Sequence record: MW349129.1 | Direction: 5' to 3' (one strand) | Length of the DNA stretch: 64,000 bases | In this document: in pieces, positions 1 to 64,000 of the stretch | How the letters are laid out: each line of letters opens with the position of its first letter | How positions within the stretch are numbered: position 1 is the first letter of the stretch | The notes under the pieces: generated by a model | Database searches by the model: none | What the model saw: only the letters and a program-made list of their open reading frames with translations | Told to the model about the DNA's origin: nothing | Position numbers and translations under genes: made by a program

Positions 1-7
1 AAAAAAC

Positions 8-46
8 GATCTATCACAGAGATAATCTGTGATGGATCTATTTTTA
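8..46 (+). terminator. Intrinsic terminator of the upstream unit
   Basis: GATCTATCACAGA / TCTGTGATGGATC inverted repeat followed by TATTTTT. Confidence 0.7.
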
Positions 47-76
47 ACGAAAAATTTTATATTTGGAGAGATTTAA

Positions 77-481
77 ATGAAATTACTTTATTTCTCATTA
101 ACAGGAAATAGTAAAAAATTTGCTGAGAAATTAGATAGCTCTATAGTAGGAGAACCTATTGAACTTAATAGAGATAATTGCGATGATATTAAAATGAATG
201 AAGAGTATGTATTAGTATGTGGTTCTTACAATACTCCTCACGCTATTTACAATCATGTAGAAAAATTTTTTAATAATGGTAATAATTTAGAATTATGTAA
301 AGGTATAATTGGCTCAGGAAATAGAAACCTAAATTATCAATTCTTAACTACACCTAAAAGATTATGTAGTGATTTTAATTTAGAATTGATTGCAGGAGTA
401 GAGTTGTTTGGAATTAAAGATGAACATTTAGAAGTGAATAAAAAATTAAAAGAGTTATCTAACTCTAGTATTATAAATTAA
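77..481 (+). CDS. nrdI: NrdI flavodoxin-like protein of class Ib RNR
   Basis: YFSLTGNSKKFAEKL N-terminus, GIIGSGNRN motif, directly upstream of nrdE. Confidence 0.92.
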   Translation: MKLLYFSLTGNSKKFAEKLDSSIVGEPIELNRDNCDDIKMNEEYVLVCGSYNTPHAIYNHVEKFFNNGNNLELCKGIIGSGNRNLNYQFLTTPKRLCSDFNLELIAGVELFGIKDEHLEVNKKLKELSNSSIIN

Positions 482-507
482 TATATCATAAGGAGACTTT
501 TAATAAA

Positions 508-2709
508 ATGCCAAAAGAAATAGACTTAAATTCAGAAAAATTTAAAGATTATTCATATAATGAATTAAACTCAAGAGGTTCACAATTAAAAGATGGTAAT
601 TTAGATTTAGAATTTGAATTAGCTTCAACTAACAAATACTTTTTAGATAAGGTAAACAAAAATGTAAGATACTTCAAAACATATAAAGAAAAAATTAATT
701 ATTTAGTTGATAATGATTATATTGATGGAGATATGATCAATAATTATGATTTTGAATTTATTAAAGGATTAATGAAAGAATTGATGGCTTATAAACATAG
801 ATTTACTCGTTTATTAGGAGCTAAAAAATTCTATGAACAGTATGCAATGAAAGACGATGCAGGAGAAATCTTATTAGAACTATATGAAGATAGAATTTTA
901 TTTGTAGCTTTATATTTAGCCGATGGTGATGAAGAATTAGCTAGAAATATTGCTAATGAAATTATTACAGGTACTTTCCAACCTGCTACACCAACATTCC
1001 TTAATGCAGGTAGAGTACGTTCTGGAGAATTAGTAAGTTGTTTCTTATTAACTATGGAAGATTCTTTATCATCTATTTATAGAAATATTTCTAATGTAGC
1101 TCAATTGAGTAAACGTGGTGGAGGAATTGGAGTATCTTTAAGTAATTTACGTGCTGATAATGATCCAATTAAAGGTGTTGAAGGTGCAGCTTCAGGAGTA
1201 GTTCCAGTTATGAAAGTATTTGAAGACACTTTATCATATGTAAATCAATTGGGTCAACGTAATGGTGCAGGTGCACTTTACTTAAACATCTTCCATAAAG
1301 ATGTAGTGAAATTCTTAGATACTAAGAAAGAAAATGCTGATGAAAAAGTAAGATTAAAAACTATTTCATTAGGTTTAACAGTTCCAGATAAATATTATCA
1401 ATTAGTTAAAGAAAATAAATCATTATATACATTTAGTCCATATGATATTAAAAAATATTATGATTTAGATTTCGATAGTATTGACTTTAATACTTACTAT
1501 GATATCTTTGTAGATGATAAACGTATTGGTAAAGAAAAAATGTATGCTCGTGATTTAGAAACTACTATTAGTAAATTACAACAAGAATCTGGTTATCCTT
1601 ATATCATTAATATTGATACTGCTAATAGAGCTAATCCAATTAGTCACGGTAAGATTAAAATGAGTAACTTATGTTCAGAAATTTTACAAGTACAATATCC
1701 TTCATTAGTTGACGATAATCAACAATATGTTAAAACAGGAACAGATGTTTCATGTAACTTAGCTTCAACTATCGTACCTGGTTTAATGAAATCAGAAGAC
1801 TTTGGTAAATCAGTTGGAACTATGTTAAGAAGTTTAAATTCAGTAGCAGAAAAATCTAATATTGAAGCTGTACCTACAGTTAAGAAAGCTAATGATCTAT
1901 TCCATACAGTTGGATTAGGTGCAATGGGATTACACACTTTCTTAGCTGAAAATCATATTCAATATGGATCAGAAGAATCTAAAGATTTCACTAATATTTA
2001 TTTCATGTTATTAAACTATTGGACATTAGTTGAATCAAATAAAATTGCTAAGGAGAAAGATGAATCATTCTATTTATTTGAGAAAACTGAATATGCTGAT
2101 GGTTCTTACTTTGATAAACGTTATATTGGTAAAAATATTCAACCACGTACTGAAAAAGTTAAAGAATTATTTGAAGATATCTTTATTCCATCTGATAGTG
2201 ATTGGGAACAATTAAGAAATAATATCGTTATGGATGGTTTATACAATCAAAATAGATTAGCTGTAGCACCTAATGGTTCTATTGGTTATGTTAGAGAAGT
2301 ATCACCTTCAATTCACCCTATTGTTGAATTAATTGAAGAACGTGTAGAAGGTAAAACAGGTACTACTTTCTATCCAGCACCAGGTATTACACCAGACAAC
2401 TTCGAATACTTTAAGAAAAATGCCTATCAATTAGATATGAGAGATATGATTGATTTATATTCAGAAGCTCAATATCATGTGGACCAAGGTATTTCTATGA
2501 ATATTTATTTAATGAATGAACTTGATCCAGATCTTTATGAATGGAAAAAAGATTCTCTAGATAAAGAAACAACTACAAGAGATATTAGTAGATTACGTAA
2601 CTATGCTTATAGCAAAGGTATTAAATCTATGTATTATACTCGTATTTATTCACCAGACCATGATGAGAACTCTCAAGGTATTGTTGAATGTGAATCATGT
2701 TCAATTTAA
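508..2709 (+). CDS. nrdE: Class Ib ribonucleotide reductase alpha subunit
   Basis: PATPTFLNAGR, LVSCF, SNLCSEI, SCNLAS, APNGSI, KSMYY and C-terminal CESC; no ATP cone; no intron or intein seen. Confidence 0.97.
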   Translation: MPKEIDLNSEKFKDYSYNELNSRGSQLKDGNLDLEFELASTNKYFLDKVNKNVRYFKTYKEKINYLVDNDYIDGDMINNYDFEFIKGLMKELMAYKHRFTRLLGAKKFYEQYAMKDDAGEILLELYEDRILFVALYLADGDEELARNIANEIITGTFQPATPTFLNAGRVRSGELVSCFLLTMEDSLSSIYRNISNVAQLSKRGGGIGVSLSNLRADNDPIKGVEGAASGVVPVMKVFEDTLSYVNQLGQRNGAGALYLNIFHKDVVKFLDTKKENADEKVRLKTISLGLTVPDKYYQLVKENKSLYTFSPYDIKKYYDLDFDSIDFNTYYDIFVDDKRIGKEKMYARDLETTISKLQQESGYPYIINIDTANRANPISHGKIKMSNLCSEILQVQYPSLVDDNQQYVKTGTDVSCNLASTIVPGLMKSEDFGKSVGTMLRSLNSVAEKSNIEAVPTVKKANDLFHTVGLGAMGLHTFLAENHIQYGSEESKDFTNIYFMLLNYWTLVESNKIAKEKDESFYLFEKTEYADGSYFDKRYIGKNIQPRTEKVKELFEDIFIPSDSDWEQLRNNIVMDGLYNQNRLAVAPNGSIGYVREVSPSIHPIVELIEERVEGKTGTTFYPAPGITPDNFEYFKKNAYQLDMRDMIDLYSEAQYHVDQGISMNIYLMNELDPDLYEWKKDSLDKETTTRDISRLRNYAYSKGIKSMYYTRIYSPDHDENSQGIVECESCSI

Positions 2710-2725
2710 ACAGGGGGTATTTAAT

Positions 2726-2944
2726 ATGACATTAAAAGAAAAATTTGAAAGTAAATATAGAAATTTAAATAAAGAACCAGAAATTTTAATTGTAGTTATA
2801 AGTTTACCTAGTGGAGCTAAGGAAGTAATTTCCAATAGCTCCGATCTAGATAATAAAGTACATTATTATCTGGAAACATATGATAAATTTTTTAGACATA
2901 ATAGAGATCATAATGTCAAAATAATTGATTTTATATTAGTATAG
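2726..2944 (+). CDS. Small hypothetical phage protein (72 aa)
   Basis: GGGGGT SD then ATG at 2726 (MTLKEKF...); the track start at 2603 overlaps nrdE. Confidence 0.75.
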   Translation: MTLKEKFESKYRNLNKEPEILIVVISLPSGAKEVISNSSDLDNKVHYYLETYDKFFRHNRDHNVKIIDFILV

Positions 2945-2965
2945 AGAATAAGGAGAGTTAATTAG

Positions 2966-4033
2966 ATGACAGTAAAAGGAAGTTTTTTAACAAGTAATAA
3001 AGATGGGAACTATATTCCAATGAACTGGAATAATGTCGATGATTATGTAGATATCATGACATTTGATACATTGGTATCACAATTCTGGACTTCAACACGT
3101 ATCCCTGTTTCAAATGATATTAAAGCTTGGAATGGTTTAGACGATAATACAAGAGATGTAGTTAATAAAGTATTTTCAGAATTAACTATTCTTGATACAC
3201 TTCAATCACGTGAAGGTGCAGATGCTTTAGTACATCATGCTCTTACACCTATGGAAGAAGATGTTTTAAATAATATTAGATTTATGGAAACAATTCATGC
3301 TAGATCTTATTCTACTATCTTTACTACATTATGTAGTTCTAAACAAGTTGACGAGAATTTTAAATGGGCTAGAGAAAATAAATATGTACAAAAAAAGATT
3401 AAATTAATCAATGATGCATATCAATCTGATGATATTATGAAAGTGCAAGCTGCTTCAGTATTCTTAGAATCATTCTTATTCTATTCAGGTTTCTATACTC
3501 CATTAAGATTAAAAGACAGTCTTAAATCAGTACTTGAAATTATAAAACTTATTCTTAGAGATGAGTCAATGCATGGTACTTATATTGGATATAAATTTGG
3601 AAAACGTTTTGAAAGATTAGAAGAAAATGAACAACAAGAAATTAAAATGTGGGTTACTTCTTTATTATTTGAATTATATCAAGTAGAATGCGAATTTATT
3701 GAAGAAGTATACACTGAAATTGGATGGGCTGAAGATGTTAAAATCTTTGCTCAATATAACGCAAATAAAGCTTTATCAAATCTTAAATTAGATCCTATTT
3801 TTGAGACTACTGAAGAAGATGTAAATCCTATTGTAATGGCAGGACTGAAAACTTCTACAGGAAACCATGATTTCTTCTCTCAAGAAGGTAATGGTTATTT
3901 AATTGGTAAAGCAGAAAATACTAGAGAAGAAGATTATGATTCAATTGATGTTAATGAACTTAATAAGAATATCATTGATTCATATAAAGATAAAGCAGAC
4001 GATAGATTTAGTCATAGTTATTATATAGATTAA
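2966..4033 (+). CDS. nrdF: Class Ib ribonucleotide reductase beta subunit
   Basis: LDTLQ, METIHARSY (radical Tyr), LESFLFYSGFY, RDESMHG, NHDFFS. Confidence 0.96.
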   Translation: MTVKGSFLTSNKDGNYIPMNWNNVDDYVDIMTFDTLVSQFWTSTRIPVSNDIKAWNGLDDNTRDVVNKVFSELTILDTLQSREGADALVHHALTPMEEDVLNNIRFMETIHARSYSTIFTTLCSSKQVDENFKWARENKYVQKKIKLINDAYQSDDIMKVQAASVFLESFLFYSGFYTPLRLKDSLKSVLEIIKLILRDESMHGTYIGYKFGKRFERLEENEQQEIKMWVTSLLFELYQVECEFIEEVYTEIGWAEDVKIFAQYNANKALSNLKLDPIFETTEEDVNPIVMAGLKTSTGNHDFFSQEGNGYLIGKAENTREEDYDSIDVNELNKNIIDSYKDKADDRFSHSYYID

Positions 4034-4117
4034 TAAAAATTTTATTAAATGATTAACAAGTATAATATAATAAAAATATAAAAGGTAATTTTTTTATTAT
4101 GATTAATTTGCATATAT

Positions 4118-4155
4118 TCCCTAACATTCTTAATTGATTGTTAGGGGATTTTTTA
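4118..4155 (+). terminator. Intrinsic terminator after nrdF
   Basis: TCCCTAACA / TGTTAGGGGA stem then T-run. Confidence 0.75.
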
Positions 4156-4173
4156 CGCCAAATTTTGATCTGT

Positions 4174-4185
4174 AACAAAGATATA
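4174..4185 (+). promoter_or_regulatory. Putative late promoter (AACA-N6-TA)
   Basis: AACA-AAGATA-TA; resembles the AR9 non-virion RNAP late consensus as recalled. Confidence 0.55.
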
Positions 4186-4219
4186 TTAATTCAATTAATG
4201 GGAAAGGAGATAAAATGGA

Positions 4220-4966
4220 TTGAAACTTAAAGAACTTAAAAGAGATGGAAATTCTATTATATTCACTGGTGAAATATTAGACATTTACATTCCAAGAGAA
4301 CAATTCAAAAAAGGTCTATCAGAACATCGTGGTGAGTACATTAACACGTATGGAATGTTTCAATTTGAAATAAAAACTGAGAAGCAAGCTGAAGAAGGTA
4401 AACAAGGTGTTCTAAGAAAAATGAAATATCCTAACCCTATCGATTTTAACTATGTAGAGAATTTTAAGTTTGATGGAAAACTGTCAGATAACATGGATTC
4501 AATACAGTATGAAGTCTTTAGATTAAGAACTGGATGTCAATTTGTAGCTAACGTTAATATAGAACAATCAGCTGAAACTGTTAAGAATTTCTTATTCTTA
4601 TTCCATGCAGGTAAATTACCTACTTTTATAGATTATAATGATATTATTAAACTTCATTATGATGTATTGGATAGTAATAAAGTAAACCTCAAATCTAATT
4701 CATTAACTTATGAATTGATTATTGCTGAATTATGTAGATATAAAGAAAATGTAGAAACACCGTATAGAATAGCTTTAAATAAAAAACAGAATGTTGGTCC
4801 TTTGGATTATATTAATTACAATCTTAAAAAATTACCTAACCTTAATTCTACATTTGCTTCATTTACATTTGAAGGCATGGATGATACTATTGTAACATCT
4901 ATAGGTAGAACTGCTAAAGGTGGAACAGAAAAACGTTCACCATTAGAAGACGTAATGAAATATTAA
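4220..4966 (+). CDS. Putative RNA polymerase beta-prime C-terminal fragment (split phage RNAP)
   Basis: KVNLKSNSLTYELIIAELCR and NSTFASFTFEGMDDTIVTSI resemble GVKINDKHIEVIVRQMLR and [20 protein letters not shown] of RpoC; TTG start with AAGGAG SD. Confidence 0.5.
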   Translation: MKLKELKRDGNSIIFTGEILDIYIPREQFKKGLSEHRGEYINTYGMFQFEIKTEKQAEEGKQGVLRKMKYPNPIDFNYVENFKFDGKLSDNMDSIQYEVFRLRTGCQFVANVNIEQSAETVKNFLFLFHAGKLPTFIDYNDIIKLHYDVLDSNKVNLKSNSLTYELIIAELCRYKENVETPYRIALNKKQNVGPLDYINYNLKKLPNLNSTFASFTFEGMDDTIVTSIGRTAKGGTEKRSPLEDVMKY

Positions 4967-4989
4967 TAAGAAAGGATGAATCTAATAAA

Positions 4990-5184
4990 ATGTTCTGGAA
5001 AGTATCAAAGAATCTCTTAAAGTTATCTAGAAGTATTTTGACATTCATTGAACTTAATTCAAATAAAAAGAAATATCCACCCTATTTAGCTTTTTTAGTA
5101 TTTCAGAATAGTATAACAATAGATCAAGTTCCTGATGAATTTAAAGAAGAAGTTCAATATTTATTGGATGAAAGTTTTAAATAA
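4990..5184 (+). CDS. Small hypothetical protein, CD1375-like C-terminus
   Basis: AAAGGA SD; ITIDQVPDEFKEEV. Confidence 0.65.
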   Translation: MFWKVSKNLLKLSRSILTFIELNSNKKKYPPYLAFLVFQNSITIDQVPDEFKEEVQYLLDESFK

Positions 5185-5222
5185 ATTATGATTGGTATCA
5201 TTGTATATACTTTTCTAAATTA

Positions 5223-5234
5223 AACATACTATTA
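5223..5234 (+). promoter_or_regulatory. Putative late promoter for the tail sheath gene
   Basis: AACA-TACTAT-TA. Confidence 0.6.
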
Positions 5235-5312
5235 TAAAATTTAATTATAATATAAAATCTATTGAAATTAATCACATAGATGTAAATATTCGAAAGGAAG
5301 GTTACAAAACAT

Positions 5313-8300
5313 ATGGCAGACTTTATGTATCTCCATCCTTCTGTACAAACACAAATCAACTCTTATCAAAATAATTACCCTACAGCTGAAGGTCCTGTAA
5401 CATTATTTGCTGCAGACACTTTTGAAAAAGGTAAAGATGGAGTTATTGATTTTGTTGGTACTGAAGAAGAATTTATTTTTAAATATGGTGAACCAAACTA
5501 TACGAAATACGGTCAAGCCGCTTATAACGTCATGAACTGGTTACGTTCTGGTGGACAAGCTTATGTATTACGTGTATTACCTAAAAATGCAACTTACTCT
5601 CATGCTATATTAAACGTACAAAGTAGAGTACAAAAAGATGGTAAAAAAGTTTTAACAGATGCAAATGAATTAGTTAAAATTGATGACGTTAAAATTCGTC
5701 CAACAATCGCATTTGTTAAGAAAAATAATAGAAATATCGAAGAATTAGTTAACGAAATCACTTTAGATCGTGGTAATGAACAAACAGTAGACGGTTATAA
5801 TAATAACTTCTTACTTTTAGCTTATCCAAATGGTCGTGGTGAATCTTATAATGATTTAGGTATTCGTTTAACTTTAAATACTTCATATGACACTAGTGGT
5901 CGTACTGAACGTGTTTATAACTTAGAAGTACTTGAATTTGATGAATTCAGTAACGTTAATGTAATTGATGGACCATTCTTAGTTACATTTGATCCAGATT
6001 CAATTTCAGATACTGGTGAATCAATGTTCATTGAGGAAGTTGTTAATCGTTATTCTAAATACGTTAATATCAAATTTAATTTAGAAAACTTCCAAAATTT
6101 AGCTAAAGAAATTAACCCTAATGTACATCCTGCAAGTATTGATGTTATCTCTGGTAAATCTAAAGTTAATATTGATGGAACTCCTGAAACTTTCTATTCA
6201 GAAAAAACTAAACAATCTGAAGATATTCATATCGCTTTACACCGTTACAATAATAAAGGTGTACCAGTAACTATTAGTAGTAAACCTGTATTGAATAAGC
6301 CTGATTTTAACGATCCAGTTGAAAATGCATTAATCTCATTAGATAATGGTATGCGTGAAAAAACTTTCGTTACAGATTCAGATCGTCTTTCTTACATGAG
6401 AGATCAATACAAAACTTTACGTTCTGATAGCTTTACAGAATTTAAATCATTATTAAATAAAATTATTGTACCGGCTAATGGTTTATTTGAAGATGATGCA
6501 GGTGACTTGCCTAAAACTATTAAAGAAAATTTAGTTTCTGCAAAATTAACTCAAGAAGATGTAACTGCAGATATCAGTGATGAAGAAGCAGTTGAAGAAG
6601 AATTAGCTGGAAAATTCAAACCTTCTGAAATTAATTTTGGTGGTACACCTGCTGGAGCGGCTGAACGTTTAGTTCAAGATTATAACACTTATTTTGAAGA
6701 TTCAAATGAAGAAAATCTTTCTGCAGTACTTTCAGGTACAGAAGAAATTGGTTCTTTATTATTAAATGAATTTTTAGATAATGGTAATAGACTTAATGCT
6801 GCTTACGAATTAGTATATAAATCTAATTCAGGTATTTCTTCAAATCCTAAATATCAAGCTGATGTTAAAGAATTACGTGACGTATTGTCTCAAAAAGACC
6901 AAATCCGTATCTTTGGTATTCAACATAAATCTAATATCTTAGATATTACAAATGATATTGCTGAATTACGTATTGGTATGAAATCAGTTACTAATTTAGA
7001 AGGTATGTCTAAAGTATTAAATGATACTGAAACAGAATTACGTTATGTAATTGATAACTTAATGCCAGCAGTTCGTGAAGGACTTCCTGAAGAAGCAGTT
7101 AACTTTATTAATACTGTTCCTGATGGTGACGATGAAGACACAGAACGTGACTTAGTTTCTCCAGAAGCTATGTTAAACTCATTAGCTGACAAACAAATGT
7201 TAGTTGACGATATTAGCTTAGGATTAATGGAAGATAATGCGGCTAACCGTGAAGAAGTATTTGTAGCTTGTAATGAAATAGCTAACCAATTAGTTGATTT
7301 AATTAACCGAGCTGTTTCAGTAGCTTCTGTATACAAAGTTGCTCGTGCAGTACGTATTGCAGCTAATACAATCTATTATGATATTTCTATCTTCCGTAAA
7401 AATATTGATGAAATGATTCAAACTCGTTCTAACTACACAGAAAGAGATATTACATTGAATGCTCATCAAAATATTGAATTAGCTGTTGCTAACTTGAATA
7501 AAGCTAACTCTAAATACTTCAATACAAATCTTATTGATGTATCTAGTCCAGTTAAATTCTTATTCGGTTCTGATGGCGACTTCTCATATGCTGAAGATAT
7601 TTCATATAAAGATCGTAAAAACTCTGTTAATCGTGAATTAATTAAAGCTTATAAAGGTTTAGTAGATGAAGAAATTACAAATACTAAAGCTTATCCATTT
7701 GATGTTGTTCTTGATGCTCGTTATTCTAACGAAGTTAAGTTCGCTATCTCTGAATTAGCTAAAAGTGTTCGTAAAGACTTTGTATTCTTAGCTGATACGG
7801 TTACTGATCGTTACCCAGTTAGTCCTGAAGATGCAATTAGATGGAGAAAAGAAGAATTTGCTGTTTCTTCTGAGTATACAGCTATTTACTCTCAAGATTT
7901 AACTTACTATGATGAGTACACTGGTAGAGACATTCGTTTCACACCAACTTATCGTTTAGCTTCAATGATTCCTTATCAAGCTGTTAACTCTGGTTTACAC
8001 TTCCCAATTGCAGGACCTAGACGTGGATTAGTTGAAGGACATAAAGCTTTATCTTGGGCTCCTAATGAACCTTATAAAGAAAAACTTTATACTTCTAAAA
8101 TTAACTACATTGAAAAAGATATTGATAGAACTAAATTTGGTGCACAAATGACTTCTATTAAATCTGATGGTCCTTTATCTAACTTGAACAACATCTTTAC
8201 ATTAAATCAAATTAAACGTGATGCAGAAACTCTTGTTTCTGATTACCAATTTGAATTAAATGATGATGAAACTCGTTCAATTATGGGTACAGAGTTGAAT

Positions 8301-8465
8301 TCTTATCTTACTCGTTATGTATCTAACCGTAGCTGTGAAACTATTCAAGCTGAAGTTAGTGCAGATGAATATGATAAATCTCAACGTATTGTGCGTGTTA
8401 AAATTTCTGTTAAATTCAACAATGTTATTGAACGTATCTTCATTGACATTAATGTTGAAAAATAA
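5313..8465 (+). CDS. Contractile tail sheath protein (1050 aa)
   Basis: N-terminal FIFKYGEPN..YNVMNWLRSGG and C-terminal PIAGPRRG, FELNDDETR, RIVRVKISVKF..IERIFIDINVE; large central insertion. Confidence 0.88.
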   Translation: MADFMYLHPSVQTQINSYQNNYPTAEGPVTLFAADTFEKGKDGVIDFVGTEEEFIFKYGEPNYTKYGQAAYNVMNWLRSGGQAYVLRVLPKNATYSHAILNVQSRVQKDGKKVLTDANELVKIDDVKIRPTIAFVKKNNRNIEELVNEITLDRGNEQTVDGYNNNFLLLAYPNGRGESYNDLGIRLTLNTSYDTSGRTERVYNLEVLEFDEFSNVNVIDGPFLVTFDPDSISDTGESMFIEEVVNRYSKYVNIKFNLENFQNLAKEINPNVHPASIDVISGKSKVNIDGTPETFYSEKTKQSEDIHIALHRYNNKGVPVTISSKPVLNKPDFNDPVENALISLDNGMREKTFVTDSDRLSYMRDQYKTLRSDSFTEFKSLLNKIIVPANGLFEDDAGDLPKTIKENLVSAKLTQEDVTADISDEEAVEEELAGKFKPSEINFGGTPAGAAERLVQDYNTYFEDSNEENLSAVLSGTEEIGSLLLNEFLDNGNRLNAAYELVYKSNSGISSNPKYQADVKELRDVLSQKDQIRIFGIQHKSNILDITNDIAELRIGMKSVTNLEGMSKVLNDTETELRYVIDNLMPAVREGLPEEAVNFINTVPDGDDEDTERDLVSPEAMLNSLADKQMLVDDISLGLMEDNAANREEVFVACNEIANQLVDLINRAVSVASVYKVARAVRIAANTIYYDISIFRKNIDEMIQTRSNYTERDITLNAHQNIELAVANLNKANSKYFNTNLIDVSSPVKFLFGSDGDFSYAEDISYKDRKNSVNRELIKAYKGLVDEEITNTKAYPFDVVLDARYSNEVKFAISELAKSVRKDFVFLADTVTDRYPVSPEDAIRWRKEEFAVSSEYTAIYSQDLTYYDEYTGRDIRFTPTYRLASMIPYQAVNSGLHFPIAGPRRGLVEGHKALSWAPNEPYKEKLYTSKINYIEKDIDRTKFGAQMTSIKSDGPLSNLNNIFTLNQIKRDAETLVSDYQFELNDDETRSIMGTELNSYLTRYVSNRSCETIQAEVSADEYDKSQRIVRVKISVKFNNVIERIFIDINVEK

Positions 8466-8473
8466 TTAAATTT

Positions 8474-8510
8474 ATAGGATACGGCTTAATATAAAGTCGT
8501 ATCCTATTTT
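8474..8510 (+). terminator. Intrinsic terminator after the sheath gene
   Basis: ATAGGATACG / CGTATCCTAT then TTT. Confidence 0.75.
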
Positions 8511-8619
8511 ATTATATAAATAAAAGATCTTATATTAAATTATGCTTATGGAGACAATATATAAACTTCTATAATATACATTTATGTAAATAAGATTAAT
8601 GAAAAGGAGAAAATAATAT

Positions 8620-9426
8620 ATGATTTTACCAAGTAAAAATCAGCGTGTGTTTGATAGTAACATCGCTAAGAATAAATGGTTCTATAATGGACATATGAAC
8701 TTGCAAACTCTTGAATTTGATCCATTTGTAACTGGTTATTCATTCATAGTATGGACTAAAGTTCCTTCTTGGGTTGAAAAGCAATTCCCTGGATTTAAAT
8801 CTATGACTCAAAAGAACTTTAAATCATTCCAAGGTTTAGAAAACATTGAAATGACTACAAATGATTATATGCATACATTTAACGGTAATAACTATCGTAC
8901 AGCTGCTAGTATTACAAAAGGAAACACTGGTTTCCAAATGACTCACCAAGAATTCTCTGGTAGTCCAATTAAGAATATGTATCAATATTGGGTATCTGGT
9001 ATCCGTGATCCTCGTACTGGTATTGCAACTTATCCTAAAATTCATAATTTAGAATATGCTGCTAAAAACCATACAGGTGAATTATTATACATTCAAACTC
9101 GTCCAGATGCTAATAATACATCTAAAAATAATATTGAATTCGCTGCTTACTACACTGCAGTAATGCCTACTCGTATTTCTCTTGATCACCATAACTACAC
9201 TATGGAAACTCATGAAGAAGCACAAATTGAGCAAGACTTTGCAGGTAATATGGAAATTTCAGCTCGTGTTAATGATTTCGCTAAATCTAAACTTAATGAA
9301 ATTTACAGCTTTACTGAACAAGGTATGTTTGATCCATCTGCACCTAAAACTGCTGGTGACAACTTATCTGATTTCGACTATAATAAAGGTGGAATCACTG
9401 GTTCAGGTAACGGAGATCTTAAATAA
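8620..9426 (+). CDS. Probable tail tube protein
   Basis: Directly after sheath; YQYWVSGIRDPRTG and YYTAVMPT beta-rich pattern of gp19-like tube proteins. Confidence 0.65.
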   Translation: MILPSKNQRVFDSNIAKNKWFYNGHMNLQTLEFDPFVTGYSFIVWTKVPSWVEKQFPGFKSMTQKNFKSFQGLENIEMTTNDYMHTFNGNNYRTAASITKGNTGFQMTHQEFSGSPIKNMYQYWVSGIRDPRTGIATYPKIHNLEYAAKNHTGELLYIQTRPDANNTSKNNIEFAAYYTAVMPTRISLDHHNYTMETHEEAQIEQDFAGNMEISARVNDFAKSKLNEIYSFTEQGMFDPSAPKTAGDNLSDFDYNKGGITGSGNGDLK

Positions 9427-9445
9427 TAGATTTTCTCAAATAAAA

Positions 9446-9477
9446 TCCCCTAATACTATTAATTTAGTATTAGGGGA
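9446..9477. terminator. Bidirectional terminator between convergent genes
   Basis: TCCCCTAATACTA-TTAATT-TAGTATTAGGGGA. Confidence 0.8.
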
Positions 9478-9488
9478 ATATTTTTGAA

Positions 9489-11654
9489 TTATTTATTAAT
9501 TCTACTGTATATATGGCAAAATGTTATGTCATCTAAATTTACTGTTTCATTTAATAATCTTTCTTTCCAGTTCTCTCCAAGATCATATATCATTTCTGAT
9601 AATAATTTCTCTGTGTAGTTCTGTAAAGGAACTAGTTTAGCATCATATTTACTGAATTTTTGTATATAGTTTTCATAACTTAAATCATCAGATACATATT
9701 TAATAGATTCAAATATATAAGGTTTAAATATCATATATCTATCAAAGTCCATATCATCATGAATCATTAATAATTTAGGTAAATAATAAGATTCAATAGG
9801 TACTTTAATTTCTAATCCTTGAATATTATTTTTATAATGAACTTCATATTTTAATTTTCTATCTTTCCAATCAAAATTATTAAGAGCATAATGTATAGGT
9901 TCTTCTTCAATATAATAATCAATTCCATCATTACTATATAATTGAACACTATCAAATGATCTAGGATCATTATCTGAATCAATATTATTTAACTCATTAT
10001 TTTCATTAGTCATTACATAATCTTCATATATAAAATAATAATTTTTAATATTAGGATATACTAAAGCTTTTTTATTAACGTCTGAATGTTTCTTAACTGT
10101 ATTTGAATTTATGATAAGTGAATCAAATAAGAAATTATTTTCATCAGGTGTAGTTATTTGTATATCATTTTCTTTTCTAAGATATACTTCATTGATATAC
10201 TCGTCTATATTCATTTCTGGAAATCTCTTATATAAACCTAATGTACATAAATTATTATGATCTTCATGAACTTTAGCAATATAATTTTTACCATTAATAT
10301 TTACTACAGCTTCTTCTTGTTTAAAATTCTTTATTTGATTGTTATTAAATTTTCTTCTAAATAATATTTTGAAATCATACATTCCAGATTCAGATAAAGA
10401 AACACTATTTTTAATAGTTCCTGTAGTTAAAGAAAACTTATCAGATAAACTACTAACTTCTTCTATATTTGTGACTCTATTATCTATTCTAAAGGTTTCT
10501 AAAGTTTTACCAGTTCCCTGATTGTAAGAATCATTATCTATATAGAAATCTTTAATAGGTACTATAGTTCTGGTTCCTACTTTGAAGTAATTTTCTTGTT
10601 TAGAATAGAAAGGATTTTTGGCTTCAGGAACTTCAACTTCTTCTAGTAATATAACGTTTATATCATTTTCTTTAGTAGAGAAGTTTTTATCATATTCAAA
10701 TTTAAATGTATGAGTTCCTTCCTCCAAGTATATTGGTGGCTCTTCAAAATATTCATCTTTATCATCATCATATTTTTCTAATATAGATCTAAACCATAAT
10801 AAACTTTTATTCGTAGGAGTTCTAAAATAACTTCCCACATTATCTATAAACACTTTATTCACTGTACCATTATTATAATGATTTCCAGCTTTAAATCTTA
10901 CTTCATAATGGGATGATTTAGGAATATTAATTTTCATTTCTAATATTCCATCTTCTATAGTCACATATCCTTTTCCTAAGAATCTGTCATAACCTGAATC
11001 TCTCTTATAAGCTCCATCAAATTCACTTTCTCTAGTTCTATAAACATCACCTAAATATGCATCATAGAATATTCTTCCATCTTCTACTAATCCATTATAT
11101 ATAATACCATCTATTAATTCAGATTCTTTTAATATTTTTTGATTAAACGCATAGTCTTTAGGATAATTATTATTATCTTTATAGACTGGTGGATAAGGTT
11201 CAATTTTCACCTCACTTTCTACCAGATTGTTAAAATTTAAATCTTCATACTCAATATTACCTATATAATTGGTATCATATATTCTTTCCATTTTACCTAA
11301 ATAATTATAATATATTGTAAATAGATCATACTTTAATTCACCAATTAATTCATAAGGTCTTTCTTCATATACTAAAACATCTTTAGTTAATTCATTTTGA
11401 TTTAATATAGGATTTTCAATCCCATATTCTTTTTTAATATATGAAGCTGATTCAAATAAATTAACCTCACCATCTTCTTTAAAAGATAATTTATTATATT
11501 CATCAGAATCAAATTCTATTTTTAATAATAATTTTTCTTTCTTTTTAGTTTTAGTTGTAATTAATGGTCTATTTTCATTATCTTTAATTTTAGTAATGAC
11601 AATTTCACCATTATTATTTTTATCAATTAATTCTTCTATTCTATAAAGCTTCAT
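9489..11654 (-). CDS. Probable virion/baseplate protein with CBM6/35-like beta-sandwich domains
   Basis: INIPKSSHYEVRFKAG..PIYLEEGTHTFKFEY and a second SLSESGMYDFKILF..YLRKENDIQI unit; last gene of the minus-strand tail operon. Confidence 0.5.
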   Translation of the reverse strand: MKLYRIEELIDKNNNGEIVITKIKDNENRPLITTKTKKKEKLLLKIEFDSDEYNKLSFKEDGEVNLFESASYIKKEYGIENPILNQNELTKDVLVYEERPYELIGELKYDLFTIYYNYLGKMERIYDTNYIGNIEYEDLNFNNLVESEVKIEPYPPVYKDNNNYPKDYAFNQKILKESELIDGIIYNGLVEDGRIFYDAYLGDVYRTRESEFDGAYKRDSGYDRFLGKGYVTIEDGILEMKINIPKSSHYEVRFKAGNHYNNGTVNKVFIDNVGSYFRTPTNKSLLWFRSILEKYDDDKDEYFEEPPIYLEEGTHTFKFEYDKNFSTKENDINVILLEEVEVPEAKNPFYSKQENYFKVGTRTIVPIKDFYIDNDSYNQGTGKTLETFRIDNRVTNIEEVSSLSDKFSLTTGTIKNSVSLSESGMYDFKILFRRKFNNNQIKNFKQEEAVVNINGKNYIAKVHEDHNNLCTLGLYKRFPEMNIDEYINEVYLRKENDIQITTPDENNFLFDSLIINSNTVKKHSDVNKKALVYPNIKNYYFIYEDYVMTNENNELNNIDSDNDPRSFDSVQLYSNDGIDYYIEEEPIHYALNNFDWKDRKLKYEVHYKNNIQGLEIKVPIESYYLPKLLMIHDDMDFDRYMIFKPYIFESIKYVSDDLSYENYIQKFSKYDAKLVPLQNYTEKLLSEMIYDLGENWKERLLNETVNLDDITFCHIYSRINK

Positions 11655-11684
11655 TGTAATAGCTCAACTCTCTTCTATAATATT

Positions 11685-13136
11685 TTATGATAATAAACTT
11701 CCAATAGGACTGTTAGGATGAGGGTTTGCTTTAGACTTATAACCATAAATAGTATCATCTATTTGTTGTTTAAATACTCTTCCTTTTAATACTTGCATAC
11801 TTCTTGAATATTGATTTTGCATATTAATTTGAGCTTTATCTATAATTGATAGTTGATCTCTTCTAATACCTGCTAAACAATCAATGTAAGAGATTAAACC
11901 TGTATTAAATTTCATACGTTGGAATGATTTTGATGCCATTAAGTTAGGATACATATCTCTTATATTTAGTGATATTGTTATTTCTCTAGGAAAACCATCA
12001 GCTGTCCATGTACCTTCTTCTCCACGAACTATATTCATTGAAGTTATAATCCCTGTATGACATTCAAATCTGCCAGGACAATTTGCTCTAACAATGAATG
12101 GTTGTTTATATGAGAAAATAGAATCTTGTAAAGGTAAAGCTAATACTAATAATGACATGAATGGTAGATATACATTTTCAAAGATAGATTGAGGATCTCC
12201 ATACGCACTGTAGAATTTAAATTCTAAATTATAAGTACGATCAAAAGTTGAGTTCATCCAAACATCAGGGTAATACATTGATGCACCATCTAAATTTTCC
12301 ATAAAGTTACCAACTATACCACCTAATACTGGCATACTTGAAACCATGTCATTAATACTATCTTTAATAGATCTTGTAATTTTACCTAAAATAGAAGCTC
12401 CTCCAATACGAGCCATTTCTTTTTCTTCACGTATTTCTTGGTTTTTATTATTAATTTGAGAAGCTATATCAGATTGATTATACTCATGCATTGCTGATTC
12501 AGATACACTAGTTGCCTTATCTGCATAATAAGCTAAACCGTAGTTTTTATCATCTAAAGATCCACCCAGATCAAATGATCCTTTTAGTCCCATAGATGCG
12601 TGTAGTTGACTTCCCATAGTTTGTACATATTTATAGTACTCACTCATTTTAGGTTCAAAACTAACCATACGTCCATCTTTAGTATTACCTATACCGACTA
12701 AACCAGCTGTAGTGTTTGCTAATTTATCTAAACCTTCTCCAAAACTCCATAGTTTACCTTCTCCCGGTTTACCAAATAGTTTACCATTTAGTTTAGGCAT
12801 ACCTGGCATTATAAATACTAAAGGTAAATCCAATTCAAATGTTCTTTTATATATTCTTCTATTAGGATCATCTAAACTAGAATAATACATTGGCATTCCA
12901 AATACATCTAGTTCACCTTTAACATTTCTTAATTGAGTTTTATCAGAAGCTCCATATTCAGAAATATCACGAGTATTACCTGTGGCATCTTTAAATACAC
13001 CTAAATCATTTTGACTAGGATCATATTCTTGAAAATCATAATCGCCTTTAGTTTCATCGGGTTTAGGTATTAAAGCCATATCATCGTCACTAATATCTAA
13101 TGGTTTCGTATCATTTTTTTCTTTTTCCTCTGCCAA
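11685..13136 (-). CDS. Baseplate/tail-tube initiator-like protein (T4 gp48/gp54-like)
   Basis: RTYNLEFKF..LALP..QPFIVR..GIITSMNIVRG..W..DGFPREITISLNIRDM pattern. Confidence 0.55.
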   Translation of the reverse strand: MAEEKEKNDTKPLDISDDDMALIPKPDETKGDYDFQEYDPSQNDLGVFKDATGNTRDISEYGASDKTQLRNVKGELDVFGMPMYYSSLDDPNRRIYKRTFELDLPLVFIMPGMPKLNGKLFGKPGEGKLWSFGEGLDKLANTTAGLVGIGNTKDGRMVSFEPKMSEYYKYVQTMGSQLHASMGLKGSFDLGGSLDDKNYGLAYYADKATSVSESAMHEYNQSDIASQINNKNQEIREEKEMARIGGASILGKITRSIKDSINDMVSSMPVLGGIVGNFMENLDGASMYYPDVWMNSTFDRTYNLEFKFYSAYGDPQSIFENVYLPFMSLLVLALPLQDSIFSYKQPFIVRANCPGRFECHTGIITSMNIVRGEEGTWTADGFPREITISLNIRDMYPNLMASKSFQRMKFNTGLISYIDCLAGIRRDQLSIIDKAQINMQNQYSRSMQVLKGRVFKQQIDDTIYGYKSKANPHPNSPIGSLLS

Positions 13137-13177
13137 TATTATTCACTTCCTTTAATTTCATTTATTTTGAAATAATA

Positions 13178-13217
13178 TATGCGGATATGACATATAATAA
13201 ACTGTCATATCCGCATA
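13178..13217 (-). terminator. Stem-loop/terminator between two tail genes
   Basis: Perfect 15-bp inverted repeat TATGCGGATATGACA / TGTCATATCCGCATA. Confidence 0.7.
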
Positions 13218-13267
13218 ATCTTTACTATATAAAAGAGATGTTCTTCTATTTATTCAAATCATTAACT

Positions 13268-16200
13268 TTATTTACCTGAAAATACTGGTATAGCAGATCT
13301 CACGTCAATATTGAATTGATCTCCATAAGCTCTATTAATAGCTTCTTGAAGATCAGAATCTCCTTGTGAAGGTCCATTATTATTACCAGGGTTGATAATA
13401 ATAGTATCTCCATTTCCATTATTGCCACCTGTACCAGGATTATATGGATCATTAGGATTAACAATGACATTTCCATTATTTCCGTTATTACCATTGTTTC
13501 CATTTTGTCCGTTATTACTATTATTGCCATTTTGTCCGTTATTACCGTTGCTACCATTATTTCCATTTGCACCATTGATAATATCTGGATTATTTTGTAA
13601 ATTATCTTTAATGATTTTATCAATTTCTTTATTAATTTCTTTGATAATTACATTACCTTTAGAATCAACTAAGTCACCTTTATTATTGATAGTTGTGTTA
13701 TTAAAGATATTGTCACCTTTATTAATAGTAGTGTTATTACCTTTAAATGACATTTTTCTAAGTTGATCTAACATCTTAGCTGTATTCTTATCAATATTAC
13801 TTGTATGCTTAGTAATTTCATCTAAATCCATACGTTTTTGCTTATCAACTTTCATAGGTCCATTTTTGTAAGATACTGTAGAGTTATTATAATTATTAGT
13901 AATGTTATAAATATTTCTTACAGTATTATTATCACCTTGAATTGTTTGATGAGTAGTAGAATTGTTGGTTGTAGTTCCCGGTGAAGTATAGTTATTATTA
14001 ACTATGGTAGAATTAGTATTCCCCCCATTATTAATTACAGTACTTCCGCCAGAAGAACTTCCTGATCCTTGTTGTTGAGATTGACCTGGCATTGATGAAG
14101 ATGATCCATCTTGACCAGTTGCACCAGATTGACCATCAGAACCACTAGATCCTGATGAACCTGATGAACCAGAGTCTCCTGATTCACCATCTTCTCCATC
14201 AGATCCTGATGAACCTGATTCAGATTTCTTCTTACCAGCTTCAGATTTAAGCTTTTCTTGTTGTTCTTGATCTATTTTTTTGGCTTCTTCGTAATCAATA
14301 CCATATATTTGAGCGTAACGTTTCATTAAACGATCATTTAATGCTTCTTGTTCTTCTTCATCCATACGGTTATCGTCACGTCCAGTAATGGATCCGTACC
14401 AAGTACCATTTTTGAAACTATATTCTGAAGCTCCTGGTGAACCTCCTGATTCTGAACCTTCATCACTTGAGCTTCCGCTATCAGAACCTCCTTCACCATA
14501 TCTCATATATCCATCAATTCCCCATTTAGGGTTTTTATATTTATTAGCGCTGTTAATAACAACACCATCAACGCCATTAGCTTCTACTTGTTTACCTCCA
14601 CCAATGTACATTGTAACGTGTTCTATATTATCACATAAAATAATGTCACCTGGTTTAAGGTCTTTGGGACTTTTAGCTTTAATTTTTTCAAAAGGCGTAT
14701 CTCCATTCCAGAATGAATGAGTAGTGGCGTTTTTATCCATATCTAAACCAGCTTTTACATAAGCTCTAGCTATCAAACTAGAACAGTCAAAAGAATTAGC
14801 TCCTTGTCTGTTAGGTTGTGAATATTTTGCACCAACCTGTTTCTTAGCCCATGCAACAGCTTTATCAATTTTGGCTTTTTGACTTCCGCCACCGCCACCG
14901 CCTCTTTGTATAGGTGGATTGCCTTTAATTATTCCTGTTCTACGTGAGCTTTTGTTTTTTCCTGATGTAGATGAAACCATGTTAGAAAATTTACTAATAT
15001 CATTTGTATCAGCTATAACTGAACCGGCTCCACCTCCGCCAGCTCCTCCACCTTTTTTCTTAGTAGATTTTTTACCAGAACCACTGAATTGTTTGATAAA
15101 AGCATTACCAGAAGAAATACGTGACCCTAAAGCAGGAACACCAGCTCTTTCATATTTACTTACCCAAGAAGCAGCTGCTTGTTCTACTGTTTTAGTAGTT
15201 TTAAGGTGAGATAAGGCAGCACTTTCTGATCCACTTAATTCTTTCCATAAATAATCTAATTGTAAGTCTAAATCAGACCATTTTTTACCTTTTTCTTTAG
15301 CATATTTCATTAAACCTTGTCTACGAGTATTATCCCATTGAGCAATACCAATACCATAACCAGAAATAGCACTATTAGCTTTTGCTTCATCAAATTTGGC
15401 ATCTCCTTGAACACGATCAGCTTTCATTCCAGATTCATGTGCAAAGTTACCTAAAACACCAGCAGTTTGTTCATCAGAAAGTCCTTTATCTTTAAGGAAA
15501 TTCCAAATTTTCTCTGCACCTTCACCTTCAATTCCGGCTGCATCACTTCCTGAAGATGATGCTGAACTTGATGAAGATGATCCAGAGCCAGCCATAAAAC
15601 CAGCCATGATATCATTCATCATTCCTCCGAGCTTGTCAAACCAGTCTCCAATAGTGTTAACTACTTCTCCACCTGGTTCATTTATATCTAATTTAGATTT
15701 TTTCTTTTTCTTCTTACTTAGTAGAGAATAAAAAGGAGACATACGCATCATAGTTTCTGCTAATTTCTTAGGAGCCTTTTTAAGTTTACTCATAAGATTT
15801 TTAGGCATTAATTTATTCATTTGATGACCAATTCTACCCATTACTGATAATGGTGAATTTTTCATAGCTCCGTCTACATCTTTTTTAATGTCGTCTCTAG
15901 TTTTTCCTGCTGATTCTTCTACTTGTTTCTTAGCATCTTTGTTAGCTTTATCTGACATACCTTGCATTTCTGCTATTTCTTTTTTAGCTCTATCAGATGC
16001 TTCACTTTCAATACCTTCTTGATATGAACCTAATTCTTCTTTACTAGCTTCAGTCATTTCTTTACTCATATTTCCCATTTCTTCTTCATGACTAGAGAAT
16101 TTATCTTTTAACCATCCCCAACCAGATTTAATTAATCCAGTTCCTCCTTGAAGAAGCATAGAAGTCATACCAGTTAAATTACTTAAACCTTTACCGGCTA

Positions 16201-19159
16201 ATGCTAAAGGAGCCATCATTAACATGGAAGCTCCACCAACAACTTTCTTAATTAATCCACCAAAGCCGCTTGATTTTTCTTCCATAGCCATATCAGTTTG
16301 ATCTCCAAAACTTTTAGCCATACCAGTAGTTTTCTGAACCATATTCATACCTAAACCAAATGCTGGTTTTACAATTGATTTATATAATCCCACACCAGCC
16401 AATCCTAATAAAGGAGTAGAAGCTAATAATGGATTATCTTTAATAAATCCTCCTATAATTGAAGATTTATCTGTAGAACCATTCATTTTAGTATCAACTG
16501 AAGGATCAACTGCAAAGTTTTCTCCACCAGGTTGAGTTGAATCTAATTTTTCTTGTTCCTTTTTAGTTTTAGAAGGATGATCATTGAATCCAATAATACT
16601 ACCTAATGTTTTAATTGGATGTTTTAATGAGTCTATAGGATTAGTTATTGTTCTAATAATATCTGGACCAGCTAATGCCAATGATGCAATCTGTCCAATT
16701 CCAGGGATAGCATTTACTCCAACACGAGCACCTACTTTAGCTCCTGCTTTAAGTAATCCTTTACCTACAGCTTTTTTAGCACCTTTTCCAGCAGCCATTT
16801 TAGCAGCTCTAGCTTTAAGTTTTCCTTTAAGTTTACTACCTGCACCGGCCATTAAAGCACCGCCAGCAGCAAATTTACCAGTTAAAGAACCACCTGCACT
16901 AGTTATTTTACTACCTAATTTAGTATTAGATAATTTCCCTATTTTTTCTTTAGCAAAGTCTTTACCTTTGTTTTTATATTTATCAAATTTTTCTTTGACA
17001 TGTTTATTACTATCAATAAGATCTTGAGCATCTTCCATTCTATCTACAAGATCTTTATCATCTGAATTGTCAGAAGGTTTTGCTTGTCCATTTTCTAAAG
17101 TTTGTTCATTAGGAATAATAGTAGATCTATTATCATCATCTTTAATATTATCATTTCTTGTATTATCAGATTGTCTACTTTGATTTGGACTAGAAGATGT
17201 TGTAGAAGTATTTTTATTTAAAGTTTGTTCTCTAGGATCTATTTCTCTAGAAATATTATCATTAGGTTGATTTACATCACTAATAATACCACTTGAATTA
17301 CTATCACTAGAATTTCCGCTATATCTTCTCTCAGGTATTTTATTATTTATTCTAGATACAATTTCTTTAATTTCACTTATATCTTTATTAACGATATTAA
17401 AGTTAATATTATCGTATAATGCATCTTTGTTAGTGCTAAGAATACCACTTCTATTTTCATTATTTAATTTAGAAGTAATGTTTTTAGAAGTGCCTTTTCT
17501 TTCATTTTCATCATTAAGAGCATTTATAGAACTACTAGATAATTTTTTCTTAATATCTTTAGATTCTTTATTTAATTGCATTCTAGTTTTAGTTAAACTA
17601 GTTTTAGCTTCTTTATCATTAAATAATTTATCTAAAAGAATATTAAATGGATCATTCGGATCATTTGATTTAACTTGATCAAGTTCATTACTGTTATTAA
17701 TATTTTTAGAAATGATTTCTTTAATTTTAGATGTAGCTTTATTTTTATTATTTTCATTACTAAAAAGATCAATACCTATTTCAGAAGCTATATTTTCAAA
17801 TTCTTTAGTAAAACTAGATTCCTTAATAGTTTTACTAACTTTTTCTTCTATATCATCTTTAATTGACTTAGAAGTTTTAAATGAACCTGAATCATAGTCA
17901 TAATGAATTTCTTGTCCATCTTCTGAAGTTAAACCAACTATTTTAGATAAATAACCAGGTATAACTGTATTAAGTGTATTATGAGTTTCTACATCAAAAG
18001 CAACTTTTTGATGTCTATCTTTTCTGTTAGCAGTTGATATACCACCAGTTACACTATCAAATATTTTATCAATTAATTTACTTTTACCTGATTTAACATC
18101 TTCAAGAAGATCATCTCTTCTTTTATCTCTTTTTATTTGTTTATCTTTATCGTTTCCATCACTAAAAGGATTAAATTTTTTATTAGCAAATTTACCGACT
18201 GCTTTTTCTATGAAAGTATTTTCATTATTAAGAAAATCAAAAGCTTTACCTTTAGCTACATCAACTAATCCTAAACTTTTAATTCCTTGTTTTTTAGAAC
18301 CAATAACTTCTTTAAGCAATTCAGTTCCTTGTGTTTTAATAAAGTCTTTAGCTTTATCTTTAAATCCTTCTTCTTGAGATCCTTCCAATATATTTGATAA
18401 AGTTATATTAGATAGGAATAAATCTTCTAATGAATTACTATTTTTAATTTCAGATATATTTTTAATTTTAGTATTCTGTCTAATAGCATTACTAGTTTGA
18501 ATTAAACCATTTAAGTTCTGGAACATACTTTCTCTAATACTATCATTAGCTTCTCTCATTAAATTAAGATTATCAATCATAGAAGTAAATCCGGTAGTAT
18601 TTATTTGAGAAAGATTAGACACAGAAGAAGTTAATAAAGCTGTAGATTTAGCAGAAGAACCACCATCATTAATAACAGTTGTAGAAGATACTATTTTAGA
18701 TTTATTATTATCTTCTTCATCAAAGTCATCAAATTCAAAATCTCCATCTAAAGAATCATCCATTTCAGAGTCCATATCTGAAAAACTATCGTCAAAACCA
18801 AAATCTTCAAAATCACCACCGACATCCATACCCATGTTATTGAAGTCTTTTAATGATCCTTTATCTTGAATTGTTTCTCCAGTTTTAAAGGTATTTTTAG
18901 TAGATTCTAAAGCTTCTTTAGATAAATCTTTAGTAGATTCACTTATCTTTTGTAATTGTTTTTTCTTTTTATTCTTTAATTCTTTAACAGCTTTTAATGG
19001 ATTATTTTGATCCATAATGCGTTTCATGTCATTAGACTTCATGTTATTTAAATTTTTATTAAATTCATTATCTATATATTTTCTAGAAGATTTAGAGGAG
19101 GAGTTATTTCTAAACTCCTTCTCTATCTTGCTAGTACTAAATTTATTATCTTTAGCCAA
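13268..19159 (-). CDS. Giant tail (tape-measure-like) protein with phage tail lysozyme and NlpC/P60 domains
   Basis: KIWNFLKDKGLSDEQTAGVLGNFAHESG (about 15086-15518); FDCSSL..PGDII..HVTMYIG (about 14498-14876); A/G/K-rich tape-measure-like region; TTG start. Confidence 0.8.
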   Translation of the reverse strand: MAKDNKFSTSKIEKEFRNNSSSKSSRKYIDNEFNKNLNNMKSNDMKRIMDQNNPLKAVKELKNKKKKQLQKISESTKDLSKEALESTKNTFKTGETIQDKGSLKDFNNMGMDVGGDFEDFGFDDSFSDMDSEMDDSLDGDFEFDDFDEEDNNKSKIVSSTTVINDGGSSAKSTALLTSSVSNLSQINTTGFTSMIDNLNLMREANDSIRESMFQNLNGLIQTSNAIRQNTKIKNISEIKNSNSLEDLFLSNITLSNILEGSQEEGFKDKAKDFIKTQGTELLKEVIGSKKQGIKSLGLVDVAKGKAFDFLNNENTFIEKAVGKFANKKFNPFSDGNDKDKQIKRDKRRDDLLEDVKSGKSKLIDKIFDSVTGGISTANRKDRHQKVAFDVETHNTLNTVIPGYLSKIVGLTSEDGQEIHYDYDSGSFKTSKSIKDDIEEKVSKTIKESSFTKEFENIASEIGIDLFSNENNKNKATSKIKEIISKNINNSNELDQVKSNDPNDPFNILLDKLFNDKEAKTSLTKTRMQLNKESKDIKKKLSSSSINALNDENERKGTSKNITSKLNNENRSGILSTNKDALYDNINFNIVNKDISEIKEIVSRINNKIPERRYSGNSSDSNSSGIISDVNQPNDNISREIDPREQTLNKNTSTTSSSPNQSRQSDNTRNDNIKDDDNRSTIIPNEQTLENGQAKPSDNSDDKDLVDRMEDAQDLIDSNKHVKEKFDKYKNKGKDFAKEKIGKLSNTKLGSKITSAGGSLTGKFAAGGALMAGAGSKLKGKLKARAAKMAAGKGAKKAVGKGLLKAGAKVGARVGVNAIPGIGQIASLALAGPDIIRTITNPIDSLKHPIKTLGSIIGFNDHPSKTKKEQEKLDSTQPGGENFAVDPSVDTKMNGSTDKSSIIGGFIKDNPLLASTPLLGLAGVGLYKSIVKPAFGLGMNMVQKTTGMAKSFGDQTDMAMEEKSSGFGGLIKKVVGGASMLMMAPLALAGKGLSNLTGMTSMLLQGGTGLIKSGWGWLKDKFSSHEEEMGNMSKEMTEASKEELGSYQEGIESEASDRAKKEIAEMQGMSDKANKDAKKQVEESAGKTRDDIKKDVDGAMKNSPLSVMGRIGHQMNKLMPKNLMSKLKKAPKKLAETMMRMSPFYSLLSKKKKKKSKLDINEPGGEVVNTIGDWFDKLGGMMNDIMAGFMAGSGSSSSSSASSSGSDAAGIEGEGAEKIWNFLKDKGLSDEQTAGVLGNFAHESGMKADRVQGDAKFDEAKANSAISGYGIGIAQWDNTRRQGLMKYAKEKGKKWSDLDLQLDYLWKELSGSESAALSHLKTTKTVEQAAASWVSKYERAGVPALGSRISSGNAFIKQFSGSGKKSTKKKGGGAGGGGAGSVIADTNDISKFSNMVSSTSGKNKSSRRTGIIKGNPPIQRGGGGGGSQKAKIDKAVAWAKKQVGAKYSQPNRQGANSFDCSSLIARAYVKAGLDMDKNATTHSFWNGDTPFEKIKAKSPKDLKPGDIILCDNIEHVTMYIGGGKQVEANGVDGVVINSANKYKNPKWGIDGYMRYGEGGSDSGSSSDEGSESGGSPGASEYSFKNGTWYGSITGRDDNRMDEEEQEALNDRLMKRYAQIYGIDYEEAKKIDQEQQEKLKSEAGKKKSESGSSGSDGEDGESGDSGSSGSSGSSGSDGQSGATGQDGSSSSMPGQSQQQGSGSSSGGSTVINNGGNTNSTIVNNNYTSPGTTTNNSTTHQTIQGDNNTVRNIYNITNNYNNSTVSYKNGPMKVDKQKRMDLDEITKHTSNIDKNTAKMLDQLRKMSFKGNNTTINKGDNIFNNTTINNKGDLVDSKGNVIIKEINKEIDKIIKDNLQNNPDIINGANGNNGSNGNNGQNGNNSNNGQNGNNGNNGNNGNVIVNPNDPYNPGTGGNNGNGDTIIINPGNNNGPSQGDSDLQEAINRAYGDQFNIDVRSAIPVFSGK
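14217..14437. repeat. 221-bp direct repeat, copy 1
   Basis: Colinear with 19697-19917; 22 mismatches counted by hand (about 90% identity). Confidence 0.95.
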
Positions 19160-19182
19160 TTATTAGTTCCACCTCCTGCTAT

Positions 19183-22100
19183 CTATTTCAATTCTTCTAA
19201 TAAACGGTCTAATTCTTTAGTAGATGCTAATGTATTTCTATCTATATTAGCTAACATTCTTACTAAATCATCTGAATACCATAATTTTTCATAATCATAA
19301 GTATAACCAGAGTTACCATTTTCAATTTTAGAATTTTTATAATTGTTTACAATTTTATTATAATGGTTAGTTACTCGGTTTTTACCTTTTATAAATTCTT
19401 TATTCACATTTTCATTATTAATGACATTACTTTGTCCATTTTGATAGTTGTTATTAACTGTTTGAGTATTTTTACTACCTTGATTATTGACATTGTTATT
19501 ACCTTTATTAATATTAGAGAAACCACTATTATTTAATGTTGGTAATTGGAATACCGGAGGATTTCCGATATTCTTATTATTAGTTATTTGAGAACTTGAT
19601 TCTTGTGGTTTAGATGGCGATGCTGAAGAATCAGAACTATCTGAAGATTCTTTATCTCCAGAATCTTCACTTCCAGATCCTGATGAACCTGATCCGGATT
19701 CAGATTTCTTCTTACCGGCTTCAGATTTTTTCTTTTCTTGTTGTTCTTGATCGATCTTTTTAGCTTCTTCATAGTCAATACCATATATCTGAGCATAACG
19801 TTTCATTAATCTATCATTTAATTCTTCTTGCTCGTCTTCATCCATACGATTATCATCACGACCAGTTATTGAACCGTACCAAGTACCATTTTTGAAACTA
19901 TATTCTGAAGCTCCTGGACCTGATTCACTATTTCCTTCTTGCTCGTCTTCATCACTTTTAGAAGCAGAAGAACTAGATCCTCCTCCGCCAATAGTCTCTT
20001 TAATTGTACTTGCTAAAGCTTTCTTACCTTTACTATTCGGATGAACACCTAAACCATCATTTTCAATCATATCAGAACTGGCTTTACTATTCCAGTCTAT
20101 TACTTTTGAATCTGAACTTTCAATAGCTTTGTTAGTTGCTTCAATAATATCAGAAATATCAGATCCTTTTCTCTTTTCAGGATCTACATACGTATTAACA
20201 AAGTATACATCTGCTTTGTCATACATATCTTCTATTTCTTTAACATTACCTGTAGTTAATCCTCCATTAGTACCTAATTGTACTATAATTGCATTTTTAT
20301 CTTTATTGTATTTCTTTTTGTTGGATTCTAATACATTTTTACCATTAGGCGAAGGACCTCCACTTGAATAAGTTCTTGAAGGAACTGCATTAATTTGAAT
20401 TTTACTAACTGATTTTCTTATTTCAGAAGCAGCTCCTGCACCTATGGAGTCACCTACCATAAATACTTTATTGTAGGATTTACCTCCACCGCCTCCACCA
20501 GTTACTGTTTTAGCTATTTTTCTAATGGCTTCAGGAGTATTACTGAATGGAAATCTATCTTTAACAAAATTATCAACTCGTTTTTTAATCTTCTTAATAT
20601 TGTATATATCTGAATTGTAAATCTTAGTTTTTTCTTTTTCTGCCTTTTCTTCAGTTTTCTTCTGATTATTTTCTAATTTATTTAAAAGAGCTCTATCATT
20701 TCTTACTTCTTTAGCTCTTTGTCTTTTAGCTTCTTTGACTTCTTGTGATTTATAACCACCGTCTACCATTTTTACAGTAGGATCAAATGCAGCTCCACCT
20801 TTTTTACCTTTTTTAGATTTTCCAGCTTTACTACCTTTGTCTTCATCACTACCGCCTTTAGAACCTTTTAAAGGAGCTTTAATCCAAGGTGATGGATCTA
20901 CAGAGTTTTTCTCCATAGCCCAACCGCCTGGTTTACCTTTATTTATTTGGAAGTGAAGGTGACCTGAACCAGCAGTATTAGCACCAGTGTTACCTGAGAT
21001 TGCTATAACTTGTCCAATTTTAACTTTATCGCCCTTTTTAACTAATTGTTTAGATAAATGCATATACGTACTATAGATGTTACCAGGTGATTTAACTTGA
21101 ACAACATTACCTCCACCCGGATCGGTGTCTGATCTAATAACTGTACCTTCTACCATACATTTAACTTTTTGACCTGGAAGCATACCTATATCAATACCAT
21201 AGTGCTTTCCTCCGTTAAATGATAAACCAGAGTAGTTACCATATGGTTGCCAAATCGCAGCACTTGGTATTTTTTTCATCCAAGCACCAACTGTACCATC
21301 TGGTATTTGATTAATAGAACCAGGTACAATTTTCTTAGTATTCATATCTACTTCGCCAGCTTCACCTGAAACTTCAGGTTCACCGTCTCCACCAGAATCG
21401 CCACCACTAGAATTTTTCATTTTAGACATTGCAACAACCATTTCTTCCATTTTAACTAAGAAACGACTGAACCAGTCTCCAATTTCACCTTTACCATATT
21501 TAGAGAAATCAATTCCACCCTTAGCTATTTGATACAAACTACCTAGAGGTGTACTCATGAACATATCTTTTTGAATATTTTCTTCAGCCTTCGGTCCTGA
21601 TTTCATTTTATTATCGGTAACTGTTTTAAACATATCTCCGCCAACTTTAGCTAGTGGGAACATAGGAGATGTTCTAAACATTAGTTTAGAAGTACTTAAT
21701 ATTAATCTACCTAGACCTGTTTCATCTTCAGTATGTTTTTCTTCTTTACTTTTAGCTTCATCCTCTATTTTATCACCGGGATGCTCTCCAATTCCAAAGA
21801 AGCTACCTAATGTTTTAATTGGATGTTTTAATGATTCTATAGGATGTTTAATAGTCTTAATAATATCAGGAGCCCACAATGCTGCACCAATTACTGGTCC
21901 AACGAATGGTATGAATGGTAATGCTGTTTTCAATCCTGCTTTTAATGCAAATTTTCCTCCAGCTTTCGCTGCACCTTTACCAAATAATTTATTTTTAGCT
22001 TTACCTATAGCACCAAAAGCTTTTCCTCCAAGTTTCTTAGCTCCGCCAAATAAACCTTTACCGATAGATTTAACTCTGTTAAAGCCATTAGAAGCAAATT

Positions 22101-25100
22101 TACTTAATCCCTTAGTAGCAGCTGAAGCATTCTTTTTATTAAATATTTTAGATATACCACTTTTAGCTACGTTCCCTATAGTTTTACCAACACTTAATCC
22201 TTTTTTGACTAATCCTGCACCTTTACCGATAACCATTTTGCCTAAAGCTTTAACAGTAGGTATTTTACCTTTAGCAAATTTCCCAATACCTTTAAATACG
22301 TTACCTATCTTTTTAGGAACACCTGTAATACCTTTAAATAATTTTCCTAATCCAAATTTTCCAGCTATATTTTTAATTCCGCCACCTATTTTACCTAACA
22401 TTCCAGGCATACCAGTAAAGAATTTACCTATTCCACCCGGTAATAATTTAGATAATAATTTAGGTCCAAATTTAGCAGCTAAGAACCCTCCAGCACCTAG
22501 CATAGCAGCGTTACCTAAGAACCCTCCAGCAGATGCTAAGAATCCTTTCTTACCAGGTTCTAGGTCTTTTTTACCATTTCTACCTTTCATTAATGAACCT
22601 AATACAGCTGCAGAAGTTCCAGCAAATAAAACTGGTCCCATTTTACTAAAATCAAGCATACCATTCATCATTTTTTTAGCACCAATGGATTTTTCAGCTT
22701 CTCCACCTTTTCCAAAGTTTATATTACCTCTAATGGATTCAGCAATTTCTTTTTTATTGGAACCTGTTATTTTAGACATAACATCTTCCCCAGATTTTCC
22801 TGCATCGGCAGTTGAAAGGCCTTGTTTCATTCTTTCTAAAGCTCCAGCATCTTGAGAATCTTCCATATCTTTTTTAATAGTTGGATCATTGCCAAAAGCA
22901 GTTTTAACTAAATCGATTATTGTACTCTTAGCTTTCTTTTCTTTTTCCTCTCTAGTTAAATCATCTATTGTTTTGCTTGGTTCTTTAGTGTAAGTATCTT
23001 TATTAGCCTCATTATTATTAATTGATAATTTATTTAAACCAGGAATATTCTTCATTAAATCCATTAATGGATTATTATCTATAATACTAGATTGATTTAT
23101 ATTCTGATAAGGATATTCATCATCTTGATCTGGTTGAGTATTTTCTTGAGTTGAATTAACTCTACTAGATGCAGAAGAAACCATATCTTTAATAGCACTT
23201 GTAGGGTTTTCTTTGTATTCTTTAGCTTTATTAACTGCATTAGAAAGACTATTTAATTTATCCATTACAGAAGCATGAGCTTCATTACTTCCATTATTTC
23301 CACTTAGAATAGGGAAATTTTTACCTTTATCTATGATATTATTGATCGTATTAACTTTATTATTAATAAATTCTTTATTATTATTAATATTATCATTACT
23401 GAAATTATTGTCTAATTTTCTTTCTATTTCTAAGAAAATATTTTTAATTTCTTCTAAATCACTATTTTCCCAGTTAATATTACCAAAATCTTTAATCTGA
23501 TTAATATTATCATTATTATTAGATCTAGAATAAGTCGAATTAGATTTATTTAAACCTTCTATTTCAGTAAATGCCATTATTCTTGAATTATCTTTTTTAT
23601 CAAGTGTTTTTGAAATAGATTTCTTAATATTGAATAAATCAGTATTAAATTTAGCTGAATTCTTTTCAAACACTTCAGATAATGACTCAGTATTAACATT
23701 TATATTTTTCTGATTAACTATTTCTTTAAGTTTAGAAGTTTTTTGGATAGGTTTGTCTATTTTAGTTAATTCAGCTAAAACTTCTTTAGTTCTTTCTTCA
23801 TCATTATCTAATTTAGATAATAATTCTTTACCTAAATAAGTATCTTTAAAATTAAATAAAGAATCTGATTTAATCTTATCCAAGTCTTTTTTCTTAGCCG
23901 AACCTCGATTTTCCCAAACGCCTTTTCGGTAATTATAGATACTACCTAATTCAGCATTATCTGCTAATCCACCTGAACGACCTTCTTTTTTGGCTATCAA
24001 ATTACCTTGAAGTCTAGATAAGAAGTCTGGTATAACTTTATTAATAGACGTATGAGATTCCATATCAAATTGAACAGGAGTATCTTTTTTACGTTTATTT
24101 TTTAGAGAAATACCGCCTTTACCATCACCTAATAACTCTTCTTTAAATTGATCTAATCTACCTGAAAGAGCATTTCCTAAATTAGATATATACTTATTAT
24201 CATTGCCAGTTAATCTTTCTAAACCTTTAGTAAGTTTACTATCTTCATCAAGATTTCTATTAATAAGCATAGAACCTATATTTTGTGGATCAAATCTTTT
24301 ATTCAATCTATTAAATATATTTTTATTATCGCCTTCAGGATCATAACCACCAATATCACCGTAAAGAAGTTTATTAAATGCAATTTTAGCTCCTTGAGTT
24401 GCAGCAAATTCAATAGGATTTTTAGCTACACCCATCAGCATTGATTTAAGTTGGTCTCCGGACATCATACCCATTAATAAATTTTCAGGATTAGTTTTCT
24501 CATCCAAATATTTTAATAAACTAACATTTCCATTTAATATGGAATGTAATTTATTTTGTTTATCTCTTTTGGTATTTTCTTCCATTATCGTATTCTGGTA
24601 TATACCATCTTGTATTGTACTTAAATTTGATAAAGCTGAATCTACGAGACTATTAGTTGCTTGCATTGATAAAGAATAATTATTCAGTGCAATATTTGTT
24701 CCAACAAATCCTCTTTGATTTATCTCAGCTAAATTATTCATTGCTACTAGAGGTGAATTTGTTATTCTAGATTTCTTTTTATCTGATAAACTAACAATTT
24801 CAGATTTAGTTCCATCAGGATTATCGATATATTCTGTTACTGATTCATATTCAGGTTTTTCATTAGATAATTTTTCATTACTACTTGAAAAAAGATCATT
24901 TTCATTAGATTTATTTTTTAGTGTTTTTAATAAATCATTAGTAGAACCTTTAACTTCAGAAAATTTTTTTAATCTTCTTTCATCATTGTTGAATAATTTT
25001 AAACCTGAATCTCCCACTATAGCATCTAATGATGGATTAGATTTTATAAACGCATTAAAAAGAATACGACCAGTATTTTTAGAAGCATTTTTAATGACAG

Positions 25101-25161
25101 TTGATTTATTATTATTTTCTAATTGTCTAATATTCTTTTTATTTCTATTATTTTTAGCCAA
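19183..25161 (-). CDS. Giant tail (tape-measure-like) protein with M23 peptidase and OatA-like SGNH hydrolase domains
   Basis: HYGID..YMHLS..GNTG..HLHF (about 20880-21250); VGDSI..QLGTNG..VIDW..DGLGVHP (about 19988-20475); paralogous to 13268-19159. Confidence 0.8.
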   Translation of the reverse strand: MAKNNRNKKNIRQLENNNKSTVIKNASKNTGRILFNAFIKSNPSLDAIVGDSGLKLFNNDERRLKKFSEVKGSTNDLLKTLKNKSNENDLFSSSNEKLSNEKPEYESVTEYIDNPDGTKSEIVSLSDKKKSRITNSPLVAMNNLAEINQRGFVGTNIALNNYSLSMQATNSLVDSALSNLSTIQDGIYQNTIMEENTKRDKQNKLHSILNGNVSLLKYLDEKTNPENLLMGMMSGDQLKSMLMGVAKNPIEFAATQGAKIAFNKLLYGDIGGYDPEGDNKNIFNRLNKRFDPQNIGSMLINRNLDEDSKLTKGLERLTGNDNKYISNLGNALSGRLDQFKEELLGDGKGGISLKNKRKKDTPVQFDMESHTSINKVIPDFLSRLQGNLIAKKEGRSGGLADNAELGSIYNYRKGVWENRGSAKKKDLDKIKSDSLFNFKDTYLGKELLSKLDNDEERTKEVLAELTKIDKPIQKTSKLKEIVNQKNINVNTESLSEVFEKNSAKFNTDLFNIKKSISKTLDKKDNSRIMAFTEIEGLNKSNSTYSRSNNNDNINQIKDFGNINWENSDLEEIKNIFLEIERKLDNNFSNDNINNNKEFINNKVNTINNIIDKGKNFPILSGNNGSNEAHASVMDKLNSLSNAVNKAKEYKENPTSAIKDMVSSASSRVNSTQENTQPDQDDEYPYQNINQSSIIDNNPLMDLMKNIPGLNKLSINNNEANKDTYTKEPSKTIDDLTREEKEKKAKSTIIDLVKTAFGNDPTIKKDMEDSQDAGALERMKQGLSTADAGKSGEDVMSKITGSNKKEIAESIRGNINFGKGGEAEKSIGAKKMMNGMLDFSKMGPVLFAGTSAAVLGSLMKGRNGKKDLEPGKKGFLASAGGFLGNAAMLGAGGFLAAKFGPKLLSKLLPGGIGKFFTGMPGMLGKIGGGIKNIAGKFGLGKLFKGITGVPKKIGNVFKGIGKFAKGKIPTVKALGKMVIGKGAGLVKKGLSVGKTIGNVAKSGISKIFNKKNASAATKGLSKFASNGFNRVKSIGKGLFGGAKKLGGKAFGAIGKAKNKLFGKGAAKAGGKFALKAGLKTALPFIPFVGPVIGAALWAPDIIKTIKHPIESLKHPIKTLGSFFGIGEHPGDKIEDEAKSKEEKHTEDETGLGRLILSTSKLMFRTSPMFPLAKVGGDMFKTVTDNKMKSGPKAEENIQKDMFMSTPLGSLYQIAKGGIDFSKYGKGEIGDWFSRFLVKMEEMVVAMSKMKNSSGGDSGGDGEPEVSGEAGEVDMNTKKIVPGSINQIPDGTVGAWMKKIPSAAIWQPYGNYSGLSFNGGKHYGIDIGMLPGQKVKCMVEGTVIRSDTDPGGGNVVQVKSPGNIYSTYMHLSKQLVKKGDKVKIGQVIAISGNTGANTAGSGHLHFQINKGKPGGWAMEKNSVDPSPWIKAPLKGSKGGSDEDKGSKAGKSKKGKKGGAAFDPTVKMVDGGYKSQEVKEAKRQRAKEVRNDRALLNKLENNQKKTEEKAEKEKTKIYNSDIYNIKKIKKRVDNFVKDRFPFSNTPEAIRKIAKTVTGGGGGGKSYNKVFMVGDSIGAGAASEIRKSVSKIQINAVPSRTYSSGGPSPNGKNVLESNKKKYNKDKNAIIVQLGTNGGLTTGNVKEIEDMYDKADVYFVNTYVDPEKRKGSDISDIIEATNKAIESSDSKVIDWNSKASSDMIENDGLGVHPNSKGKKALASTIKETIGGGGSSSSASKSDEDEQEGNSESGPGASEYSFKNGTWYGSITGRDDNRMDEDEQEELNDRLMKRYAQIYGIDYEEAKKIDQEQQEKKKSEAGKKKSESGSGSSGSGSEDSGDKESSDSSDSSASPSKPQESSSQITNNKNIGNPPVFQLPTLNNSGFSNINKGNNNVNNQGSKNTQTVNNNYQNGQSNVINNENVNKEFIKGKNRVTNHYNKIVNNYKNSKIENGNSGYTYDYEKLWYSDDLVRMLANIDRNTLASTKELDRLLEELK
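19697..19917. repeat. 221-bp direct repeat, copy 2
   Basis: Offset of 5480 bp from copy 1, no indels. Confidence 0.95.
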
Positions 25162-25194
25162 ACTTCAAATTCACCCCTAACATGATTTTCTTAA

Positions 25195-25206
25195 TACATA
25201 TATGTT
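25195..25206 (-). promoter_or_regulatory. Putative late promoter for the tail operon
   Basis: Minus strand AACA-TATATG-TA, upstream of the RBS of 25161. Confidence 0.6.
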
Positions 25207-25239
25207 TCTATCAGATTCATATAGATTAAATTAAAAGAT

Positions 25240-25307
25240 AAAAAAAAAATAAAATATTCACCCTAACACAAATAATCCAATTAAGGACTAAATGTGTTAG
25301 GGTGAAT
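25240..25307 (-). terminator. Intrinsic terminator
   Basis: ATTCACCCTAACACA / TGTGTTAGGGTGAAT 15-bp stem; long U-tract on the minus strand (A-run near 25240-25253). Confidence 0.8.
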
Positions 25308-25312
25308 TAATA

Positions 25313-25966
25313 TTATTTATTCTTGACTACATCTTGTATCTTATTCAATACACTATCTAAATTTTTAGTATAAACTAAATTAGTAAATAATACATCTAAT
25401 AAAAATACTATAGTTTTATGTGTAATGTAAAATAAATTATTAACTATTTTATCTTGTTCTTCTTCGCTAATTTCTTCTTTATCTTGATGATATTTTCTAT
25501 TAGGTAATGAACGTCTACTTAATCCCATATATTCAACTAAATATTCATTTAATTTCGTTTTAATATCATCAAGTCTATCATAATCACTAATACTCTTATC
25601 GTTAGCTAAAAGAAGAGTTTTGTTATAATCGATATTACTTGTTTGAAGAAATTTATTGTCCATATATTTACTTAATAATGTTGAATTGATAGATATTAAG
25701 TAAAGAATAATGTCTAATAATTCTTTTGATGCATTATTAATATATTCAAACTTCTGAGACTGATTGTATTCAGGATTATTAGTAATTTGATTTATTTCAT
25801 AATTAAATTCATGAATTTCTTCAACTATTTGAGGTATGAATCTATCTACCATTTGATGTAATTCCTCATTACCAAAATCGTAACGAGAAATTACATTTAC
25901 ATGATTTATATACATAGCACTTATATCTAATTCAATAGATTCTCTTTTCTTATAAAAATGTTTCAT
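25313..25966 (-). CDS. Putative all-alpha NTP pyrophosphohydrolase (MazG/dUTPase-like)
   Basis: IVEEIHEF (ExxE) and SKELLDII (ExxD); start moved to ATG 25966 behind a GGAGG SD. Confidence 0.45.
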   Translation of the reverse strand: MKHFYKKRESIELDISAMYINHVNVISRYDFGNEELHQMVDRFIPQIVEEIHEFNYEINQITNNPEYNQSQKFEYINNASKELLDIILYLISINSTLLSKYMDNKFLQTSNIDYNKTLLLANDKSISDYDRLDDIKTKLNEYLVEYMGLSRRSLPNRKYHQDKEEISEEEQDKIVNNLFYITHKTIVFLLDVLFTNLVYTKNLDSVLNKIQDVVKNK

Positions 25967-25995
25967 TGACAATTCCTCCATGTTTTTAATTGGTC

Positions 25996-26916
25996 TTATC
26001 TAAAACGTTTTTTGTATTCTTCTTCATATTTAGCATTGATATCTGAAACTTTAATATCTTTACCATCATCTGTTTTAAAGTTATCTTTATCAATTTCTTC
26101 ACCTTTAATTACTTCTTTATCTTCATTTTCTACTTTAGCTACCATAGCAATATGAGGTGGTACAAATGATGCTTGTTTAATTGTTTCCATTTTAGCATTA
26201 TGAATACGACCTTTAATTAATTTACGAGAGAAATGTACATTTTTCATAGTTATTGTTTTACCTTTAACTAATGCACTTTCTCTAAGTTCATCAATTTTAT
26301 TAATAATATCACTTAATTCTTTTTTAGAATATCTATTATCTTCTAGATTTGCTACTAAGTCATTAATAAGTTCTTCTTTAGTATAAGATTTCTCACTGAA
26401 TTTTTTAACATTTTTCTTTTTATTAGTCATTTTCTTTTTACCATCCTTTTGATTTGATTTAGTTTTTGTACTTTGTTTTTTCTCTTTTAATACTGGATTC
26501 TTAACTTCTTCTTTAGTCTCTTCTTGCTTAGTTTCTACTTTATCTTCTTCTTCTTGTTTCGTTTCTTTTTGCTTAATTTCTTTTGCCTTTTCTGGATTTA
26601 TACCTGAAGCTGTCATAGTTACTTTATCATAGGAACTTTCTGTTGGAATATCTTTAAGATTAATTTCAACATCTTTAAGTTCATCTGAATTGATGAAAAT
26701 TTCTTTTTTATCATAATTAATCTTAATAACATTATCATCTTCAGGAATTAAAACTAAATTCTTTCTGTCATATTTCTCTGGAATAGTTTCGATATCAAAT
26801 GTAATTGTATCTCCTTCATATCCTTGTTCTTCTGATAATTTAATCTTAGCTGACTCTAATACAGTTAAATCCTCTTTTTCTTTTGTAACTTTCTTTCTTG
26901 TAATTGCCATATCCAA
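25996..26916 (-). CDS. Protein with a C-terminal HU/IHF-like DNA-binding domain
   Basis: TKEELINDLV..YSKKELSDII..ALVKGKTITM..FSRKLIKGR pattern; charged N-terminal half. Confidence 0.55.
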   Translation of the reverse strand: MDMAITRKKVTKEKEDLTVLESAKIKLSEEQGYEGDTITFDIETIPEKYDRKNLVLIPEDDNVIKINYDKKEIFINSDELKDVEINLKDIPTESSYDKVTMTASGINPEKAKEIKQKETKQEEEDKVETKQEETKEEVKNPVLKEKKQSTKTKSNQKDGKKKMTNKKKNVKKFSEKSYTKEELINDLVANLEDNRYSKKELSDIINKIDELRESALVKGKTITMKNVHFSRKLIKGRIHNAKMETIKQASFVPPHIAMVAKVENEDKEVIKGEEIDKDNFKTDDGKDIKVSDINAKYEEEYKKRFR

Positions 26917-26963
26917 ATCTCTCCTTATATAAAATAATTTGAAGCTAATATTCTTACTAACTT

Positions 26964-26983
26964 CATTAAAATAATATATATTT
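26964..26983 (-). promoter_or_regulatory. Putative early promoter
   Basis: Minus strand AAATATATATTAT-TTTAAT-G followed by hairpin GAAGTTAGT/ATTAGCTTC. Confidence 0.7.
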
Positions 26984-26999
26984 ATATTATTAATTGAAG

Positions 27000-27180
27000 T
27001 TTATAAATTTTTATTATTAGAGTTTTTCTATGATCCAGAGTATTAATATATTTTATTAATTAAAAATATATTTATTAATAATATTTATATTAATATTAAT
27101 TATTAAATTTATAATTACTTACTAATATAAGTAATATATTAATACAAAATTTTAAAAATTTATAAATAAAAATTTTATAA
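27000..27180. other. Extreme A/T region with nested inverted repeats (candidate origin)
   Basis: 27041-27117 is A/T only; inverted repeats at 27000-27013/27153-27166 and 27040-27052/27133-27145. Confidence 0.4.
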
Positions 27181-27262
27181 AATCTGAATAACCAATTTAT
27201 ATTAATTAAAAAATCAATGACGTTTAAAAATATAATAAATTTGATTGAGGTGTATTAAGATA

Positions 27263-28471
27263 ATGGGTTTAAATAAAAAACAAGAAGAAGGATTAAGATT
27301 AGCTAAAGAATGGTATAATAATGATAGTCATAGGCCTTTTGTATTATCAGGTATTGCTGGAAGTGGGAAGTCATTTACAATGACTAAAATAATTGATTCT
27401 TTAGGCTTACATGAAGCTAATGTTTCTTTTATAGCATATACAGGAATGGCTGCAGGCGTGTTAGTCAAAAGAGGTTTGAATGCTACTACAATCCATAGAA
27501 CTATTTATAATCATTTTATGGATGAAAAAACTGGTAAAGTGAATTTTAGATTAAAAGATGAATTACCGAGAGATATTAAATTAATAATTATAGACGAAGT
27601 TTCAATGGTTCCTATGAAGATGATAGAAGAAATTCAAAGTTTTGGAATACCTATACTATGTTTAGGAGATCCAGCACAGCTTAAAAGTTTATCAGGAAGA
27701 AATGAATTATTAGATAAACCTGATATATTCTTAGATGAACCAGTAAGACAATCATTAGATAATCCTATACTTGTTGCAGCTAATTTAGTTCGTAATGGTA
27801 AAGATTTAGAATATGGTTCATATGGAGATAATGTACATGTAATTACTTCAGATGAATTGACTTTAGATATGTACCAGAATGCAGATCAAGTTCTAATGAG
27901 TTATAATAGAACGGTGGATCAATTTAATAGATTCTATAGAAGTCAAATATTAAATATTGATGTTGAAAATAATCCATTTCCTAAAGAAGATGAAAAAATT
28001 ATTTGTCTAAAAAATAATTGGTCTAAAGTAGTTAATGAAGGTAATATAACTCAATACTTAACTAATGGTTTGATTGGTAATATAACTAGATCTGGTAAAA
28101 AGAAACCTATGACTAAATCAACTCAGTTGGATTTTAAACCTAAAGGTTTTGAAATGGAAAGATTTAGTAGAATATATTACGATGATTTAATTTTTGAAGG
28201 TACTATTGGAGATCAACAAGAACTATTTGATTTAAGATTCAAAGATAATGAAATTAATAAAATATTTAAGAAACGATATGTAACCGAAATGTCTGATTTT
28301 GGTATGAAAGTAAATCCATTTAATTTTGCATACGGAATTACTATTCATAAATCTCAAGGTTCTGAATTTGATAATGTAATAGTATTTAGTGAAAATATGA
28401 GTAAAGATAGATTCAAGTCATTATATACAGCTATTACTCGTGCTAAAAAGAATTTAATTGTAGTTCAATAA
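27263..28471 (+). CDS. RecD2/Dda-like SF1B helicase
   Basis: GIAGSGKS, IIIDEVSMV, LGDPAQL, TIHKSQGSEF, LYTAITRA; GAGGTG SD favours ATG 27263. Confidence 0.9.
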   Translation: MGLNKKQEEGLRLAKEWYNNDSHRPFVLSGIAGSGKSFTMTKIIDSLGLHEANVSFIAYTGMAAGVLVKRGLNATTIHRTIYNHFMDEKTGKVNFRLKDELPRDIKLIIIDEVSMVPMKMIEEIQSFGIPILCLGDPAQLKSLSGRNELLDKPDIFLDEPVRQSLDNPILVAANLVRNGKDLEYGSYGDNVHVITSDELTLDMYQNADQVLMSYNRTVDQFNRFYRSQILNIDVENNPFPKEDEKIICLKNNWSKVVNEGNITQYLTNGLIGNITRSGKKKPMTKSTQLDFKPKGFEMERFSRIYYDDLIFEGTIGDQQELFDLRFKDNEINKIFKKRYVTEMSDFGMKVNPFNFAYGITIHKSQGSEFDNVIVFSENMSKDRFKSLYTAITRAKKNLIVVQ

Positions 28472-28491
28472 TATGTATAAGGATGATATAA

Positions 28492-28746
28492 GTGGATAAT
28501 AATAATAATGTAAGTAGTAAAATCAATAAAAATCAATTACAAACAGCAATGAATAATATGACTAAAAATATAAATGGTATAAGTAGAAAGATAACAGGAC
28601 AAGATAAAATTGATGAAATTAATAAACTTAAAAGAGAAAATGAAGAATTACATCGTTTTCTCTTTAAGATCTATCAAGATGATGATTTTGATAGAAGAGA
28701 ATTGAAGAAAATTATATTTAAAGATGTAAATAAAAAATTTAAATAA
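28492..28746 (+). CDS. Small coiled-coil protein with C-terminal tag (VNKKFK)
   Basis: SD, GTG start, operon packing. Confidence 0.75.
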   Translation: MDNNNNVSSKINKNQLQTAMNNMTKNINGISRKITGQDKIDEINKLKRENEELHRFLFKIYQDDDFDRRELKKIIFKDVNKKFK

Positions 28747-28748
28747 GG

Positions 28749-28955
28749 GTGATTAATTTGAATTCAGATATCCGAATAGATAGAAGTGGTCTTTATATAC
28801 AATCTAATGAGAAGCAGATGAAGGGGCAAATTAAAATTATAGAAGAGAACAAAAAATTAAAAGATTTTATTATTGGTATTAAAAATAATGGTGGTTATGA
28901 TGAAAAGGAATTAAATAAAATAGTAAATGAAATTGTTAAGGAGAATTTAAAATAA
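28749..28955 (+). CDS. Small protein with C-terminal tag (VKENLK)
   Basis: Tightly packed ORF. Confidence 0.7.
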   Translation: MINLNSDIRIDRSGLYIQSNEKQMKGQIKIIEENKKLKDFIIGIKNNGGYDEKELNKIVNEIVKENLK

Positions 28956-29410
28956 TGTCAAATGAAAAAGTTATTGCTAAAGAATTAACTTTAGATCAAA
29001 AAATTAAAATGTTAGAACCAAAGATAGATGAAGAGACTTATTTAAGACCATTAAGTCAAGTAGATGAATCTTTTTATAATGAGGTTATTAAAGATGAATT
29101 AATTGAGAAAATTAATAATGAAGACCATAAATTTGAAAATAATTTTGATTATCATATATTTAAAAACGGACCAATACAATTACTAGGTTTCATTTATAAA
29201 TTTGAATTTAATGAAAATGCAGTAAACGTTAAAAAAGAAAAACCTAATGAAGGTAATATCTATTTTGGAAGCTTTATATTAAATAATAAAAATAAAAAAG
29301 ATGATTCAATATATTTACTTAGAGTTGATAGCAGCTTAGTTGATTTCAGTATATTAGAAAATAAAAAATATAAAGAATTTGGTAGAAACTTATTTAAATT
29401 AATTAAATAG
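28955..29410 (+). CDS. Hypothetical protein (ends RNLFKLIK)
   Basis: TAATG coupling with the previous gene. Confidence 0.8.
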   Translation: MSNEKVIAKELTLDQKIKMLEPKIDEETYLRPLSQVDESFYNEVIKDELIEKINNEDHKFENNFDYHIFKNGPIQLLGFIYKFEFNENAVNVKKEKPNEGNIYFGSFILNNKNKKDDSIYLLRVDSSLVDFSILENKKYKEFGRNLFKLIK

Positions 29411-29421
29411 GAGTGATATAA

Positions 29422-29700
29422 ATGGATAAAGAAATCGAAGATTTAGCAGGAAAAATAAATAATCTAGAAATTGACCTTAAAGGGATGAATTACAGATTAT
29501 CTAATGATAAACAAGTTATTGATTTTGAAATAAATAAAATTAATGAATATATTAAATTTTTACATGAAGAAAATCAAAGCATCAAAAAAGAAAATATGTT
29601 GTTAAAAGAAGCAATAGTGTCTATTTCTAAACATACAGAATTTAAGAATGATTATATAAATAAATTGTCTAAAGAAATTGTTAAAGAAAATTTTAAATAA
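29422..29700 (+). CDS. Small coiled-coil protein with C-terminal tag (VKENFK)
   Basis: AGGAG SD. Confidence 0.8.
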   Translation: MDKEIEDLAGKINNLEIDLKGMNYRLSNDKQVIDFEINKINEYIKFLHEENQSIKKENMLLKEAIVSISKHTEFKNDYINKLSKEIVKENFK

Positions 29701-29720
29701 TAAAGAGATGTGATTTTATT

Positions 29721-29996
29721 TTGAATAATGAAAAAAGTTTAATTAATCGTATGGAAGAATTAGAAGAACGTACTAGAATGAATGAAATTAAATTAAATAC
29801 TATGAAAGATAATTATCATTATTTAAATGACATTATAGGTACATTAATTAATAGAATAGAAAATTCTAATCAAACTAATGAAAAGAAATTGGATGAAGTA
29901 AGATTAGAATTAGTTCGTCTTTCTAACGAATTAAATTCACATTCTGAAGTAACTAAAAAGTATCTAAAGAATTTTATCAGAGATAATCTTAAGTAA
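29721..29996 (+). CDS. Small coiled-coil protein with C-terminal tag (IRDNLK)
   Basis: ORF within the packed array. Confidence 0.7.
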   Translation: MNNEKSLINRMEELEERTRMNEIKLNTMKDNYHYLNDIIGTLINRIENSNQTNEKKLDEVRLELVRLSNELNSHSEVTKKYLKNFIRDNLK

Positions 29997-30001
29997 AGGG
30001 A

Positions 30002-30283
30002 ATGAAGTGTATGAATGCTATTAAAAGAATAATTGGTTCAGATGAATTTATTAATACTGTAAAGAAAACTATAGCTAGAACTAAGAAAGCAGAAGAGAAA
30101 TTTTATGATTTAAATAATAGAGTTGATAAAGCTTTATCTTTGGCTAATAAAGTTGTTGAAGATAATAAAGAAAAAGAAAGACAAATTAAAGAACTAAAAG
30201 AAGCTTTATCTAAAGAGAAAATTAATAACAGAAGTATAAAATCTCGATATAATAATCTACTATATAAAAATGGGGGAAAATAA
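30002..30283 (+). CDS. Small coiled-coil protein
   Basis: AAAGGG SD; heptad pattern. Confidence 0.75.
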   Translation: MKCMNAIKRIIGSDEFINTVKKTIARTKKAEEKFYDLNNRVDKALSLANKVVEDNKEKERQIKELKEALSKEKINNRSIKSRYNNLLYKNGGK

Positions 30284-30288
30284 TAATT

Positions 30289-30516
30289 ATGAATCCAGAT
30301 ATCAATTTTAATGATAATGGTAAATCTATGGATGAACTATATTCAAGGATACAACTTAGAGCAGCTAAACAAGTAGAAAAAGATATATTGAAAGATAATG
30401 AAGAATATTTTCTAGAAAAAGAAGTAAAAGAACTTAGAGAGCTTGTTTTTGAAGTAGCTAAAAAATATGACGTTAAAGAAATAAAAGATTATTTAGTTAG
30501 AAAAAATATGAAATAA
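30289..30516 (+). CDS. Small protein with C-terminal tag (IKDYLVRKNMK)
   Basis: GGGGGA SD. Confidence 0.8.
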   Translation: MNPDINFNDNGKSMDELYSRIQLRAAKQVEKDILKDNEEYFLEKEVKELRELVFEVAKKYDVKEIKDYLVRKNMK

Positions 30517-30542
30517 AGATTTAAGAAAAGAGTTGAATAAAA

Positions 30543-30734
30543 ATGGCTGAAAACGAACCTGATATTCTTAAAACAATTGAGAAAGTAACCAATGAAATTC
30601 TAGATAAAAATAAAGAATTAAAAAATGAGAATTTGGAACTTAAAGAATTGATATTGGATATTTCTAAAGATCATAATATAGTAGACAAACGTATAACTGA
30701 AATAAAAGTTGATCTAGCAAAAAATATGAGGTAA
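30543..30734 (+). CDS. Small coiled-coil protein with C-terminal tag (LAKNMR)
   Basis: ORF ends at a bidirectional terminator. Confidence 0.75.
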   Translation: MAENEPDILKTIEKVTNEILDKNKELKNENLELKELILDISKDHNIVDKRITEIKVDLAKNMR

Positions 30735-30758
30735 TGACATTAATTTGTCATTACCTCA
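30727..30758. terminator. Bidirectional terminator
   Basis: TGAGGTAATGACA-TTAATT-TGTCATTACCTCA between convergent genes. Confidence 0.8.
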
Positions 30759-30770
30759 ATTATACTGCTT

Positions 30771-32999
30771 TTAGTTATCATATTTATCTTTGTATTCATA
30801 GTAGCTATCAAATTGAACTTCTAAACCTGAGAAAGCTGAAATGAATCCCATTCTGCCTTCCATATTGATGTTTTCAATATCTTTAAAATCAACATCTGGT
30901 TTACGATAATTGAAATTCTTATTTTTGTCTATAAATATTCTAATTCTATTTTCATTTTTAATAATCTTAATATACTTGTTATTAATATCTAATGGAACAT
31001 GATTAGTTAAGAATAATTGTTTTTCTGATTCATCTTGGAATATTTCTTTAGGTTTCCCAAATACTTTATCAATTTCATAGAATCCAGTTTTCATGATACG
31101 GTCAGGATCTGTCATTACATCTTCATCATTCAAATCAAAGTAAGGAACATCCCAATTTTCTTGTTGAGAGGCTATCCAAAGCATATAACCTGAATTGAGT
31201 TGAGTGTTATAATCGAATACGATTCCCGCTCCACCAGTTTTATTTTTATTAATTACTTTAAATGTCATAATGTAATTTTTAGGGAATTTAAAGTTCTGGC
31301 TATAAACATAGTTCAATGCATCGTCATCAAATTTAGTTGTTCCTTCTATGAAGCTAATATAACCATAATTACCTAACGATTGTTTAGATAAAGTTTTATT
31401 ATAAAATCCGGTATAAGTTTGAGTTTCCACAGGAAACGTACCGTATGATCTTAATGCAACTATCATAGGATTAAAGTATATTCCTGATCTACTTTCATCA
31501 TAGAAATAATCAGAACCATCTGGATTTTTAAGTGAATAATTATACTCCAACTCAACTGTATACCAATCTTCTTTAGTTACAATAAATGTATTATCAAATT
31601 CTTCATGACTAATTCCAGCTATTTCAAATTCATCTAAACTAACTTGAATTATTTCATTTGGATCAACGTCATCAACAAAATTTGTTAATTTGACTTCTAT
31701 TTCCATTTTCTTAATATTCTTCATATTGTACATCATATGTTTAAGATATGATTTTTGACCTTGAGTATTATAATTTTTATTATTTGAAGGGAATATATTT
31801 TCTACTTTTCTGACTTTACCTGTATTTGATGTTAATGTGATATCATAAACTAATTTAGCTGTAGGATGATTATTATCTTTAAAGTTAGTTGAATATCCCA
31901 TATTAAACGCAAAGAAATCATAATTTAATAAACGTTTAATATTCATTCTAGGATTTTCATTTTCATCATCTAAAGTTATCTTAACAAATGATGCAGAATT
32001 TTCATCTTCTTTATCAGATTTACTTAAAATATCTCCTTTAACTTCATATAATCCAGTTTCTTGATTAAAGCTTACTGAAGATAATCTTGTTGATTCAAGA
32101 TTAGAATGACTTACATCTTCATCATTAGCTTTTCTTAAGTCAAATATAGCTGTAGGTGCTTTAAATTGATAGTTCTCTGTAGCATTGATTATATTAAAAC
32201 CTTTTCTGTCTGTTATTTTTAATTTAGATGTACCATTTTGTAAAGGTGCAAATAAATATTTCTCTCCTGGTTTAAAGTACATTTTACCCTGAAATTTACG
32301 TGAAAAACCTTTTTTGTAAAATAAGTGTGGTAGAGTTTTCAAGCCATCATTATTAAGTGTAAATGGTTCTACTAAATCTTTATTATCTGTATCAGGTCTA
32401 TAGAATTTATGCTCATGAACTTCATGTCTTTCTCTTAGATATCTATCAGAAGTGATATTCTCTAATTTATCTTCAAAATCTGTTTCAGGTACAAATGGTA
32501 TAATTCTAGGATCGTTATATCCCGGAGTAACTCTACCTGATTTTTCTTCAGTACTTTTCATCATGTGTTTAAAAATAGGTTTAGGATTATTTTCAGTACC
32601 TAATATTTCATTTTCTTCATTAATAATCTTATTTAAATTATTAATGACAGTCTCTGGAAAAATTTTTACAGTATCTGTATTAAATTGATCTACTGTTTGC
32701 ATATCATTAACGAAAAGTAAAAGATACCAAAGATCAGTAGTACCATATAATTCATTAGATAAATATTCAGGTCTATAGTGATATGATTTTGATAAATCAT
32801 AATCTATTAAATCTCGTTTAAGTACATTTTCATATTTTTTTAGTAATGGTAAACTAAAGACAGCTTGTTTTTCAAATAAATACCATTCTGATATATTATT
32901 AAGTAATATTTTATTCGTCTTGGAGTATCCTATTTCATCAGACATTTCAGGTACATCATTTCTACCCATATTGTTATTTCCTACGTCACGAATAAGCAA
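30771..32999 (-). CDS. Baseplate wedge (T4 gp53/LysM-like) protein with a C-terminal lectin-like beta-sandwich
   Basis: YRPEYLSNELYGTTDLWYLLLFVN; C-terminal GAGIVF..RIRIFID..GRMGF..VQFDS. Confidence 0.65.
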   Translation of the reverse strand: MLIRDVGNNNMGRNDVPEMSDEIGYSKTNKILLNNISEWYLFEKQAVFSLPLLKKYENVLKRDLIDYDLSKSYHYRPEYLSNELYGTTDLWYLLLFVNDMQTVDQFNTDTVKIFPETVINNLNKIINEENEILGTENNPKPIFKHMMKSTEEKSGRVTPGYNDPRIIPFVPETDFEDKLENITSDRYLRERHEVHEHKFYRPDTDNKDLVEPFTLNNDGLKTLPHLFYKKGFSRKFQGKMYFKPGEKYLFAPLQNGTSKLKITDRKGFNIINATENYQFKAPTAIFDLRKANDEDVSHSNLESTRLSSVSFNQETGLYEVKGDILSKSDKEDENSASFVKITLDDENENPRMNIKRLLNYDFFAFNMGYSTNFKDNNHPTAKLVYDITLTSNTGKVRKVENIFPSNNKNYNTQGQKSYLKHMMYNMKNIKKMEIEVKLTNFVDDVDPNEIIQVSLDEFEIAGISHEEFDNTFIVTKEDWYTVELEYNYSLKNPDGSDYFYDESRSGIYFNPMIVALRSYGTFPVETQTYTGFYNKTLSKQSLGNYGYISFIEGTTKFDDDALNYVYSQNFKFPKNYIMTFKVINKNKTGGAGIVFDYNTQLNSGYMLWIASQQENWDVPYFDLNDEDVMTDPDRIMKTGFYEIDKVFGKPKEIFQDESEKQLFLTNHVPLDINNKYIKIIKNENRIRIFIDKNKNFNYRKPDVDFKDIENINMEGRMGFISAFSGLEVQFDSYYEYKDKYDN

Positions 33000-33032
33000 G
33001 ATTATTTCACTTCCATTCTTATTTTGTTATAA

Positions 33033-33044
33033 TAAATGCATGTT
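33033..33044 (-). promoter_or_regulatory. Putative late promoter
   Basis: Minus strand AACA-TGCATT-TA. Confidence 0.6.
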
Positions 33045-33096
33045 AAAGTTCAAGTGACCATATTAATAAAAAACTAAAAATTTCAACTAATAATTT

Positions 33097-33116
33097 AAAT
33101 ATATATTATTTTAATG
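33097..33116 (+). promoter_or_regulatory. Putative early promoter
   Basis: AAATATATATTAT-TTTAAT-G plus hairpin. Confidence 0.7.
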
Positions 33117-33182
33117 AGATTGAGATAAATTAATCTTAATACTCAAAAATAAAAATTGTTAATTATAAGGAGAGATTTGGAT

Positions 33183-34727
33183 ATGGCAAAAGTAAAATAC
33201 TCACAAACAAAATTATTGGTAAGAGCAGCATTTAGATCAGATGAAATTATCAACGTAGTTGGTGATGGAGGAATTGGTAAAACACAAATGATGAGAGATA
33301 TTGCTGAAGAAGATAATATGAACTTCATTACAATTGCTGCAAATAACTTAAAAGAAGGGGAATTATCTTTACCAATGTTATCACAAAAAGATAATGAAGT
33401 TATCTATGCTCCAATGGATAAAATTAAGTTAGCTAATAGTCTTTTTGATAGATATAAAGAATATCAAAGAGAAGGTGGAAAACAATATTCACGTAAAGAC
33501 CTTTCTTTAAAATCTGTTGATGAATTAAAAGAAATTTATGTGAAATTGACTGGTAAAGATATTGTTGATTATTATGAGGATACTCATGAAAACTATGTTA
33601 ATAAAGTATTTAACAAAGCTAGAGTTAAAAATGTTAAATATAGTAAAAATGATTTAATGAAAAAATCATTTGACGAGTTAGATGAAATTTATACAGAATT
33701 AACAGGTAAAGAATTAAGAGATAAAATTGGTAAAGGTTTCTATATCAAAGAAATTTTAGAAGCAGTTCCAAGACCTTATACTCTATTATTCATTGATGAG
33801 ATTGGTCGTACAGACCAACAAGTACAATCAGAGTTAATGAACTTCTTATTAGAACGTCAAGTAAACGGTTATCATTTACCACCTAATGTTAAAATCGCAC
33901 TAGCACAAAACCCATCTTCAGATATGCCGGGATTTGAAGATTCAGAATATGCAGCAACTTCTATGGATAACGCTGTAAGTTCACGTATCACATTTGTGCA
34001 CATGATTCCAGATATTGAAAGTTGGGTAGACTTTGCTACTAAATATAAAGATGGTTCAGAAAAGCAAAATATTCATCCATCTATTGTTGAGTTTGTAACT
34101 GAAAAAGAGAGTACTGAATACTTATTCAGACCTCAAAAAGAAGCTGGTAAAGATTTCAATGATACGAATCCACGTTCTTGGGAAATGATCTCTAACATGC
34201 TATATGTATTAGAAGAAGATGACATGTTTAAATTCTCTAATAGAGAAGAAGAGAAACGTAAGAAGAAAGATACTTTACAATTCTTCACTGAAGGTAAAAT
34301 TAATAGTGATTTAGCAAACTTATTTGTTAAATTCTATATTGAGAAACAAGCTAAATTACCTCGTCCAAGTGATATTCTATTTGAATATGATAAAGGTAAA
34401 ATGGTTCCTCGTAAAGAATTAGCTAAACAGCATATTGAAGTTATTGAAAGTCAATCAACTATTAGACAGTTAACATTGAAAACTTCAATGATTAACTACT
34501 TAAAAAATAATCCTGATTTAGCTGAAGAGCAAGTTATTCAAATTGCTGTAGAAGCTTTATTATTAGGTAAAGTTGAAACTAATGCTACACCAATTAGATT
34601 AATTTCTAGACTTTCAGAATCTACTGAAGAGTCAGACCAAGAATTATATGAGAAATTCACTGATAACGAACTATACAGTGACAAAGCATTTGCACTATAC
34701 GAACAAATGGTAGGAAGTTTAGGATAA
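33183..34727 (+). CDS. MoxR-like AAA+ ATPase
   Basis: GDGGIGKT, LLFIDE, SSRITF, NPRSWE; AAGGAG SD favours ATG 33183. Confidence 0.85.
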   Translation: MAKVKYSQTKLLVRAAFRSDEIINVVGDGGIGKTQMMRDIAEEDNMNFITIAANNLKEGELSLPMLSQKDNEVIYAPMDKIKLANSLFDRYKEYQREGGKQYSRKDLSLKSVDELKEIYVKLTGKDIVDYYEDTHENYVNKVFNKARVKNVKYSKNDLMKKSFDELDEIYTELTGKELRDKIGKGFYIKEILEAVPRPYTLLFIDEIGRTDQQVQSELMNFLLERQVNGYHLPPNVKIALAQNPSSDMPGFEDSEYAATSMDNAVSSRITFVHMIPDIESWVDFATKYKDGSEKQNIHPSIVEFVTEKESTEYLFRPQKEAGKDFNDTNPRSWEMISNMLYVLEEDDMFKFSNREEEKRKKKDTLQFFTEGKINSDLANLFVKFYIEKQAKLPRPSDILFEYDKGKMVPRKELAKQHIEVIESQSTIRQLTLKTSMINYLKNNPDLAEEQVIQIAVEALLLGKVETNATPIRLISRLSESTEESDQELYEKFTDNELYSDKAFALYEQMVGSLG

Positions 34728-34735
34728 CAATTATA

Positions 34736-34764
34736 GATAATGGAGATTATTAGTCTCCATTATC
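34736..34764 (+). terminator. Intergenic stem-loop
   Basis: GATAATGGAGA / TCTCCATTATC. Confidence 0.6.
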
Positions 34765-34791
34765 TTCATTTATTTTTTTATAATTAGGAGA

Positions 34792-36729
34792 GTGAATTTG
34801 ATAATGAATGATAATAGAACAATTAAAGTAATTAGAAAAGAAATATTAGATGAGGTACAGGAATCAATTGTAAATGATAGACAATTAGATAAAAAGAAAT
34901 TAACGAAGCTTGGAGAAGAATTAATTGAAAATAGTATTTTTGTTTTGTATACTTCTGATGTTGATATTTATGGAGTAATGTTAATGACTGTAGAAAAGAT
35001 CATTGATATTGAAATTCCAGAACCAACTTTCTCAGTATTTGATGAAGAAAAAGGTTATAAGATTGGTATTAATCCAGTATTATTAGCTACTATGGTTGAT
35101 AAAGATGAAGAAATAGTTTCTATGTTCCTGCATGAAGTTATACATGTAGCTCATGGACATTTAATTGAATTTAGAATGTTAAGAAATAAAGAAGACTCTC
35201 AATTAAAAATGTTAAGTCATTTGGGAATGGATTTATCAGTATTTGAAATTGAAGAGGACTTCCAATTAGGTAAACGTGAAGCTAATACAAGTAAGAAAGT
35301 TTTACCTGAAATTGCACCTAATGTAGATAAGATTGAAAAATATATTCAAGATAGATTTAATAAAACAGATTTTAAATTAAATCATAATGATGCTTCTCAT
35401 TATTATATTAAACAATTAGTAGATATCTACAAAGAGAATAATGAAGAAGATATGTTTGATTCTATGGGTGAATCTATGCAAAATATGATTCAAGAGGCTT
35501 CAGAAAAACAAAATGAACGTGATGAAGATTCATTGAATGAAGAAAACGAAATGTTGAAAGGTATGTTAGAAGATTTAAAAGATATTGAAGATAAAAATGA
35601 TTTATCTAGTAAATTAGAAGATAACAAACTAGAAGAAAATAAAGTTGATGATTTTGAAAATAAAGCTCAAGAGTATATCAATAAATTAGATGAAATGAAT
35701 CAAAATGATGAAGATAACAGTAATGATACTCAAAATCAAAAAGATATAGAAGAGAAAATGAATGATTTACTAGATTTAATGAGAAATAATACTTCAGATA
35801 ATAAATTTAATAATAAAGATAATAGTGATTTATCTGATAAAATACAAGAAATGAAATCAGATATACTAAATCAAATGATTCAGAATAATATGCAACAAGG
35901 TTCTCAAGGTATGCAAGGTGAAGATGGTGGAATGCAAGGAGGACAAAATGTATCTGATATGGGAAGTAATATGACTATGTCATCTTCTTTAGATGGAAAT
36001 TCTAAACATGCAGATAAGTTTGATTCTAATCCTCTTGAAGGAGACGCTACAGAGGAAAGAATGAAAGACCAATTGTACGACTTATTAGAAAGTGCTAGTA
36101 GTAATAGTCGTGGTGACACACCTGCTCATATTAAAGAACAAATTGAAATTCTAAAACGTAAACCTAAGATTAAATGGCAAGATTATCTTAAAGCTAAAGT
36201 AGGTAAAAAACGTTCTTCTAGTACGAAAACTATTCTAAGAAGAAATAGAAGACAACCTTATCGTAGTGATGTACGTGGAACTTTACCTGGTAGAAAATTA
36301 GGTAAAGTATTTGCAGCTATCGATACTTCAGGTTCAATGGGTAGAAATGAGATTGAAGAAATTATTGCTGAATTGTATTATATTAGTAGTGATATGAAAA
36401 TTGATTTAGTTTTATTATTCTTCTCAACTGATGTTGAAGAAGTAGTTGAAGTAACTAGACCAAATCAATTTAATGATTATGTAATGGGTCGTGGTGGAAC
36501 TTACTTCAGTTCTGTATTTAACTTCTTAAATGAAACTGATAACAAACGTAAATATTCAGTATCAAAAGATGATACATTATTATTCTTCTCAGATGGGTTT
36601 GGAGAACCTGAAGTAGAATACGGTGTATTAACTGATGTTGTTTGGGTTATCACTGAAGATGAAAATAATCTTTCAGTCAGAGATCCAAAAGGTAAAGTAT
36701 TGAAATTAGAAGTAGACAATAATAGATAA
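34792..36729 (+). CDS. vWA-domain protein with N-terminal HExxH metallopeptidase-like domain (DUF2201-like)
   Basis: LHEVIHVAHGH; AIDTSGSM MIDAS; GRGGT; FFSDGFG; the true start may be a few codons downstream. Confidence 0.82.
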   Translation: MNLIMNDNRTIKVIRKEILDEVQESIVNDRQLDKKKLTKLGEELIENSIFVLYTSDVDIYGVMLMTVEKIIDIEIPEPTFSVFDEEKGYKIGINPVLLATMVDKDEEIVSMFLHEVIHVAHGHLIEFRMLRNKEDSQLKMLSHLGMDLSVFEIEEDFQLGKREANTSKKVLPEIAPNVDKIEKYIQDRFNKTDFKLNHNDASHYYIKQLVDIYKENNEEDMFDSMGESMQNMIQEASEKQNERDEDSLNEENEMLKGMLEDLKDIEDKNDLSSKLEDNKLEENKVDDFENKAQEYINKLDEMNQNDEDNSNDTQNQKDIEEKMNDLLDLMRNNTSDNKFNNKDNSDLSDKIQEMKSDILNQMIQNNMQQGSQGMQGEDGGMQGGQNVSDMGSNMTMSSSLDGNSKHADKFDSNPLEGDATEERMKDQLYDLLESASSNSRGDTPAHIKEQIEILKRKPKIKWQDYLKAKVGKKRSSSTKTILRRNRRQPYRSDVRGTLPGRKLGKVFAAIDTSGSMGRNEIEEIIAELYYISSDMKIDLVLLFFSTDVEEVVEVTRPNQFNDYVMGRGGTYFSSVFNFLNETDNKRKYSVSKDDTLLFFSDGFGEPEVEYGVLTDVVWVITEDENNLSVRDPKGKVLKLEVDNNR

Positions 36730-36737
36730 TTTAAATT

Positions 36738-36769
36738 ACGTCAATGGATATTAATTTATCCATTGACGT
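36738..36769 (+). terminator. Stem-loop/terminator
   Basis: ACGTCAATGGATA-TTAATT-TATCCATTGACGT. Confidence 0.75.
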
Positions 36770-36806
36770 TTATATTTAAAATTTTTTACTTAAAGGAGAT
36801 TAAACA

Positions 36807-38876
36807 ATGTTAAAAAAGACTACAGAAAATGAATTAGAAAAGTTATTTAATGTCACTATTTATAATAAAGAATTTTCTAATTTGAAACCTATGTATAATA
36901 GAAAAGATACAGAAACTAGAACTAAATTAAATGATAATCAAAACTCTAGAGTGTATGAGAATTTAATAAATTTCATTAATTATTCTAAAGCAGGAATGAC
37001 TCATATGTTTTTAACTCGTTCTAATAAATATAAAGGTAAATATATTGATTTCCTAAAAAATAGACTTGGTAAAGAAGATTTATTATATAAGAATGAATAT
37101 GACTATACAGATAGATTTTTCAGATCTTTTATATACAATATAGATATAATTAGTAGAAGTGAATATCAAACACATCAATCTATAGAAAATGACTCTAAAT
37201 TAGAAGATTCTTTCTTATTAAGAAATGGAAATTCAAGTATTGACAGTTTTAAAACAGATAATGGATTATCTATAGAATTTTTAGATAAAGATGTAAAGAA
37301 AGATTTCTTAGACAAAAACAAGCAAATTAGTTTAGAATCTTTACTAGCTATTGATACAATGGTATCTAATTCATTAAGAAAGAAATGGATAAAATCAATT
37401 GAACGTGAAGAATTACCTGATATGAATATTATATTTAAAGAAGTTCCAGAAGTTGTAATTATATTAGCTAATAGTATATATGATGGATCAGGCTTCAGAT
37501 TATCACACATAGATAGAAGTGTTATTAATATAAATGAAGATGTTTCAGATGTTTTAAAACCAATATTAACTTTAACATCTAATATCAATTATAAATTAAT
37601 ATTGGATTTAATGAATAAAGATCATTTAGACGAAAAATCAAAACATTTAAAAAATAATGAATTTTGTTTATTTGACGATGATGATATTGATGCCGCATTT
37701 ACTATAATCGGAAATATTAAAAGACAAACAGATCACATTAATAATTTTATAGAAGAAGGTAAATCAGATAATCTAGAAGATAATATTAATTTAATAATTA
37801 AAGAAAATGAAAATGAAGTAGATGATAATTTTGGAGAAATAATAAAAGTTTATATTGATAGAGTATTATCTAAATTTAGAGAATATGTTAAAGATGATAC
37901 CGATATATTAAAAAATTCATCTAAGATTTTAATAGGTGAAGATTTATTTGATTTCCTTATGAAATTAGATGACCTCGAAATTTTGATGGTTAGAAATATA
38001 TACAGAGTTTTAGATAATAATTTATATAATCCTGTAATCAGAGATGTTAGAGAATCAAAAGAAGAAGTTATGAATGAAATAACAGATTATTTTAAAAATA
38101 ACACTAAGAAATTATATTTAGATTTATCTAATATCGATATAAGTAAATTGAAAGATAGTTCTTTTGCATTATTAAATGATTTCATAACAAATGGAGAAGT
38201 AAATAACCTTCGTATGAAGCCTAATGAATTTAATATGGAGTATTTCTATCAATTAAGTATGGGTAAAGAATTAAACCGTGACATATTAAATAGTAATATA
38301 CAATATATGAAGCAAGAATTATTAGAAAATTTTAATGTTGAATCTAAAACAACTTCCAATGCTATTATTGAATTTGATAGCTTTAATATTAATTTTGCTG
38401 TAATAGAAAATAATTCATATAATAATGAAGTAGAAATAATGATGCAAGGAGTTACTTTTAAGAAAAAATTAACTGATGAAGATATTGCTACTATCTTTTT
38501 ATATTCACATAAAGAAGTTAGTATATACCACGACAAAAAATTGGTTATCATGGATAGAAATTATTACTCTAGAAGAGGTATAAATAAATTTATAAATAAT
38601 ATGAATAATATCTTTACTGATTTAGATGGGGAAAGTTTATCTAAATATATGTCTTTAATTTATGATTTGTTATCTTTATCAGATAATTCTCTTGAAGAAA
38701 ATAAAGAAATTTATAATACTTTATATTATAATAAATTTGAATATATTAATGAAGAAAATGAATTAAAAATCGATAGTTATATTAATATAATTAATAATAA
38801 AGATATAACATCTGATTTTAAAAAGAAATTTAAAAAGGTAAGATCTAAGTATTTAGTTTCTAGAATATTTATTTAA
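36807..38876 (+). CDS. Hypothetical protein (689 aa), tag-like end VSRIFI
   Basis: AAAGGAG SD, long ORF. Confidence 0.85.
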   Translation: MLKKTTENELEKLFNVTIYNKEFSNLKPMYNRKDTETRTKLNDNQNSRVYENLINFINYSKAGMTHMFLTRSNKYKGKYIDFLKNRLGKEDLLYKNEYDYTDRFFRSFIYNIDIISRSEYQTHQSIENDSKLEDSFLLRNGNSSIDSFKTDNGLSIEFLDKDVKKDFLDKNKQISLESLLAIDTMVSNSLRKKWIKSIEREELPDMNIIFKEVPEVVIILANSIYDGSGFRLSHIDRSVININEDVSDVLKPILTLTSNINYKLILDLMNKDHLDEKSKHLKNNEFCLFDDDDIDAAFTIIGNIKRQTDHINNFIEEGKSDNLEDNINLIIKENENEVDDNFGEIIKVYIDRVLSKFREYVKDDTDILKNSSKILIGEDLFDFLMKLDDLEILMVRNIYRVLDNNLYNPVIRDVRESKEEVMNEITDYFKNNTKKLYLDLSNIDISKLKDSSFALLNDFITNGEVNNLRMKPNEFNMEYFYQLSMGKELNRDILNSNIQYMKQELLENFNVESKTTSNAIIEFDSFNINFAVIENNSYNNEVEIMMQGVTFKKKLTDEDIATIFLYSHKEVSIYHDKKLVIMDRNYYSRRGINKFINNMNNIFTDLDGESLSKYMSLIYDLLSLSDNSLEENKEIYNTLYYNKFEYINEENELKIDSYINIINNKDITSDFKKKFKKVRSKYLVSRIFI

Positions 38877-38894
38877 ATATATATTATATAATTG
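38875..38894 (+). promoter_or_regulatory. Putative early promoter
   Basis: AAATATATATTAT-ATAATT-G plus hairpin GAGTTGAT/ATCAACTC. Confidence 0.7.
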
Positions 38895-38951
38895 AGTTGA
38901 TGATTAGATTTATCAACTCAATTTAATTTTAATTAATATGAGGAGAGTGAA

Positions 38952-40133
38952 ATGGATATGAGTAAAGCAATGAAAGATTTCTTTATCAATTATGATATTT
39001 CTTATATTGATATTAATGAGAATCATGAACTTAATGAAATTGAAAAAGAAGAATTATTAAAATTAATGGATATCAATATTACATCTGAAGGGGTTGATAT
39101 TTTAATAAGTGATAATGTTAAATTAATTAATTTTAATGGTAATTATTTAAAAAATTTCGTATTTAATTATTACTATACAAATAATGAATCACTAAAAGTA
39201 TTTTTAAAAGATGTTATCAAAGATATTATTATGTATGGATATAAAGAAGATAGAAAAATAAGTCTAAATATAAATCAATTACCTTTAATATTCTATATAA
39301 ATAAATTTTGTAAAGATAATGGTATTAAAAATATTAAATTCTTTTATACTTTTAAAAATTCATATGGAAATTTTTCATTTGGTTTATTAAAAGAAGAACA
39401 TCTAGATGAATTTATCAATGATATGGATGAAATAAGTAATAATAAATTTTTCAATTTAAATAGAGAATTTTTAGATACTAAATTATTGATTAATGGAAAT
39501 AAAAAGAAATTTATGAAACTAATGTCTAGTTTAATAGATTTGGATATGTCACATAAGAGTAATATATTTAAATTAACAATGATAAATTATTTTTATAAAT
39601 TATTCAATAGACATATTGATAGTAAAGAAGATTTGGAATATGCAGATGAATTAATGAAGTCTAAAATAGATAGCGTTAAATATGATGAATTTAATAAATA
39701 CTATCTATTTGAAAGATCCATAATTGGTATAGATACATTATATGAACTCCTAGGATACAATAAGATAACAAATTATAATTATTTTACTGAAAAAATACAA
39801 AGAGTTGAAGATGAAGATAAAGTTAAACACCTTTCAAAAATCAATTTCTTTAAATCAATAGATGATATTTATAAGGAAGCATCATTCTTGTTATCCTTTG
39901 AAACAGCCAATGAATATACAGACATTGCAGTTAAAGAAATATTAAGATTAATTGAAAATAATTTTACAGAAAATCAGAAAAAACAATTTGTTAAAGCATA
40001 TATGAGTATCAAAGATAGTTCATTTAACATTTCAAATGATAAATATAATCAAACATCTACACTTGTTAAAATGTCTAAAGGAAAATTAAAGAAATTAATT
40101 ATGAATGAAACAGTTAAAAAGACATTTATTTAA
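38952..40133 (+). CDS. Hypothetical protein, tag end VKKTFI
   Basis: GAGGAG SD. Confidence 0.85.
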   Translation: MDMSKAMKDFFINYDISYIDINENHELNEIEKEELLKLMDINITSEGVDILISDNVKLINFNGNYLKNFVFNYYYTNNESLKVFLKDVIKDIIMYGYKEDRKISLNINQLPLIFYINKFCKDNGIKNIKFFYTFKNSYGNFSFGLLKEEHLDEFINDMDEISNNKFFNLNREFLDTKLLINGNKKKFMKLMSSLIDLDMSHKSNIFKLTMINYFYKLFNRHIDSKEDLEYADELMKSKIDSVKYDEFNKYYLFERSIIGIDTLYELLGYNKITNYNYFTEKIQRVEDEDKVKHLSKINFFKSIDDIYKEASFLLSFETANEYTDIAVKEILRLIENNFTENQKKQFVKAYMSIKDSSFNISNDKYNQTSTLVKMSKGKLKKLIMNETVKKTFI

Positions 40134-40147
40134 AGGAGAATCCACTT

Positions 40148-40861
40148 ATGTTAGTTAAAAAAGAAAAATTAAAGAATAGAAATGATATTAGAATAGATCA
40201 TATTATAAGTATTAATTTAGATGATCCTTCTTCACTTAATATGGTTTCTTTTCAATTATTAATAGAAAGTAATATTCTGAGTTGTTATATTAATAACAAC
40301 TTGGATACTACTTTATTTACTAAAAAAGAATTAGATAAATATAATAAATTCATAGATTTTGCTATTGATAATTTTGAATCAAATGGTTTATTTATAAATA
40401 AAAAACCAGATGAATTTCTAACTGGTTTAATAAGAAAAGCTTCTATTTCTAGATTATTTAAAATGATTGACCCAATTGATAAAACTATCAGTAATGAAAA
40501 TTTATTTATTACTAGATTAAAAAATATTAGATATAATATAAATGAGACTGATAGTAAAGATTTAGCTTACTTCTTATATACTAATTTTAGAGAAGATATA
40601 CCATTAGATAGATTAAAAGGTTTAATGTATAATCCACATTTAACATCATTATTTGAGTATTTAATGAATGGTAATTTAATAATGGAGATTGATGAGCAAT
40701 TATTAAATAAATGGATTATGTTTATTGATTATGAAATAGATGCTATTAAGGGACCTAATTATTATAGATTAAGACATAGTTTAGTTAATGTAATTAATAA
40801 GTATAATAATATACAAGAAGCTAAAGGTTATTTAGGATATGAAAGATTAGAATTAGAATAA
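40148..40861 (+). CDS. Hypothetical protein
   Basis: AAAGGAG SD. Confidence 0.85.
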   Translation: MLVKKEKLKNRNDIRIDHIISINLDDPSSLNMVSFQLLIESNILSCYINNNLDTTLFTKKELDKYNKFIDFAIDNFESNGLFINKKPDEFLTGLIRKASISRLFKMIDPIDKTISNENLFITRLKNIRYNINETDSKDLAYFLYTNFREDIPLDRLKGLMYNPHLTSLFEYLMNGNLIMEIDEQLLNKWIMFIDYEIDAIKGPNYYRLRHSLVNVINKYNNIQEAKGYLGYERLELE

Positions 40862-40890
40862 ACTTGAAGTTTAGTGAAGGGAAATTTTGA

Positions 40891-41550
40891 ATGGAGAAAT
40901 TTAGAAATGAATTAATAAACCATTATACTGATTTGCTAAGATTTAAAGATGATTCTTATTATTATTATAGATTAAAAATTAATTATTTGAATTTCGATTT
41001 TTCTAAAAATGTAAATTTAAGAAAAAGTAATGTGTTTAAATTAAATGATAAAATCAGCTTTTTCTTATATTTTAAAATTTTAATCCAAGATTTTATTTCA
41101 AATAGTTTAGATGAAAGTAGCGTGTCATTAATATTTTCAAGTGATTTTGATAATAATAATTTTATTTCTATATTATTCACTAAGTATGGTTCTGATATTG
41201 AATTGAAATTAGATTTAGGTGTATATTATGATTTACATGCAACTAAAATAGCTTTAATAGATTTAAATGAAGAGTTTCATACAGAATATTCGGACGATAG
41301 TGTTATAATTCATACAGATGAAGATAATTTTGAAAATGTAGTTTATTCTCTTCTAAACAAAATTAAATTCATTTTAGGAAATATATATTTATTTAATTTA
41401 TCTTTATTTAAAAATGGAGTGATAGAAGATAGTAATATATTTTATTTAGAAGAGATCGAAAATGTATTTAATGTCAGAAAGAATAGTATAATTGAAGAAC
41501 TTTCTGAAAGTGAAGTTAAAAAATATAAAATCAAAGAAGGGTTTAAATAA
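40891..41550 (+). CDS. Hypothetical protein, tag end EVKKYKIKEGFK
   Basis: AAGGG SD. Confidence 0.85.
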   Translation: MEKFRNELINHYTDLLRFKDDSYYYYRLKINYLNFDFSKNVNLRKSNVFKLNDKISFFLYFKILIQDFISNSLDESSVSLIFSSDFDNNNFISILFTKYGSDIELKLDLGVYYDLHATKIALIDLNEEFHTEYSDDSVIIHTDEDNFENVVYSLLNKIKFILGNIYLFNLSLFKNGVIEDSNIFYLEEIENVFNVRKNSIIEELSESEVKKYKIKEGFK

Positions 41551-41609
41551 AATATAATAGACTAAAAGTTATTTAGCTTACAAAAGATTAGAAATGGAGT
41601 GATATTTTA

Positions 41610-42254
41610 ATGGAAGAGAGTTATCTTGATAAAAGATTTGATAGTGAATATTTTAAAATAAAAACTAGAGATATGATAAACACTGCAAGATTTACTAAAG
41701 AACCAAACTTTGATTTAATTATAAATAACCGTAAAGAAGAAAAAATTTTATATACTAAAAATGACAGTATTAGAAATTTATTTATTGAATCTTTTATCTT
41801 ATATTTAAAAAATAATATTACAGACGTTTATACATTTAGTATATCAAGCAGTGATATTAAGTTAATTTTTAGTTTAAGATACAATCATACGAATAACGAT
41901 ACCAAATTTTTAATTTATATAATAGAAAATGATAAATTTAATTATGAAAAAGATGTATCTGAATTAGAAAAAATATTAAATGACATATCTTCTTTAGTAA
42001 ATAAAGAATACTATATATCTAAAGGTAGTTTTATAATAGACTATTTAGATATTGAAAAAATTGATAAAATATTGTATTACATTAATAAATTAGATGATCT
42101 TTATATACTATTAGATAATTCAGAAAAAGAAGGAAAATCGTATTTAAGTTACAATTCTTTTCTTAAAGAACTTTATTTAAAAAGAAACCTATATTCTAAA
42201 AGTATTACTAAAAAGGAATATACTGATAATTTAGTTAAAGAAAATTTCAAATAA
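41610..42254 (+). CDS. Hypothetical protein, tag end LVKENFK
   Basis: GGAG SD. Confidence 0.85.
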   Translation: MEESYLDKRFDSEYFKIKTRDMINTARFTKEPNFDLIINNRKEEKILYTKNDSIRNLFIESFILYLKNNITDVYTFSISSSDIKLIFSLRYNHTNNDTKFLIYIIENDKFNYEKDVSELEKILNDISSLVNKEYYISKGSFIIDYLDIEKIDKILYYINKLDDLYILLDNSEKEGKSYLSYNSFLKELYLKRNLYSKSITKKEYTDNLVKENFK

Positions 42255-42258
42255 TATA

Positions 42259-42293
42259 ATCCCAATACCTATTAACTCAATAGGTATTGGGAT
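42259..42293. terminator. Bidirectional terminator
   Basis: ATCCCAATACCTATT-AACTC-AATAGGTATTGGGAT. Confidence 0.8.
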
Positions 42294-42309
42294 AAATTTA
42301 AATTATTTT

Positions 42310-42585
42310 TTATTTCTTACTGTCTAATTCAGCTAATTTTAATTTAGCTTTAGTTGCATATTTTTGACGAATTATTTCACGCCATTTTTTACGAGCACGA
42401 GCAGCTTTTTGATATTTAAAGTAAATTGGATCTTGAGCTTCTTTAGCTGCAACTAATGCTAATTGGTTCAATCTACGTTTACGTTTAGTACGTTCATCTA
42501 AACGCATGATATTTTGTTCACGTAAAAGAGCTTCATCAGTTGCTTGCATAATTTGCTCTTCTAGTGGAGTAATATTATTTTTCAT
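42310..42585 (-). CDS. Small basic helical protein, possibly virion-associated
   Basis: LALVAAKEAQDPIYFKY..IRQKYATKA; AAAGGAAG SD favours ATG 42585; near-match late promoter at 42639-42649. Confidence 0.7.
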   Translation of the reverse strand: MKNNITPLEEQIMQATDEALLREQNIMRLDERTKRKRRLNQLALVAAKEAQDPIYFKYQKAARARKKWREIIRQKYATKAKLKLAELDSKK

Positions 42586-42734
42586 AATGGAAGATCTTCC
42601 TTTCAAAATTATTTTTGTTATTCATTATAATGATTATAAGAAATATGTTTTATTTAAGAAATGTGAAAAAATTATTGAATCATAATAACTTATCTTATAT
42701 AAGTATGATTTTATAAGGAGATGAGAATTTATTT

Positions 42735-43968
42735 ATGTCTAATCAAGATAATAAATATGAACGTAAAAGAGCTATAACAGGTTATTTAGAGAATTTAATC
42801 AAATTAATTAAAATAAGAAAACCTGATATTGATAATGAAAAATTAATTAATGCTTGTAGAGAGTATATTAAAAAACATGTAGATCCAGCTTTAATAGAAA
42901 TATCTGGACAAAAAATGAATGTGGATACAACCTTAAGACAAATTATTGATAATAATTTAATTGTAACTGGGTCTGGTTCTATTTATCAACCTCAATCACA
43001 AAGAAAAAATTTAAATGCAGATATGTTAAAAGACTTTATAGATTCTCGTAAAGTAGCTAAGCACAATATGTTTATTTATAAAGGTAAAGATGATGTTTTA
43101 CATGATAAATATATGAATGAACAAAAAACAATTAAGATCTTAGCTAATAGTTATTACGGTGCTATGATTCAGAAGAATAGTACATTCTATGATTCTAATT
43201 CAGGTCCAGCAACTACTTATAGTGGTGTTGATATTGTAACTACTTCAGCAATAGCTTTAGAAAGATTTATTGGTGGTAAAATCTTCTTTATGAATATTGC
43301 TGAAATATATCATTATATATTAAGAATAATTAATGAGAAATATGAAGATCATGATATTAAGATAAAATCAATTCCGACTGATAGAAAAATTCTAGAAGAT
43401 TTAGTTTCTAATATTGAAGAAGATTATAGTGAAGAAGAGTTTCTTAAATTAGAAGATGTATTTAGTAAATTAAGTCAAGAAGATAAAAATAAAGTATATT
43501 TCAAAAATAATTTATCTGGATTAATTGATCATACCGATATATTTGAGAATAAAATTAGCAAAATGACTGGTAGAGAAGATTTCTTAGATCCAAACGAACC
43601 ACCTGAAGATTTGATTCCATTATTAGATGAATTATTTGAGATATTAAAAGATTGGGTTATATATAATTATCAAGATTACAATAGAATGTATAGAATGAAT
43701 TACAAGAAACGTAGAAGTGTTCTCACAATTGACACAGATTCAAATTTCGTTCACTTAGATCCATTATATGAAAAAATGAAATCATTAAAACCTGAAGATT
43801 TCCCTATTGCAGAAAATGGTTTAGAAGATAAATTAGAACAACGTGTAGGTAATATATCTATTATTAACTATCAAATAACTAAATTATTAGAATTATCTTA
43901 CTATAGATTCTGTAAAGATGTAGGATTAGAAGAAGAACATTTAGGTTTAATATCAATGAAAAATGAGT
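42735..43968 (+). CDS. Family B DNA polymerase (split type), exon 1
   Basis: KILANSYYG (motif B), TIDTDS (motif C); joins 44155-44855 to give a 644-aa protein. Confidence 0.88.
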
Positions 43969-44154
43969 ATTATCAAGTTAATGCTCCGTTGTATAGTGAT
44001 ATACAGAAAGACAAATTTATTAATTGCTGGGATAATTCATTAATTAAATCAGCATCTTAAGAAATTAAGTTCAACGACTAAATATAAATATACTTAATAT
44101 AAAGTATAAGATATAGTCTAATCTTTGTTAAATTAATAAAGACTAATAAAAATG
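43969..44154 (+). ncRNA. ORF-less group I intron (186 nt)
   Basis: AATTGCTGG (P), AATCAGCA (Q), GTTCAACGACTA (R), AAGATATAGTCT (S); P1 GAGU/GCUC with U.G pair; terminal G; splicing restores MKNE-F-LLDKQ..KKKTYAS. Confidence 0.9.
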
Positions 44155-44855
44155 TTTTACTTGATAAACAATTAACAACTGATAAAAAGAAAACTTATGC
44201 ATCATCAGTAATTCAACAAGAAGGTAATTTAGTTCAACCACCAGATTTAGATGTTAAAGGTATGGCTATCAGAAAAGTAAATACTAATAAACGTATTAGA
44301 GAATTATTTACTGAAATATTACAAAAAGATATTTTAGAAAATAAAACTGGTGTAGATCGTATTAAGATAATACGTAAATTTAAAGATATTGAAGAAATGA
44401 TTAAGAAATCATTAGATAATGGAGAAATTGAATTCTTAAAACCATTTAAGGCTAATAATGCTGAGGTATATAAAGATCCTTACTCTCAAATGGCATATAG
44501 AGCTGCTTTAGCATGGAATATAATGTACCCAGAAAAAGAAATAGCACTACCTGCTAAGATATTAGCAGTTAAATTAAATATTAGTACATTTGGAGATATT
44601 AAAAATAAGATAACTGATGAAGATACTTTAAATAGATTTAGAGAAGTATTTAAGAATGAAAGTTTAGTTAAAAATGGTTTAAATGTAATTGCAGTTGAAG
44701 GTAATACAATTCCTGAAGAGTTTAGACCTTTTATTGACTATGATAGTATGATTGAAGATCATATTAAACCAGGTAAAGATATTATTGAATCTATAGGAGT
44801 TAGAGTATTGGAATCTTCAAATAGCTCATTTGTATCTAATATGATTAAATTCTAA
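44155..44855 (+). CDS. Family B DNA polymerase, exon 2
   Basis: KKKTYAS..QEG..LDVKGMAIRK (KxY motif, thumb); open in frame upstream of the track ATG at 44262. Confidence 0.88.
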
Positions 44856-44878
44856 ATAATTAATCGAGGTATTTAATT

Positions 44879-45454
44879 ATGGAAAAATACTATAAATTTA
44901 ATTTATTTGAATGCATACTGAAAAGTATTGGTATGCATTCAGATGAATATGAAAATGTGATAAGAAATATAAATAAAAATTTTACATCTTTATATTTTTA
45001 TGACTATGAAGTTAATAATAGCAATATAGATGAGTTGATATATAACAATATACATGAACAATTAATTGACAACGGATATTTTTTATTTGAAGTTAATGAA
45101 GAAGAAAAAATATTAATTGATTTTGAAAATAATCTTTTATATGATAAATATAATGAGAAAATAGGAATGGTTTCTTTAAATAGAATTACTTCTTCTAGAG
45201 TAAATTTATTTTCAGATTTTGAGAATAAATATAGAGATCTAATATTTATGGAGAAAGAAGATATAAAATATGAAAATCTAATTGATATGGGTTTTAATAT
45301 TGTTCCTACTTTTGAAACTTCTATTGTATGTAAAAATAAAATAAATAATTTTGGTTTTTATAGTTTTGATATTAAAAATATTAAATATAAACTATTAATT
45401 GAATGTGATGAAAAAGAATTCAAGCTTAATAAGATTAAAGATAATTTTATATAA
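44879..45454 (+). CDS. Hypothetical protein, tag end IKDNFI
   Basis: GAGG SD. Confidence 0.8.
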   Translation: MEKYYKFNLFECILKSIGMHSDEYENVIRNINKNFTSLYFYDYEVNNSNIDELIYNNIHEQLIDNGYFLFEVNEEEKILIDFENNLLYDKYNEKIGMVSLNRITSSRVNLFSDFENKYRDLIFMEKEDIKYENLIDMGFNIVPTFETSIVCKNKINNFGFYSFDIKNIKYKLLIECDEKEFKLNKIKDNFI

Positions 45455-45513
45455 TTAGAAAAATCTACCAACTTTTATGTAAAATTTCTTGCATAAATTT
45501 TTAATTTGCGTTA

Positions 45514-45533
45514 AAATATATATTATAGAATTG
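45514..45533 (+). promoter_or_regulatory. Putative early promoter
   Basis: AAATATATATTAT-AGAATT-G plus hairpin TGTATCTT/AAGATACA. Confidence 0.7.
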
Positions 45534-45578
45534 TGATAGAAGTGTATCTTTTTTAAGATACATTTTTAAATAAATGAA

Positions 45579-46901
45579 ATGGAGTATATTAACACTATGG
45601 CAAAACAATCAGATGTAAAAGGACAAAATGAAAATTTGTACCGAAAAAATGGCAGAAAAATACCGGCAAAACAAAGGAAAATGGATGATAATGGTACATG
45701 GTTTTACAGATTTGACCAAAATAGATTTATAATTGATAATATTATGAGATTCAATGAAGATAAAGAATTAGTGAAGCTATTAAAAGAATATAGAAAAAAT
45801 AATAAAGATTACTTTAATAACAATGCTTATTTCTTTAAATTTAATAGAGATGTAACTATTTTTAATGATTATCAAATTTCAATATTTTTAAGTGATATTA
45901 TTAAAGAACATGTTGGAAAAGACTTCTTAAAAGATATTACTTTAAGTGATAATTCTAAATTAATGATAAAAGATACAGGTGATATGGAAGTATGGGCAAG
46001 AGAACCTGAAACTAAAAATTTGTATGATCCACATAAACTTGATTTGGATTTATATAAAATAATATCATATGTGGACTATGAAAGAGATTTAATTATTATT
46101 AATATGATTGAAAATGAAAGTCCTAAGATGTTTAGCTTAGTTATTAAATCTTTAGATCGTATTGATGAAGAAGATATTAGATATAATGAAGAAGAGAAAG
46201 AAATTCAAATCAAATTCACAAAGTCTAATTTAAGAAAAGTATTGACTAGATGTAATAGTAAAACTTTTAAGACTATTTTACCTTTTACGTATAATTATGA
46301 AGGGTTTGATGAAGAACATTCTATCGTATTAGATAAATTTAGTAAAACATATATTAAACAGATTGAAAAAGAAGAATATGATACAAGACAAAAAATTGGT
46401 GGTCAACCATATCATTTAAGACCTGAAAATAGACCTTATTTTGCTAAACGTAGAAAAATAAAAGATTGGGAAGTACTTGAAGTATTTGATGAAAATAAAG
46501 ACGGTTATAAATTGTTTAGTGTTAAAGATAAATCCAGTGGAGTTATTTATTTAGTTTATTATACTGGTAAGGATTATCATGGTAAAGGTATTTTAAAACA
46601 AGGTAAGGATGTGCCAAGATTACAAGATCCTTCCAATTATAGAAAAGCAGTAAAAATAAAAGATATTTATTATTCTGTATTAATGACACAAGCAAAATAT
46701 AATTTAATGAAGAAGAATAAATTTGATTTGTATACATCATTTGATTCATCAAAATTAAAATACTTAACTGTGGTTGATGAAGATAATAATGACTCAACAG
46801 ATTTTCTAGATAATTCTACAGTATTTAAAATAAGACAGATTACTTTTGATGAAAATAAATTAGAACCATTAAAAGATAAATTTATCAAGGATTATGAATA
46901 A
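45579..46901 (+). CDS. Hypothetical protein (about 435 aa)
   Basis: Long ORF; the start may be ATG 45597 behind GGAG. Confidence 0.8.
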   Translation: MEYINTMAKQSDVKGQNENLYRKNGRKIPAKQRKMDDNGTWFYRFDQNRFIIDNIMRFNEDKELVKLLKEYRKNNKDYFNNNAYFFKFNRDVTIFNDYQISIFLSDIIKEHVGKDFLKDITLSDNSKLMIKDTGDMEVWAREPETKNLYDPHKLDLDLYKIISYVDYERDLIIINMIENESPKMFSLVIKSLDRIDEEDIRYNEEEKEIQIKFTKSNLRKVLTRCNSKTFKTILPFTYNYEGFDEEHSIVLDKFSKTYIKQIEKEEYDTRQKIGGQPYHLRPENRPYFAKRRKIKDWEVLEVFDENKDGYKLFSVKDKSSGVIYLVYYTGKDYHGKGILKQGKDVPRLQDPSNYRKAVKIKDIYYSVLMTQAKYNLMKKNKFDLYTSFDSSKLKYLTVVDEDNNDSTDFLDNSTVFKIRQITFDENKLEPLKDKFIKDYE

Positions 46902-46917
46902 GGAGACTTTGAATTTT

Positions 46918-47637
46918 ATGTATAAAGAAGATGAAATGAATACAGGTCATATAGTTGCTGATTGTGATGAAGTTTTAGTAAATATTTCCCCTAAGATAGT
47001 TCAATTAATGCATGAAGATTTTGATTATTACAATCAATTCTTCAGACTATCTCCAGAATATAATTATAGCAATCATTATAATACAGTTCTTAATCGTCCT
47101 GAATATTATATTGACCAATGGTTAGTAAGAAAAGATGTTTATGAAAAATTTTCTGAAGACGAAGTTAATGAGGCTAGAAATAGATTACAAAATGAAATTA
47201 TATTTAAAAAAGATTTATACGATACATTAGAACCAACAAATTTAGCTAAAAGTTTGTCATATACAATTAATACACCTTTAATGAATAAATTATCAATTGT
47301 AACTAAAACTTCTGATAATAACTTAAAATCTAAAGAGAAATTTTTGAAAACTTTATTTAGAGGAAGTATGGAAAAGGTTGATATTTATTATCTTGAATCA
47401 GATGAGAAGAAATCAGATGTAATCAATACACTAGGATATGTTACTAGAATATATGAGGATGAAGTTAGTAATATTAAAGACATTATTATGAATTGTGATA
47501 ATGTTATGCAAACTGGCATCGATATTCCTTCATTAGGATATAACCAAAAATTAGATGAAGCAACTATTATGAAAGCTAAAGAAAAAGAGATAGACTTAAA
47601 TTATTTCAGTTATATGAGTAATAGTTTAGTTAATTAA
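46918..47637 (+). CDS. Putative HAD-family 5-prime-nucleotidase
   Basis: IVADCDEVLVN (DxD motif I), IVTK, late EDEVSN acidic motif; AGGAG SD favours ATG 46918. Confidence 0.55.
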   Translation: MYKEDEMNTGHIVADCDEVLVNISPKIVQLMHEDFDYYNQFFRLSPEYNYSNHYNTVLNRPEYYIDQWLVRKDVYEKFSEDEVNEARNRLQNEIIFKKDLYDTLEPTNLAKSLSYTINTPLMNKLSIVTKTSDNNLKSKEKFLKTLFRGSMEKVDIYYLESDEKKSDVINTLGYVTRIYEDEVSNIKDIIMNCDNVMQTGIDIPSLGYNQKLDEATIMKAKEKEIDLNYFSYMSNSLVN

Positions 47638-47645
47638 TAATTATT

Positions 47646-47678
47646 GCCATGTTAAGTTTATAGCTTAACATGGCTTTT
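47646..47678 (+). terminator. Intrinsic terminator overlapping a near-match late promoter
   Basis: GCCATGTTAAG / CTTAACATGGC then TTTT; AACA-TGGCTT-T at 47667. Confidence 0.7.
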
Positions 47679-47724
47679 ATATATTTATTTTTTTTATAAA
47701 ATAAGATTGGAAGTGAAATGTTAG

Positions 47725-49077
47725 ATGAAAATAGATATGATCAACGTTGATCAAATTATTACAGCTTATGAAGCTAAAGAAGTTACAAACCCTATTTTCT
47801 TTGATTCAGGAACTTTACCTAAAGAAGACGGTTTATTCTCATATGAAATATTTGGTTTAATAGGTACTGATGAAAGAAAGAATAATGTAGGTTGGATTAA
47901 TCTAGGCGGTAAATACCTAAATCCTGTAGCTTATAAATCTATGAAAGAATTAGATAAAAATGTCGATTTATGTATTCAGGGATCTGATTACTTTAAAATT
48001 GAAAAAGGGCAATTAGTTCCAGATGAAAATGGAGAAACTGGGTTAAATTTCTTATACGATAATTATGAAAATCTTAAATTTAGAAAAAATGATTCTCGTA
48101 TCCGAAATGAAAAAATTGATATGCTTAAAAATACTCCTAAAGATAGAATATTTACAGATAAATGGCCCGTAATACCTGCTTTCTATCGTGACTTTAATCC
48201 TAATGAAACTTCAGGAGAAATTCAGGATACTGAAGAAATAAATGATATGTATGCAAGTATCTTAAGATCTGTAGATTCAATTAGTTTTAATTCATTTGAA
48301 TTTGTAGCTAATACGACTAAATATAATATTCAAAATAAATTATTTGAAATATATGTTAAATTAACTTCAGGTGAACTATCAGGTAAAACTGGTATGATGC
48401 AAAGAAATATTTTAGGTAAAACAGTAGATAATAGTACTCGTTCAGTTATTTCTTCACCTAAAATTAATTCAAATAAATGGAATGAAATGCAAATTGAATT
48501 CGGTCAATTAGGTGTTCCGTTAACTCAATTAATAACATTATTCTTACCTTTCTTTAGCAAATATATTATAGACTTTATTGAAATTCATAAAGATGCTTTC
48601 CAAACTGCTACTGGAACTGATGAAAAAGAATTATCGCTAGAAGAAGTATATGAACAATTTGATGATAAATCTATTAAGAATATGTTAGAATTCTTTATTA
48701 AAGATCCTAATGAAAGATTTAGTCCTATATATGTAAATGACAGACAAGGTAAACGTCATAAAGTTAAATTATTTGAAAATACTTTAGGCAGAACTTTTAC
48801 TGTAATTGATTTACTTTATATAGCTGCTACAGAGATATGTGAAGATAAGCATGTAGTTTATTCAAGATATCCGATTGAAAATTTCTTGAATGTGGCTCCC
48901 GCTAAAATTAAAATATTAACTACAGTTGATACAATTCCAGAAATTACTTTAGATGATATTGTACTTAAAGATTATCCTAAAGTTGTTCATGAATATCCTG
49001 TTGATGAAGATGTATTTATAGATACTGCTATTATACACAACAGTTATGCCGGAGCACTTGGAGCAGATTTTGACGGT
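47725..49077 (+). CDS. rpoC: Phage multisubunit RNA polymerase beta-prime N/M subunit, exon 1
   Basis: DGLFSYEIFG, PVIPAFYRD, GKTG..RNILGKTVD..RSVI, SRYP, GADFDG; no zinc-finger cysteines in the region A zinc-binding position. Confidence 0.9.
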
Positions 49078-49103
49078 AAAAAATTTCTTTCCATTCCCCA
49101 TGA

Positions 49104-49115
49104 AACATTAATCTA
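49104..49115 (+). promoter_or_regulatory. Intron-internal putative late promoter for the endonuclease
   Basis: AACA-TTAATC-TA, 16 nt before the SD. Confidence 0.55.
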
Positions 49116-49143
49116 TTAATAAATAGATATTGGAGAGATAAAA

Positions 49144-50280
49144 ATGGTAATAAAAACAATTGATGAAATTAATAAAGAATTAAATGATAAAAATCTATTT
49201 CTGCTAGAAGAGTACAAAGGAAAAGTTGCGTATGAGCATAAGTTAAAGTGTGGAATCTGTAATACAATATTTGATAAGAAACTTAATTATGTATTTAGAA
49301 ATGAATTAGGGTGTAACGTATGTGCAAAAGAGAAAAGATCTAATACTAGAAGAGGTAAGAATTATCTAGAAAATATGATTGGTAAAGATGAAAATTACAA
49401 GTGGTTGGAAAAATTACCAAAATATATTAAAGATATAAAAAAAGTTAAACTTCGTATATTGCATGAAGATTGTGGTAATGAGTATCTAGTTTCTGTCACA
49501 CAGTTTCAAAAGGGTAAAGGTCGTTGTAAGTTTTGTTATAAAATGAATAATGAAATTATAAATGCACCTTTAAATGAAAATTACCAAAATATCATTAATG
49601 AAAGAAAAGAAGAAAGAACCAAACAGAGAAATGATATTAAAAAAGATAACAGAAGATATAGTAAAGTAAATACTAATATTCTTGAAGAGTCTATTCAAAA
49701 AAGAATGGATGGAAATGAATATGAATGGCTAGAAGAATACTCATATAACAATAAAGATAAACACTTCATAAAGCATAAAAAATGTAATTATGTATACGAA
49801 GTACGTCCTAATGATTTTCAACAAGGTTACAGTTGTCCAAATTGTTCTCGTAAATCTAGTAAAATAGAAAGAAATATTGTAAAGTATCTATCAGAAAATT
49901 CTATTTCATTTGAATTAGAAAGAAAATTAGATGTATATAAATACGATATCTATTTACCTGAAGAAGAGCTTTACATTGAAATTGATGGAGAACAGCATTT
50001 TGACAAAGATAGTACTTGGAATCAGAAAAGTAAAGTAGTAGAAAATGATAAAAAGAAAAATGAATTGATTATTAAAAACAATTTAAAACTATTAAGAATA
50101 GCTTTTCATAGTAAAAAAGATAAAATCAAAGATACAATGGAATTATTTGATTCTTTTATGAATAATGGAAAATTAAATAATAAAAGAATATCTTTATTAA
50201 AAGAAAGTGAAGATGATTTATCAGATTACTATGAATTCAATAACCAAAGATCTATTAGAAATCTATATTGCCGTCATTAA
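49144..50280 (+). CDS. Intron-encoded homing endonuclease (zinc-ribbon repeats plus Vsr/DUF559-like EDxHD-type nuclease domain)
   Basis: Three C/H-x2-C..CxxC units; YDIYLP..YIEIDGEQH..NDKKKN..LLRI. Confidence 0.82.
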   Translation: MVIKTIDEINKELNDKNLFLLEEYKGKVAYEHKLKCGICNTIFDKKLNYVFRNELGCNVCAKEKRSNTRRGKNYLENMIGKDENYKWLEKLPKYIKDIKKVKLRILHEDCGNEYLVSVTQFQKGKGRCKFCYKMNNEIINAPLNENYQNIINERKEERTKQRNDIKKDNRRYSKVNTNILEESIQKRMDGNEYEWLEEYSYNNKDKHFIKHKKCNYVYEVRPNDFQQGYSCPNCSRKSSKIERNIVKYLSENSISFELERKLDVYKYDIYLPEEELYIEIDGEQHFDKDSTWNQKSKVVENDKKKNELIIKNNLKLLRIAFHSKKDKIKDTMELFDSFMNNGKLNNKRISLLKESEDDLSDYYEFNNQRSIRNLYCRH

Positions 50281-50549
50281 ACCTTTTGAACTGCTGGAAG
50301 TTTTCTATAATTTAATTAACTACAAAGTAACTGGAAACGGTAAGCTTGAATGTCTGAAAATAATTAAATTGAAATAATCAGCATCGAAGATCCTTTAAAA
50401 TGGATAACGTTCAACGACTATCGAAAAGTGAGCTTTATGTCGAGAGGACCTATTGCAATATAACTGAGTAGAGTAGGGATATGGGGAATCCCGAAGCGGA
50501 AGGGAGTATATAGTAACGCATATACTTATGATATAGTCTAATACAAATG

Positions 50550-50708
50550 GATATGATCTCTATAAGATCTCTTTGGACAGTAGAAGCAAATAAAGAAGCT
50601 AATAAACTTCTTAATAAGAAAACTAACTATCTAAACTACACTGGTAATTCAGTACGTAATTTGGGTAATGAGAGTGTACAAGCTTTATACTCTTTAACTA
50701 AAGAATAA
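50550..50708 (+). CDS. rpoC: RNA polymerase beta-prime subunit, exon 2
   Basis: DMISIRSLWTVEANKEA..ESVQALYSLTKE*; completes GADFDGD; spliced protein is 503 aa; absent from the ORF track. Confidence 0.88.
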   Translation, partial: DMISIRSLWTVEANKEANKLLNKKTNYLNYTGNSVRNLGNESVQALYSLTKE

Positions 50709-50719
50709 TTTAAAAAACT

Positions 50720-50750
50720 GAGGTAACGGACAATTATAGTTCGTTACCTC
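50720..50750 (+). terminator. Terminator after the RNAP gene
   Basis: GAGGTAACG / CGTTACCTC. Confidence 0.7.
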
Positions 50751-50784
50751 TATTATATTGCAAAAATGTATCTAATGATATTTT

Positions 50785-50804
50785 AAATATATATTATAAT
50801 TATG
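50785..50804 (+). promoter_or_regulatory. Putative early promoter
   Basis: AAATATATATTAT-AATTAT-G plus hairpin AGTTGAT/ATCAACT. Confidence 0.7.
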
Positions 50805-50854
50805 AAGTTGATAATTATTAATCAACTAATTTAAATAAAAAAGGATGATAAATT

Positions 50855-51151
50855 ATGACAATCAAAATTATTAAAAATGAAATGCTACAGGAAGCTGTAG
50901 AAGGAAAAGAGAATAACGGTGGAGGTTACGAACATACTCGTACTGTTTTCGAATTCCAAGGAAAACAAGGAGTTTTCGAAGACACTTCTTGTGGTGATTT
51001 CGGTAGCAGATTCTTCATGGAATGGGATGGAAAAATGGCTATGTGGGGAAGTATGATTGATGAAGAATTCGAATACAGTGAATTCGATGAACAAGAACAA
51101 TCAGAACTTCTAAAGCATTTTAGTGTTCCTGTTTTTGAAGAAACAATCTAG
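50855..51151 (+). CDS. Small acidic early protein (monocistronic)
   Basis: About 22 D/E versus 8 K/R in 98 aa; own promoter and terminator. Confidence 0.85.
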   Translation: MTIKIIKNEMLQEAVEGKENNGGGYEHTRTVFEFQGKQGVFEDTSCGDFGSRFFMEWDGKMAMWGSMIDEEFEYSEFDEQEQSELLKHFSVPVFEETI

Positions 51152-51176
51152 GACATTAATGTCCTAGATTTCTTTT
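51145..51176 (+). terminator. Intrinsic terminator
   Basis: AATCTAGGACA-TTAA-TGTCCTAGATT then T-run. Confidence 0.8.
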
Positions 51177-51209
51177 ATTTTTTTTCTAAAAATATTCTAT
51201 TTTATGATT

Positions 51210-51229
51210 AAATATATATTATAAAAATA
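51210..51229 (+). promoter_or_regulatory. Putative early promoter
   Basis: AAATATATATTAT-AAAAAT-A. Confidence 0.65.
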
Positions 51230-51308
51230 GATGCAATTAAATATATTGAAAGATGTTGTTTTATATGTAAAGTTTTAGAAGAATTTAATAAGGGAGCTGA
51301 AATAGATA

Positions 51309-51791
51309 ATGATATATTACAAAAATAAAGTAAATAATGAAATATATGAAGTTAATAATATTCATAGAAAGGATGATGCTTTTTATTATGTGTTTGGTAA
51401 TGAATTTAAAAAAGAAAGAATGGAATTATATGAATCAGTGGGTAAAAAAATTGATTTATTTGATAAAGATAAAGGACATAAAGAATTAAACTTCCAATTA
51501 AATTATGACTCATCTAGATTATTTTTAGTTACACATATGAAATATGATAATAATAATCCTTTTGCACCTAAAGTAGTAGATTTAAAGAATCAAAATCTTG
51601 TCTCATCTGATTCTTCAGAAGATCTTTACTATATATTATATAAAAGAATGTGTAATGCAATAGATATACCTTTATTAAATTATAATATATTATTAAAAGA
51701 ATTTAATTTTGATAATGAAGACATATTTAAAATAATACCAGAAGATTGTAAAGAAGTAAAAGATTTTAAAATTAGAAATCTTTTTAAATAA
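51309..51791 (+). CDS. Tag-family protein (paralog of 52519-53010)
   Basis: MIYYKNKVNNEIYEV...IRNLFK. Confidence 0.85.
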   Translation: MIYYKNKVNNEIYEVNNIHRKDDAFYYVFGNEFKKERMELYESVGKKIDLFDKDKGHKELNFQLNYDSSRLFLVTHMKYDNNNPFAPKVVDLKNQNLVSSDSSEDLYYILYKRMCNAIDIPLLNYNILLKEFNFDNEDIFKIIPEDCKEVKDFKIRNLFK

Positions 51792-51806
51792 AAGGAGAAA
51801 TTTTAA

Positions 51807-52508
51807 ATGGAAAATATTAAATTGTATAAAAATCTAGAAAATGGTAATAAATTTACTTTATCTAAAGATGAAATTAATAATGGTAGATTTCTTTATAAAG
51901 TCATGAAACAAATAAAAAGTAATTTTTACCCATATTATAATTATGAAGACCAACCCATTACAACCAATGGAAACTCTTATTTAATTAATGAACAAATGAA
52001 TTTTCATTTTTATACACATTCAGATATTATTATAAATTTTAAAAATTTAATTGGAGTAGACGAAGATATAATAATTAAAATTAATGAAAATAAAGAAAGA
52101 AATAATTCAGCTTCAATTGTTTGTTTCTCTGATTCCAATACAGATAATGATGGAATTTATGAAAATATATTTCAAATTGTTTTAAATACAAAAAAGGCTA
52201 AGAAAATAAATCGTATGCTAAATAAATATGAAAGTGATAAATATAAAATATCTTCTCATACAATGGATAAAAATGAAGTAAATTTTAAAGTCAAATTTAA
52301 ACAAGATTATTTGTCTGATAAGAATAATGACGTTTATGATTCTCTAGATGAATTGATATATTATATATTAAAGGACCTTAGAATTAAGATCGACAATTCG
52401 TATATGTATTTTATGGATTATCTAAGATGGAATTTGGAATTTATTGCTGAAGAAATTACTGATGAGGAAGAAATTAAAAAATACTTAATTAAAGAAAAAT
52501 TTAAATAA
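51807..52508 (+). CDS. Tag-family protein
   Basis: Ends EEITDEEEIKKYLIKEKFK. Confidence 0.85.
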   Translation: MENIKLYKNLENGNKFTLSKDEINNGRFLYKVMKQIKSNFYPYYNYEDQPITTNGNSYLINEQMNFHFYTHSDIIINFKNLIGVDEDIIIKINENKERNNSASIVCFSDSNTDNDGIYENIFQIVLNTKKAKKINRMLNKYESDKYKISSHTMDKNEVNFKVKFKQDYLSDKNNDVYDSLDELIYYILKDLRIKIDNSYMYFMDYLRWNLEFIAEEITDEEEIKKYLIKEKFK

Positions 52509-52518
52509 GGAAGTGTAA

Positions 52519-53010
52519 ATGGATATGATATATTACAAAAATAAAGTAAATGGTGAAATATATGAAGTTAATAATATTCATAGAAAAGATGATGCATTTT
52601 ATTATGTATTCAATAATGAATTTAAAAAAGAGAATTCGTCTTTTTATAAATCTTATGGTAAAAAGATTGATTTATATGATGAAGACGTAGGAAGTATAAA
52701 ATTGGAGTTTTTCTTAATTTATGATTTTATTAATCTTCATTTAACTACACACTTTTCTTGGGATTTTAATAATATTCCTTTTATACCTAAAAATATAGAA
52801 TTAACAAATCAAAATCTTGTCATATCAGACTCTTCAATTGATCTTTATTATTTATTCTATAAAAGAATATGTGATGTGATAGATATAAATATGGCACATT
52901 ATAATATTCCATTAGGAAAATTTAATTTTGATAATGGAGATATATTTGAAATAATATCAGAAGATTGCAAAGAAGTAAAAGATCTTAAAGTTAGAAATCA
53001 TTTTAGATAA
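52519..53010 (+). CDS. Tag-family protein (paralog of 51309-51791)
   Basis: MIYYKNKVNGEIYEV...VRNHFR. Confidence 0.85.
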   Translation: MDMIYYKNKVNGEIYEVNNIHRKDDAFYYVFNNEFKKENSSFYKSYGKKIDLYDEDVGSIKLEFFLIYDFINLHLTTHFSWDFNNIPFIPKNIELTNQNLVISDSSIDLYYLFYKRICDVIDINMAHYNIPLGKFNFDNGDIFEIISEDCKEVKDLKVRNHFR

Positions 53011-53015
53011 GGAGA

Positions 53016-53201
53016 TTGATAAATATGAGAAAAGAAATTAGAAAAAATGAAAGTAAACAATTGACTTTACAAGAAAAATGGGAAATTGATGCAGAATTAT
53101 ACAGAGAGAAAAATAAAGACAAGAAAAAAATAAAAGGGCCAATTATAGGAAAGAAAGTTTCTAAAGAAGAAATGGAAAGAATCTTAAAAGGAGAAGAATA
53201 A
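53016..53201 (+). CDS. Small charged protein, no tag
   Basis: AAGGAG SD. Confidence 0.7.
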   Translation: MINMRKEIRKNESKQLTLQEKWEIDAELYREKNKDKKKIKGPIIGKKVSKEEMERILKGEE

Positions 53202-53202
53202 A

Positions 53203-53856
53203 ATGTTTAATCACAATATCTTACTATATAAACCTATTAGCATTGATTATAATGATTTTATTGAGTTAAACAAAGAAAAATATAAAAATGATAGAGAATA
53301 TATTAAAATGATAAATGTATTTAACTTAATGGAACTGTTAAAAATAGACTCTTTTAAAGATAAAACTTTCTTTGAAACTGAATGTAAATTAAAATTAAGA
53401 GGTTATGATGAATATAAAAATATAAAAGTGGTTTACAATCAATCATTAGACAGTGATCCAATATTCTCTAATTTAAAAAACTTTAATGCAGAATTAGATA
53501 TTATAAGTAAAGAAAGAGATAATACTTATATGACTGAAGAATTATTATATGAATACAATATGATGAAAATGAGCACATGTATAAATGATAAAGCTAACAC
53601 TATTACAATTAAAATAAAAAATTTCATTAATTCAAATAAAGAAAATTTTAATAACGATTTTGAATTCCTTATTAAAGAATTTGAAAATAATTTATTAAAG
53701 AATTTAACAGACCTCCATAAATATGAAGACTTACAACTTCTAATTAATAATGAATATCACAGTTTAAAAGATATTAGTGTATATAATGAAAAAATATTTA
53801 GACCTGCTACTGATAAAGAGTTTAAGAATTATTTAGTTAAAAAAGGATTTAGATGA
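53203..53856 (+). CDS. Tag-family protein
   Basis: Ends TDKEFKNYLVKKGFR. Confidence 0.85.
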   Translation: MFNHNILLYKPISIDYNDFIELNKEKYKNDREYIKMINVFNLMELLKIDSFKDKTFFETECKLKLRGYDEYKNIKVVYNQSLDSDPIFSNLKNFNAELDIISKERDNTYMTEELLYEYNMMKMSTCINDKANTITIKIKNFINSNKENFNNDFEFLIKEFENNLLKNLTDLHKYEDLQLLINNEYHSLKDISVYNEKIFRPATDKEFKNYLVKKGFR

Positions 53857-53867
53857 AAATATGTATT

Positions 53868-53887
53868 AAATATATATTATAAAAATG
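53868..53887 (+). promoter_or_regulatory. Putative early promoter
   Basis: AAATATATATTAT-AAAAAT-G; perfect 14-bp hairpin at 53887-53917. Confidence 0.75.
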
Positions 53888-53949
53888 AGATAATGAATTA
53901 ATATAATTCATTATCTCTATATTAATTTAATTAGGAGAGTGAAAAAGAT

Positions 53950-54558
53950 ATGGATTTAAAAGAGAATAAATTTTATTATAATAAAGATATTAATGAGCTT
54001 TTTATAATTGGTAAGGATGAAAGTGATATTAACGATAAGATAAATAAATTCTATTATAAAAAATTATTAGAAAAAAATTTAGATTATCATGGTTTAATTA
54101 ATAATCTTTATTATAATAGAAATATAAATTTTGATTTAATGGATGATGACGATATATATTTTAGTAATATGTATAATGGAATTAGAGAATATATTAAGGT
54201 GAGTTATGTAGAATTTTCATGTACAAATTTTGAAGATAATGAAGTAATATTACAGTTAGATACTTTTATTGATAAAAGCAATGATAAAAATCTTTTAGAA
54301 GTTCATAAAAATTCGCATGGTGTTACCATAACAATGGTAAAAGGTTTTTATGAAAAAGATCTTATAAATTATAATGAATACAAAAATATTTTAGACAAAT
54401 TATCTGGTCTGTTTGACACAATGCTTAAAGAAGAAAATGATGGAAATATTAAAATCTTTATAAATGATATTGATATATTTGAACCTTATGCATATTTTAG
54501 AGAGTTAGAAGACGAAAGAGGAATTAAAAATATTTTGGTTAAGAAAAATTTTATATAA
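53950..54558 (+). CDS. Tag-family protein
   Basis: Ends ELEDERGIKNILVKKNFI. Confidence 0.85.
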   Translation: MDLKENKFYYNKDINELFIIGKDESDINDKINKFYYKKLLEKNLDYHGLINNLYYNRNINFDLMDDDDIYFSNMYNGIREYIKVSYVEFSCTNFEDNEVILQLDTFIDKSNDKNLLEVHKNSHGVTITMVKGFYEKDLINYNEYKNILDKLSGLFDTMLKEENDGNIKIFINDIDIFEPYAYFRELEDERGIKNILVKKNFI

Positions 54559-54572
54559 AGGAGATAGATATA

Positions 54573-55193
54573 ATGGATGTAAATGAATATATAAATAATC
54601 ATGATTTTTATAGAGTTGGGAATGACGGTCAAGTATTTGTATTTAATAAAGATATATCAAAAGATGAATTAAATTCTAAAATATTTTCTAAATTATTTGC
54701 ATGCGAAAATATAGGAATTTTATTGTCTGAATATGGTTATTATGTAATAGATGAATATAATGTATTCTTAAGAAATAATGATAAAATATTATTAGTTGAA
54801 AATATGACTATTGATCTAAGTTTAATTAAAGATGATCTAATTGAATTAAATTTTACATTAATTATTAAATCTAGTCTTCCTTCAAAAATTGGCCCTTTTG
54901 AAAAAGATAATCATGATCCTTTTTATTATTATAATACTATTATTCAAATAGAAAATAAAGATAACTTTCAACATGAATTAATTTCTCATATAACAAATCA
55001 TTTTAATAAAATGAGCGATGTTGATTTAATGCTTTTAACTACTAAAAATGAAATTAAATTTAATAAAGATTATAGCGTTAATAAAAAATGTATTGATTTT
55101 AAATGTAATTTTAATGAAATTTATAAAATACTTAATAAATTAGAAGATGAAAAAGAAATTAAAAAATATCTAACTAAAGAAAATTTTAAATAA
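54573..55193 (+). CDS. Tag-family protein
   Basis: Ends LEDEKEIKKYLTKENFK. Confidence 0.85.
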   Translation: MDVNEYINNHDFYRVGNDGQVFVFNKDISKDELNSKIFSKLFACENIGILLSEYGYYVIDEYNVFLRNNDKILLVENMTIDLSLIKDDLIELNFTLIIKSSLPSKIGPFEKDNHDPFYYYNTIIQIENKDNFQHELISHITNHFNKMSDVDLMLLTTKNEIKFNKDYSVNKKCIDFKCNFNEIYKILNKLEDEKEIKKYLTKENFK

Positions 55194-55206
55194 GGATGAA
55201 ATAAAT

Positions 55207-55770
55207 ATGAATTTAGATAATATTGTAATATTAAAAAAGAAAAATGATGGTGAATTTGACAATAACAAATTTATAGAATTTAATCATAATAATATTAATA
55301 ATGATGAAATATTAAGTCTTTCTTTAATTACTCTATATACAAGCGTGTATGCATTTTATATAAAAAGTGATATGAAATATGACAATTTTGTTAGTTATTT
55401 AGCTAATTTTTATTTAGAAATAGATGGGTATTTAAAAGGACCTTTAAATATAACACATGATGAAAATAATAGAATGCTTATAATTTATAAAGGAAGACTA
55501 CCACAAGATATTTTCAAAGTTAGAGAATTTAACGTAAATACTAAATTATATGCGTATTTAATTAAAGGTGATAATTACGATACGGTAGAAGATGATCTAA
55601 TCAAATCAGTAATCAATGGATCAGAATATATAATAAACAGTGAAAGAATTAAACCAAAAATTATTATCAATGGATTATATAAGGATATTACAAATGTATT
55701 AAATTATTTTGAAAAACTTACCGATGAAAGAGAAATTAAAAATTACTTAGTTCAGAAAGGATTTATATAA
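55207..55770 (+). CDS. Tag-family protein
   Basis: Ends LTDEREIKNYLVQKGFI. Confidence 0.85.
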   Translation: MNLDNIVILKKKNDGEFDNNKFIEFNHNNINNDEILSLSLITLYTSVYAFYIKSDMKYDNFVSYLANFYLEIDGYLKGPLNITHDENNRMLIIYKGRLPQDIFKVREFNVNTKLYAYLIKGDNYDTVEDDLIKSVINGSEYIINSERIKPKIIINGLYKDITNVLNYFEKLTDEREIKNYLVQKGFI

Positions 55771-55787
55771 AATAAGGAGGATTAAAA

Positions 55788-56411
55788 TTGGATAAGACAT
55801 TATATGTATCAGATATATTAGATGAAAAAATTATAGGAAGAAAGGATCTTAATAAAGATGAACTTTTTGATTTGTCATTTAATACAATTTTAAATAATTC
55901 TGATGACAATAGATTTAATAAAGAAGGATTTAGTTTAATGTTAACGTTTTCAAAAGGATTAATTTTAAAATTTGATTATACAGACAAATATTTTTATGTG
56001 AAAGATTTTATATTTTTAATAGAAAAAGTTGATGGCAACTATGAATTTAATTTTACATTAAGTATTCCAGAATTTACAGACAGTAAAATTGAAATTGGAT
56101 TAGGAATTTTTGAATCTGAAAAAGGTCATAGAGAATTTTATTTTAATGATTTTTCTTGTTATAAAGAAGGAAAAACTTTATTAGAAAGAGCTAAAGAATA
56201 TTTAACGGATGATATTTTTAATAATTATGGATTAAGTATCAATATTTTTACATTGAAAAATAAAAATAGAATTTTGTCAGATTATGATTTTGTCATAAAT
56301 AATAATGATATAGATGAGATTTACAGTTTAAAAAATATAGACAAATTATTTAAAGAAGTAACAAATGAGAAAGAAATTAAAAACTATTTAACTAAAGAAA
56401 ATTTTAAGTAG
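55788..56411 (+). CDS. Tag-family protein
   Basis: Ends EVTNEKEIKNYLTKENFK; TTG start behind AAGGAGG. Confidence 0.85.
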   Translation: MDKTLYVSDILDEKIIGRKDLNKDELFDLSFNTILNNSDDNRFNKEGFSLMLTFSKGLILKFDYTDKYFYVKDFIFLIEKVDGNYEFNFTLSIPEFTDSKIEIGLGIFESEKGHREFYFNDFSCYKEGKTLLERAKEYLTDDIFNNYGLSINIFTLKNKNRILSDYDFVINNNDIDEIYSLKNIDKLFKEVTNEKEIKNYLTKENFK

Positions 56412-56456
56412 AGTGAAGTAAAAATAATTATTTAATTCAGAAAGGGTTTAGTTAAT

Positions 56457-57059
56457 ATGGAAATGAATTTAGATTCTTATGAATATTATTATAATGATGA
56501 TGAAAAAGTTTTAGCTAAAACACCAGTTGATATATCAAAAGAAACTACTAATAAAAAGATTTCAATTGAATACTATAAAAATATATTTAAAAAAGATTTT
56601 TATCTGTTTCGTAAACAAATTATTGGAACTCATGTAATATTCGACAGTGATTCTTTGCATAAAATAATTAATAAGAGTGATGGAACATCTGTACCAGGAT
56701 TTAATTTATTATTAGATTTTGAAGTTCTTAGTGTTTCAAGAGAAATTATCTTGAAACTAAGTTTTTCAATTAATGATTCTAAATTCTTTAAAACATTTGA
56801 TAAAAGTAAAGATATTTTAGAATTTTCAAAAATGAGTTCTATATATTACGATCATGTAGAGGATAACCTTGAAGATAAAATGGCATATTTATTAGCTAAA
56901 CTATTCTTTGATATGCATGTGAATGAGAATGAAGATATCGAAATTTATTTAGAGGATAAATTTAATGAAATGTTAGATATATCTAAACCGTATAAATACT
57001 TTAGATTGTTAAATGAAAAAGAAGTTAAAAAACACTTAACAAGAGAAGGATTTAAATAA
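56457..57059 (+). CDS. Tag-family protein
   Basis: Ends LNEKEVKKHLTREGFK. Confidence 0.85.
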   Translation: MEMNLDSYEYYYNDDEKVLAKTPVDISKETTNKKISIEYYKNIFKKDFYLFRKQIIGTHVIFDSDSLHKIINKSDGTSVPGFNLLLDFEVLSVSREIILKLSFSINDSKFFKTFDKSKDILEFSKMSSIYYDHVEDNLEDKMAYLLAKLFFDMHVNENEDIEIYLEDKFNEMLDISKPYKYFRLLNEKEVKKHLTREGFK

Positions 57060-57130
57060 ACATTTTTAATGAATTTAATTAACTTTCTTTTATATTAATA
57101 AATATAATGAAAGAGAGTTGAATAAGATAA

Positions 57131-57910
57131 ATGTCTGAAACTAATGAAATTGATTTAATATCACAAATCAATGATATGATGGATGAGTATAAAATGTTAG
57201 TTAAATTTAAAGATAAAATGGAAAATAAAGAAATTCAATTAGAAAATCGTATACAGGATTTAACTAAGAATCTGAAATATCCTAAACATACATTCGTATC
57301 TAATATGGAAGCTAATATTATCAGTGTAGAAAAAGAAATTAAAGATACTATTATGCAAATGAAAAATGTTAAAAAAGATATTATTGACTTAACTATGAAA
57401 GCTCAGAAAATGGCTGAAGATGATGAATCTGAAGATAATTACAAAACTCTTGCTAAAAATGTACTTAATGAGCTTAATAATATGTCTAATAAAGATATTC
57501 TAAACAGTATGATGGAACCTGAAGAAGTAAATGATGAAGATACTGATTTTAGTGAAGAATTGGATGCGAAATTATCACAATTAGATGAAGAAGAGAAATC
57601 TATTAATAAAGAAGTAGATCAAAAAGAAGAATTAAGCGAAGAAATTAATGAACTAGACCAACAAGATTTATCTTCTATATTAAAAGTCTATAAAGGCACA
57701 TTACAATTCTTTGTTATAGGAGATTCTCCTGAAGAATATGAATTAGTAGTTGCTGATATGGATATGAATATTATTGAAGAAGATGAAATGAAAGATGAAT
57801 ACCCAGAGTTATTTACTATGACTAGAGATCTATTATTTGAAGATGTTGAAGGTAATGATGAAATAGTTACAGATGATTTTGGAAATATTTATCAAAAAGC
57901 AGAATTTTAA
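57131..57910 (+). CDS. Acidic coiled-coil protein
   Basis: 259 aa, heptad N-terminal half, D/E-rich C-terminal half. Confidence 0.85.
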   Translation: MSETNEIDLISQINDMMDEYKMLVKFKDKMENKEIQLENRIQDLTKNLKYPKHTFVSNMEANIISVEKEIKDTIMQMKNVKKDIIDLTMKAQKMAEDDESEDNYKTLAKNVLNELNNMSNKDILNSMMEPEEVNDEDTDFSEELDAKLSQLDEEEKSINKEVDQKEELSEEINELDQQDLSSILKVYKGTLQFFVIGDSPEEYELVVADMDMNIIEEDEMKDEYPELFTMTRDLLFEDVEGNDEIVTDDFGNIYQKAEF

Positions 57911-57920
57911 ATTATTTTAC

Positions 57921-57951
57921 CCCATAATATATTAATACAATATATTATGGG
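57921..57951 (+). terminator. Stem-loop/terminator
   Basis: CCCATAATATATT / AATATATTATGGG. Confidence 0.7.
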
Positions 57952-57980
57952 TATTTATTATATAGGAGAGTGAAATAGAT

Positions 57981-58106
57981 ATGTTAAAAAGATTATACAA
58001 TTTATTAACTAAGAAAAAATTTGAAAAGAGATTATACGACTTTAGATTTAATTATCAAGATCATGAACATCTAAATCAAGTTCATAGAGATTCAAATAAT
58101 ATATAA
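57981..58106 (+). CDS. 41-aa microprotein missing from the ORF track
   Basis: AGGAG SD; MLKRLYNLLTKKKFEKRLYDFRFNYQDHEHLNQVHRDSNNI*. Confidence 0.6.
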   Translation: MLKRLYNLLTKKKFEKRLYDFRFNYQDHEHLNQVHRDSNNI

Positions 58107-58125
58107 TATGAAAGGATGATTATTA

Positions 58126-58527
58126 ATGTTATCAGAATATAGATTAAATTCAAGTAAAGAAAATATTAAACAGCTATTAAGAGATTATGGTTTTAAAAAG
58201 GACTCTTATACTAAAGCTTTATTATATAGAAAACGTGTAACTGATCCAAATGATATTTTATTCATAGTAGCTGAAGTAGTTATTGAAACTAATTCAGATC
58301 TAGTTAAATTAAATTACTATGATAGTAAACATAATAGATTTAATCCTTCTAATGAATCACCAGAAGTTCAAAAGGGATTAAGTATATTAGAAGATATGAA
58401 AGAAAAAGAATTATTAATTGAACCAGAATTAACTCGAAATGAAGAAGAAAAAGAAGTTCTTGATAAACTTAAAAAACAACGTGAAGAAATGGAAAATGGT
58501 CAAGTATCACCCAATTCTGAAAATTAG
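58126..58527 (+). CDS. Hypothetical protein
   Basis: GAAAGGA SD. Confidence 0.8.
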   Translation: MLSEYRLNSSKENIKQLLRDYGFKKDSYTKALLYRKRVTDPNDILFIVAEVVIETNSDLVKLNYYDSKHNRFNPSNESPEVQKGLSILEDMKEKELLIEPELTRNEEEKEVLDKLKKQREEMENGQVSPNSEN

Positions 58528-58530
58528 AAT

Positions 58531-58550
58531 AAATATATATTATAAAAATG
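58531..58550 (+). promoter_or_regulatory. Putative early promoter
   Basis: AAATATATATTAT-AAAAAT-G plus hairpin ATCCCAATACTA/TAGTATTGGGAT. Confidence 0.75.
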
Positions 58551-58595
58551 TTATCCCAATACTATTAAATTAGTATTGGGATTATTATACTAAAA

Positions 58596-59414
58596 TTGGA
58601 GATGAAATGGATAATGACAAAATATTTTATAGATAAAGAGAAAGATGAATTAATTGAAATTGATAGGAATTATCTTAACCGATATGAATATATTGCATAT
58701 GTATTAACTACTATGGATATTAATAATCTTTTAAGTAGTAAAGGATATGCTAAATCTTTCATAGATAATATTTCTAAAGAAGAAGATTATATGAATTTTC
58801 ATTATAAAGAAATTGATAATGATATTTATTTTATAGACAAACATAATAAAAATGATGCTCTTAAAAGATTTAATACTAATTTTCATATTAATTTTAATAC
58901 TAGTAGAATGGATAAAATTGAAAGTGGAGAATTTAAATTAGATTTTTATTTTGAAAATTCATTATATAAAAAATATTTCAATGTAATTACTAATGGTTTA
59001 GTAAATAAAAATAATTTAGTTAATGAAGGAATAAATGAAAAAACGAGAGCTTTTATACATGTTAAATCATTTGAAAAAGGTTTATATGATATCAAATATA
59101 GTAATGAATTATTTACGGACGTAAATTTTCCAATACCTGCATTTGAGAAAAATCCTATTATTAAATTTATAGAAGATTTTAAGGATTTATTCTTTATCAT
59201 ATTATATCAGAATAATCTTAGTGTATTAATGTCTCTTTATGAGATTAAATATATGTATAAAGATGATATAGAATTTTATATTAGTTTCTCCAGTAAGGGT
59301 GGCGGTTTAATTAATTTATTAGATCTAATAGAAAGTGATGAAAATGATTTATTTAAAGAAATTAAAACCGAAAAAGAAATGAAAGCTTTTAAAGTTAGAA
59401 AAGGATTCAAATAA
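58596..59414 (+). CDS. Tag-family protein
   Basis: Ends FKEIKTEKEMKAFKVRKGFK; the start may be a few codons downstream. Confidence 0.8.
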   Translation: MEMKWIMTKYFIDKEKDELIEIDRNYLNRYEYIAYVLTTMDINNLLSSKGYAKSFIDNISKEEDYMNFHYKEIDNDIYFIDKHNKNDALKRFNTNFHINFNTSRMDKIESGEFKLDFYFENSLYKKYFNVITNGLVNKNNLVNEGINEKTRAFIHVKSFEKGLYDIKYSNELFTDVNFPIPAFEKNPIIKFIEDFKDLFFIILYQNNLSVLMSLYEIKYMYKDDIEFYISFSSKGGGLINLLDLIESDENDLFKEIKTEKEMKAFKVRKGFK

Positions 59415-59435
59415 TATAAAGAAAGGATTTTCATA

Positions 59436-60176
59436 ATGGAATACAATAATTATTATAGATATAAATTAGATGGAAAAATACTTCACTTTGATATGGATAG
59501 AACTGATTTACGTAGAGATAAATTGGCTGAAATATTTACTAAAGTTAAGATGGAATATATTTATAAAGATGAAAAAATGATTAAAGAACCAAGAAACTTT
59601 ATTTACCGATCTAATCTTTCTTTAGAGTATTCTCATTTTAAAGATAAGGTATGTGAAATCAGACAAATTTCTAAAATAATGGGTAAAAACTATTTAAAAG
59701 ATTTATTAATTTACGATACAGATATTAGTTTAAGTTTTAATTCTATTTTAGATGGAGCTATATTTAAAAAAGATTTTCCAGAAGGATCTTTTCATGACAA
59801 AATAGAAAGTAATATGAATAGAAAATATTTAATTTTAAGTGATAATATAAGTCATACTAGTGAAAATTTTGTTGATTTAAATGATAAAGATTATATTTTA
59901 AATTTTGAAGAAGTAGAATTGCTGATCAAAGAATTTAATAGAACTCTTTTAAATTATCTTATGGATTTAATGAGCTATGGAGATTTAAAATTAAATGTTA
60001 GGAAATCAGATTTAGCATATTTTATGACAGGAATATATACAAAAATGGAAGAACACGAAGATAAATTATTCCCTATATTTGATTATAAATTTTTACTTAA
60101 TGAATCTGGATTATTTGAAGAGATTACAGATGAGAAAGTTATTAAAGAATATTTAGTGAAAAATAATTTTAAATAA
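59436..60176 (+). CDS. Tag-family protein
   Basis: Ends FEEITDEKVIKEYLVKNNFK. Confidence 0.85.
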   Translation: MEYNNYYRYKLDGKILHFDMDRTDLRRDKLAEIFTKVKMEYIYKDEKMIKEPRNFIYRSNLSLEYSHFKDKVCEIRQISKIMGKNYLKDLLIYDTDISLSFNSILDGAIFKKDFPEGSFHDKIESNMNRKYLILSDNISHTSENFVDLNDKDYILNFEEVELLIKEFNRTLLNYLMDLMSYGDLKLNVRKSDLAYFMTGIYTKMEEHEDKLFPIFDYKFLLNESGLFEEITDEKVIKEYLVKNNFK

Positions 60177-60192
60177 AAGGAGAAATAATATA

Positions 60193-60972
60193 ATGAGTAT
60201 AAATAAAAGTTATACAAAATATTTTTTAAGCAAAATGACAGACGAATTATTTTCAGTCACTAATTTATCCAGATATGGTATAAATGAAGATCATTTATAT
60301 CTACCTTATTTACTTCCTAACTTACAAATAAAAAGTGAAGAAATAACTATATCGTCTGAAGAGATTGTTGATAAAGGTGGCAATGGAAAGAATTTATATT
60401 CAGGAACTATATCAATTGGATATATTTTCCCAATTATCAAATATAGTGTTAATAATAAAAATTCAATGAATATGCTTATTATTGATTTTGATATTATTTT
60501 CAACGAAGAAATAGAAAATGAAAACTATTTAAAAGTTAAAATTGAAAGCCCATATGATTCAGATATAAATTCAATATTTTTTAATAACGTTATTGGTAAT
60601 ATATTAGACGAATCCAATTCTTTAAAAATACCTTTTAGATTGCATATAAATAGTATGGAAGACTTAATATCAGATTTTAATAATAGTAAAGAAAATAATT
60701 TTAAAAATAATAAAGATTTATATCAAATATTAGTTAAAGTGAATAGTTCTATATTGGAAATTTTATCACAAATTAGAGATCATTTTAATATAGAATTCTT
60801 TGTTTCAGATTCCTGTTTCTCACATATACCAATAATTGATAAGAGAAATAATAAGGATATGGATGATAAATATTATAATTTATTTGATGAGTATAGAATA
60901 TCTGGTGTATTTGAAGAAATTACGGATGAAAGAGTCATTAAAAAATACTTAGTGAAAAATAATTTTAAATAA
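60193..60972 (+). CDS. Tag-family protein
   Basis: Ends FEEITDERVIKKYLVKNNFK. Confidence 0.85.
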   Translation: MSINKSYTKYFLSKMTDELFSVTNLSRYGINEDHLYLPYLLPNLQIKSEEITISSEEIVDKGGNGKNLYSGTISIGYIFPIIKYSVNNKNSMNMLIIDFDIIFNEEIENENYLKVKIESPYDSDINSIFFNNVIGNILDESNSLKIPFRLHINSMEDLISDFNNSKENNFKNNKDLYQILVKVNSSILEILSQIRDHFNIEFFVSDSCFSHIPIIDKRNNKDMDDKYYNLFDEYRISGVFEEITDERVIKKYLVKNNFK

Positions 60973-60986
60973 AGGAGATCAATATA

Positions 60987-61784
60987 ATGAGTGCAATTAA
61001 AAGTGATAAAAAGTATTTCTTATGTAAAATAAATGATGAATTATTTGAAGTTGATAATAAAAATAATAGATGGCCATTTTTATATGATTATTTACCTTTA
61101 ATAATAGCTGAAAAAATAATTAATTCAGATGAAAAAGACTCATATGAAACTAGTGCATTAGATGTGCATTATAAAAAAGAAGATAATGTGATTACAGGAA
61201 ATTTAAGATTTTTATCAAGATGTTTACCTCCTGTCCTTTACAATGTTAATGATAAAAATTCATTTGAAACAATTATAACTCTTGCAGATTTTAAGTTTAA
61301 AAGAGATATCACTAAATCTCCATTTAGCATAGATAAGAATAGTGCTATTGACAAAATACTATTTACAATGGAACCTATACAAAATGAAATTGATGCAGCT
61401 TTATTTAATAGTATTATAAAAGATATTTTAAACGAAGAAGATGAAATAGAATTAGAAAGATTTATATTAGTTGATAATATTGAAAAATTATTAAATGAAA
61501 TTCAAGAACAGAATATAAAACATCATGATGAATTTAGAGGTTTAATTTCAGATATATTCAATAATTATCTTAATATATTAAAATCATTAAGACATCATTT
61601 TAATATTGAATTTTTCTTTGCTAAAACTTCTTTTTTAGATATGCTAAATATCTATGATTATGATGCCATTATTAATGATAGCTATAAAATAAATATTTTT
61701 GAAGGCGATTTAGATGTTATATTTGAAGAGATTACGGATGAGAAAGTTATTAAAAAATACTTAGTGAAAAATAATTTTAAATAA
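60987..61784 (+). CDS. Tag-family protein
   Basis: Ends FEEITDEKVIKKYLVKNNFK. Confidence 0.85.
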   Translation: MSAIKSDKKYFLCKINDELFEVDNKNNRWPFLYDYLPLIIAEKIINSDEKDSYETSALDVHYKKEDNVITGNLRFLSRCLPPVLYNVNDKNSFETIITLADFKFKRDITKSPFSIDKNSAIDKILFTMEPIQNEIDAALFNSIIKDILNEEDEIELERFILVDNIEKLLNEIQEQNIKHHDEFRGLISDIFNNYLNILKSLRHHFNIEFFFAKTSFLDMLNIYDYDAIINDSYKINIFEGDLDVIFEEITDEKVIKKYLVKNNFK

Positions 61785-61840
61785 AATTAAAAATTTATAG
61801 TAACGGAATTATATTTACCAATAGGAGTTGAAACTGGATA

Positions 61841-64000
61841 ATGAAGATTAAAAGATTAAAGTTAAAGAATTTTATCGGTATTTATGCTGGTATGGGGTTA
61901 AAAGAAGTTGAAATTGATTTTAGTAAAAGTAAAAATAATATGATAATGCTTCTTGGAGATAACGCTTCAGGTAAAACAACTATTATGTCTAACCTTAATC
62001 CGTACAGAGAAACTAATGATCAACGTAAAACTATAGTATTAGAAGATGAAAAAGGATTAAAAGAAATTGAGTATATTAAAGATAATGATGTTTATGAAAT
62101 TAAACATCATTATGGAAAAAATAGTTCTCAAAATAAATCATTCATCAAGAAGAATGGTGAAGAACTTAATGAAAATGGCGGTATTAAATTATTCAATGAA
62201 ATAGTGGATAAAGAATTAGGTGTATCTAAAGATTACTTTACTGTGGGACGTTTAGGTGATAATGTATCAAACTTTATCGATTATACTACAGGTGATCGTA
62301 AATCATACATTAATAAATTTGTACCTAATATTGATAGATATTTAGAAGCTTATAAAGTAGCTAATGAGAAATTAAAAATCATTACTAAAGATTTAAAATC
62401 ACTTAGGTTTGATTTAGATAAATATAAAGAATTTGATGAAATTAAAAAAGAAAAAGAGAATTTAGAAACTTTAATTGATCAATTACAAAATGAACTTGAT
62501 GAAGCTAATAAAGATAAAACAACTCATGAAACTAAAATGAACTCTATCATGGAAGATAAATACAAAGAGATTCATCCAACTGAATATAAAAATCAATTAA
62601 TTAATGAAGTTAATGAACTTAATCAAGAATTAGAAAAAGAAAGAAAGTTAAAAGAAGATAATGAGAATTTAAATAAATATACTATTGAATCTGCTAATGA
62701 GAAAAAAGATAAAATAGATACTATATTAAATAATACTAATAATGAGTTAACTTCTGTTGAAAAAGATAAAGAAAATAATCAAGATAAATTAGATGACTTA
62801 ATTAGTAGAAAATCTAAAATAGAATCTCGTATGAATGCTATCAAGTTTAATGAAGATTATGACGCTTCTGATGAAATTGATTCAATTCTTGAAGGTTATA
62901 AAGAGGATTTAGAAAGTATTAAAGATGATGTAGATATTTCTAGAGGGTCTTTTGTAAGTGAATTCGGTTTACAAATTAAAGATAATATTAAAGAGGATTC
63001 ATTAAGATTATATGTAAATGATTTAATTTCTAAAATAGATAACTTTAGAGAATTTATTAATGATAATGAGTTTAAATATGATTCTATTCGTGGAGATTTT
63101 GAAAGTGAAATTAAAGATAATAATGAAAAAATTTCTATGAACCAGAATGAATTTAATGAAATTAATACTAAGCTTAATCAAATTAAAGGTAAATCAGACT
63201 TATTAAAAATATTAGATCAAAAAGATCATGAACACTATAATGAATGTGTATTTGTTCCTTTAGTAGCTGACTTTAAAGATAATGAATTTGATTCAATCTC
63301 TGAATTAGAAAGTAAAGGTAATCAACTTTATAAAGATAATCAAGAATTAGAAAAAGATAATAAACTATTATCTAATCATATTGACTTATTACGTAAATTT
63401 AATGATATACTTACTAGTAGAAATAGTTTAATTGAATATATTGGATTTGAAATAATTGATATTGATAGTATTGAAGAAATATTCACTAATGGTAATACAT
63501 TCTCCAGTGAACTAAATAGTCTTAATTCATTAATTGAAAAGACAAATGAAATTCGTACTAATGAAACTAATAGAGACAGATTAACTATTGAATTAGAAAG
63601 AAAAGAAAATGCTCTTAAAGAAGATTATTCTAATAAGAAAATATTAGATCAATATAAAGAAGATAAAGAAGATTTAATTAAACAAATTGAAGGAATTAAA
63701 AATAAAAATAATGAGATTTCTGAAAATCTTAATTATCTTAATAGTCGTAAAGAAAAAGCTGTTACTAACTTAAATATTATTAATGAATTTATTAATCTAA
63801 CAGAGAGATCTGAAGAAATTAAATTAAAAATAAAAGATAAAAATGATATAGTTGATGATATTGATAAAGATCTTTCAAAATTAAGTAATTTGTACGAACT
63901 TAATCAAAAAGCAGACAATAAGATTCAATCTATTAAAGATAATTTAACTATGAAGAAGAATGATTTAGAATCTACTAAAGAAAAATACTTTGCAGTTAAT
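61841..64000 (+). CDS. sbcC: SbcC/Rad50-like ATPase (truncated by the window end)
   Basis: MKIKRLKLKNFIG..LLGDNASGKTT Walker A followed by a long coiled coil; AGGAG SD. Confidence 0.85.
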   Translation, partial: MKIKRLKLKNFIGIYAGMGLKEVEIDFSKSKNNMIMLLGDNASGKTTIMSNLNPYRETNDQRKTIVLEDEKGLKEIEYIKDNDVYEIKHHYGKNSSQNKSFIKKNGEELNENGGIKLFNEIVDKELGVSKDYFTVGRLGDNVSNFIDYTTGDRKSYINKFVPNIDRYLEAYKVANEKLKIITKDLKSLRFDLDKYKEFDEIKKEKENLETLIDQLQNELDEANKDKTTHETKMNSIMEDKYKEIHPTEYKNQLINEVNELNQELEKERKLKEDNENLNKYTIESANEKKDKIDTILNNTNNELTSVEKDKENNQDKLDDLISRKSKIESRMNAIKFNEDYDASDEIDSILEGYKEDLESIKDDVDISRGSFVSEFGLQIKDNIKEDSLRLYVNDLISKIDNFREFINDNEFKYDSIRGDFESEIKDNNEKISMNQNEFNEINTKLNQIKGKSDLLKILDQKDHEHYNECVFVPLVADFKDNEFDSISELESKGNQLYKDNQELEKDNKLLSNHIDLLRKFNDILTSRNSLIEYIGFEIIDIDSIEEIFTNGNTFSSELNSLNSLIEKTNEIRTNETNRDRLTIELERKENALKEDYSNKKILDQYKEDKEDLIKQIEGIKNKNNEISENLNYLNSRKEKAVTNLNIINEFINLTERSEEIKLKIKDKNDIVDDIDKDLSKLSNLYELNQKADNKIQSIKDNLTMKKNDLESTKEKYFAVN

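Follow-up and report, generated by a model that had tools for sequence, protein, structure and literature searches.

The interrupted RNA polymerase gene

The window (the whole stretch of 64,000 nucleotides analysed here) comes from Staphylococcus phage Madawaska (MW349129), a Staphylococcus jumbo phage, and carries a split gene for the N-terminal beta-prime subunit of the virion RNA polymerase (vRNAP); the exons, the intron and all elements within it lie on the plus strand. Exon 1 (47725..49077), delimited by its open-reading frame (ORF) and translation, ends in the residues GADFDG with a U at position -1, and its product matches PHROG 2986 RNA polymerase (E 7e-97). Exon 2 (50550..50708) opens D-M-I-S, runs as D-MISIRSLW...TKE to a stop codon and completes the DFDGD motif. 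Between them lies a 1472-nt group I intron (49078..50549), which matches RF00028 and has an IA2-like core without a P2 or P9 hairpin. GenBank already annotates the gene, CPT_Madawaska_113, as a join with a “homing endonuclease”, the intron being marked only as a protein-level join.

Four close relatives, S6, DC4, PALS_2 and SA1, possess uninterrupted versions of this gene with 90–96% exon identity to Madawaska, and blastn against these places the insertion exactly at 49078-50549, such that window position 49077 adjoins 50550 in the intron-less alleles and the boundary is unambiguous. The original prediction had the intron splitting GADFDG/D with its 5' splice site at 49077/49078, and each of the four alleles returns the same boundary, which also fixes G50549 as the terminal G (omega-G) of the intron.

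The ORF list shows exon 1 reading on into the intron (47725..49119) until two in-frame stop codons, UAA UAA (49117..49122), which would release exon-1 ribosomes 14 codons inside; stops in frame so soon after the 5' splice site are typical of group I introns in phages (PMC3073962, PMC3984707). The transcription unit is closed by an intrinsic-terminator-like hairpin (50720..50750, plus strand), matched by another upstream (47646-47674), both being GenBank terminator features; within the intron neither a terminator-like hairpin nor a promoter signal was found. The early motif TATATTAT was considered as an internal promoter, it is absent from the intron and its frequency is not above chance. No RNA runs containing the intron were found, and the only matching runs derive from an intron-less SA1-like relative, so the exon-exon contig recovered there is uninformative on splicing.

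The endonuclease gene

Most of the intron is occupied by an intact 378-aa homing endonuclease ORF (49144..50280), whose product comprises three treble-clef zinc-finger repeats followed by a C-terminal Vsr-like (EDxHD-type) nuclease domain. The protein matches Pfam DUF4379, weakly DUF559, and PHROG 559; the name of the latter, ‘HNH endonuclease’, appears to be a label only, as no Pfam HNH match was found in the protein and a fold search returned Vsr-like structures in place of HNH enzymes. Searches of PDB sequences (single-sequence, profile and domain-only) gave no meaningful match, and it was the AlphaFold model (pLDDT 76.6) that placed the fold: Foldseek ranked 3r3p, the catalytic domain of I-Bth0305I, first (TM 0.69 over the target, probability 1.0), followed by 1cw0 and 1vsr. 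Across 28 homologues D268, E279, G282, H285, D302 and K305 are invariant, and the candidate EDxHD-type catalytic residues (E279, D281 at ≥90%, H285, D302) are fully or almost fully conserved in the family alignment. Judged by its modelled fold, the enzyme is thus Vsr-like/EDxHD, of the I-Bth0305I type, rather than HNH. Its C-terminal tail (residues 344-378) is unconserved, has low pLDDT and is predicted to be disordered.

Upstream of the gene the MFE and centroid folds both contain a hairpin (49086..49138) in which a C-rich segment (49086-93) pairs with the Shine-Dalgarno sequence GGAGAG (49132-37), around a 7-bp inner hairpin (49111-17/49124-30). Its predicted stability is -11.3 kcal/mol, with a z-score of only -1.1 to -1.6, and the suggestion that it may damp endonuclease translation is offered as no more than that.

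The catalytic core and its subgroup

The ribozyme core (50281..50538) was delimited by alignment to RF00028 and its helices were checked on an alignment with relatives. All core helices are present by inspection: P3 (50282-85,87-88/50497-98,50500-03), P4 (50292-97/50378-83), P5 with an extension (about 50301-50376), P6 (50385-86,90-93/50402-05,08-09), P7 (50416-21/50533-38), a P7.1-P7.2 region (50422-50494, P7.2 being 50476-80/50488-92) and P8 (50505-11/50520-26). P3, P6, P7.2 and P8 exhibit compensatory changes in the alignment with relatives. The RF00028 match itself (50255-50561; 42.4 bits, E 9e-10) does not reach the gathering score of 50 and was seen only in a 311-nt search, having been missed both in the whole window at the gathering score and in a 1.9-kb stretch at E ≤ 10. 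A mini-intron profile matched the Madawaska core collinearly from the P10/guide segment onward (nhmmer), with no match inside the endonuclease ORF. The whole core, P3 to P8 and P7', therefore lies 3' of the endonuclease ORF, where the original prediction had put it.

The core is 73–79% identical to the rec-gene introns of Kayvirus and Silviavirus, and these Twort-like phage introns share with it an invariant GAGUAGAGUAG block in the insert between P7 and P3'. This insert is 75 nt long and bears the covarying P7.2 hairpin, a P7.1/P7.2 arrangement characteristic of subgroup IA2, whilst the peripheral domains of the T4 td or Twort type of IA2 intron, P2 and P9 (P9.1/9.2), are absent. The joining segments are short: guide and P3 are separated by 4 nt (AUUA) plus a stop codon, and P7' and omega-G by 11 nt.

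Introns at the same site in related phages

Five sister phages carry ORF-less introns of 150–158 nt at the DFDG/D site, with the guide string only a few bases 3' of the splice site. The ORF-less introns of MarsHill-like Staphylococcus jumbo phages (140–190 nt) occupy this same insertion site, and have in common with the Madawaska intron the string of P10, guide and J1/3, the helix order P3-P4-P6-P7 and the lack of P2. Their P1 loop, however, measures 10–13 nt, they possess a P9 hairpin, and they lack P7.1/P7.2 and most or all of P8; in the Madawaska intron P1 contains an ORF, P5 is extended, P7.1/P7.2 and P8 are present and P9 is missing.

An ORF-bearing intron of the Madawaska type was found at about 95% identity in two metagenome DNA runs, and a diverged homologue (47% identity) is flanked by 464-aa and 53/54-aa ORFs, as in Madawaska. 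The P0004 and P0005 contigs have this gene layout. A search of IMG/VR gave no close relatives of the endonuclease, and a metagenome scan for the enzyme yielded only relatives at 26–35% identity, which had no intron cores.

Two other jumbo-phage introns appear to share the layout with the ORF in P1, one in the non-virion RNA polymerase (nvRNAP) beta-prime gene of PB50 at DYDG/D and one in a protease gene of a JGI jumbo phage. In both the ORF stops 4–6 nt 5' of the guide and not inside it, the guides here being assigned by position and profile register rather than as the longest complement. Similar Shine-Dalgarno-pairing folds occur in these two introns, with z-scores likewise weak. If the gene does lie in the P1 loop in all three introns of the clade, the splice site must in each be recognised across more than 1 kb of translated RNA. 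Introns can be densely packed in these phages, with three within 745 nt in LY01, for example. Exon identity around the intron sites is mosaic, which is the sole, indirect hint of homing.

Pairing of the exon end with a distant guide

When all 1472 intron positions were scanned for complementarity to the end of exon 1, the best partner was GCCGUCA (50270..50276), which forms with UGACGGU (49071..49077) a 7-bp P1 helix of six Watson-Crick pairs headed by the splice-site pair U49077.G50270. The scan, the fold and covariation all point to this segment as the internal guide sequence, and it is the sole candidate with an adjoining P10, in which UAUAUU (50264..50269) pairs with GAUAUG of exon 2 (50550-55). 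The P10 beside the guide had been foreseen at 8–9 nt; the pairing is present but comprises six contiguous base pairs, two of them G.U. The splice-site U.G in P1, the omega-G and the P10 with exon 2 are hallmarks of group I introns, and a P1 of at least 6 bp together with a P10 of at least 5 bp arose in 0.7% of 2000 dinucleotide shuffles. A cryptic guide close to the splice site was also sought in the 66 nt 5' of the ORF (49078-49143) and rejected, as no usable complement occurs there; the best is 4 bp long and lacks a G.U pair.

The guide is encoded by the codons UGC-CGU-CAU (Cys-Arg-His) of the endonuclease gene, in keeping with the original prediction that the only good guide, GCCGUC at 50270-50275, sits in the final C-R-H-stop codons. 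The UAA stop (50278-80) falls 2 nt 3' of the guide and 1 nt 5' of P3, and the overlap between the ORF and the segments P10, P1 3' strand and J1/3 amounts to 17 nt including the stop, i.e. the last five sense codons and the stop codon.

Comparison with the ORF-less introns at the site supports this register. The same P10 string stands 5' of the guide there, and exon and guide covary, being GACGGU/GCCGUC in Madawaska and GAUGGC/ACCAUC in Machias, PB50 and AH12; relative to the Machias-type introns at the same site, U.G is exchanged for C.A and C-G for U-A. An unconstrained fold of 1551 nt also recovered the long-range P1 (1.2-kb span) in its MFE structure with a pair probability of 0.51–0.61, a value to be read with the caveat that thermodynamic folding is unreliable for a 1.5-kb AU-rich RNA whose real folding is co-transcriptional. 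Complementarity statistics, covariation with ORF-less introns, collinearity of the mini-intron profile and the unconstrained fold thus agree in silico in placing the endonuclease ORF after the 5' splice site and before the guide, so that P1 would have to close over about 1.19 kb, spanning the whole ORF as originally proposed.

A long-range P1 would be unnecessary if the ORF segment were first removed or cut, by an inner intron (a twintron) or an RNase, bringing the splice site beside the guide. Nothing direct favours such processing, the nearest indication being the close packing of introns in the clade (LY01, above), and neither the mini-intron profile nor Rfam detects a second ribozyme signature in 49078-50245. 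This segment is one continuous conserved ORF with a 66-nt leader, and the long-range P1 is thermodynamically favoured already, which leaves prior processing an extremely improbable explanation.

Alternatively, the intron may have decayed and no longer splice, leaving two polypeptides (residues 1-464 with a read-through tail, and a 53-aa peptide initiated at AUG 50547) or a dispensable gene. The RF00028 score below the gathering threshold, the missing P2 and P9 and an AUG (50547-49) that shares the reading frame of exon 2 could be read in this manner. Against this stand the intact core helices, U.G pair, omega-G, P1 and P10, which covary with relatives, and in a split polypeptide the three catalytic aspartates would no longer be together. 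The ORF-less introns at the DFDG/D site end in AAAUG too, which makes this terminal string a feature of the intron and not a start site, and the phage is a viable isolate (bioRxiv 10.1101/2020.12.14.422802). We judge decay very unlikely.

Translation, splicing and the origin of the overlap

The position of the guide raises the question of whether translation and splicing compete. The original prediction held that terminating ribosomes would melt the guide, making endonuclease translation and splicing of an essential RNA polymerase subunit mutually exclusive. Spelled out as a model, ribosomes terminating at 50278-80 would melt P10, P1 and P3, so that each precursor would yield either endonuclease or mature subunit mRNA, the one being traded off against the other; the guide in the last codons would then be a selected switch. 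The geometry is compatible with this, since at termination the ribosome must lie over P10, the guide and the P3 5' strand, and the stop codons of the two sister introns, though 4–6 nt 5' of the guide, still bring it inside the ribosome footprint. Candidate Shine-Dalgarno-sequestering hairpins are present in all three ORF-in-P1 introns, and T4 td/I-TevI provides an experimentally established analogue (Gibb and Edgell 2010, as reported in PMC3073962 and PMC3984707), a trait of which, an ORF whose 3' end belongs to helices needed for splicing, is also found here. Some antagonism between translation and splicing in the Madawaska intron is plausible.

Selection for a switch is a different matter, and we find it doubtful. 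The overlap of ORF and guide is not kept across the three ORF-in-P1 cases, the tail that makes the overlap shows no conservation and is predicted to be disordered, and the z-scores of the hairpins are weak. A stop beside the guide would arise automatically whenever a cassette without a 3' UTR enters a 10–13-nt loop. Ribosome occlusion would moreover be transient, and the excised intron could be translated without conflict. With a tail of this kind, sister ORFs that stop before the guide, transient occlusion and a translatable excised intron, the overlap looks incidental, and is more in keeping with ‘core creep’ (PMC3073962) than with a selected switch.

The reading we favour, to which we assign a probability of roughly 0.8, is a mobile group I intron lodged between the G and the last D of DFDGD in the vRNAP beta-prime gene, with its ORF in P1, which splices, homes and overlaps its own guide incidentally. 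The intact endonuclease ORF and the intron-less alleles in close relatives are traits of a mobile intron. A 1.18-kb cassette, consisting of the leader with its Shine-Dalgarno sequence and the EDxHD/Vsr-like gene, sits in a P1 loop originally 10–13 nt in length. Gene and intron would be transcribed as one unit, ribosomes from exon 1 would halt at 49117, and once the guide and core had been transcribed P1 could form over 1.19 kb, GTP would attack at 49077/49078, and P10 would position exon 2 so that the exons are joined and DFDGD is restored. Either the precursor or the excised intron, or both, would serve as mRNA for the endonuclease, the excised intron retaining the whole ORF and its Shine-Dalgarno sequence. 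The enzyme would cut uninterrupted alleles, for example in S6, DC4, PALS_2 and SA1, leading to homing. The passage of the ORF through P10 and guide to a stop in J1/3 is most likely an incidental 3' extension, a side effect being that P1, P10 and P3 are transiently blocked while ribosomes occupy the last codons.

Comparison with known introns and implications

The Physarum Ppo.L1925 (I-PpoI) and myxomycete S1389 introns resemble that of Madawaska in carrying an endonuclease gene in a P1 extension, with P1 closing over the ORF, and differ in residing in nuclear rDNA without coupled translation and in encoding His-Cys box enzymes; for I-PpoI no overlap of ORF and guide is listed. The excised intron of this type can act as mRNA. 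The Synechocystis PCC 6803 tRNA-fMet intron with I-Ssp6803I is a bacterial group I intron, also with an ORF in P1, which here overlaps core pairings, and its nuclease too belongs to the restriction-endonuclease-like superfamily. Its ORF overlaps P1/P2 by 61 nt (Table 1, PMC3073962), whereas in Madawaska the overlap involves only P10, P1 and J1/3; the Synechocystis intron is of another subgroup with P2 present, its host gene is a tRNA and hence without exon translation, unlike the protein gene here, and I-Ssp6803I is a classical PD-(D/E)XK tetramer, in contrast to a Vsr-like/EDxHD enzyme with zinc-finger repeats. In T4 td/I-TevI the 3' end of the ORF forms part of core helices, the ribosome-binding site is sequestered by a hairpin and premature translation harms splicing (PMC3073962). 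The td ORF, however, lies in P6a and not in P1, overlaps P6a/P7 and not the guide, and encodes a GIY-YIG enzyme, and regulation that was shown experimentally for td is only inferred for Madawaska.

Intron endonucleases in jumbo-phage RNA polymerase genes had been brought forward as a precedent, PhiPA3 gp210 among them. The precedent is real: Birkholz et al. 2024 (PMC11620839) describe a putative group I intron that interrupts a jumbo-phage vRNAP gene at the conserved catalytic aspartates, and its homing endonuclease gp210 targets the corresponding uninterrupted allele in a co-infecting phage. The likeness is partial, as gp210 is an HNH nickase encoded in a beta rather than a beta-prime gene, and PhiPA3 is a nucleus-forming member of the Chimalliviridae, whereas the Madawaska enzyme is Vsr-like/EDxHD. 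The best structural match, I-Bth0305I from the recA intron of Bacillus phage 0305phi8-36, is also an EDxHD enzyme encoded by a phage group I intron, yet has no detectable sequence similarity to the Madawaska enzyme, whose N-terminal DNA-binding part consists, unlike that of I-Bth0305I, of the three treble-clef zinc-finger repeats (DUF4379/DUF723).

A broader conjecture, speculative and in our estimation improbable, is that AR9-like Bacillota jumbo phages harbour a lineage of minimal, P2-less introns of 140–190 nt in which the P1 loop is the sole acceptor of the zinc-finger/Vsr-like cassette, so that the ORF would always end at the guide. Ribosome termination might then serve as a timer or chaperone for P1, coupling the supply of the vRNAP (DFDG/D) and nvRNAP (DYDG/D) subunits to the endonuclease, and C.A or other non-U.G splice-site pairs and micro-exons of 9–14 nt would be tolerated.

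P1-located ORFs, overlap of ORF and core, and conflict between translation and splicing are all already known, so the mechanism is not new; an ORF in P1 is unusual for a phage gene but has precedents, and this looks like an ordinary mobile intron. The analysis supplies a coordinate-level structural model for an intron previously known in GenBank only as a protein-level join, and reclassifies its enzyme as Vsr-like/EDxHD instead of HNH. It also brings together a natural series at one site, comprising alleles without an intron, with a 150-nt ORF-less intron and with an intron that bears an ORF, which is suited to tests of how ORF insertion, translation and a long-range P1 affect the splicing of an essential gene, and of the role the intron may have in rivalry between co-infecting jumbo phages with uracil DNA.

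Boundaries and genomic context of the intron

The window matches Staphylococcus phage Madawaska (MW349129.1) at 100% identity, position 47725 corresponding to 109725 of the record. Madawaska is an AR9-like jumbo phage of 265 kb with presumed uracil DNA, whose introns were predicted from protein alignments only, without RNA structure (bioRxiv 10.1101/2020.12.14.422802). In GenBank, CPT_Madawaska_113 ("viral RNA polymerase beta-prime subunit, N-terminal") is a two-piece join "predicted based on alignment", and CPT_Madawaska_114, a "homing endonuclease", sits within the gap of the join. An intron with an endonuclease was therefore already known, and what is new in the original prediction is its architecture, not its existence.

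The gene is uninterrupted (1512 nt) in the relatives S6, DC4, PALS_2 and SA1, and in all four 49077 abuts 50550 by blastn. Exon 1 closes GAC-GGU, the intron starts with AAAAAA and closes with AAAUG, and exon 2 opens GAU-AUG; no shifted boundary fits these end sequences, so the intron is 49078-50549 (1472 nt), splitting GADFDG|D with the 5' splice site at 49077/49078 as originally placed. U at -1 and G at the intron 3' end are as expected of a group I intron. Ribosomes leaving exon 1 meet an in-frame stop at 49117-22, just inside the intron, which is a typical arrangement (PMC3073962). Terminator-like hairpins bracket the gene at 47646-74 and 50720-50, and none was found inside 49078-50549, so the endonuclease ORF is probably co-transcribed with the RNA polymerase gene.

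Public RNA-seq contigs (runs X13/X14; window 48600-51000) from an SA1-like relative at 90–95% identity cover both exons with ADFDGD coding uninterrupted and include, past the end of the gene, an extra ORF of SA1 type. They show transcription of the gene in that relative, whose uninterrupted allele gives no information on splicing. The Madawaska exons are mosaic, sharing 99.5–99.7% identity with MarsHill up to gene position 1161, yet 92.7% with MarsHill and 98.4% with S6 at gene positions 1162-1353, between the two intron sites, a pattern that fits recombination or tracts of co-conversion at such sites. Further downstream, ORFs 51309-51791 (160 aa) and 52519-53010 (163 aa) are clear paralogues, both beginning M(DM)IYYKNKVN.EIYEVNNIHRKDDAFYYVF..., amongst a run of small genes with unassigned function.

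The ribozyme core and a predicted long-range P1

Rfam searches gave no match to the intron at gathering score across the window, nor at E<=10 in a 1.9-kb stretch; a search of 311 nt aligned RF00028 to 50255-50561 at 42.4 bits (gathering score 50, E 9e-10), over model positions 27-253 and covering P3, P4, P5, P6, P3' and P8. Introns in the rec genes of Kayvirus/Silviavirus phages share 73–79% identity with this core. By alignment with these and with one intron each from LY01 and a metagenome, we placed P3 at 50282-85,87-88 / 50497-98,50500-03, P4 at 50292-97 / 50378-83, P6 at 50385-86,90-93 / 50402-05,08-09, P7 at 50416-21 / 50533-38, P7.2 at 50476-80 / 50488-92 and P8 at 50505-11 / 50520-26. 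P3 (U-A to A-U), P6 (G-C to C-G, A-U to C-G), P7.2 and P8 all show compensatory changes, and the 75-nt insert separating P7 from P3' is an IA-type P7.1/P7.2 region. P2 is absent, with AUUAA directly 3' of the guide followed by P3, as is a P9 hairpin, only 11 nt separating P7' from the terminal G. The core thus lies downstream of the ORF, as had been proposed.

In a scan of all intron positions against the exon end, the best-pairing internal guide sequence was GCCGUCA at 50270-76, which forms six Watson-Crick pairs and the splice-site G.U with exon UGACGGU, and is located as expected for the P1 3' strand, immediately upstream of P3. It was also the only candidate with a P10 immediately 5' (UAUAUU at 50264-69 against exon-2 GAUAUG, six pairs of which two are G.U), in agreement with the claim that 50270-50275 is the only good guide. 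A P1 of at least 6 bp with a P10 of at least 5 bp arose in 0.7% of 2000 dinucleotide shuffles, and the pairing scan found no usable guide in the 66 nt upstream of the ORF. Unconstrained ViennaRNA folding of 49040-50590 pairs 49071-79 with 50268-76 in the minimum free energy structure (pair probabilities 0.51–0.61).

Sister phages provide a direct comparison, as the DFDG|D site is occupied by an ORF-less intron of 149–158 nt in each of MarsHill, LY01, Machias, PB50 and AH12, with the guide 10–13 nt downstream of the splice site. In MarsHill and LY01 exon GACGGU is followed by AAGU-UAUAUU-GCCGU-AUUUAAAU, and in Machias, PB50 and AH12 exon GAUGGC is followed by AAAAUUU-UAUAUU-ACCAUC-AUUAAAU. Between the two types P1 covaries, with exon -4 C-to-U accompanying guide G-to-A, and exon -1 U-to-C accompanying guide G-to-A (U.G to C.A). 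Madawaska reads AAAAAAUUU...[insert]...C-UAUAUU-GCCGUC-AUUAAAC, which looks like a Machias-like P1 loop interrupted by ~1.18 kb. A mini-intron profile (n=12) gave three collinear matches to the Madawaska intron (50258-50317, 50372-50420 and 50525-50542), the first beginning in the P10/guide segment. A twintron, in which one intron has entered another, is disfavoured, as the profile had no match in 49078-50245. On the pairing scan, the sister introns, the profile and the fold, we accept the ORF as an insert in the P1 loop, with a computationally predicted P1 closing over the whole ORF across 1.19 kb, as first suggested.

The layout apparently recurs in two further introns, whose guides were assigned by position and profile register rather than by longest complement. 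In an uncultured 265 kb jumbo phage (JGI Ga0484773_000006, L015:2417-3968), a 1552-nt intron interrupts the prohead protease (Peptidase_S77) at YDWV|T, its 5' splice site after ACUGGGU fixed against the intron-less Listeria phage LPJP1 protein; it holds a homologue of the Madawaska endonuclease (29% identity, 2501-3619), a guide GCUCAGU at 3624-30, 4 nt past the ORF stop, and an RF00028 core downstream (42.4 bits). In PB50 (OR770614, L024:1369-3096), a 1728-nt intron occupies the paralogous DYDG|D position of the non-virion RNA polymerase beta-prime gene; its ORF, a 504-aa zinc-finger/Vsr-like homologue, starts ~63 nt past the splice site and stops 6 nt short of the guide, with UUUAUU-GCCUUCA after the stop and a 136-nt mini-type core after the guide (nhmmer E 3e-22). 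The gene layout of Madawaska is also seen in P0004/P0005, where a shorter endonuclease (47% identity) lies between 464-aa and 53/54-aa ORFs, and a Madawaska-type intron at ~95% identity is present in two metagenome DNA runs, one contig covering 48600-50316. MarsHill intron 1 carries the same endonuclease family at a different position.

Other introns in the group

In the DFDG|D mini-introns of Machias, PB50 and AH12 (L012:6531-6560, L013 and L014) the last exon base is C (GAUGGC|), opposite guide A (ACCAUC), a predicted C.A pair that is a natural replacement of the near-universal U.G; C at -1 is likewise seen in the neighbouring AH12 intron. Madawaska has a second group I intron at 43967-44155 (~189 nt, core 43988-44145), an ORF-less mini-intron in its DNA polymerase gene (CPT_Madawaska_108, a join in the annotation). 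By nhmmer (E 1.6e-29) this intron is of one family with the sister-phage introns of 150 nt, and it is absent from S6, DC4 and PALS_2; AAAAATG repeated at either end leaves its boundary ambiguous over 8 nt, and if it closes at G44154 the final exon base is G, not U.

The beta-prime-N gene that carries the Madawaska active-site intron holds, near its 3' end (S6 gene position 1475/1479), a ~140-nt group I-like insertion in MarsHill (L002:3614-3753), LY01 (L007:~2871-3013), Machias (L012:~6786-6953), PB50 and AH12, with clear P1 (GAGAGU/GCUCUC) and P10 (GUACAA/UUGUAU), without P2 and with P8 almost absent; the MarsHill GenBank CDS takes an early stop instead of splicing it out. These introns are smaller than the 173-nt minimum given for Bastillevirinae phages (PMC11878797). 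The LY01 gene has five insertions in total, three of them introns packed into a 745-nt stretch of active-site coding sequence (L007:2004-2748), leaving micro-exons of 14 and 9 nt; the first resembles the large Madawaska core without an ORF, and no boundary for it combines reading frame, U at -1 and terminal G.

The endonuclease

The endonuclease ORF (49144-50280, 378 aa) is preceded by GGAGAG at 49132-37. Its N-terminal part has three treble-clef zinc-finger repeats (Pfam DUF4379; atlas neighbours with DUF723/CapR), and its C-terminal domain a weak DUF559 match, with D268, E279, G282, H285, D302 and K305 invariant in 28 homologues. The top match of the AlphaFold model (pLDDT 76.6) was the I-Bth0305I catalytic domain (3r3p; TM 0.69 over target, probability 1.0), followed by Vsr; on this modelled fold we assign it as an EDxHD/Vsr-like homing enzyme, of putative activity and target, and reject the HNH label of PHROG. 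It differs in this from PhiPA3 gp210, which is HNH (PMC11620839).

Translation and splicing

The last codons, AAU-CUA-UAU-UGC-CGU-CAU-UAA, span P10, the guide and J1/3, so that the guide does fall within the terminal C-R-H-stop. The original prediction further held that translation and splicing are mutually exclusive. Geometrically, P10, the guide and the P3 5' strand would all lie under a ribosome that has reached the 50278-80 stop, hence no single molecule could form P1 while its last codons are being translated, and I-TevI/td is an experimentally supported analogue of such a conflict (PMC3073962, PMC3984707). This much stands; that the overlap is real regulation, a selected switch, we consider unlikely, as it is absent from the L015 and PB50 non-virion polymerase introns and the overlapping tail is unconserved: about half of homologues terminate around residue 343, alignment at residues 374-378 extends to just 7–15% of them, and pLDDT is <50 at residues 346-357 and 364-378. 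A stop beside the guide would also be the automatic outcome of a cassette without 3' UTR entering a 10–13-nt loop, and occlusion of P1 by ribosomes would be transient. Moreover, the excised intron would keep the full ORF and Shine-Dalgarno sequence and could be translated without conflict, by analogy with I-PpoI. A hairpin of 49086-93 with the Shine-Dalgarno region is predicted, with similar folds in both sister introns, at weak z-scores (-1.6, -1.7 and -0.7 in the three introns). We read the overlap as "core creep", with a possible modest splicing cost; exon-1 ribosomes would halt at 49117-22, and the endonuclease would be made from the co-transcribed RNA and possibly the excised intron.

Relation to known introns

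A limited literature search turned up no account of an ORF in the P1 loop of an intron in a phage protein-coding gene, and none of the structure of this intron. In a survey of Bastillevirinae phages, some introns showed a ribozyme signature only to one side of the nuclease loop (PMC11878797), and I-Ssp6803I is a P1 ORF in a bacterial tRNA-fMet intron, overlapping P1/P2 by 61 nt (Table 1, PMC3073962). The observation is right and the architecture is neat and recurrent; the regulatory consequence proposed for it is conjectural and has precedent. I-PpoI and the myxomycete S1389 introns are further documented cases of an endonuclease gene in P1 and, with I-Ssp6803I, form the precedents to which the structure of the Madawaska intron is the addition here.

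What the first reader, a model, noticed from the sequence alone, without database searches (positions are those of the whole stretch)
51309..61784. Conserved N-terminal hairpin and C-terminal helix clamping hypervariable cores
Seen: many tagged proteins also begin alike, with an aromatic-basic strand, a turn and E-[LI]-[FY]-x-[VI]: IYYKNKVNGEIYEV, KFYYNKDINELFII, TKYFIDKEKDELIEI, TKYFLSKMTDELFSV, KKYFLCKINDELFEV, KLYKNLENGNKFTL, YEYYYNDDEKVLAK. The 120-230 aa between the ends show little similarity. Inference: the N-terminal strands and the C-terminal F-x-E-[IL] strand plus helix may fold into one small discontinuous domain that displays a swappable insert, giving a modular effector library.
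Basis: partly seen in the sequence, partly recalled or inferred. Interest (0 to 1): 0.7.

Follow-up and report, generated by a model that had tools for sequence, protein, structure and literature searches.

The report
Expanded early-gene family, Staphylococcus jumbo phage
The interval holds 13 tandem copies of a previously undescribed, fast-diverging protein family found only in Staphylococcus jumbo phages; it lies behind early-type promoters and shares an N-terminal hairpin and a near-invariant C-terminal strand-helix, so it is probably a set of host-takeover or anti-defence binders rather than a scaffold with unrelated swappable inserts.

Summary
The window is about 99% identical to Staphylococcus jumbo phage Madawaska, an AR9/PBS1-like uracil-DNA phage. 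13 ORFs, not 14, carry the C-terminal tag ([FI]-x-E-[IV]-T-D-E-K-E-I-K-x-Y-L-V-K-x-N-F-K-stop). Most begin with an aromatic beta-hairpin more often than chance allows. The middles diverge strongly between nine subfamilies in the window.

These are not unrelated inserts. Seven of the 13 have clear full-length paralogues in the interval. Core-only profiles give weak, mostly co-linear links between subfamilies. The one confident AlphaFold model (family A, pLDDT 83, pTM 0.85) is a single compact alpha/beta domain that runs from the hairpin to the C-terminal strand-helix. It has no structural relative and no conserved catalytic residues.

The array forms three units, each behind an exact AR9 early (virion RNA polymerase) promoter. 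In phage DC4, 33 ORFs against 262 annotated features (about 12%) carry the tag. The family is absent from the Listeria and Bacillus relatives checked, from one strict tag-pattern scan of 185,000 cellular genomes, and from Pfam, PHROGs and NCBIfam.

Best reading: a lineage-specific early-gene family of non-enzymatic binders. Contact between the termini could not be tested because the tool returns no coordinates. Function is inferred.

The parts
51145..51170 (+). Terminator-like hairpin that closes the upstream unit
   Evidence: Madawaska annotates a terminator overlapping this site (record 113143-113185 = window 51143-51185)
51210..51222 (+). Early (virion RNA polymerase) promoter 1: exact AR9 consensus 13-mer
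   Evidence: consensus AAATATATATTAT-N6-G from PMC5312081
51309..51791 (+). Family member, subfamily D (160 aa)
51807..52508 (+). Family member, subfamily E (233 aa)
52519..53010 (+). Family member, subfamily D (163 aa), 67% identical to the 51309 protein
53025..53201 (+). Small basic ORF (58 aa), not a family member
   Evidence: (CPT_Madawaska_120)
53203..53856 (+). Family member, subfamily F (217 aa)
53868..53917 (+). Early promoter 2 (53868-53880), followed by a stem-loop that starts at the predicted +1 (53887-53917)
53950..54558 (+). Family member, subfamily G (202 aa)
54573..55193 (+). Family member, subfamily C (206 aa)
   Evidence: AlphaFold model failed
55207..55770 (+). Family member, subfamily H (187 aa)
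55788..56411 (+). Family member, subfamily C (207 aa, TTG start)
56457..57059 (+). Family member, subfamily I (200 aa)
57131..57910 (+). Acidic 259-aa protein (coiled-coil appearance is by eye); untagged; kept in the array of all seven phages compared
57921..57951 (+). Terminator-like hairpin
58126..58527 (+). 133-aa conserved non-member; its N-terminus resembles the tag followed by a second helix
58531..58582 (+). Early promoter 3 (58531-58543), followed by a stem-loop near the predicted +1 (58553-58582)
58602..59414 (+). Family member, subfamily B (270 aa; Madawaska annotates the start at 58614)
59436..60176 (+). Family member, subfamily A (246 aa)
60193..60972 (+). Family member, subfamily A (259 aa); modelled with pLDDT 83, pTM 0.85
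60987..61784 (+). Family member, subfamily A (265 aa)
30289..30516 (+). Outside the interval: 75-aa protein that carries the tag but no N-terminal hairpin
40891..42254 (+). Outside the interval: two more tagged proteins (40891-41550 and 41610-42254), downstream of the exact early-promoter 13-mer at 38875
44879..45454 (+). Outside the interval: tagged 191-aa protein that starts MEKYYKF

Best explanation
The interval is the largest of several arrays of one lineage-specific protein family of Staphylococcus jumbo phages (the S6, PALS2, Madawaska group).

Shown or well supported:
- The 13 genes form three units. Each lies behind an exact match to the AR9 early promoter, which in AR9 is read by the injected virion RNA polymerase.
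- Each protein has an N-terminal aromatic beta-hairpin, a rapidly diverging sheet-rich middle and a near-invariant C-terminal strand plus helix that ends in F-K at the free carboxyl end.
- In the one subfamily with a confident model, all of this forms a single compact alpha/beta domain.
- No histidine, cysteine or serine is conserved in families A or C, which argues for binding proteins rather than enzymes.

Inferred:
- The genes are made early in infection.
- The conserved termini build the scaffold of the fold and perhaps a shared docking surface. The variable middle gives each paralogue its own target.
- The array therefore works as a diversified set of host-takeover or anti-defence binders, gained and lost between related phages.
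For: Identity. The interval is 99% identical to Madawaska, and all its genes are annotated hypothetical.

One family.
- Tag HMM: 13 ORFs at 29-42 bits against a background of 3.4 bits or less.
- Full-length profile comparisons: 75-96% probability for most of the better-linked subfamily pairs (chiefly among A, C, E, G, H, J); D, K and several pairs involving B, E, F and I are much weaker. Controls score under 1.5%.
- Family HMM hits: A to B full length (5e-10), I to G full length (8e-8), and hits extending 60-90 aa beyond the tag for G/H, E/H and C/A.
- Core-only links above background: B to A 1e-4, C to J 7e-5, F to A 2e-5, E to K 7e-3. The best background hit is 0.038.
- Best tag-less local alignments are co-linear in 13 of 21 family pairs against 7 of 24 controls.

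Structure. The family A model has pLDDT 83 and pTM 0.85, with the hairpin and the C-terminal strand-helix as predicted. Independent BFVD models of relatives match it at TM 0.68-0.83.

Selection acts on the protein. Synonymous codon sharing in the tag equals expectation. dN/dS is 0.31 for the N-terminus, 0.49 for the core and 0.25 for the C-terminus, with equal dS.

Early class. The exact AR9 early consensus lies at 51210, 53868 and 58531. The 15-base pattern gives six sites against 0.75 expected.

Expansion and turnover.
- 33 tagged ORFs in DC4, all on one strand, in several clusters.
- The array holds 7 to 15 members depending on the phage.
- The family is absent from the syntenic locus in AR9 and in Listeria phage LPJP1.

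No enzyme signature. The invariant columns of families A and C contain no His, Cys or Ser.
Against: - No expression data exist for this phage. No RNA run holds the region, and the SA1 transcriptome paper gives no per-gene classes for the array.
- With the tag removed, profile-profile similarity between supergroups is not individually significant (3% or less). A single fold for all subfamilies is therefore not proven.
- Only one subfamily was modelled with confidence. The family C model failed.
- No binding partner, phenotype or structural analogue gives direct evidence of function.
Confidence: 0.6

Rival explanations
1. The N-terminal hairpin and the C-terminal strand-helix fold together into a small discontinuous clamp domain. 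The clamp displays unrelated, exchangeable insert domains, giving a modular effector library.
For: - The termini are conserved while the cores of different supergroups show no significant similarity.
- The terminal motifs co-occur genome-wide.
- Subfamily J has an E-like N-terminus (z 3.4-6.2) but a body closer to C, which hints at mosaicism.
- The helix carries two hydrophobic stripes, as expected for a helix packed on two sides. This is read from the sequence, not tested.
Against: - The single confident model is one compact domain (pTM 0.85).
- Similarity between subfamilies is graded and co-linear.
- There is no DNA-level sign of cassette exchange at the conserved ends.
- The tag occurs without the hairpin, on the 75-aa protein at 30289 and the protein at 40891.
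- Lengths form a continuum from 142 to 288 aa.
Confidence: 0.15
2. The C-terminal 16-20 residues are an autonomous, portable signal appended to otherwise unrelated early proteins. It could be a docking peptide for a common hub such as a polymerase, a protease adaptor site or a localisation factor, or it could be a timed degradation tag. The N-terminal similarity would then be secondary.
For: - The tag always sits exactly at the free C-terminus, ending F-[KRIS]. One lysine is invariant and the phenylalanine nearly invariant across 15 paralogues.
- It is the most conserved part under protein-level selection.
- It is present on proteins that lack the hairpin, and on a 75-aa protein that aligns only to the C-terminal third of family members.
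Against: - AlphaFold places the segment as a confidently packed strand and helix (pLDDT about 90 for residues 241-250), not as a free tail.
- Most tagged proteins also share the N-terminal motif and C-terminal similarity that extends 60-90 aa beyond the tag.
- No cellular protein matched one strict tag pattern (E-I-K-x-Y-L-x-K-x-x-F-K-stop) in 185,579 species genomes, so no host motif is obviously mimicked.
Confidence: 0.2
3. These are virion-packaged internal proteins, analogous to the T4 internal-protein locus. The conserved terminal peptide would be a capsid-targeting signal.
For: A tandem, variable array with a conserved terminal peptide resembles the T4-type internal-protein locus (from my own knowledge of that system). 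The neighbouring gene is annotated 'virion associated protein' in Madawaska.
Against: - The early promoters argue against late, structural expression.
- None of UFVDC4_00025-42 is among the 15 proteins detected in DC4 virions, although that proteome is shallow.
- The conserved signal is C-terminal, with no sign of a cleavable N-terminal leader.
Confidence: 0.04
4. The terminal conservation is a DNA-level effect rather than a protein feature. Candidates are recombination linkers between cassettes, or translational-coupling signals for the next gene.
For: The genes are packed 10-20 bp apart, so each tag-coding end lies just upstream of the next gene's ribosome-binding site and hairpin-coding start.
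Against: - Among identical residues in the tag, the same codon is used in 75% of pairs against 73% expected from codon usage.
- dS is the same in the termini and the core: 0.31, 0.38 and 0.34.
Confidence: 0.01

Closest known systems
AR9/PBS1 early genes transcribed by the injected virion RNA polymerase
   Same: The promoter consensus AAATATATATTAT-N6-G matches exactly upstream of each of the three units. The phage clade and local synteny are the same, with the virion RNA polymerase beta-prime gene upstream and the SbcC-like ATPase downstream.
   Different: AR9 has five unrelated small genes at this locus and no tagged family. Early timing has not been measured for the Staphylococcus phages.
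T4-type internal-protein locus with a capsid-targeting sequence
   Same: A tandem, hyperplastic locus whose members share a short terminal peptide but differ elsewhere. Members in T4 are thought to counter host defences (from my own knowledge).
   Different: The T4 signal is N-terminal and cleaved, and the proteins are late and packaged. Here the signal is C-terminal, the genes lie behind early promoters and none was found in virions.
Poxvirus ankyrin proteins with a C-terminal PRANC (F-box-like) motif, and other viral multigene families such as ASFV MGF360/505 or the roughly 35-copy zinc-ribbon expansion in Bacillus phage G
   Same: A large lineage-specific paralogue family in a big virus. 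It has a variable target-binding body and a conserved extreme C-terminal element that could dock to a common hub. The phage G expansion is noted in PMC7824862.
   Different: No sequence or fold relationship exists. The host is bacterial and no hub has been identified. This is a 'works like' analogy only.
Adaptor proteins with a C-terminal protease-docking tail, such as the SspB tail that binds ClpX
   Same: A short basic/hydrophobic peptide at the exact C-terminus attached to a separate substrate-binding body (from my own knowledge).
   Different: No homology was tested or found. Here the segment is predicted to be packed, not flexible.

Membership tests
AR9-type early (virion RNA polymerase) transcription unit | Promoter consensus AAATATATATTAT-N6-G directly upstream | tested here: met
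   Exact 13-mers lie at 51210, 53868 and 58531 on the coding strand. G is at the expected +1 for two of them and A then G for the first. The consensus is from PMC5312081.
AR9-type early (virion RNA polymerase) transcription unit | Transcripts accumulate early and independently of protein synthesis | not testable with these tools
   No RNA run holds the region. The SA1 RNA-seq paper lists no classes for these ORFs.
AR9-type early (virion RNA polymerase) transcription unit | The phage belongs to the AR9/PBS1-like clade with split multisubunit RNA polymerases | tested here: met
   The upstream gene is annotated as the RNA polymerase beta-prime N-terminal subunit, aligned to an AR9 protein. The SbcC-like neighbour is 35% identical to the AR9 and PBS1 proteins in the same synteny.
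One homologous protein family across all subfamilies A-K | Significant similarity outside the shared C-terminal tag | tested here: inconclusive
   Core-only HMM links join A-B-F, C-J (with weaker links to D, G and I) and E-K at E from 2e-5 to 7e-3, against 0.038 for the best background hit. Tag-less hhalign between supergroups gives 3% or less. H stays unlinked apart from its C-terminal 60-90 aa.
One homologous protein family across all subfamilies A-K | The same fold in models of different subfamilies | tested here: inconclusive
   The family A model is confident. The family C model failed at pLDDT 36; its order of secondary-structure elements is similar but unreliable.
   Structure prediction returns confidence and secondary structure only, without coordinates or contacts.
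T4-type capsid-targeted internal proteins | Present in purified virions | tested here: not met
   None of UFVDC4_00025-42 is among the 15 proteins in the DC4 virion proteome (PMC10638138 Table 3). The proteome is shallow, so this is a weak negative.
T4-type capsid-targeted internal proteins | N-terminal cleavable targeting leader and late expression | tested here: not met
   The strongly conserved signal is C-terminal, and the units have early-type promoters.
SAP/HeH helix-extended-helix motif (a lead from the look of the tag) | Match to the Pfam SAP, HeH or Rho_N models | tested here: not met
   No such hit at E up to 10 for five tag segments, for the N-terminus of the 58126 protein, or for the 75-aa 30289 protein. 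The tag profile against PDB sequences gives only one hit, at E 2.2.
Ulp1/C48 or YopJ cysteine proteases (a lead from the language-model atlas) | Conserved catalytic His and Cys | tested here: not met
   Atlas scores are 0.76 or lower, which is in the noise range. The invariant and near-invariant columns of family A contain no His or Cys.
Any curated family (Pfam, PHROGs, NCBIfam) | A hit at or near the curated threshold | tested here: not met
   The best hits are far below the cut-offs.

The most novel reading that the evidence does not exclude
The near-invariant C-terminal strand-helix ending in F-K-COOH is a docking module. Through it, about 30 different early proteins, each with its own target-binding body, are brought to a single phage or host hub. 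This would be a bacterial-virus counterpart of the poxvirus PRANC/F-box adaptor families, built on a fold with no known relatives.
Probability: 0.2. Interest if true: 0.8.

Novelty: new variant of a known kind. Interest (0 to 1): 0.55.

Why it matters
Staphylococcus jumbo phages are being considered as therapeutic agents, yet most of their genes are unannotated. This family alone covers 33 ORFs against 262 annotated features in DC4 (about 12%), and appears to be the most expanded gene family in these genomes, though no systematic census of other families was made. It lies behind early promoters and differs in copy number between otherwise near-identical phages, which is the pattern expected of genes in the arms race with the host.

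Defining the family gives a concrete list of candidates for host-takeover and anti-defence functions. These uracil-DNA phages have, for example, no identified uracil-DNA glycosylase inhibitor (PMC10303552). The family also offers a probable new fold and a sharply defined C-terminal motif whose partner could be found by a simple pull-down.

Tried and rejected
Family and fold searches that found nothing:
- Pfam, PHROGs and NCBIfam scans of members, tag segments and neighbours gave nothing near threshold.
- The language-model atlas scored 0.76 or lower for three members and held no models. The protease lead from it was rejected because no His or Cys is conserved.
- The family A profile matched E. 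coli ribonucleotide reductase R2 in the PDB sequence set at E 0.005. I rejected this match: it is a single marginal sequence family, the R2 fold is all-helical while the matched model region contains strands, and no conserved metal ligands are present.

Searches for the family elsewhere:
- tblastn of the tag against 50,697 phage records found only the 10 Staphylococcus jumbo phages.
- A profile search of 1.84 billion representative proteins found only 8 clusters.
- An IMG/VR pattern scan gave one chance hit.
- A pattern scan of cellular genomes gave 10 chance hits, none in a real ORF.

Other dead ends:
- The second AlphaFold job (family C) failed at pLDDT 36.
- No RNA runs hold the region.
- The gene-conversion or recombination-linker explanation was rejected on synonymous-site data.
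- The DNA-mimic idea gained no support: pI is 4.7-6.0, which is unremarkable.
- An N-terminal HMM trained on this array did not recognise the N-termini of tagged proteins elsewhere in DC4 (1 of 18). Simple aromatic-pair counting did.

Full report
**What the window is.** The interval 51309-61784 matches Staphylococcus phage Madawaska (MW349129.1) at 99% identity over its full length. It matches nine other Staphylococcus jumbo phages less completely. Every gene in it is annotated 'hypothetical protein'. These phages belong to the AR9/PBS1-like uracil-DNA clade with split multisubunit RNA polymerases. The gene upstream of the array is the beta-prime N-terminal subunit, interrupted by an intron that carries a homing endonuclease. 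The gene downstream is an SbcC/Rad50-like ATPase, 35% identical to its AR9 and PBS1 counterparts.

**The C-terminal tag.** I built a profile of the last 20 residues from the arrays of seven phages. It scores 13 ORFs in the interval at 29-42 bits, while unrelated ORFs in the window reach at most 3.4 bits. The count is therefore 13, not 14. ORFs 57131-57910 (acidic) and 58126-58527 are conserved non-members. A profile retrained on a whole genome finds four more tagged ORFs elsewhere in the window, at 30289, 40891, 41610 and 44879. Reversed-sequence controls give nothing below E 0.17.

**The N-terminal motif.** The motif is real.
- Leaving out one subfamily at a time, a profile of the first 32 residues ranks members of A, B, D, E, G and I above all 80 background proteins. 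F passes by its median only. C is borderline: one background protein scores at or above its median member. H, J and K do not pass.
- In the complete genome of phage DC4, an aromatic pair within the first 14 residues occurs in 18 of 33 tagged ORFs and 17 of 214 untagged ones (p=1.6e-9). For tagged ORFs outside this array the figure is 8 of 18 (p=1.3e-4).

**How different the middles are.** Clustering the arrays of seven phages gives eleven subfamilies, nine of them in the window. The window order is D E D F G C H C I, then the two non-members, then B A A A.

Within subfamilies the similarity is plain. The two D copies are 67% identical. The three A copies are 30-32% identical over most or all of their length. 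The two C copies are 32% identical over 122 residues.

Between subfamilies the picture is mixed.
- Full-length profile comparison gives 75-96% probability for most of the better-linked pairs (chiefly among A, C, E, G, H and J). D, K and several pairs involving B, E, F and I are much weaker. Controls stay under 1.5%.
- That signal is mostly the tag. With 30 residues removed from each end, every pair falls under 17%, the same as controls. Tag-less supergroup profiles stay at 3% or less.
- The middles are still not unrelated. Family HMMs align A to B and I to G over their full lengths. G/H, E/H and C/A align over 60-90 residues beyond the tag.
- Core-only HMMs give B to A at 1e-4, C to J at 7e-5, F to A at 2e-5 and E to K at 7e-3. 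The best background hit is 0.038.
- The best tag-less local alignments are co-linear in 13 of 21 family pairs against 7 of 24 control pairs.

This graded pattern fits one rapidly diverging family better than unrelated inserts, but it does not prove a single fold for all subfamilies.

**Structure.** An alignment of 21 family A and B sequences gave a confident AlphaFold model of the 60193 protein, with pLDDT 83 and pTM 0.85.
- It is followed by a helix, a five-strand meander (51-118) and three helices with short strands between them.
- The chain ends with strand 240-243 (F-E-E-I) and helix 246-258, which is the tag.
- The high pTM indicates one compact body.
- Independent BFVD models of relatives superpose at TM 0.68-0.83.

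The second job, for family C, failed at pLDDT 36. Its secondary-structure elements come in the same order, but that is not reliable. The tool returns no coordinates, so I could not test whether the hairpin touches the C-terminal helix.

**Protein-level or DNA-level conservation.** Among identical residues in the tag, paralogues use the same codon in 75% of pairs against 73% expected from codon usage. Across 117 ortholog or paralogue pairs, dS is similar in the N-terminus, core and C-terminus (0.31, 0.38, 0.34). dN/dS is 0.31, 0.49 and 0.25. The termini are therefore kept by selection on the protein. They are not maintained by gene conversion, recombination linkers or overlapping signals. The middles are relaxed but not shown to be under positive selection.

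**Expression class.** The AR9 early promoter, read by the injected virion RNA polymerase, has the consensus AAATATATATTAT-N6-G (PMC5312081). Exact copies lie at 51210, 53868 and 58531, each just upstream of a block of family genes. Further copies lie at 50785, 45514, 38875 and 33097, and one is on the other strand. The 15-base version occurs six times against 0.75 expected. With the hairpins at 51145, 53887, 57921 and 58553, this divides the array into three early-type units. Early timing itself is inferred, because no RNA data cover this phage. The SA1 transcriptome paper gives no per-gene classes for the array.

**Size and range of the family.** In the complete DC4 genome an iterated tag profile converges on 33 ORFs, against 262 annotated features. 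All are on one strand and fall in several clusters. These include a second array of 142-152-aa minimal members at 171866-174677 and a third at 195778-199743.
- The array in this locus holds 7 to 15 members depending on the phage.
- The tag is found only in the ten Staphylococcus jumbo phages among 50,697 phage records.
- A family A profile finds only eight clusters among 1.84 billion representative proteins.
- The syntenic loci of Listeria phage LPJP1 and Bacillus phage AR9 lack the family.
- Pattern scans of IMG/VR and of 185,579 species genomes gave only chance matches.
- No curated family matches.
- None of the papers I read on these phages mentions the family.

**Interpretation.** Four things are shown: a clade-specific, much expanded, rapidly diverging family; early-type promoters; protein-level constraint on both termini; and one compact domain in the only good model. 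The rest is inferred. The invariant columns of families A and C contain no His, Cys or Ser, so the proteins are probably binders rather than enzymes. Early position, tandem expansion and turnover between near-identical phages fit host-takeover or anti-defence roles.

The tag may be more than scaffold. It always sits exactly at the free C-terminus, with one invariant lysine and a nearly invariant phenylalanine. It also occurs on a 75-aa protein without the hairpin. A shared docking function is therefore the most interesting reading that remains open.

Packaging into virions is unlikely. The promoters are early-type, and none of the array proteins is among the 15 detected in DC4 virions, although that proteome is shallow.

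**Verdict.** The structural guess about a hairpin and a strand-helix is borne out by the one good model. The 'clamp displaying swappable unrelated inserts' is not supported, and contact between the termini is untested.

Noticed in passing
window 53887-53917, 58553-58582, and downstream of 33097, 38875 and 45514; also DC4: Most early-promoter 13-mers are followed by a stable stem-loop that begins at or near the predicted transcription start. This holds for 6 of 8 sites in the window and 16 of 22 in DC4, judged against the 5th percentile of random 44-mers. Some hairpins that the scan called terminators may therefore be 5'-terminal stem-loops of early transcripts, or may serve both roles.
   Followed up: partly
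window 47725-50280: The RNA polymerase beta-prime N-terminal gene ends inside the catalytic D-F-D-G motif region. It is followed by a 378-aa homing endonuclease gene (49144-50280). Madawaska annotates this as an intron-split gene. AR9 marks its homologue as a virion RNA polymerase subunit.
   Followed up: partly
window 58126-58527: This conserved 133-aa non-member begins with S-K-E-N-I-K-Q-L-L-R-D-Y-G-F-K-K. That resembles the C-terminal tag placed at an N-terminus and followed by a second helix, like a helix-extended-helix motif. Pfam gives no support; there is only a weak PHROG hit (phrog_33962, E 2.5e-4, unknown function).
   Followed up: partly
window 30289-30516: A 75-aa protein carries the tag without any N-terminal hairpin. 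It aligns only to the C-terminal roughly 55 residues of family profiles, as if it were a stand-alone C-terminal module.
   Followed up: partly
DC4 (MZ779063.1) 171866-174677 and 195778-199743: Two further arrays of tagged proteins lie elsewhere in the genome. One holds 142-152-aa minimal members that begin M-K-Y-Y-K-L-N. The corresponding regions lie outside this window.
   Followed up: partly
window 57131-57910: An acidic 259-aa protein (coiled-coil appearance by eye) sits in the middle of the array in all seven Staphylococcus phages compared. A protein of similar size and acidic C-terminus occupies the same position in Listeria phage LPJP1.
   Followed up: no
window 13268-25161, minus strand: Two adjacent giant ORFs of 1963 and 1992 aa lie in a stretch of raised G+C (up to 0.37 against about 0.22-0.28 elsewhere). 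Proline-, leucine- and alanine-rich frames appear on the opposite strand, which suggests repetitive structural proteins.
   Followed up: no
window 51100-59000: Near-identical sequence is held by DNA runs from indoor, clothing, soil, bird, chicken-gut and food-fermentation metagenomes. Relatives of this phage are therefore widespread in the environment.
   Followed up: no
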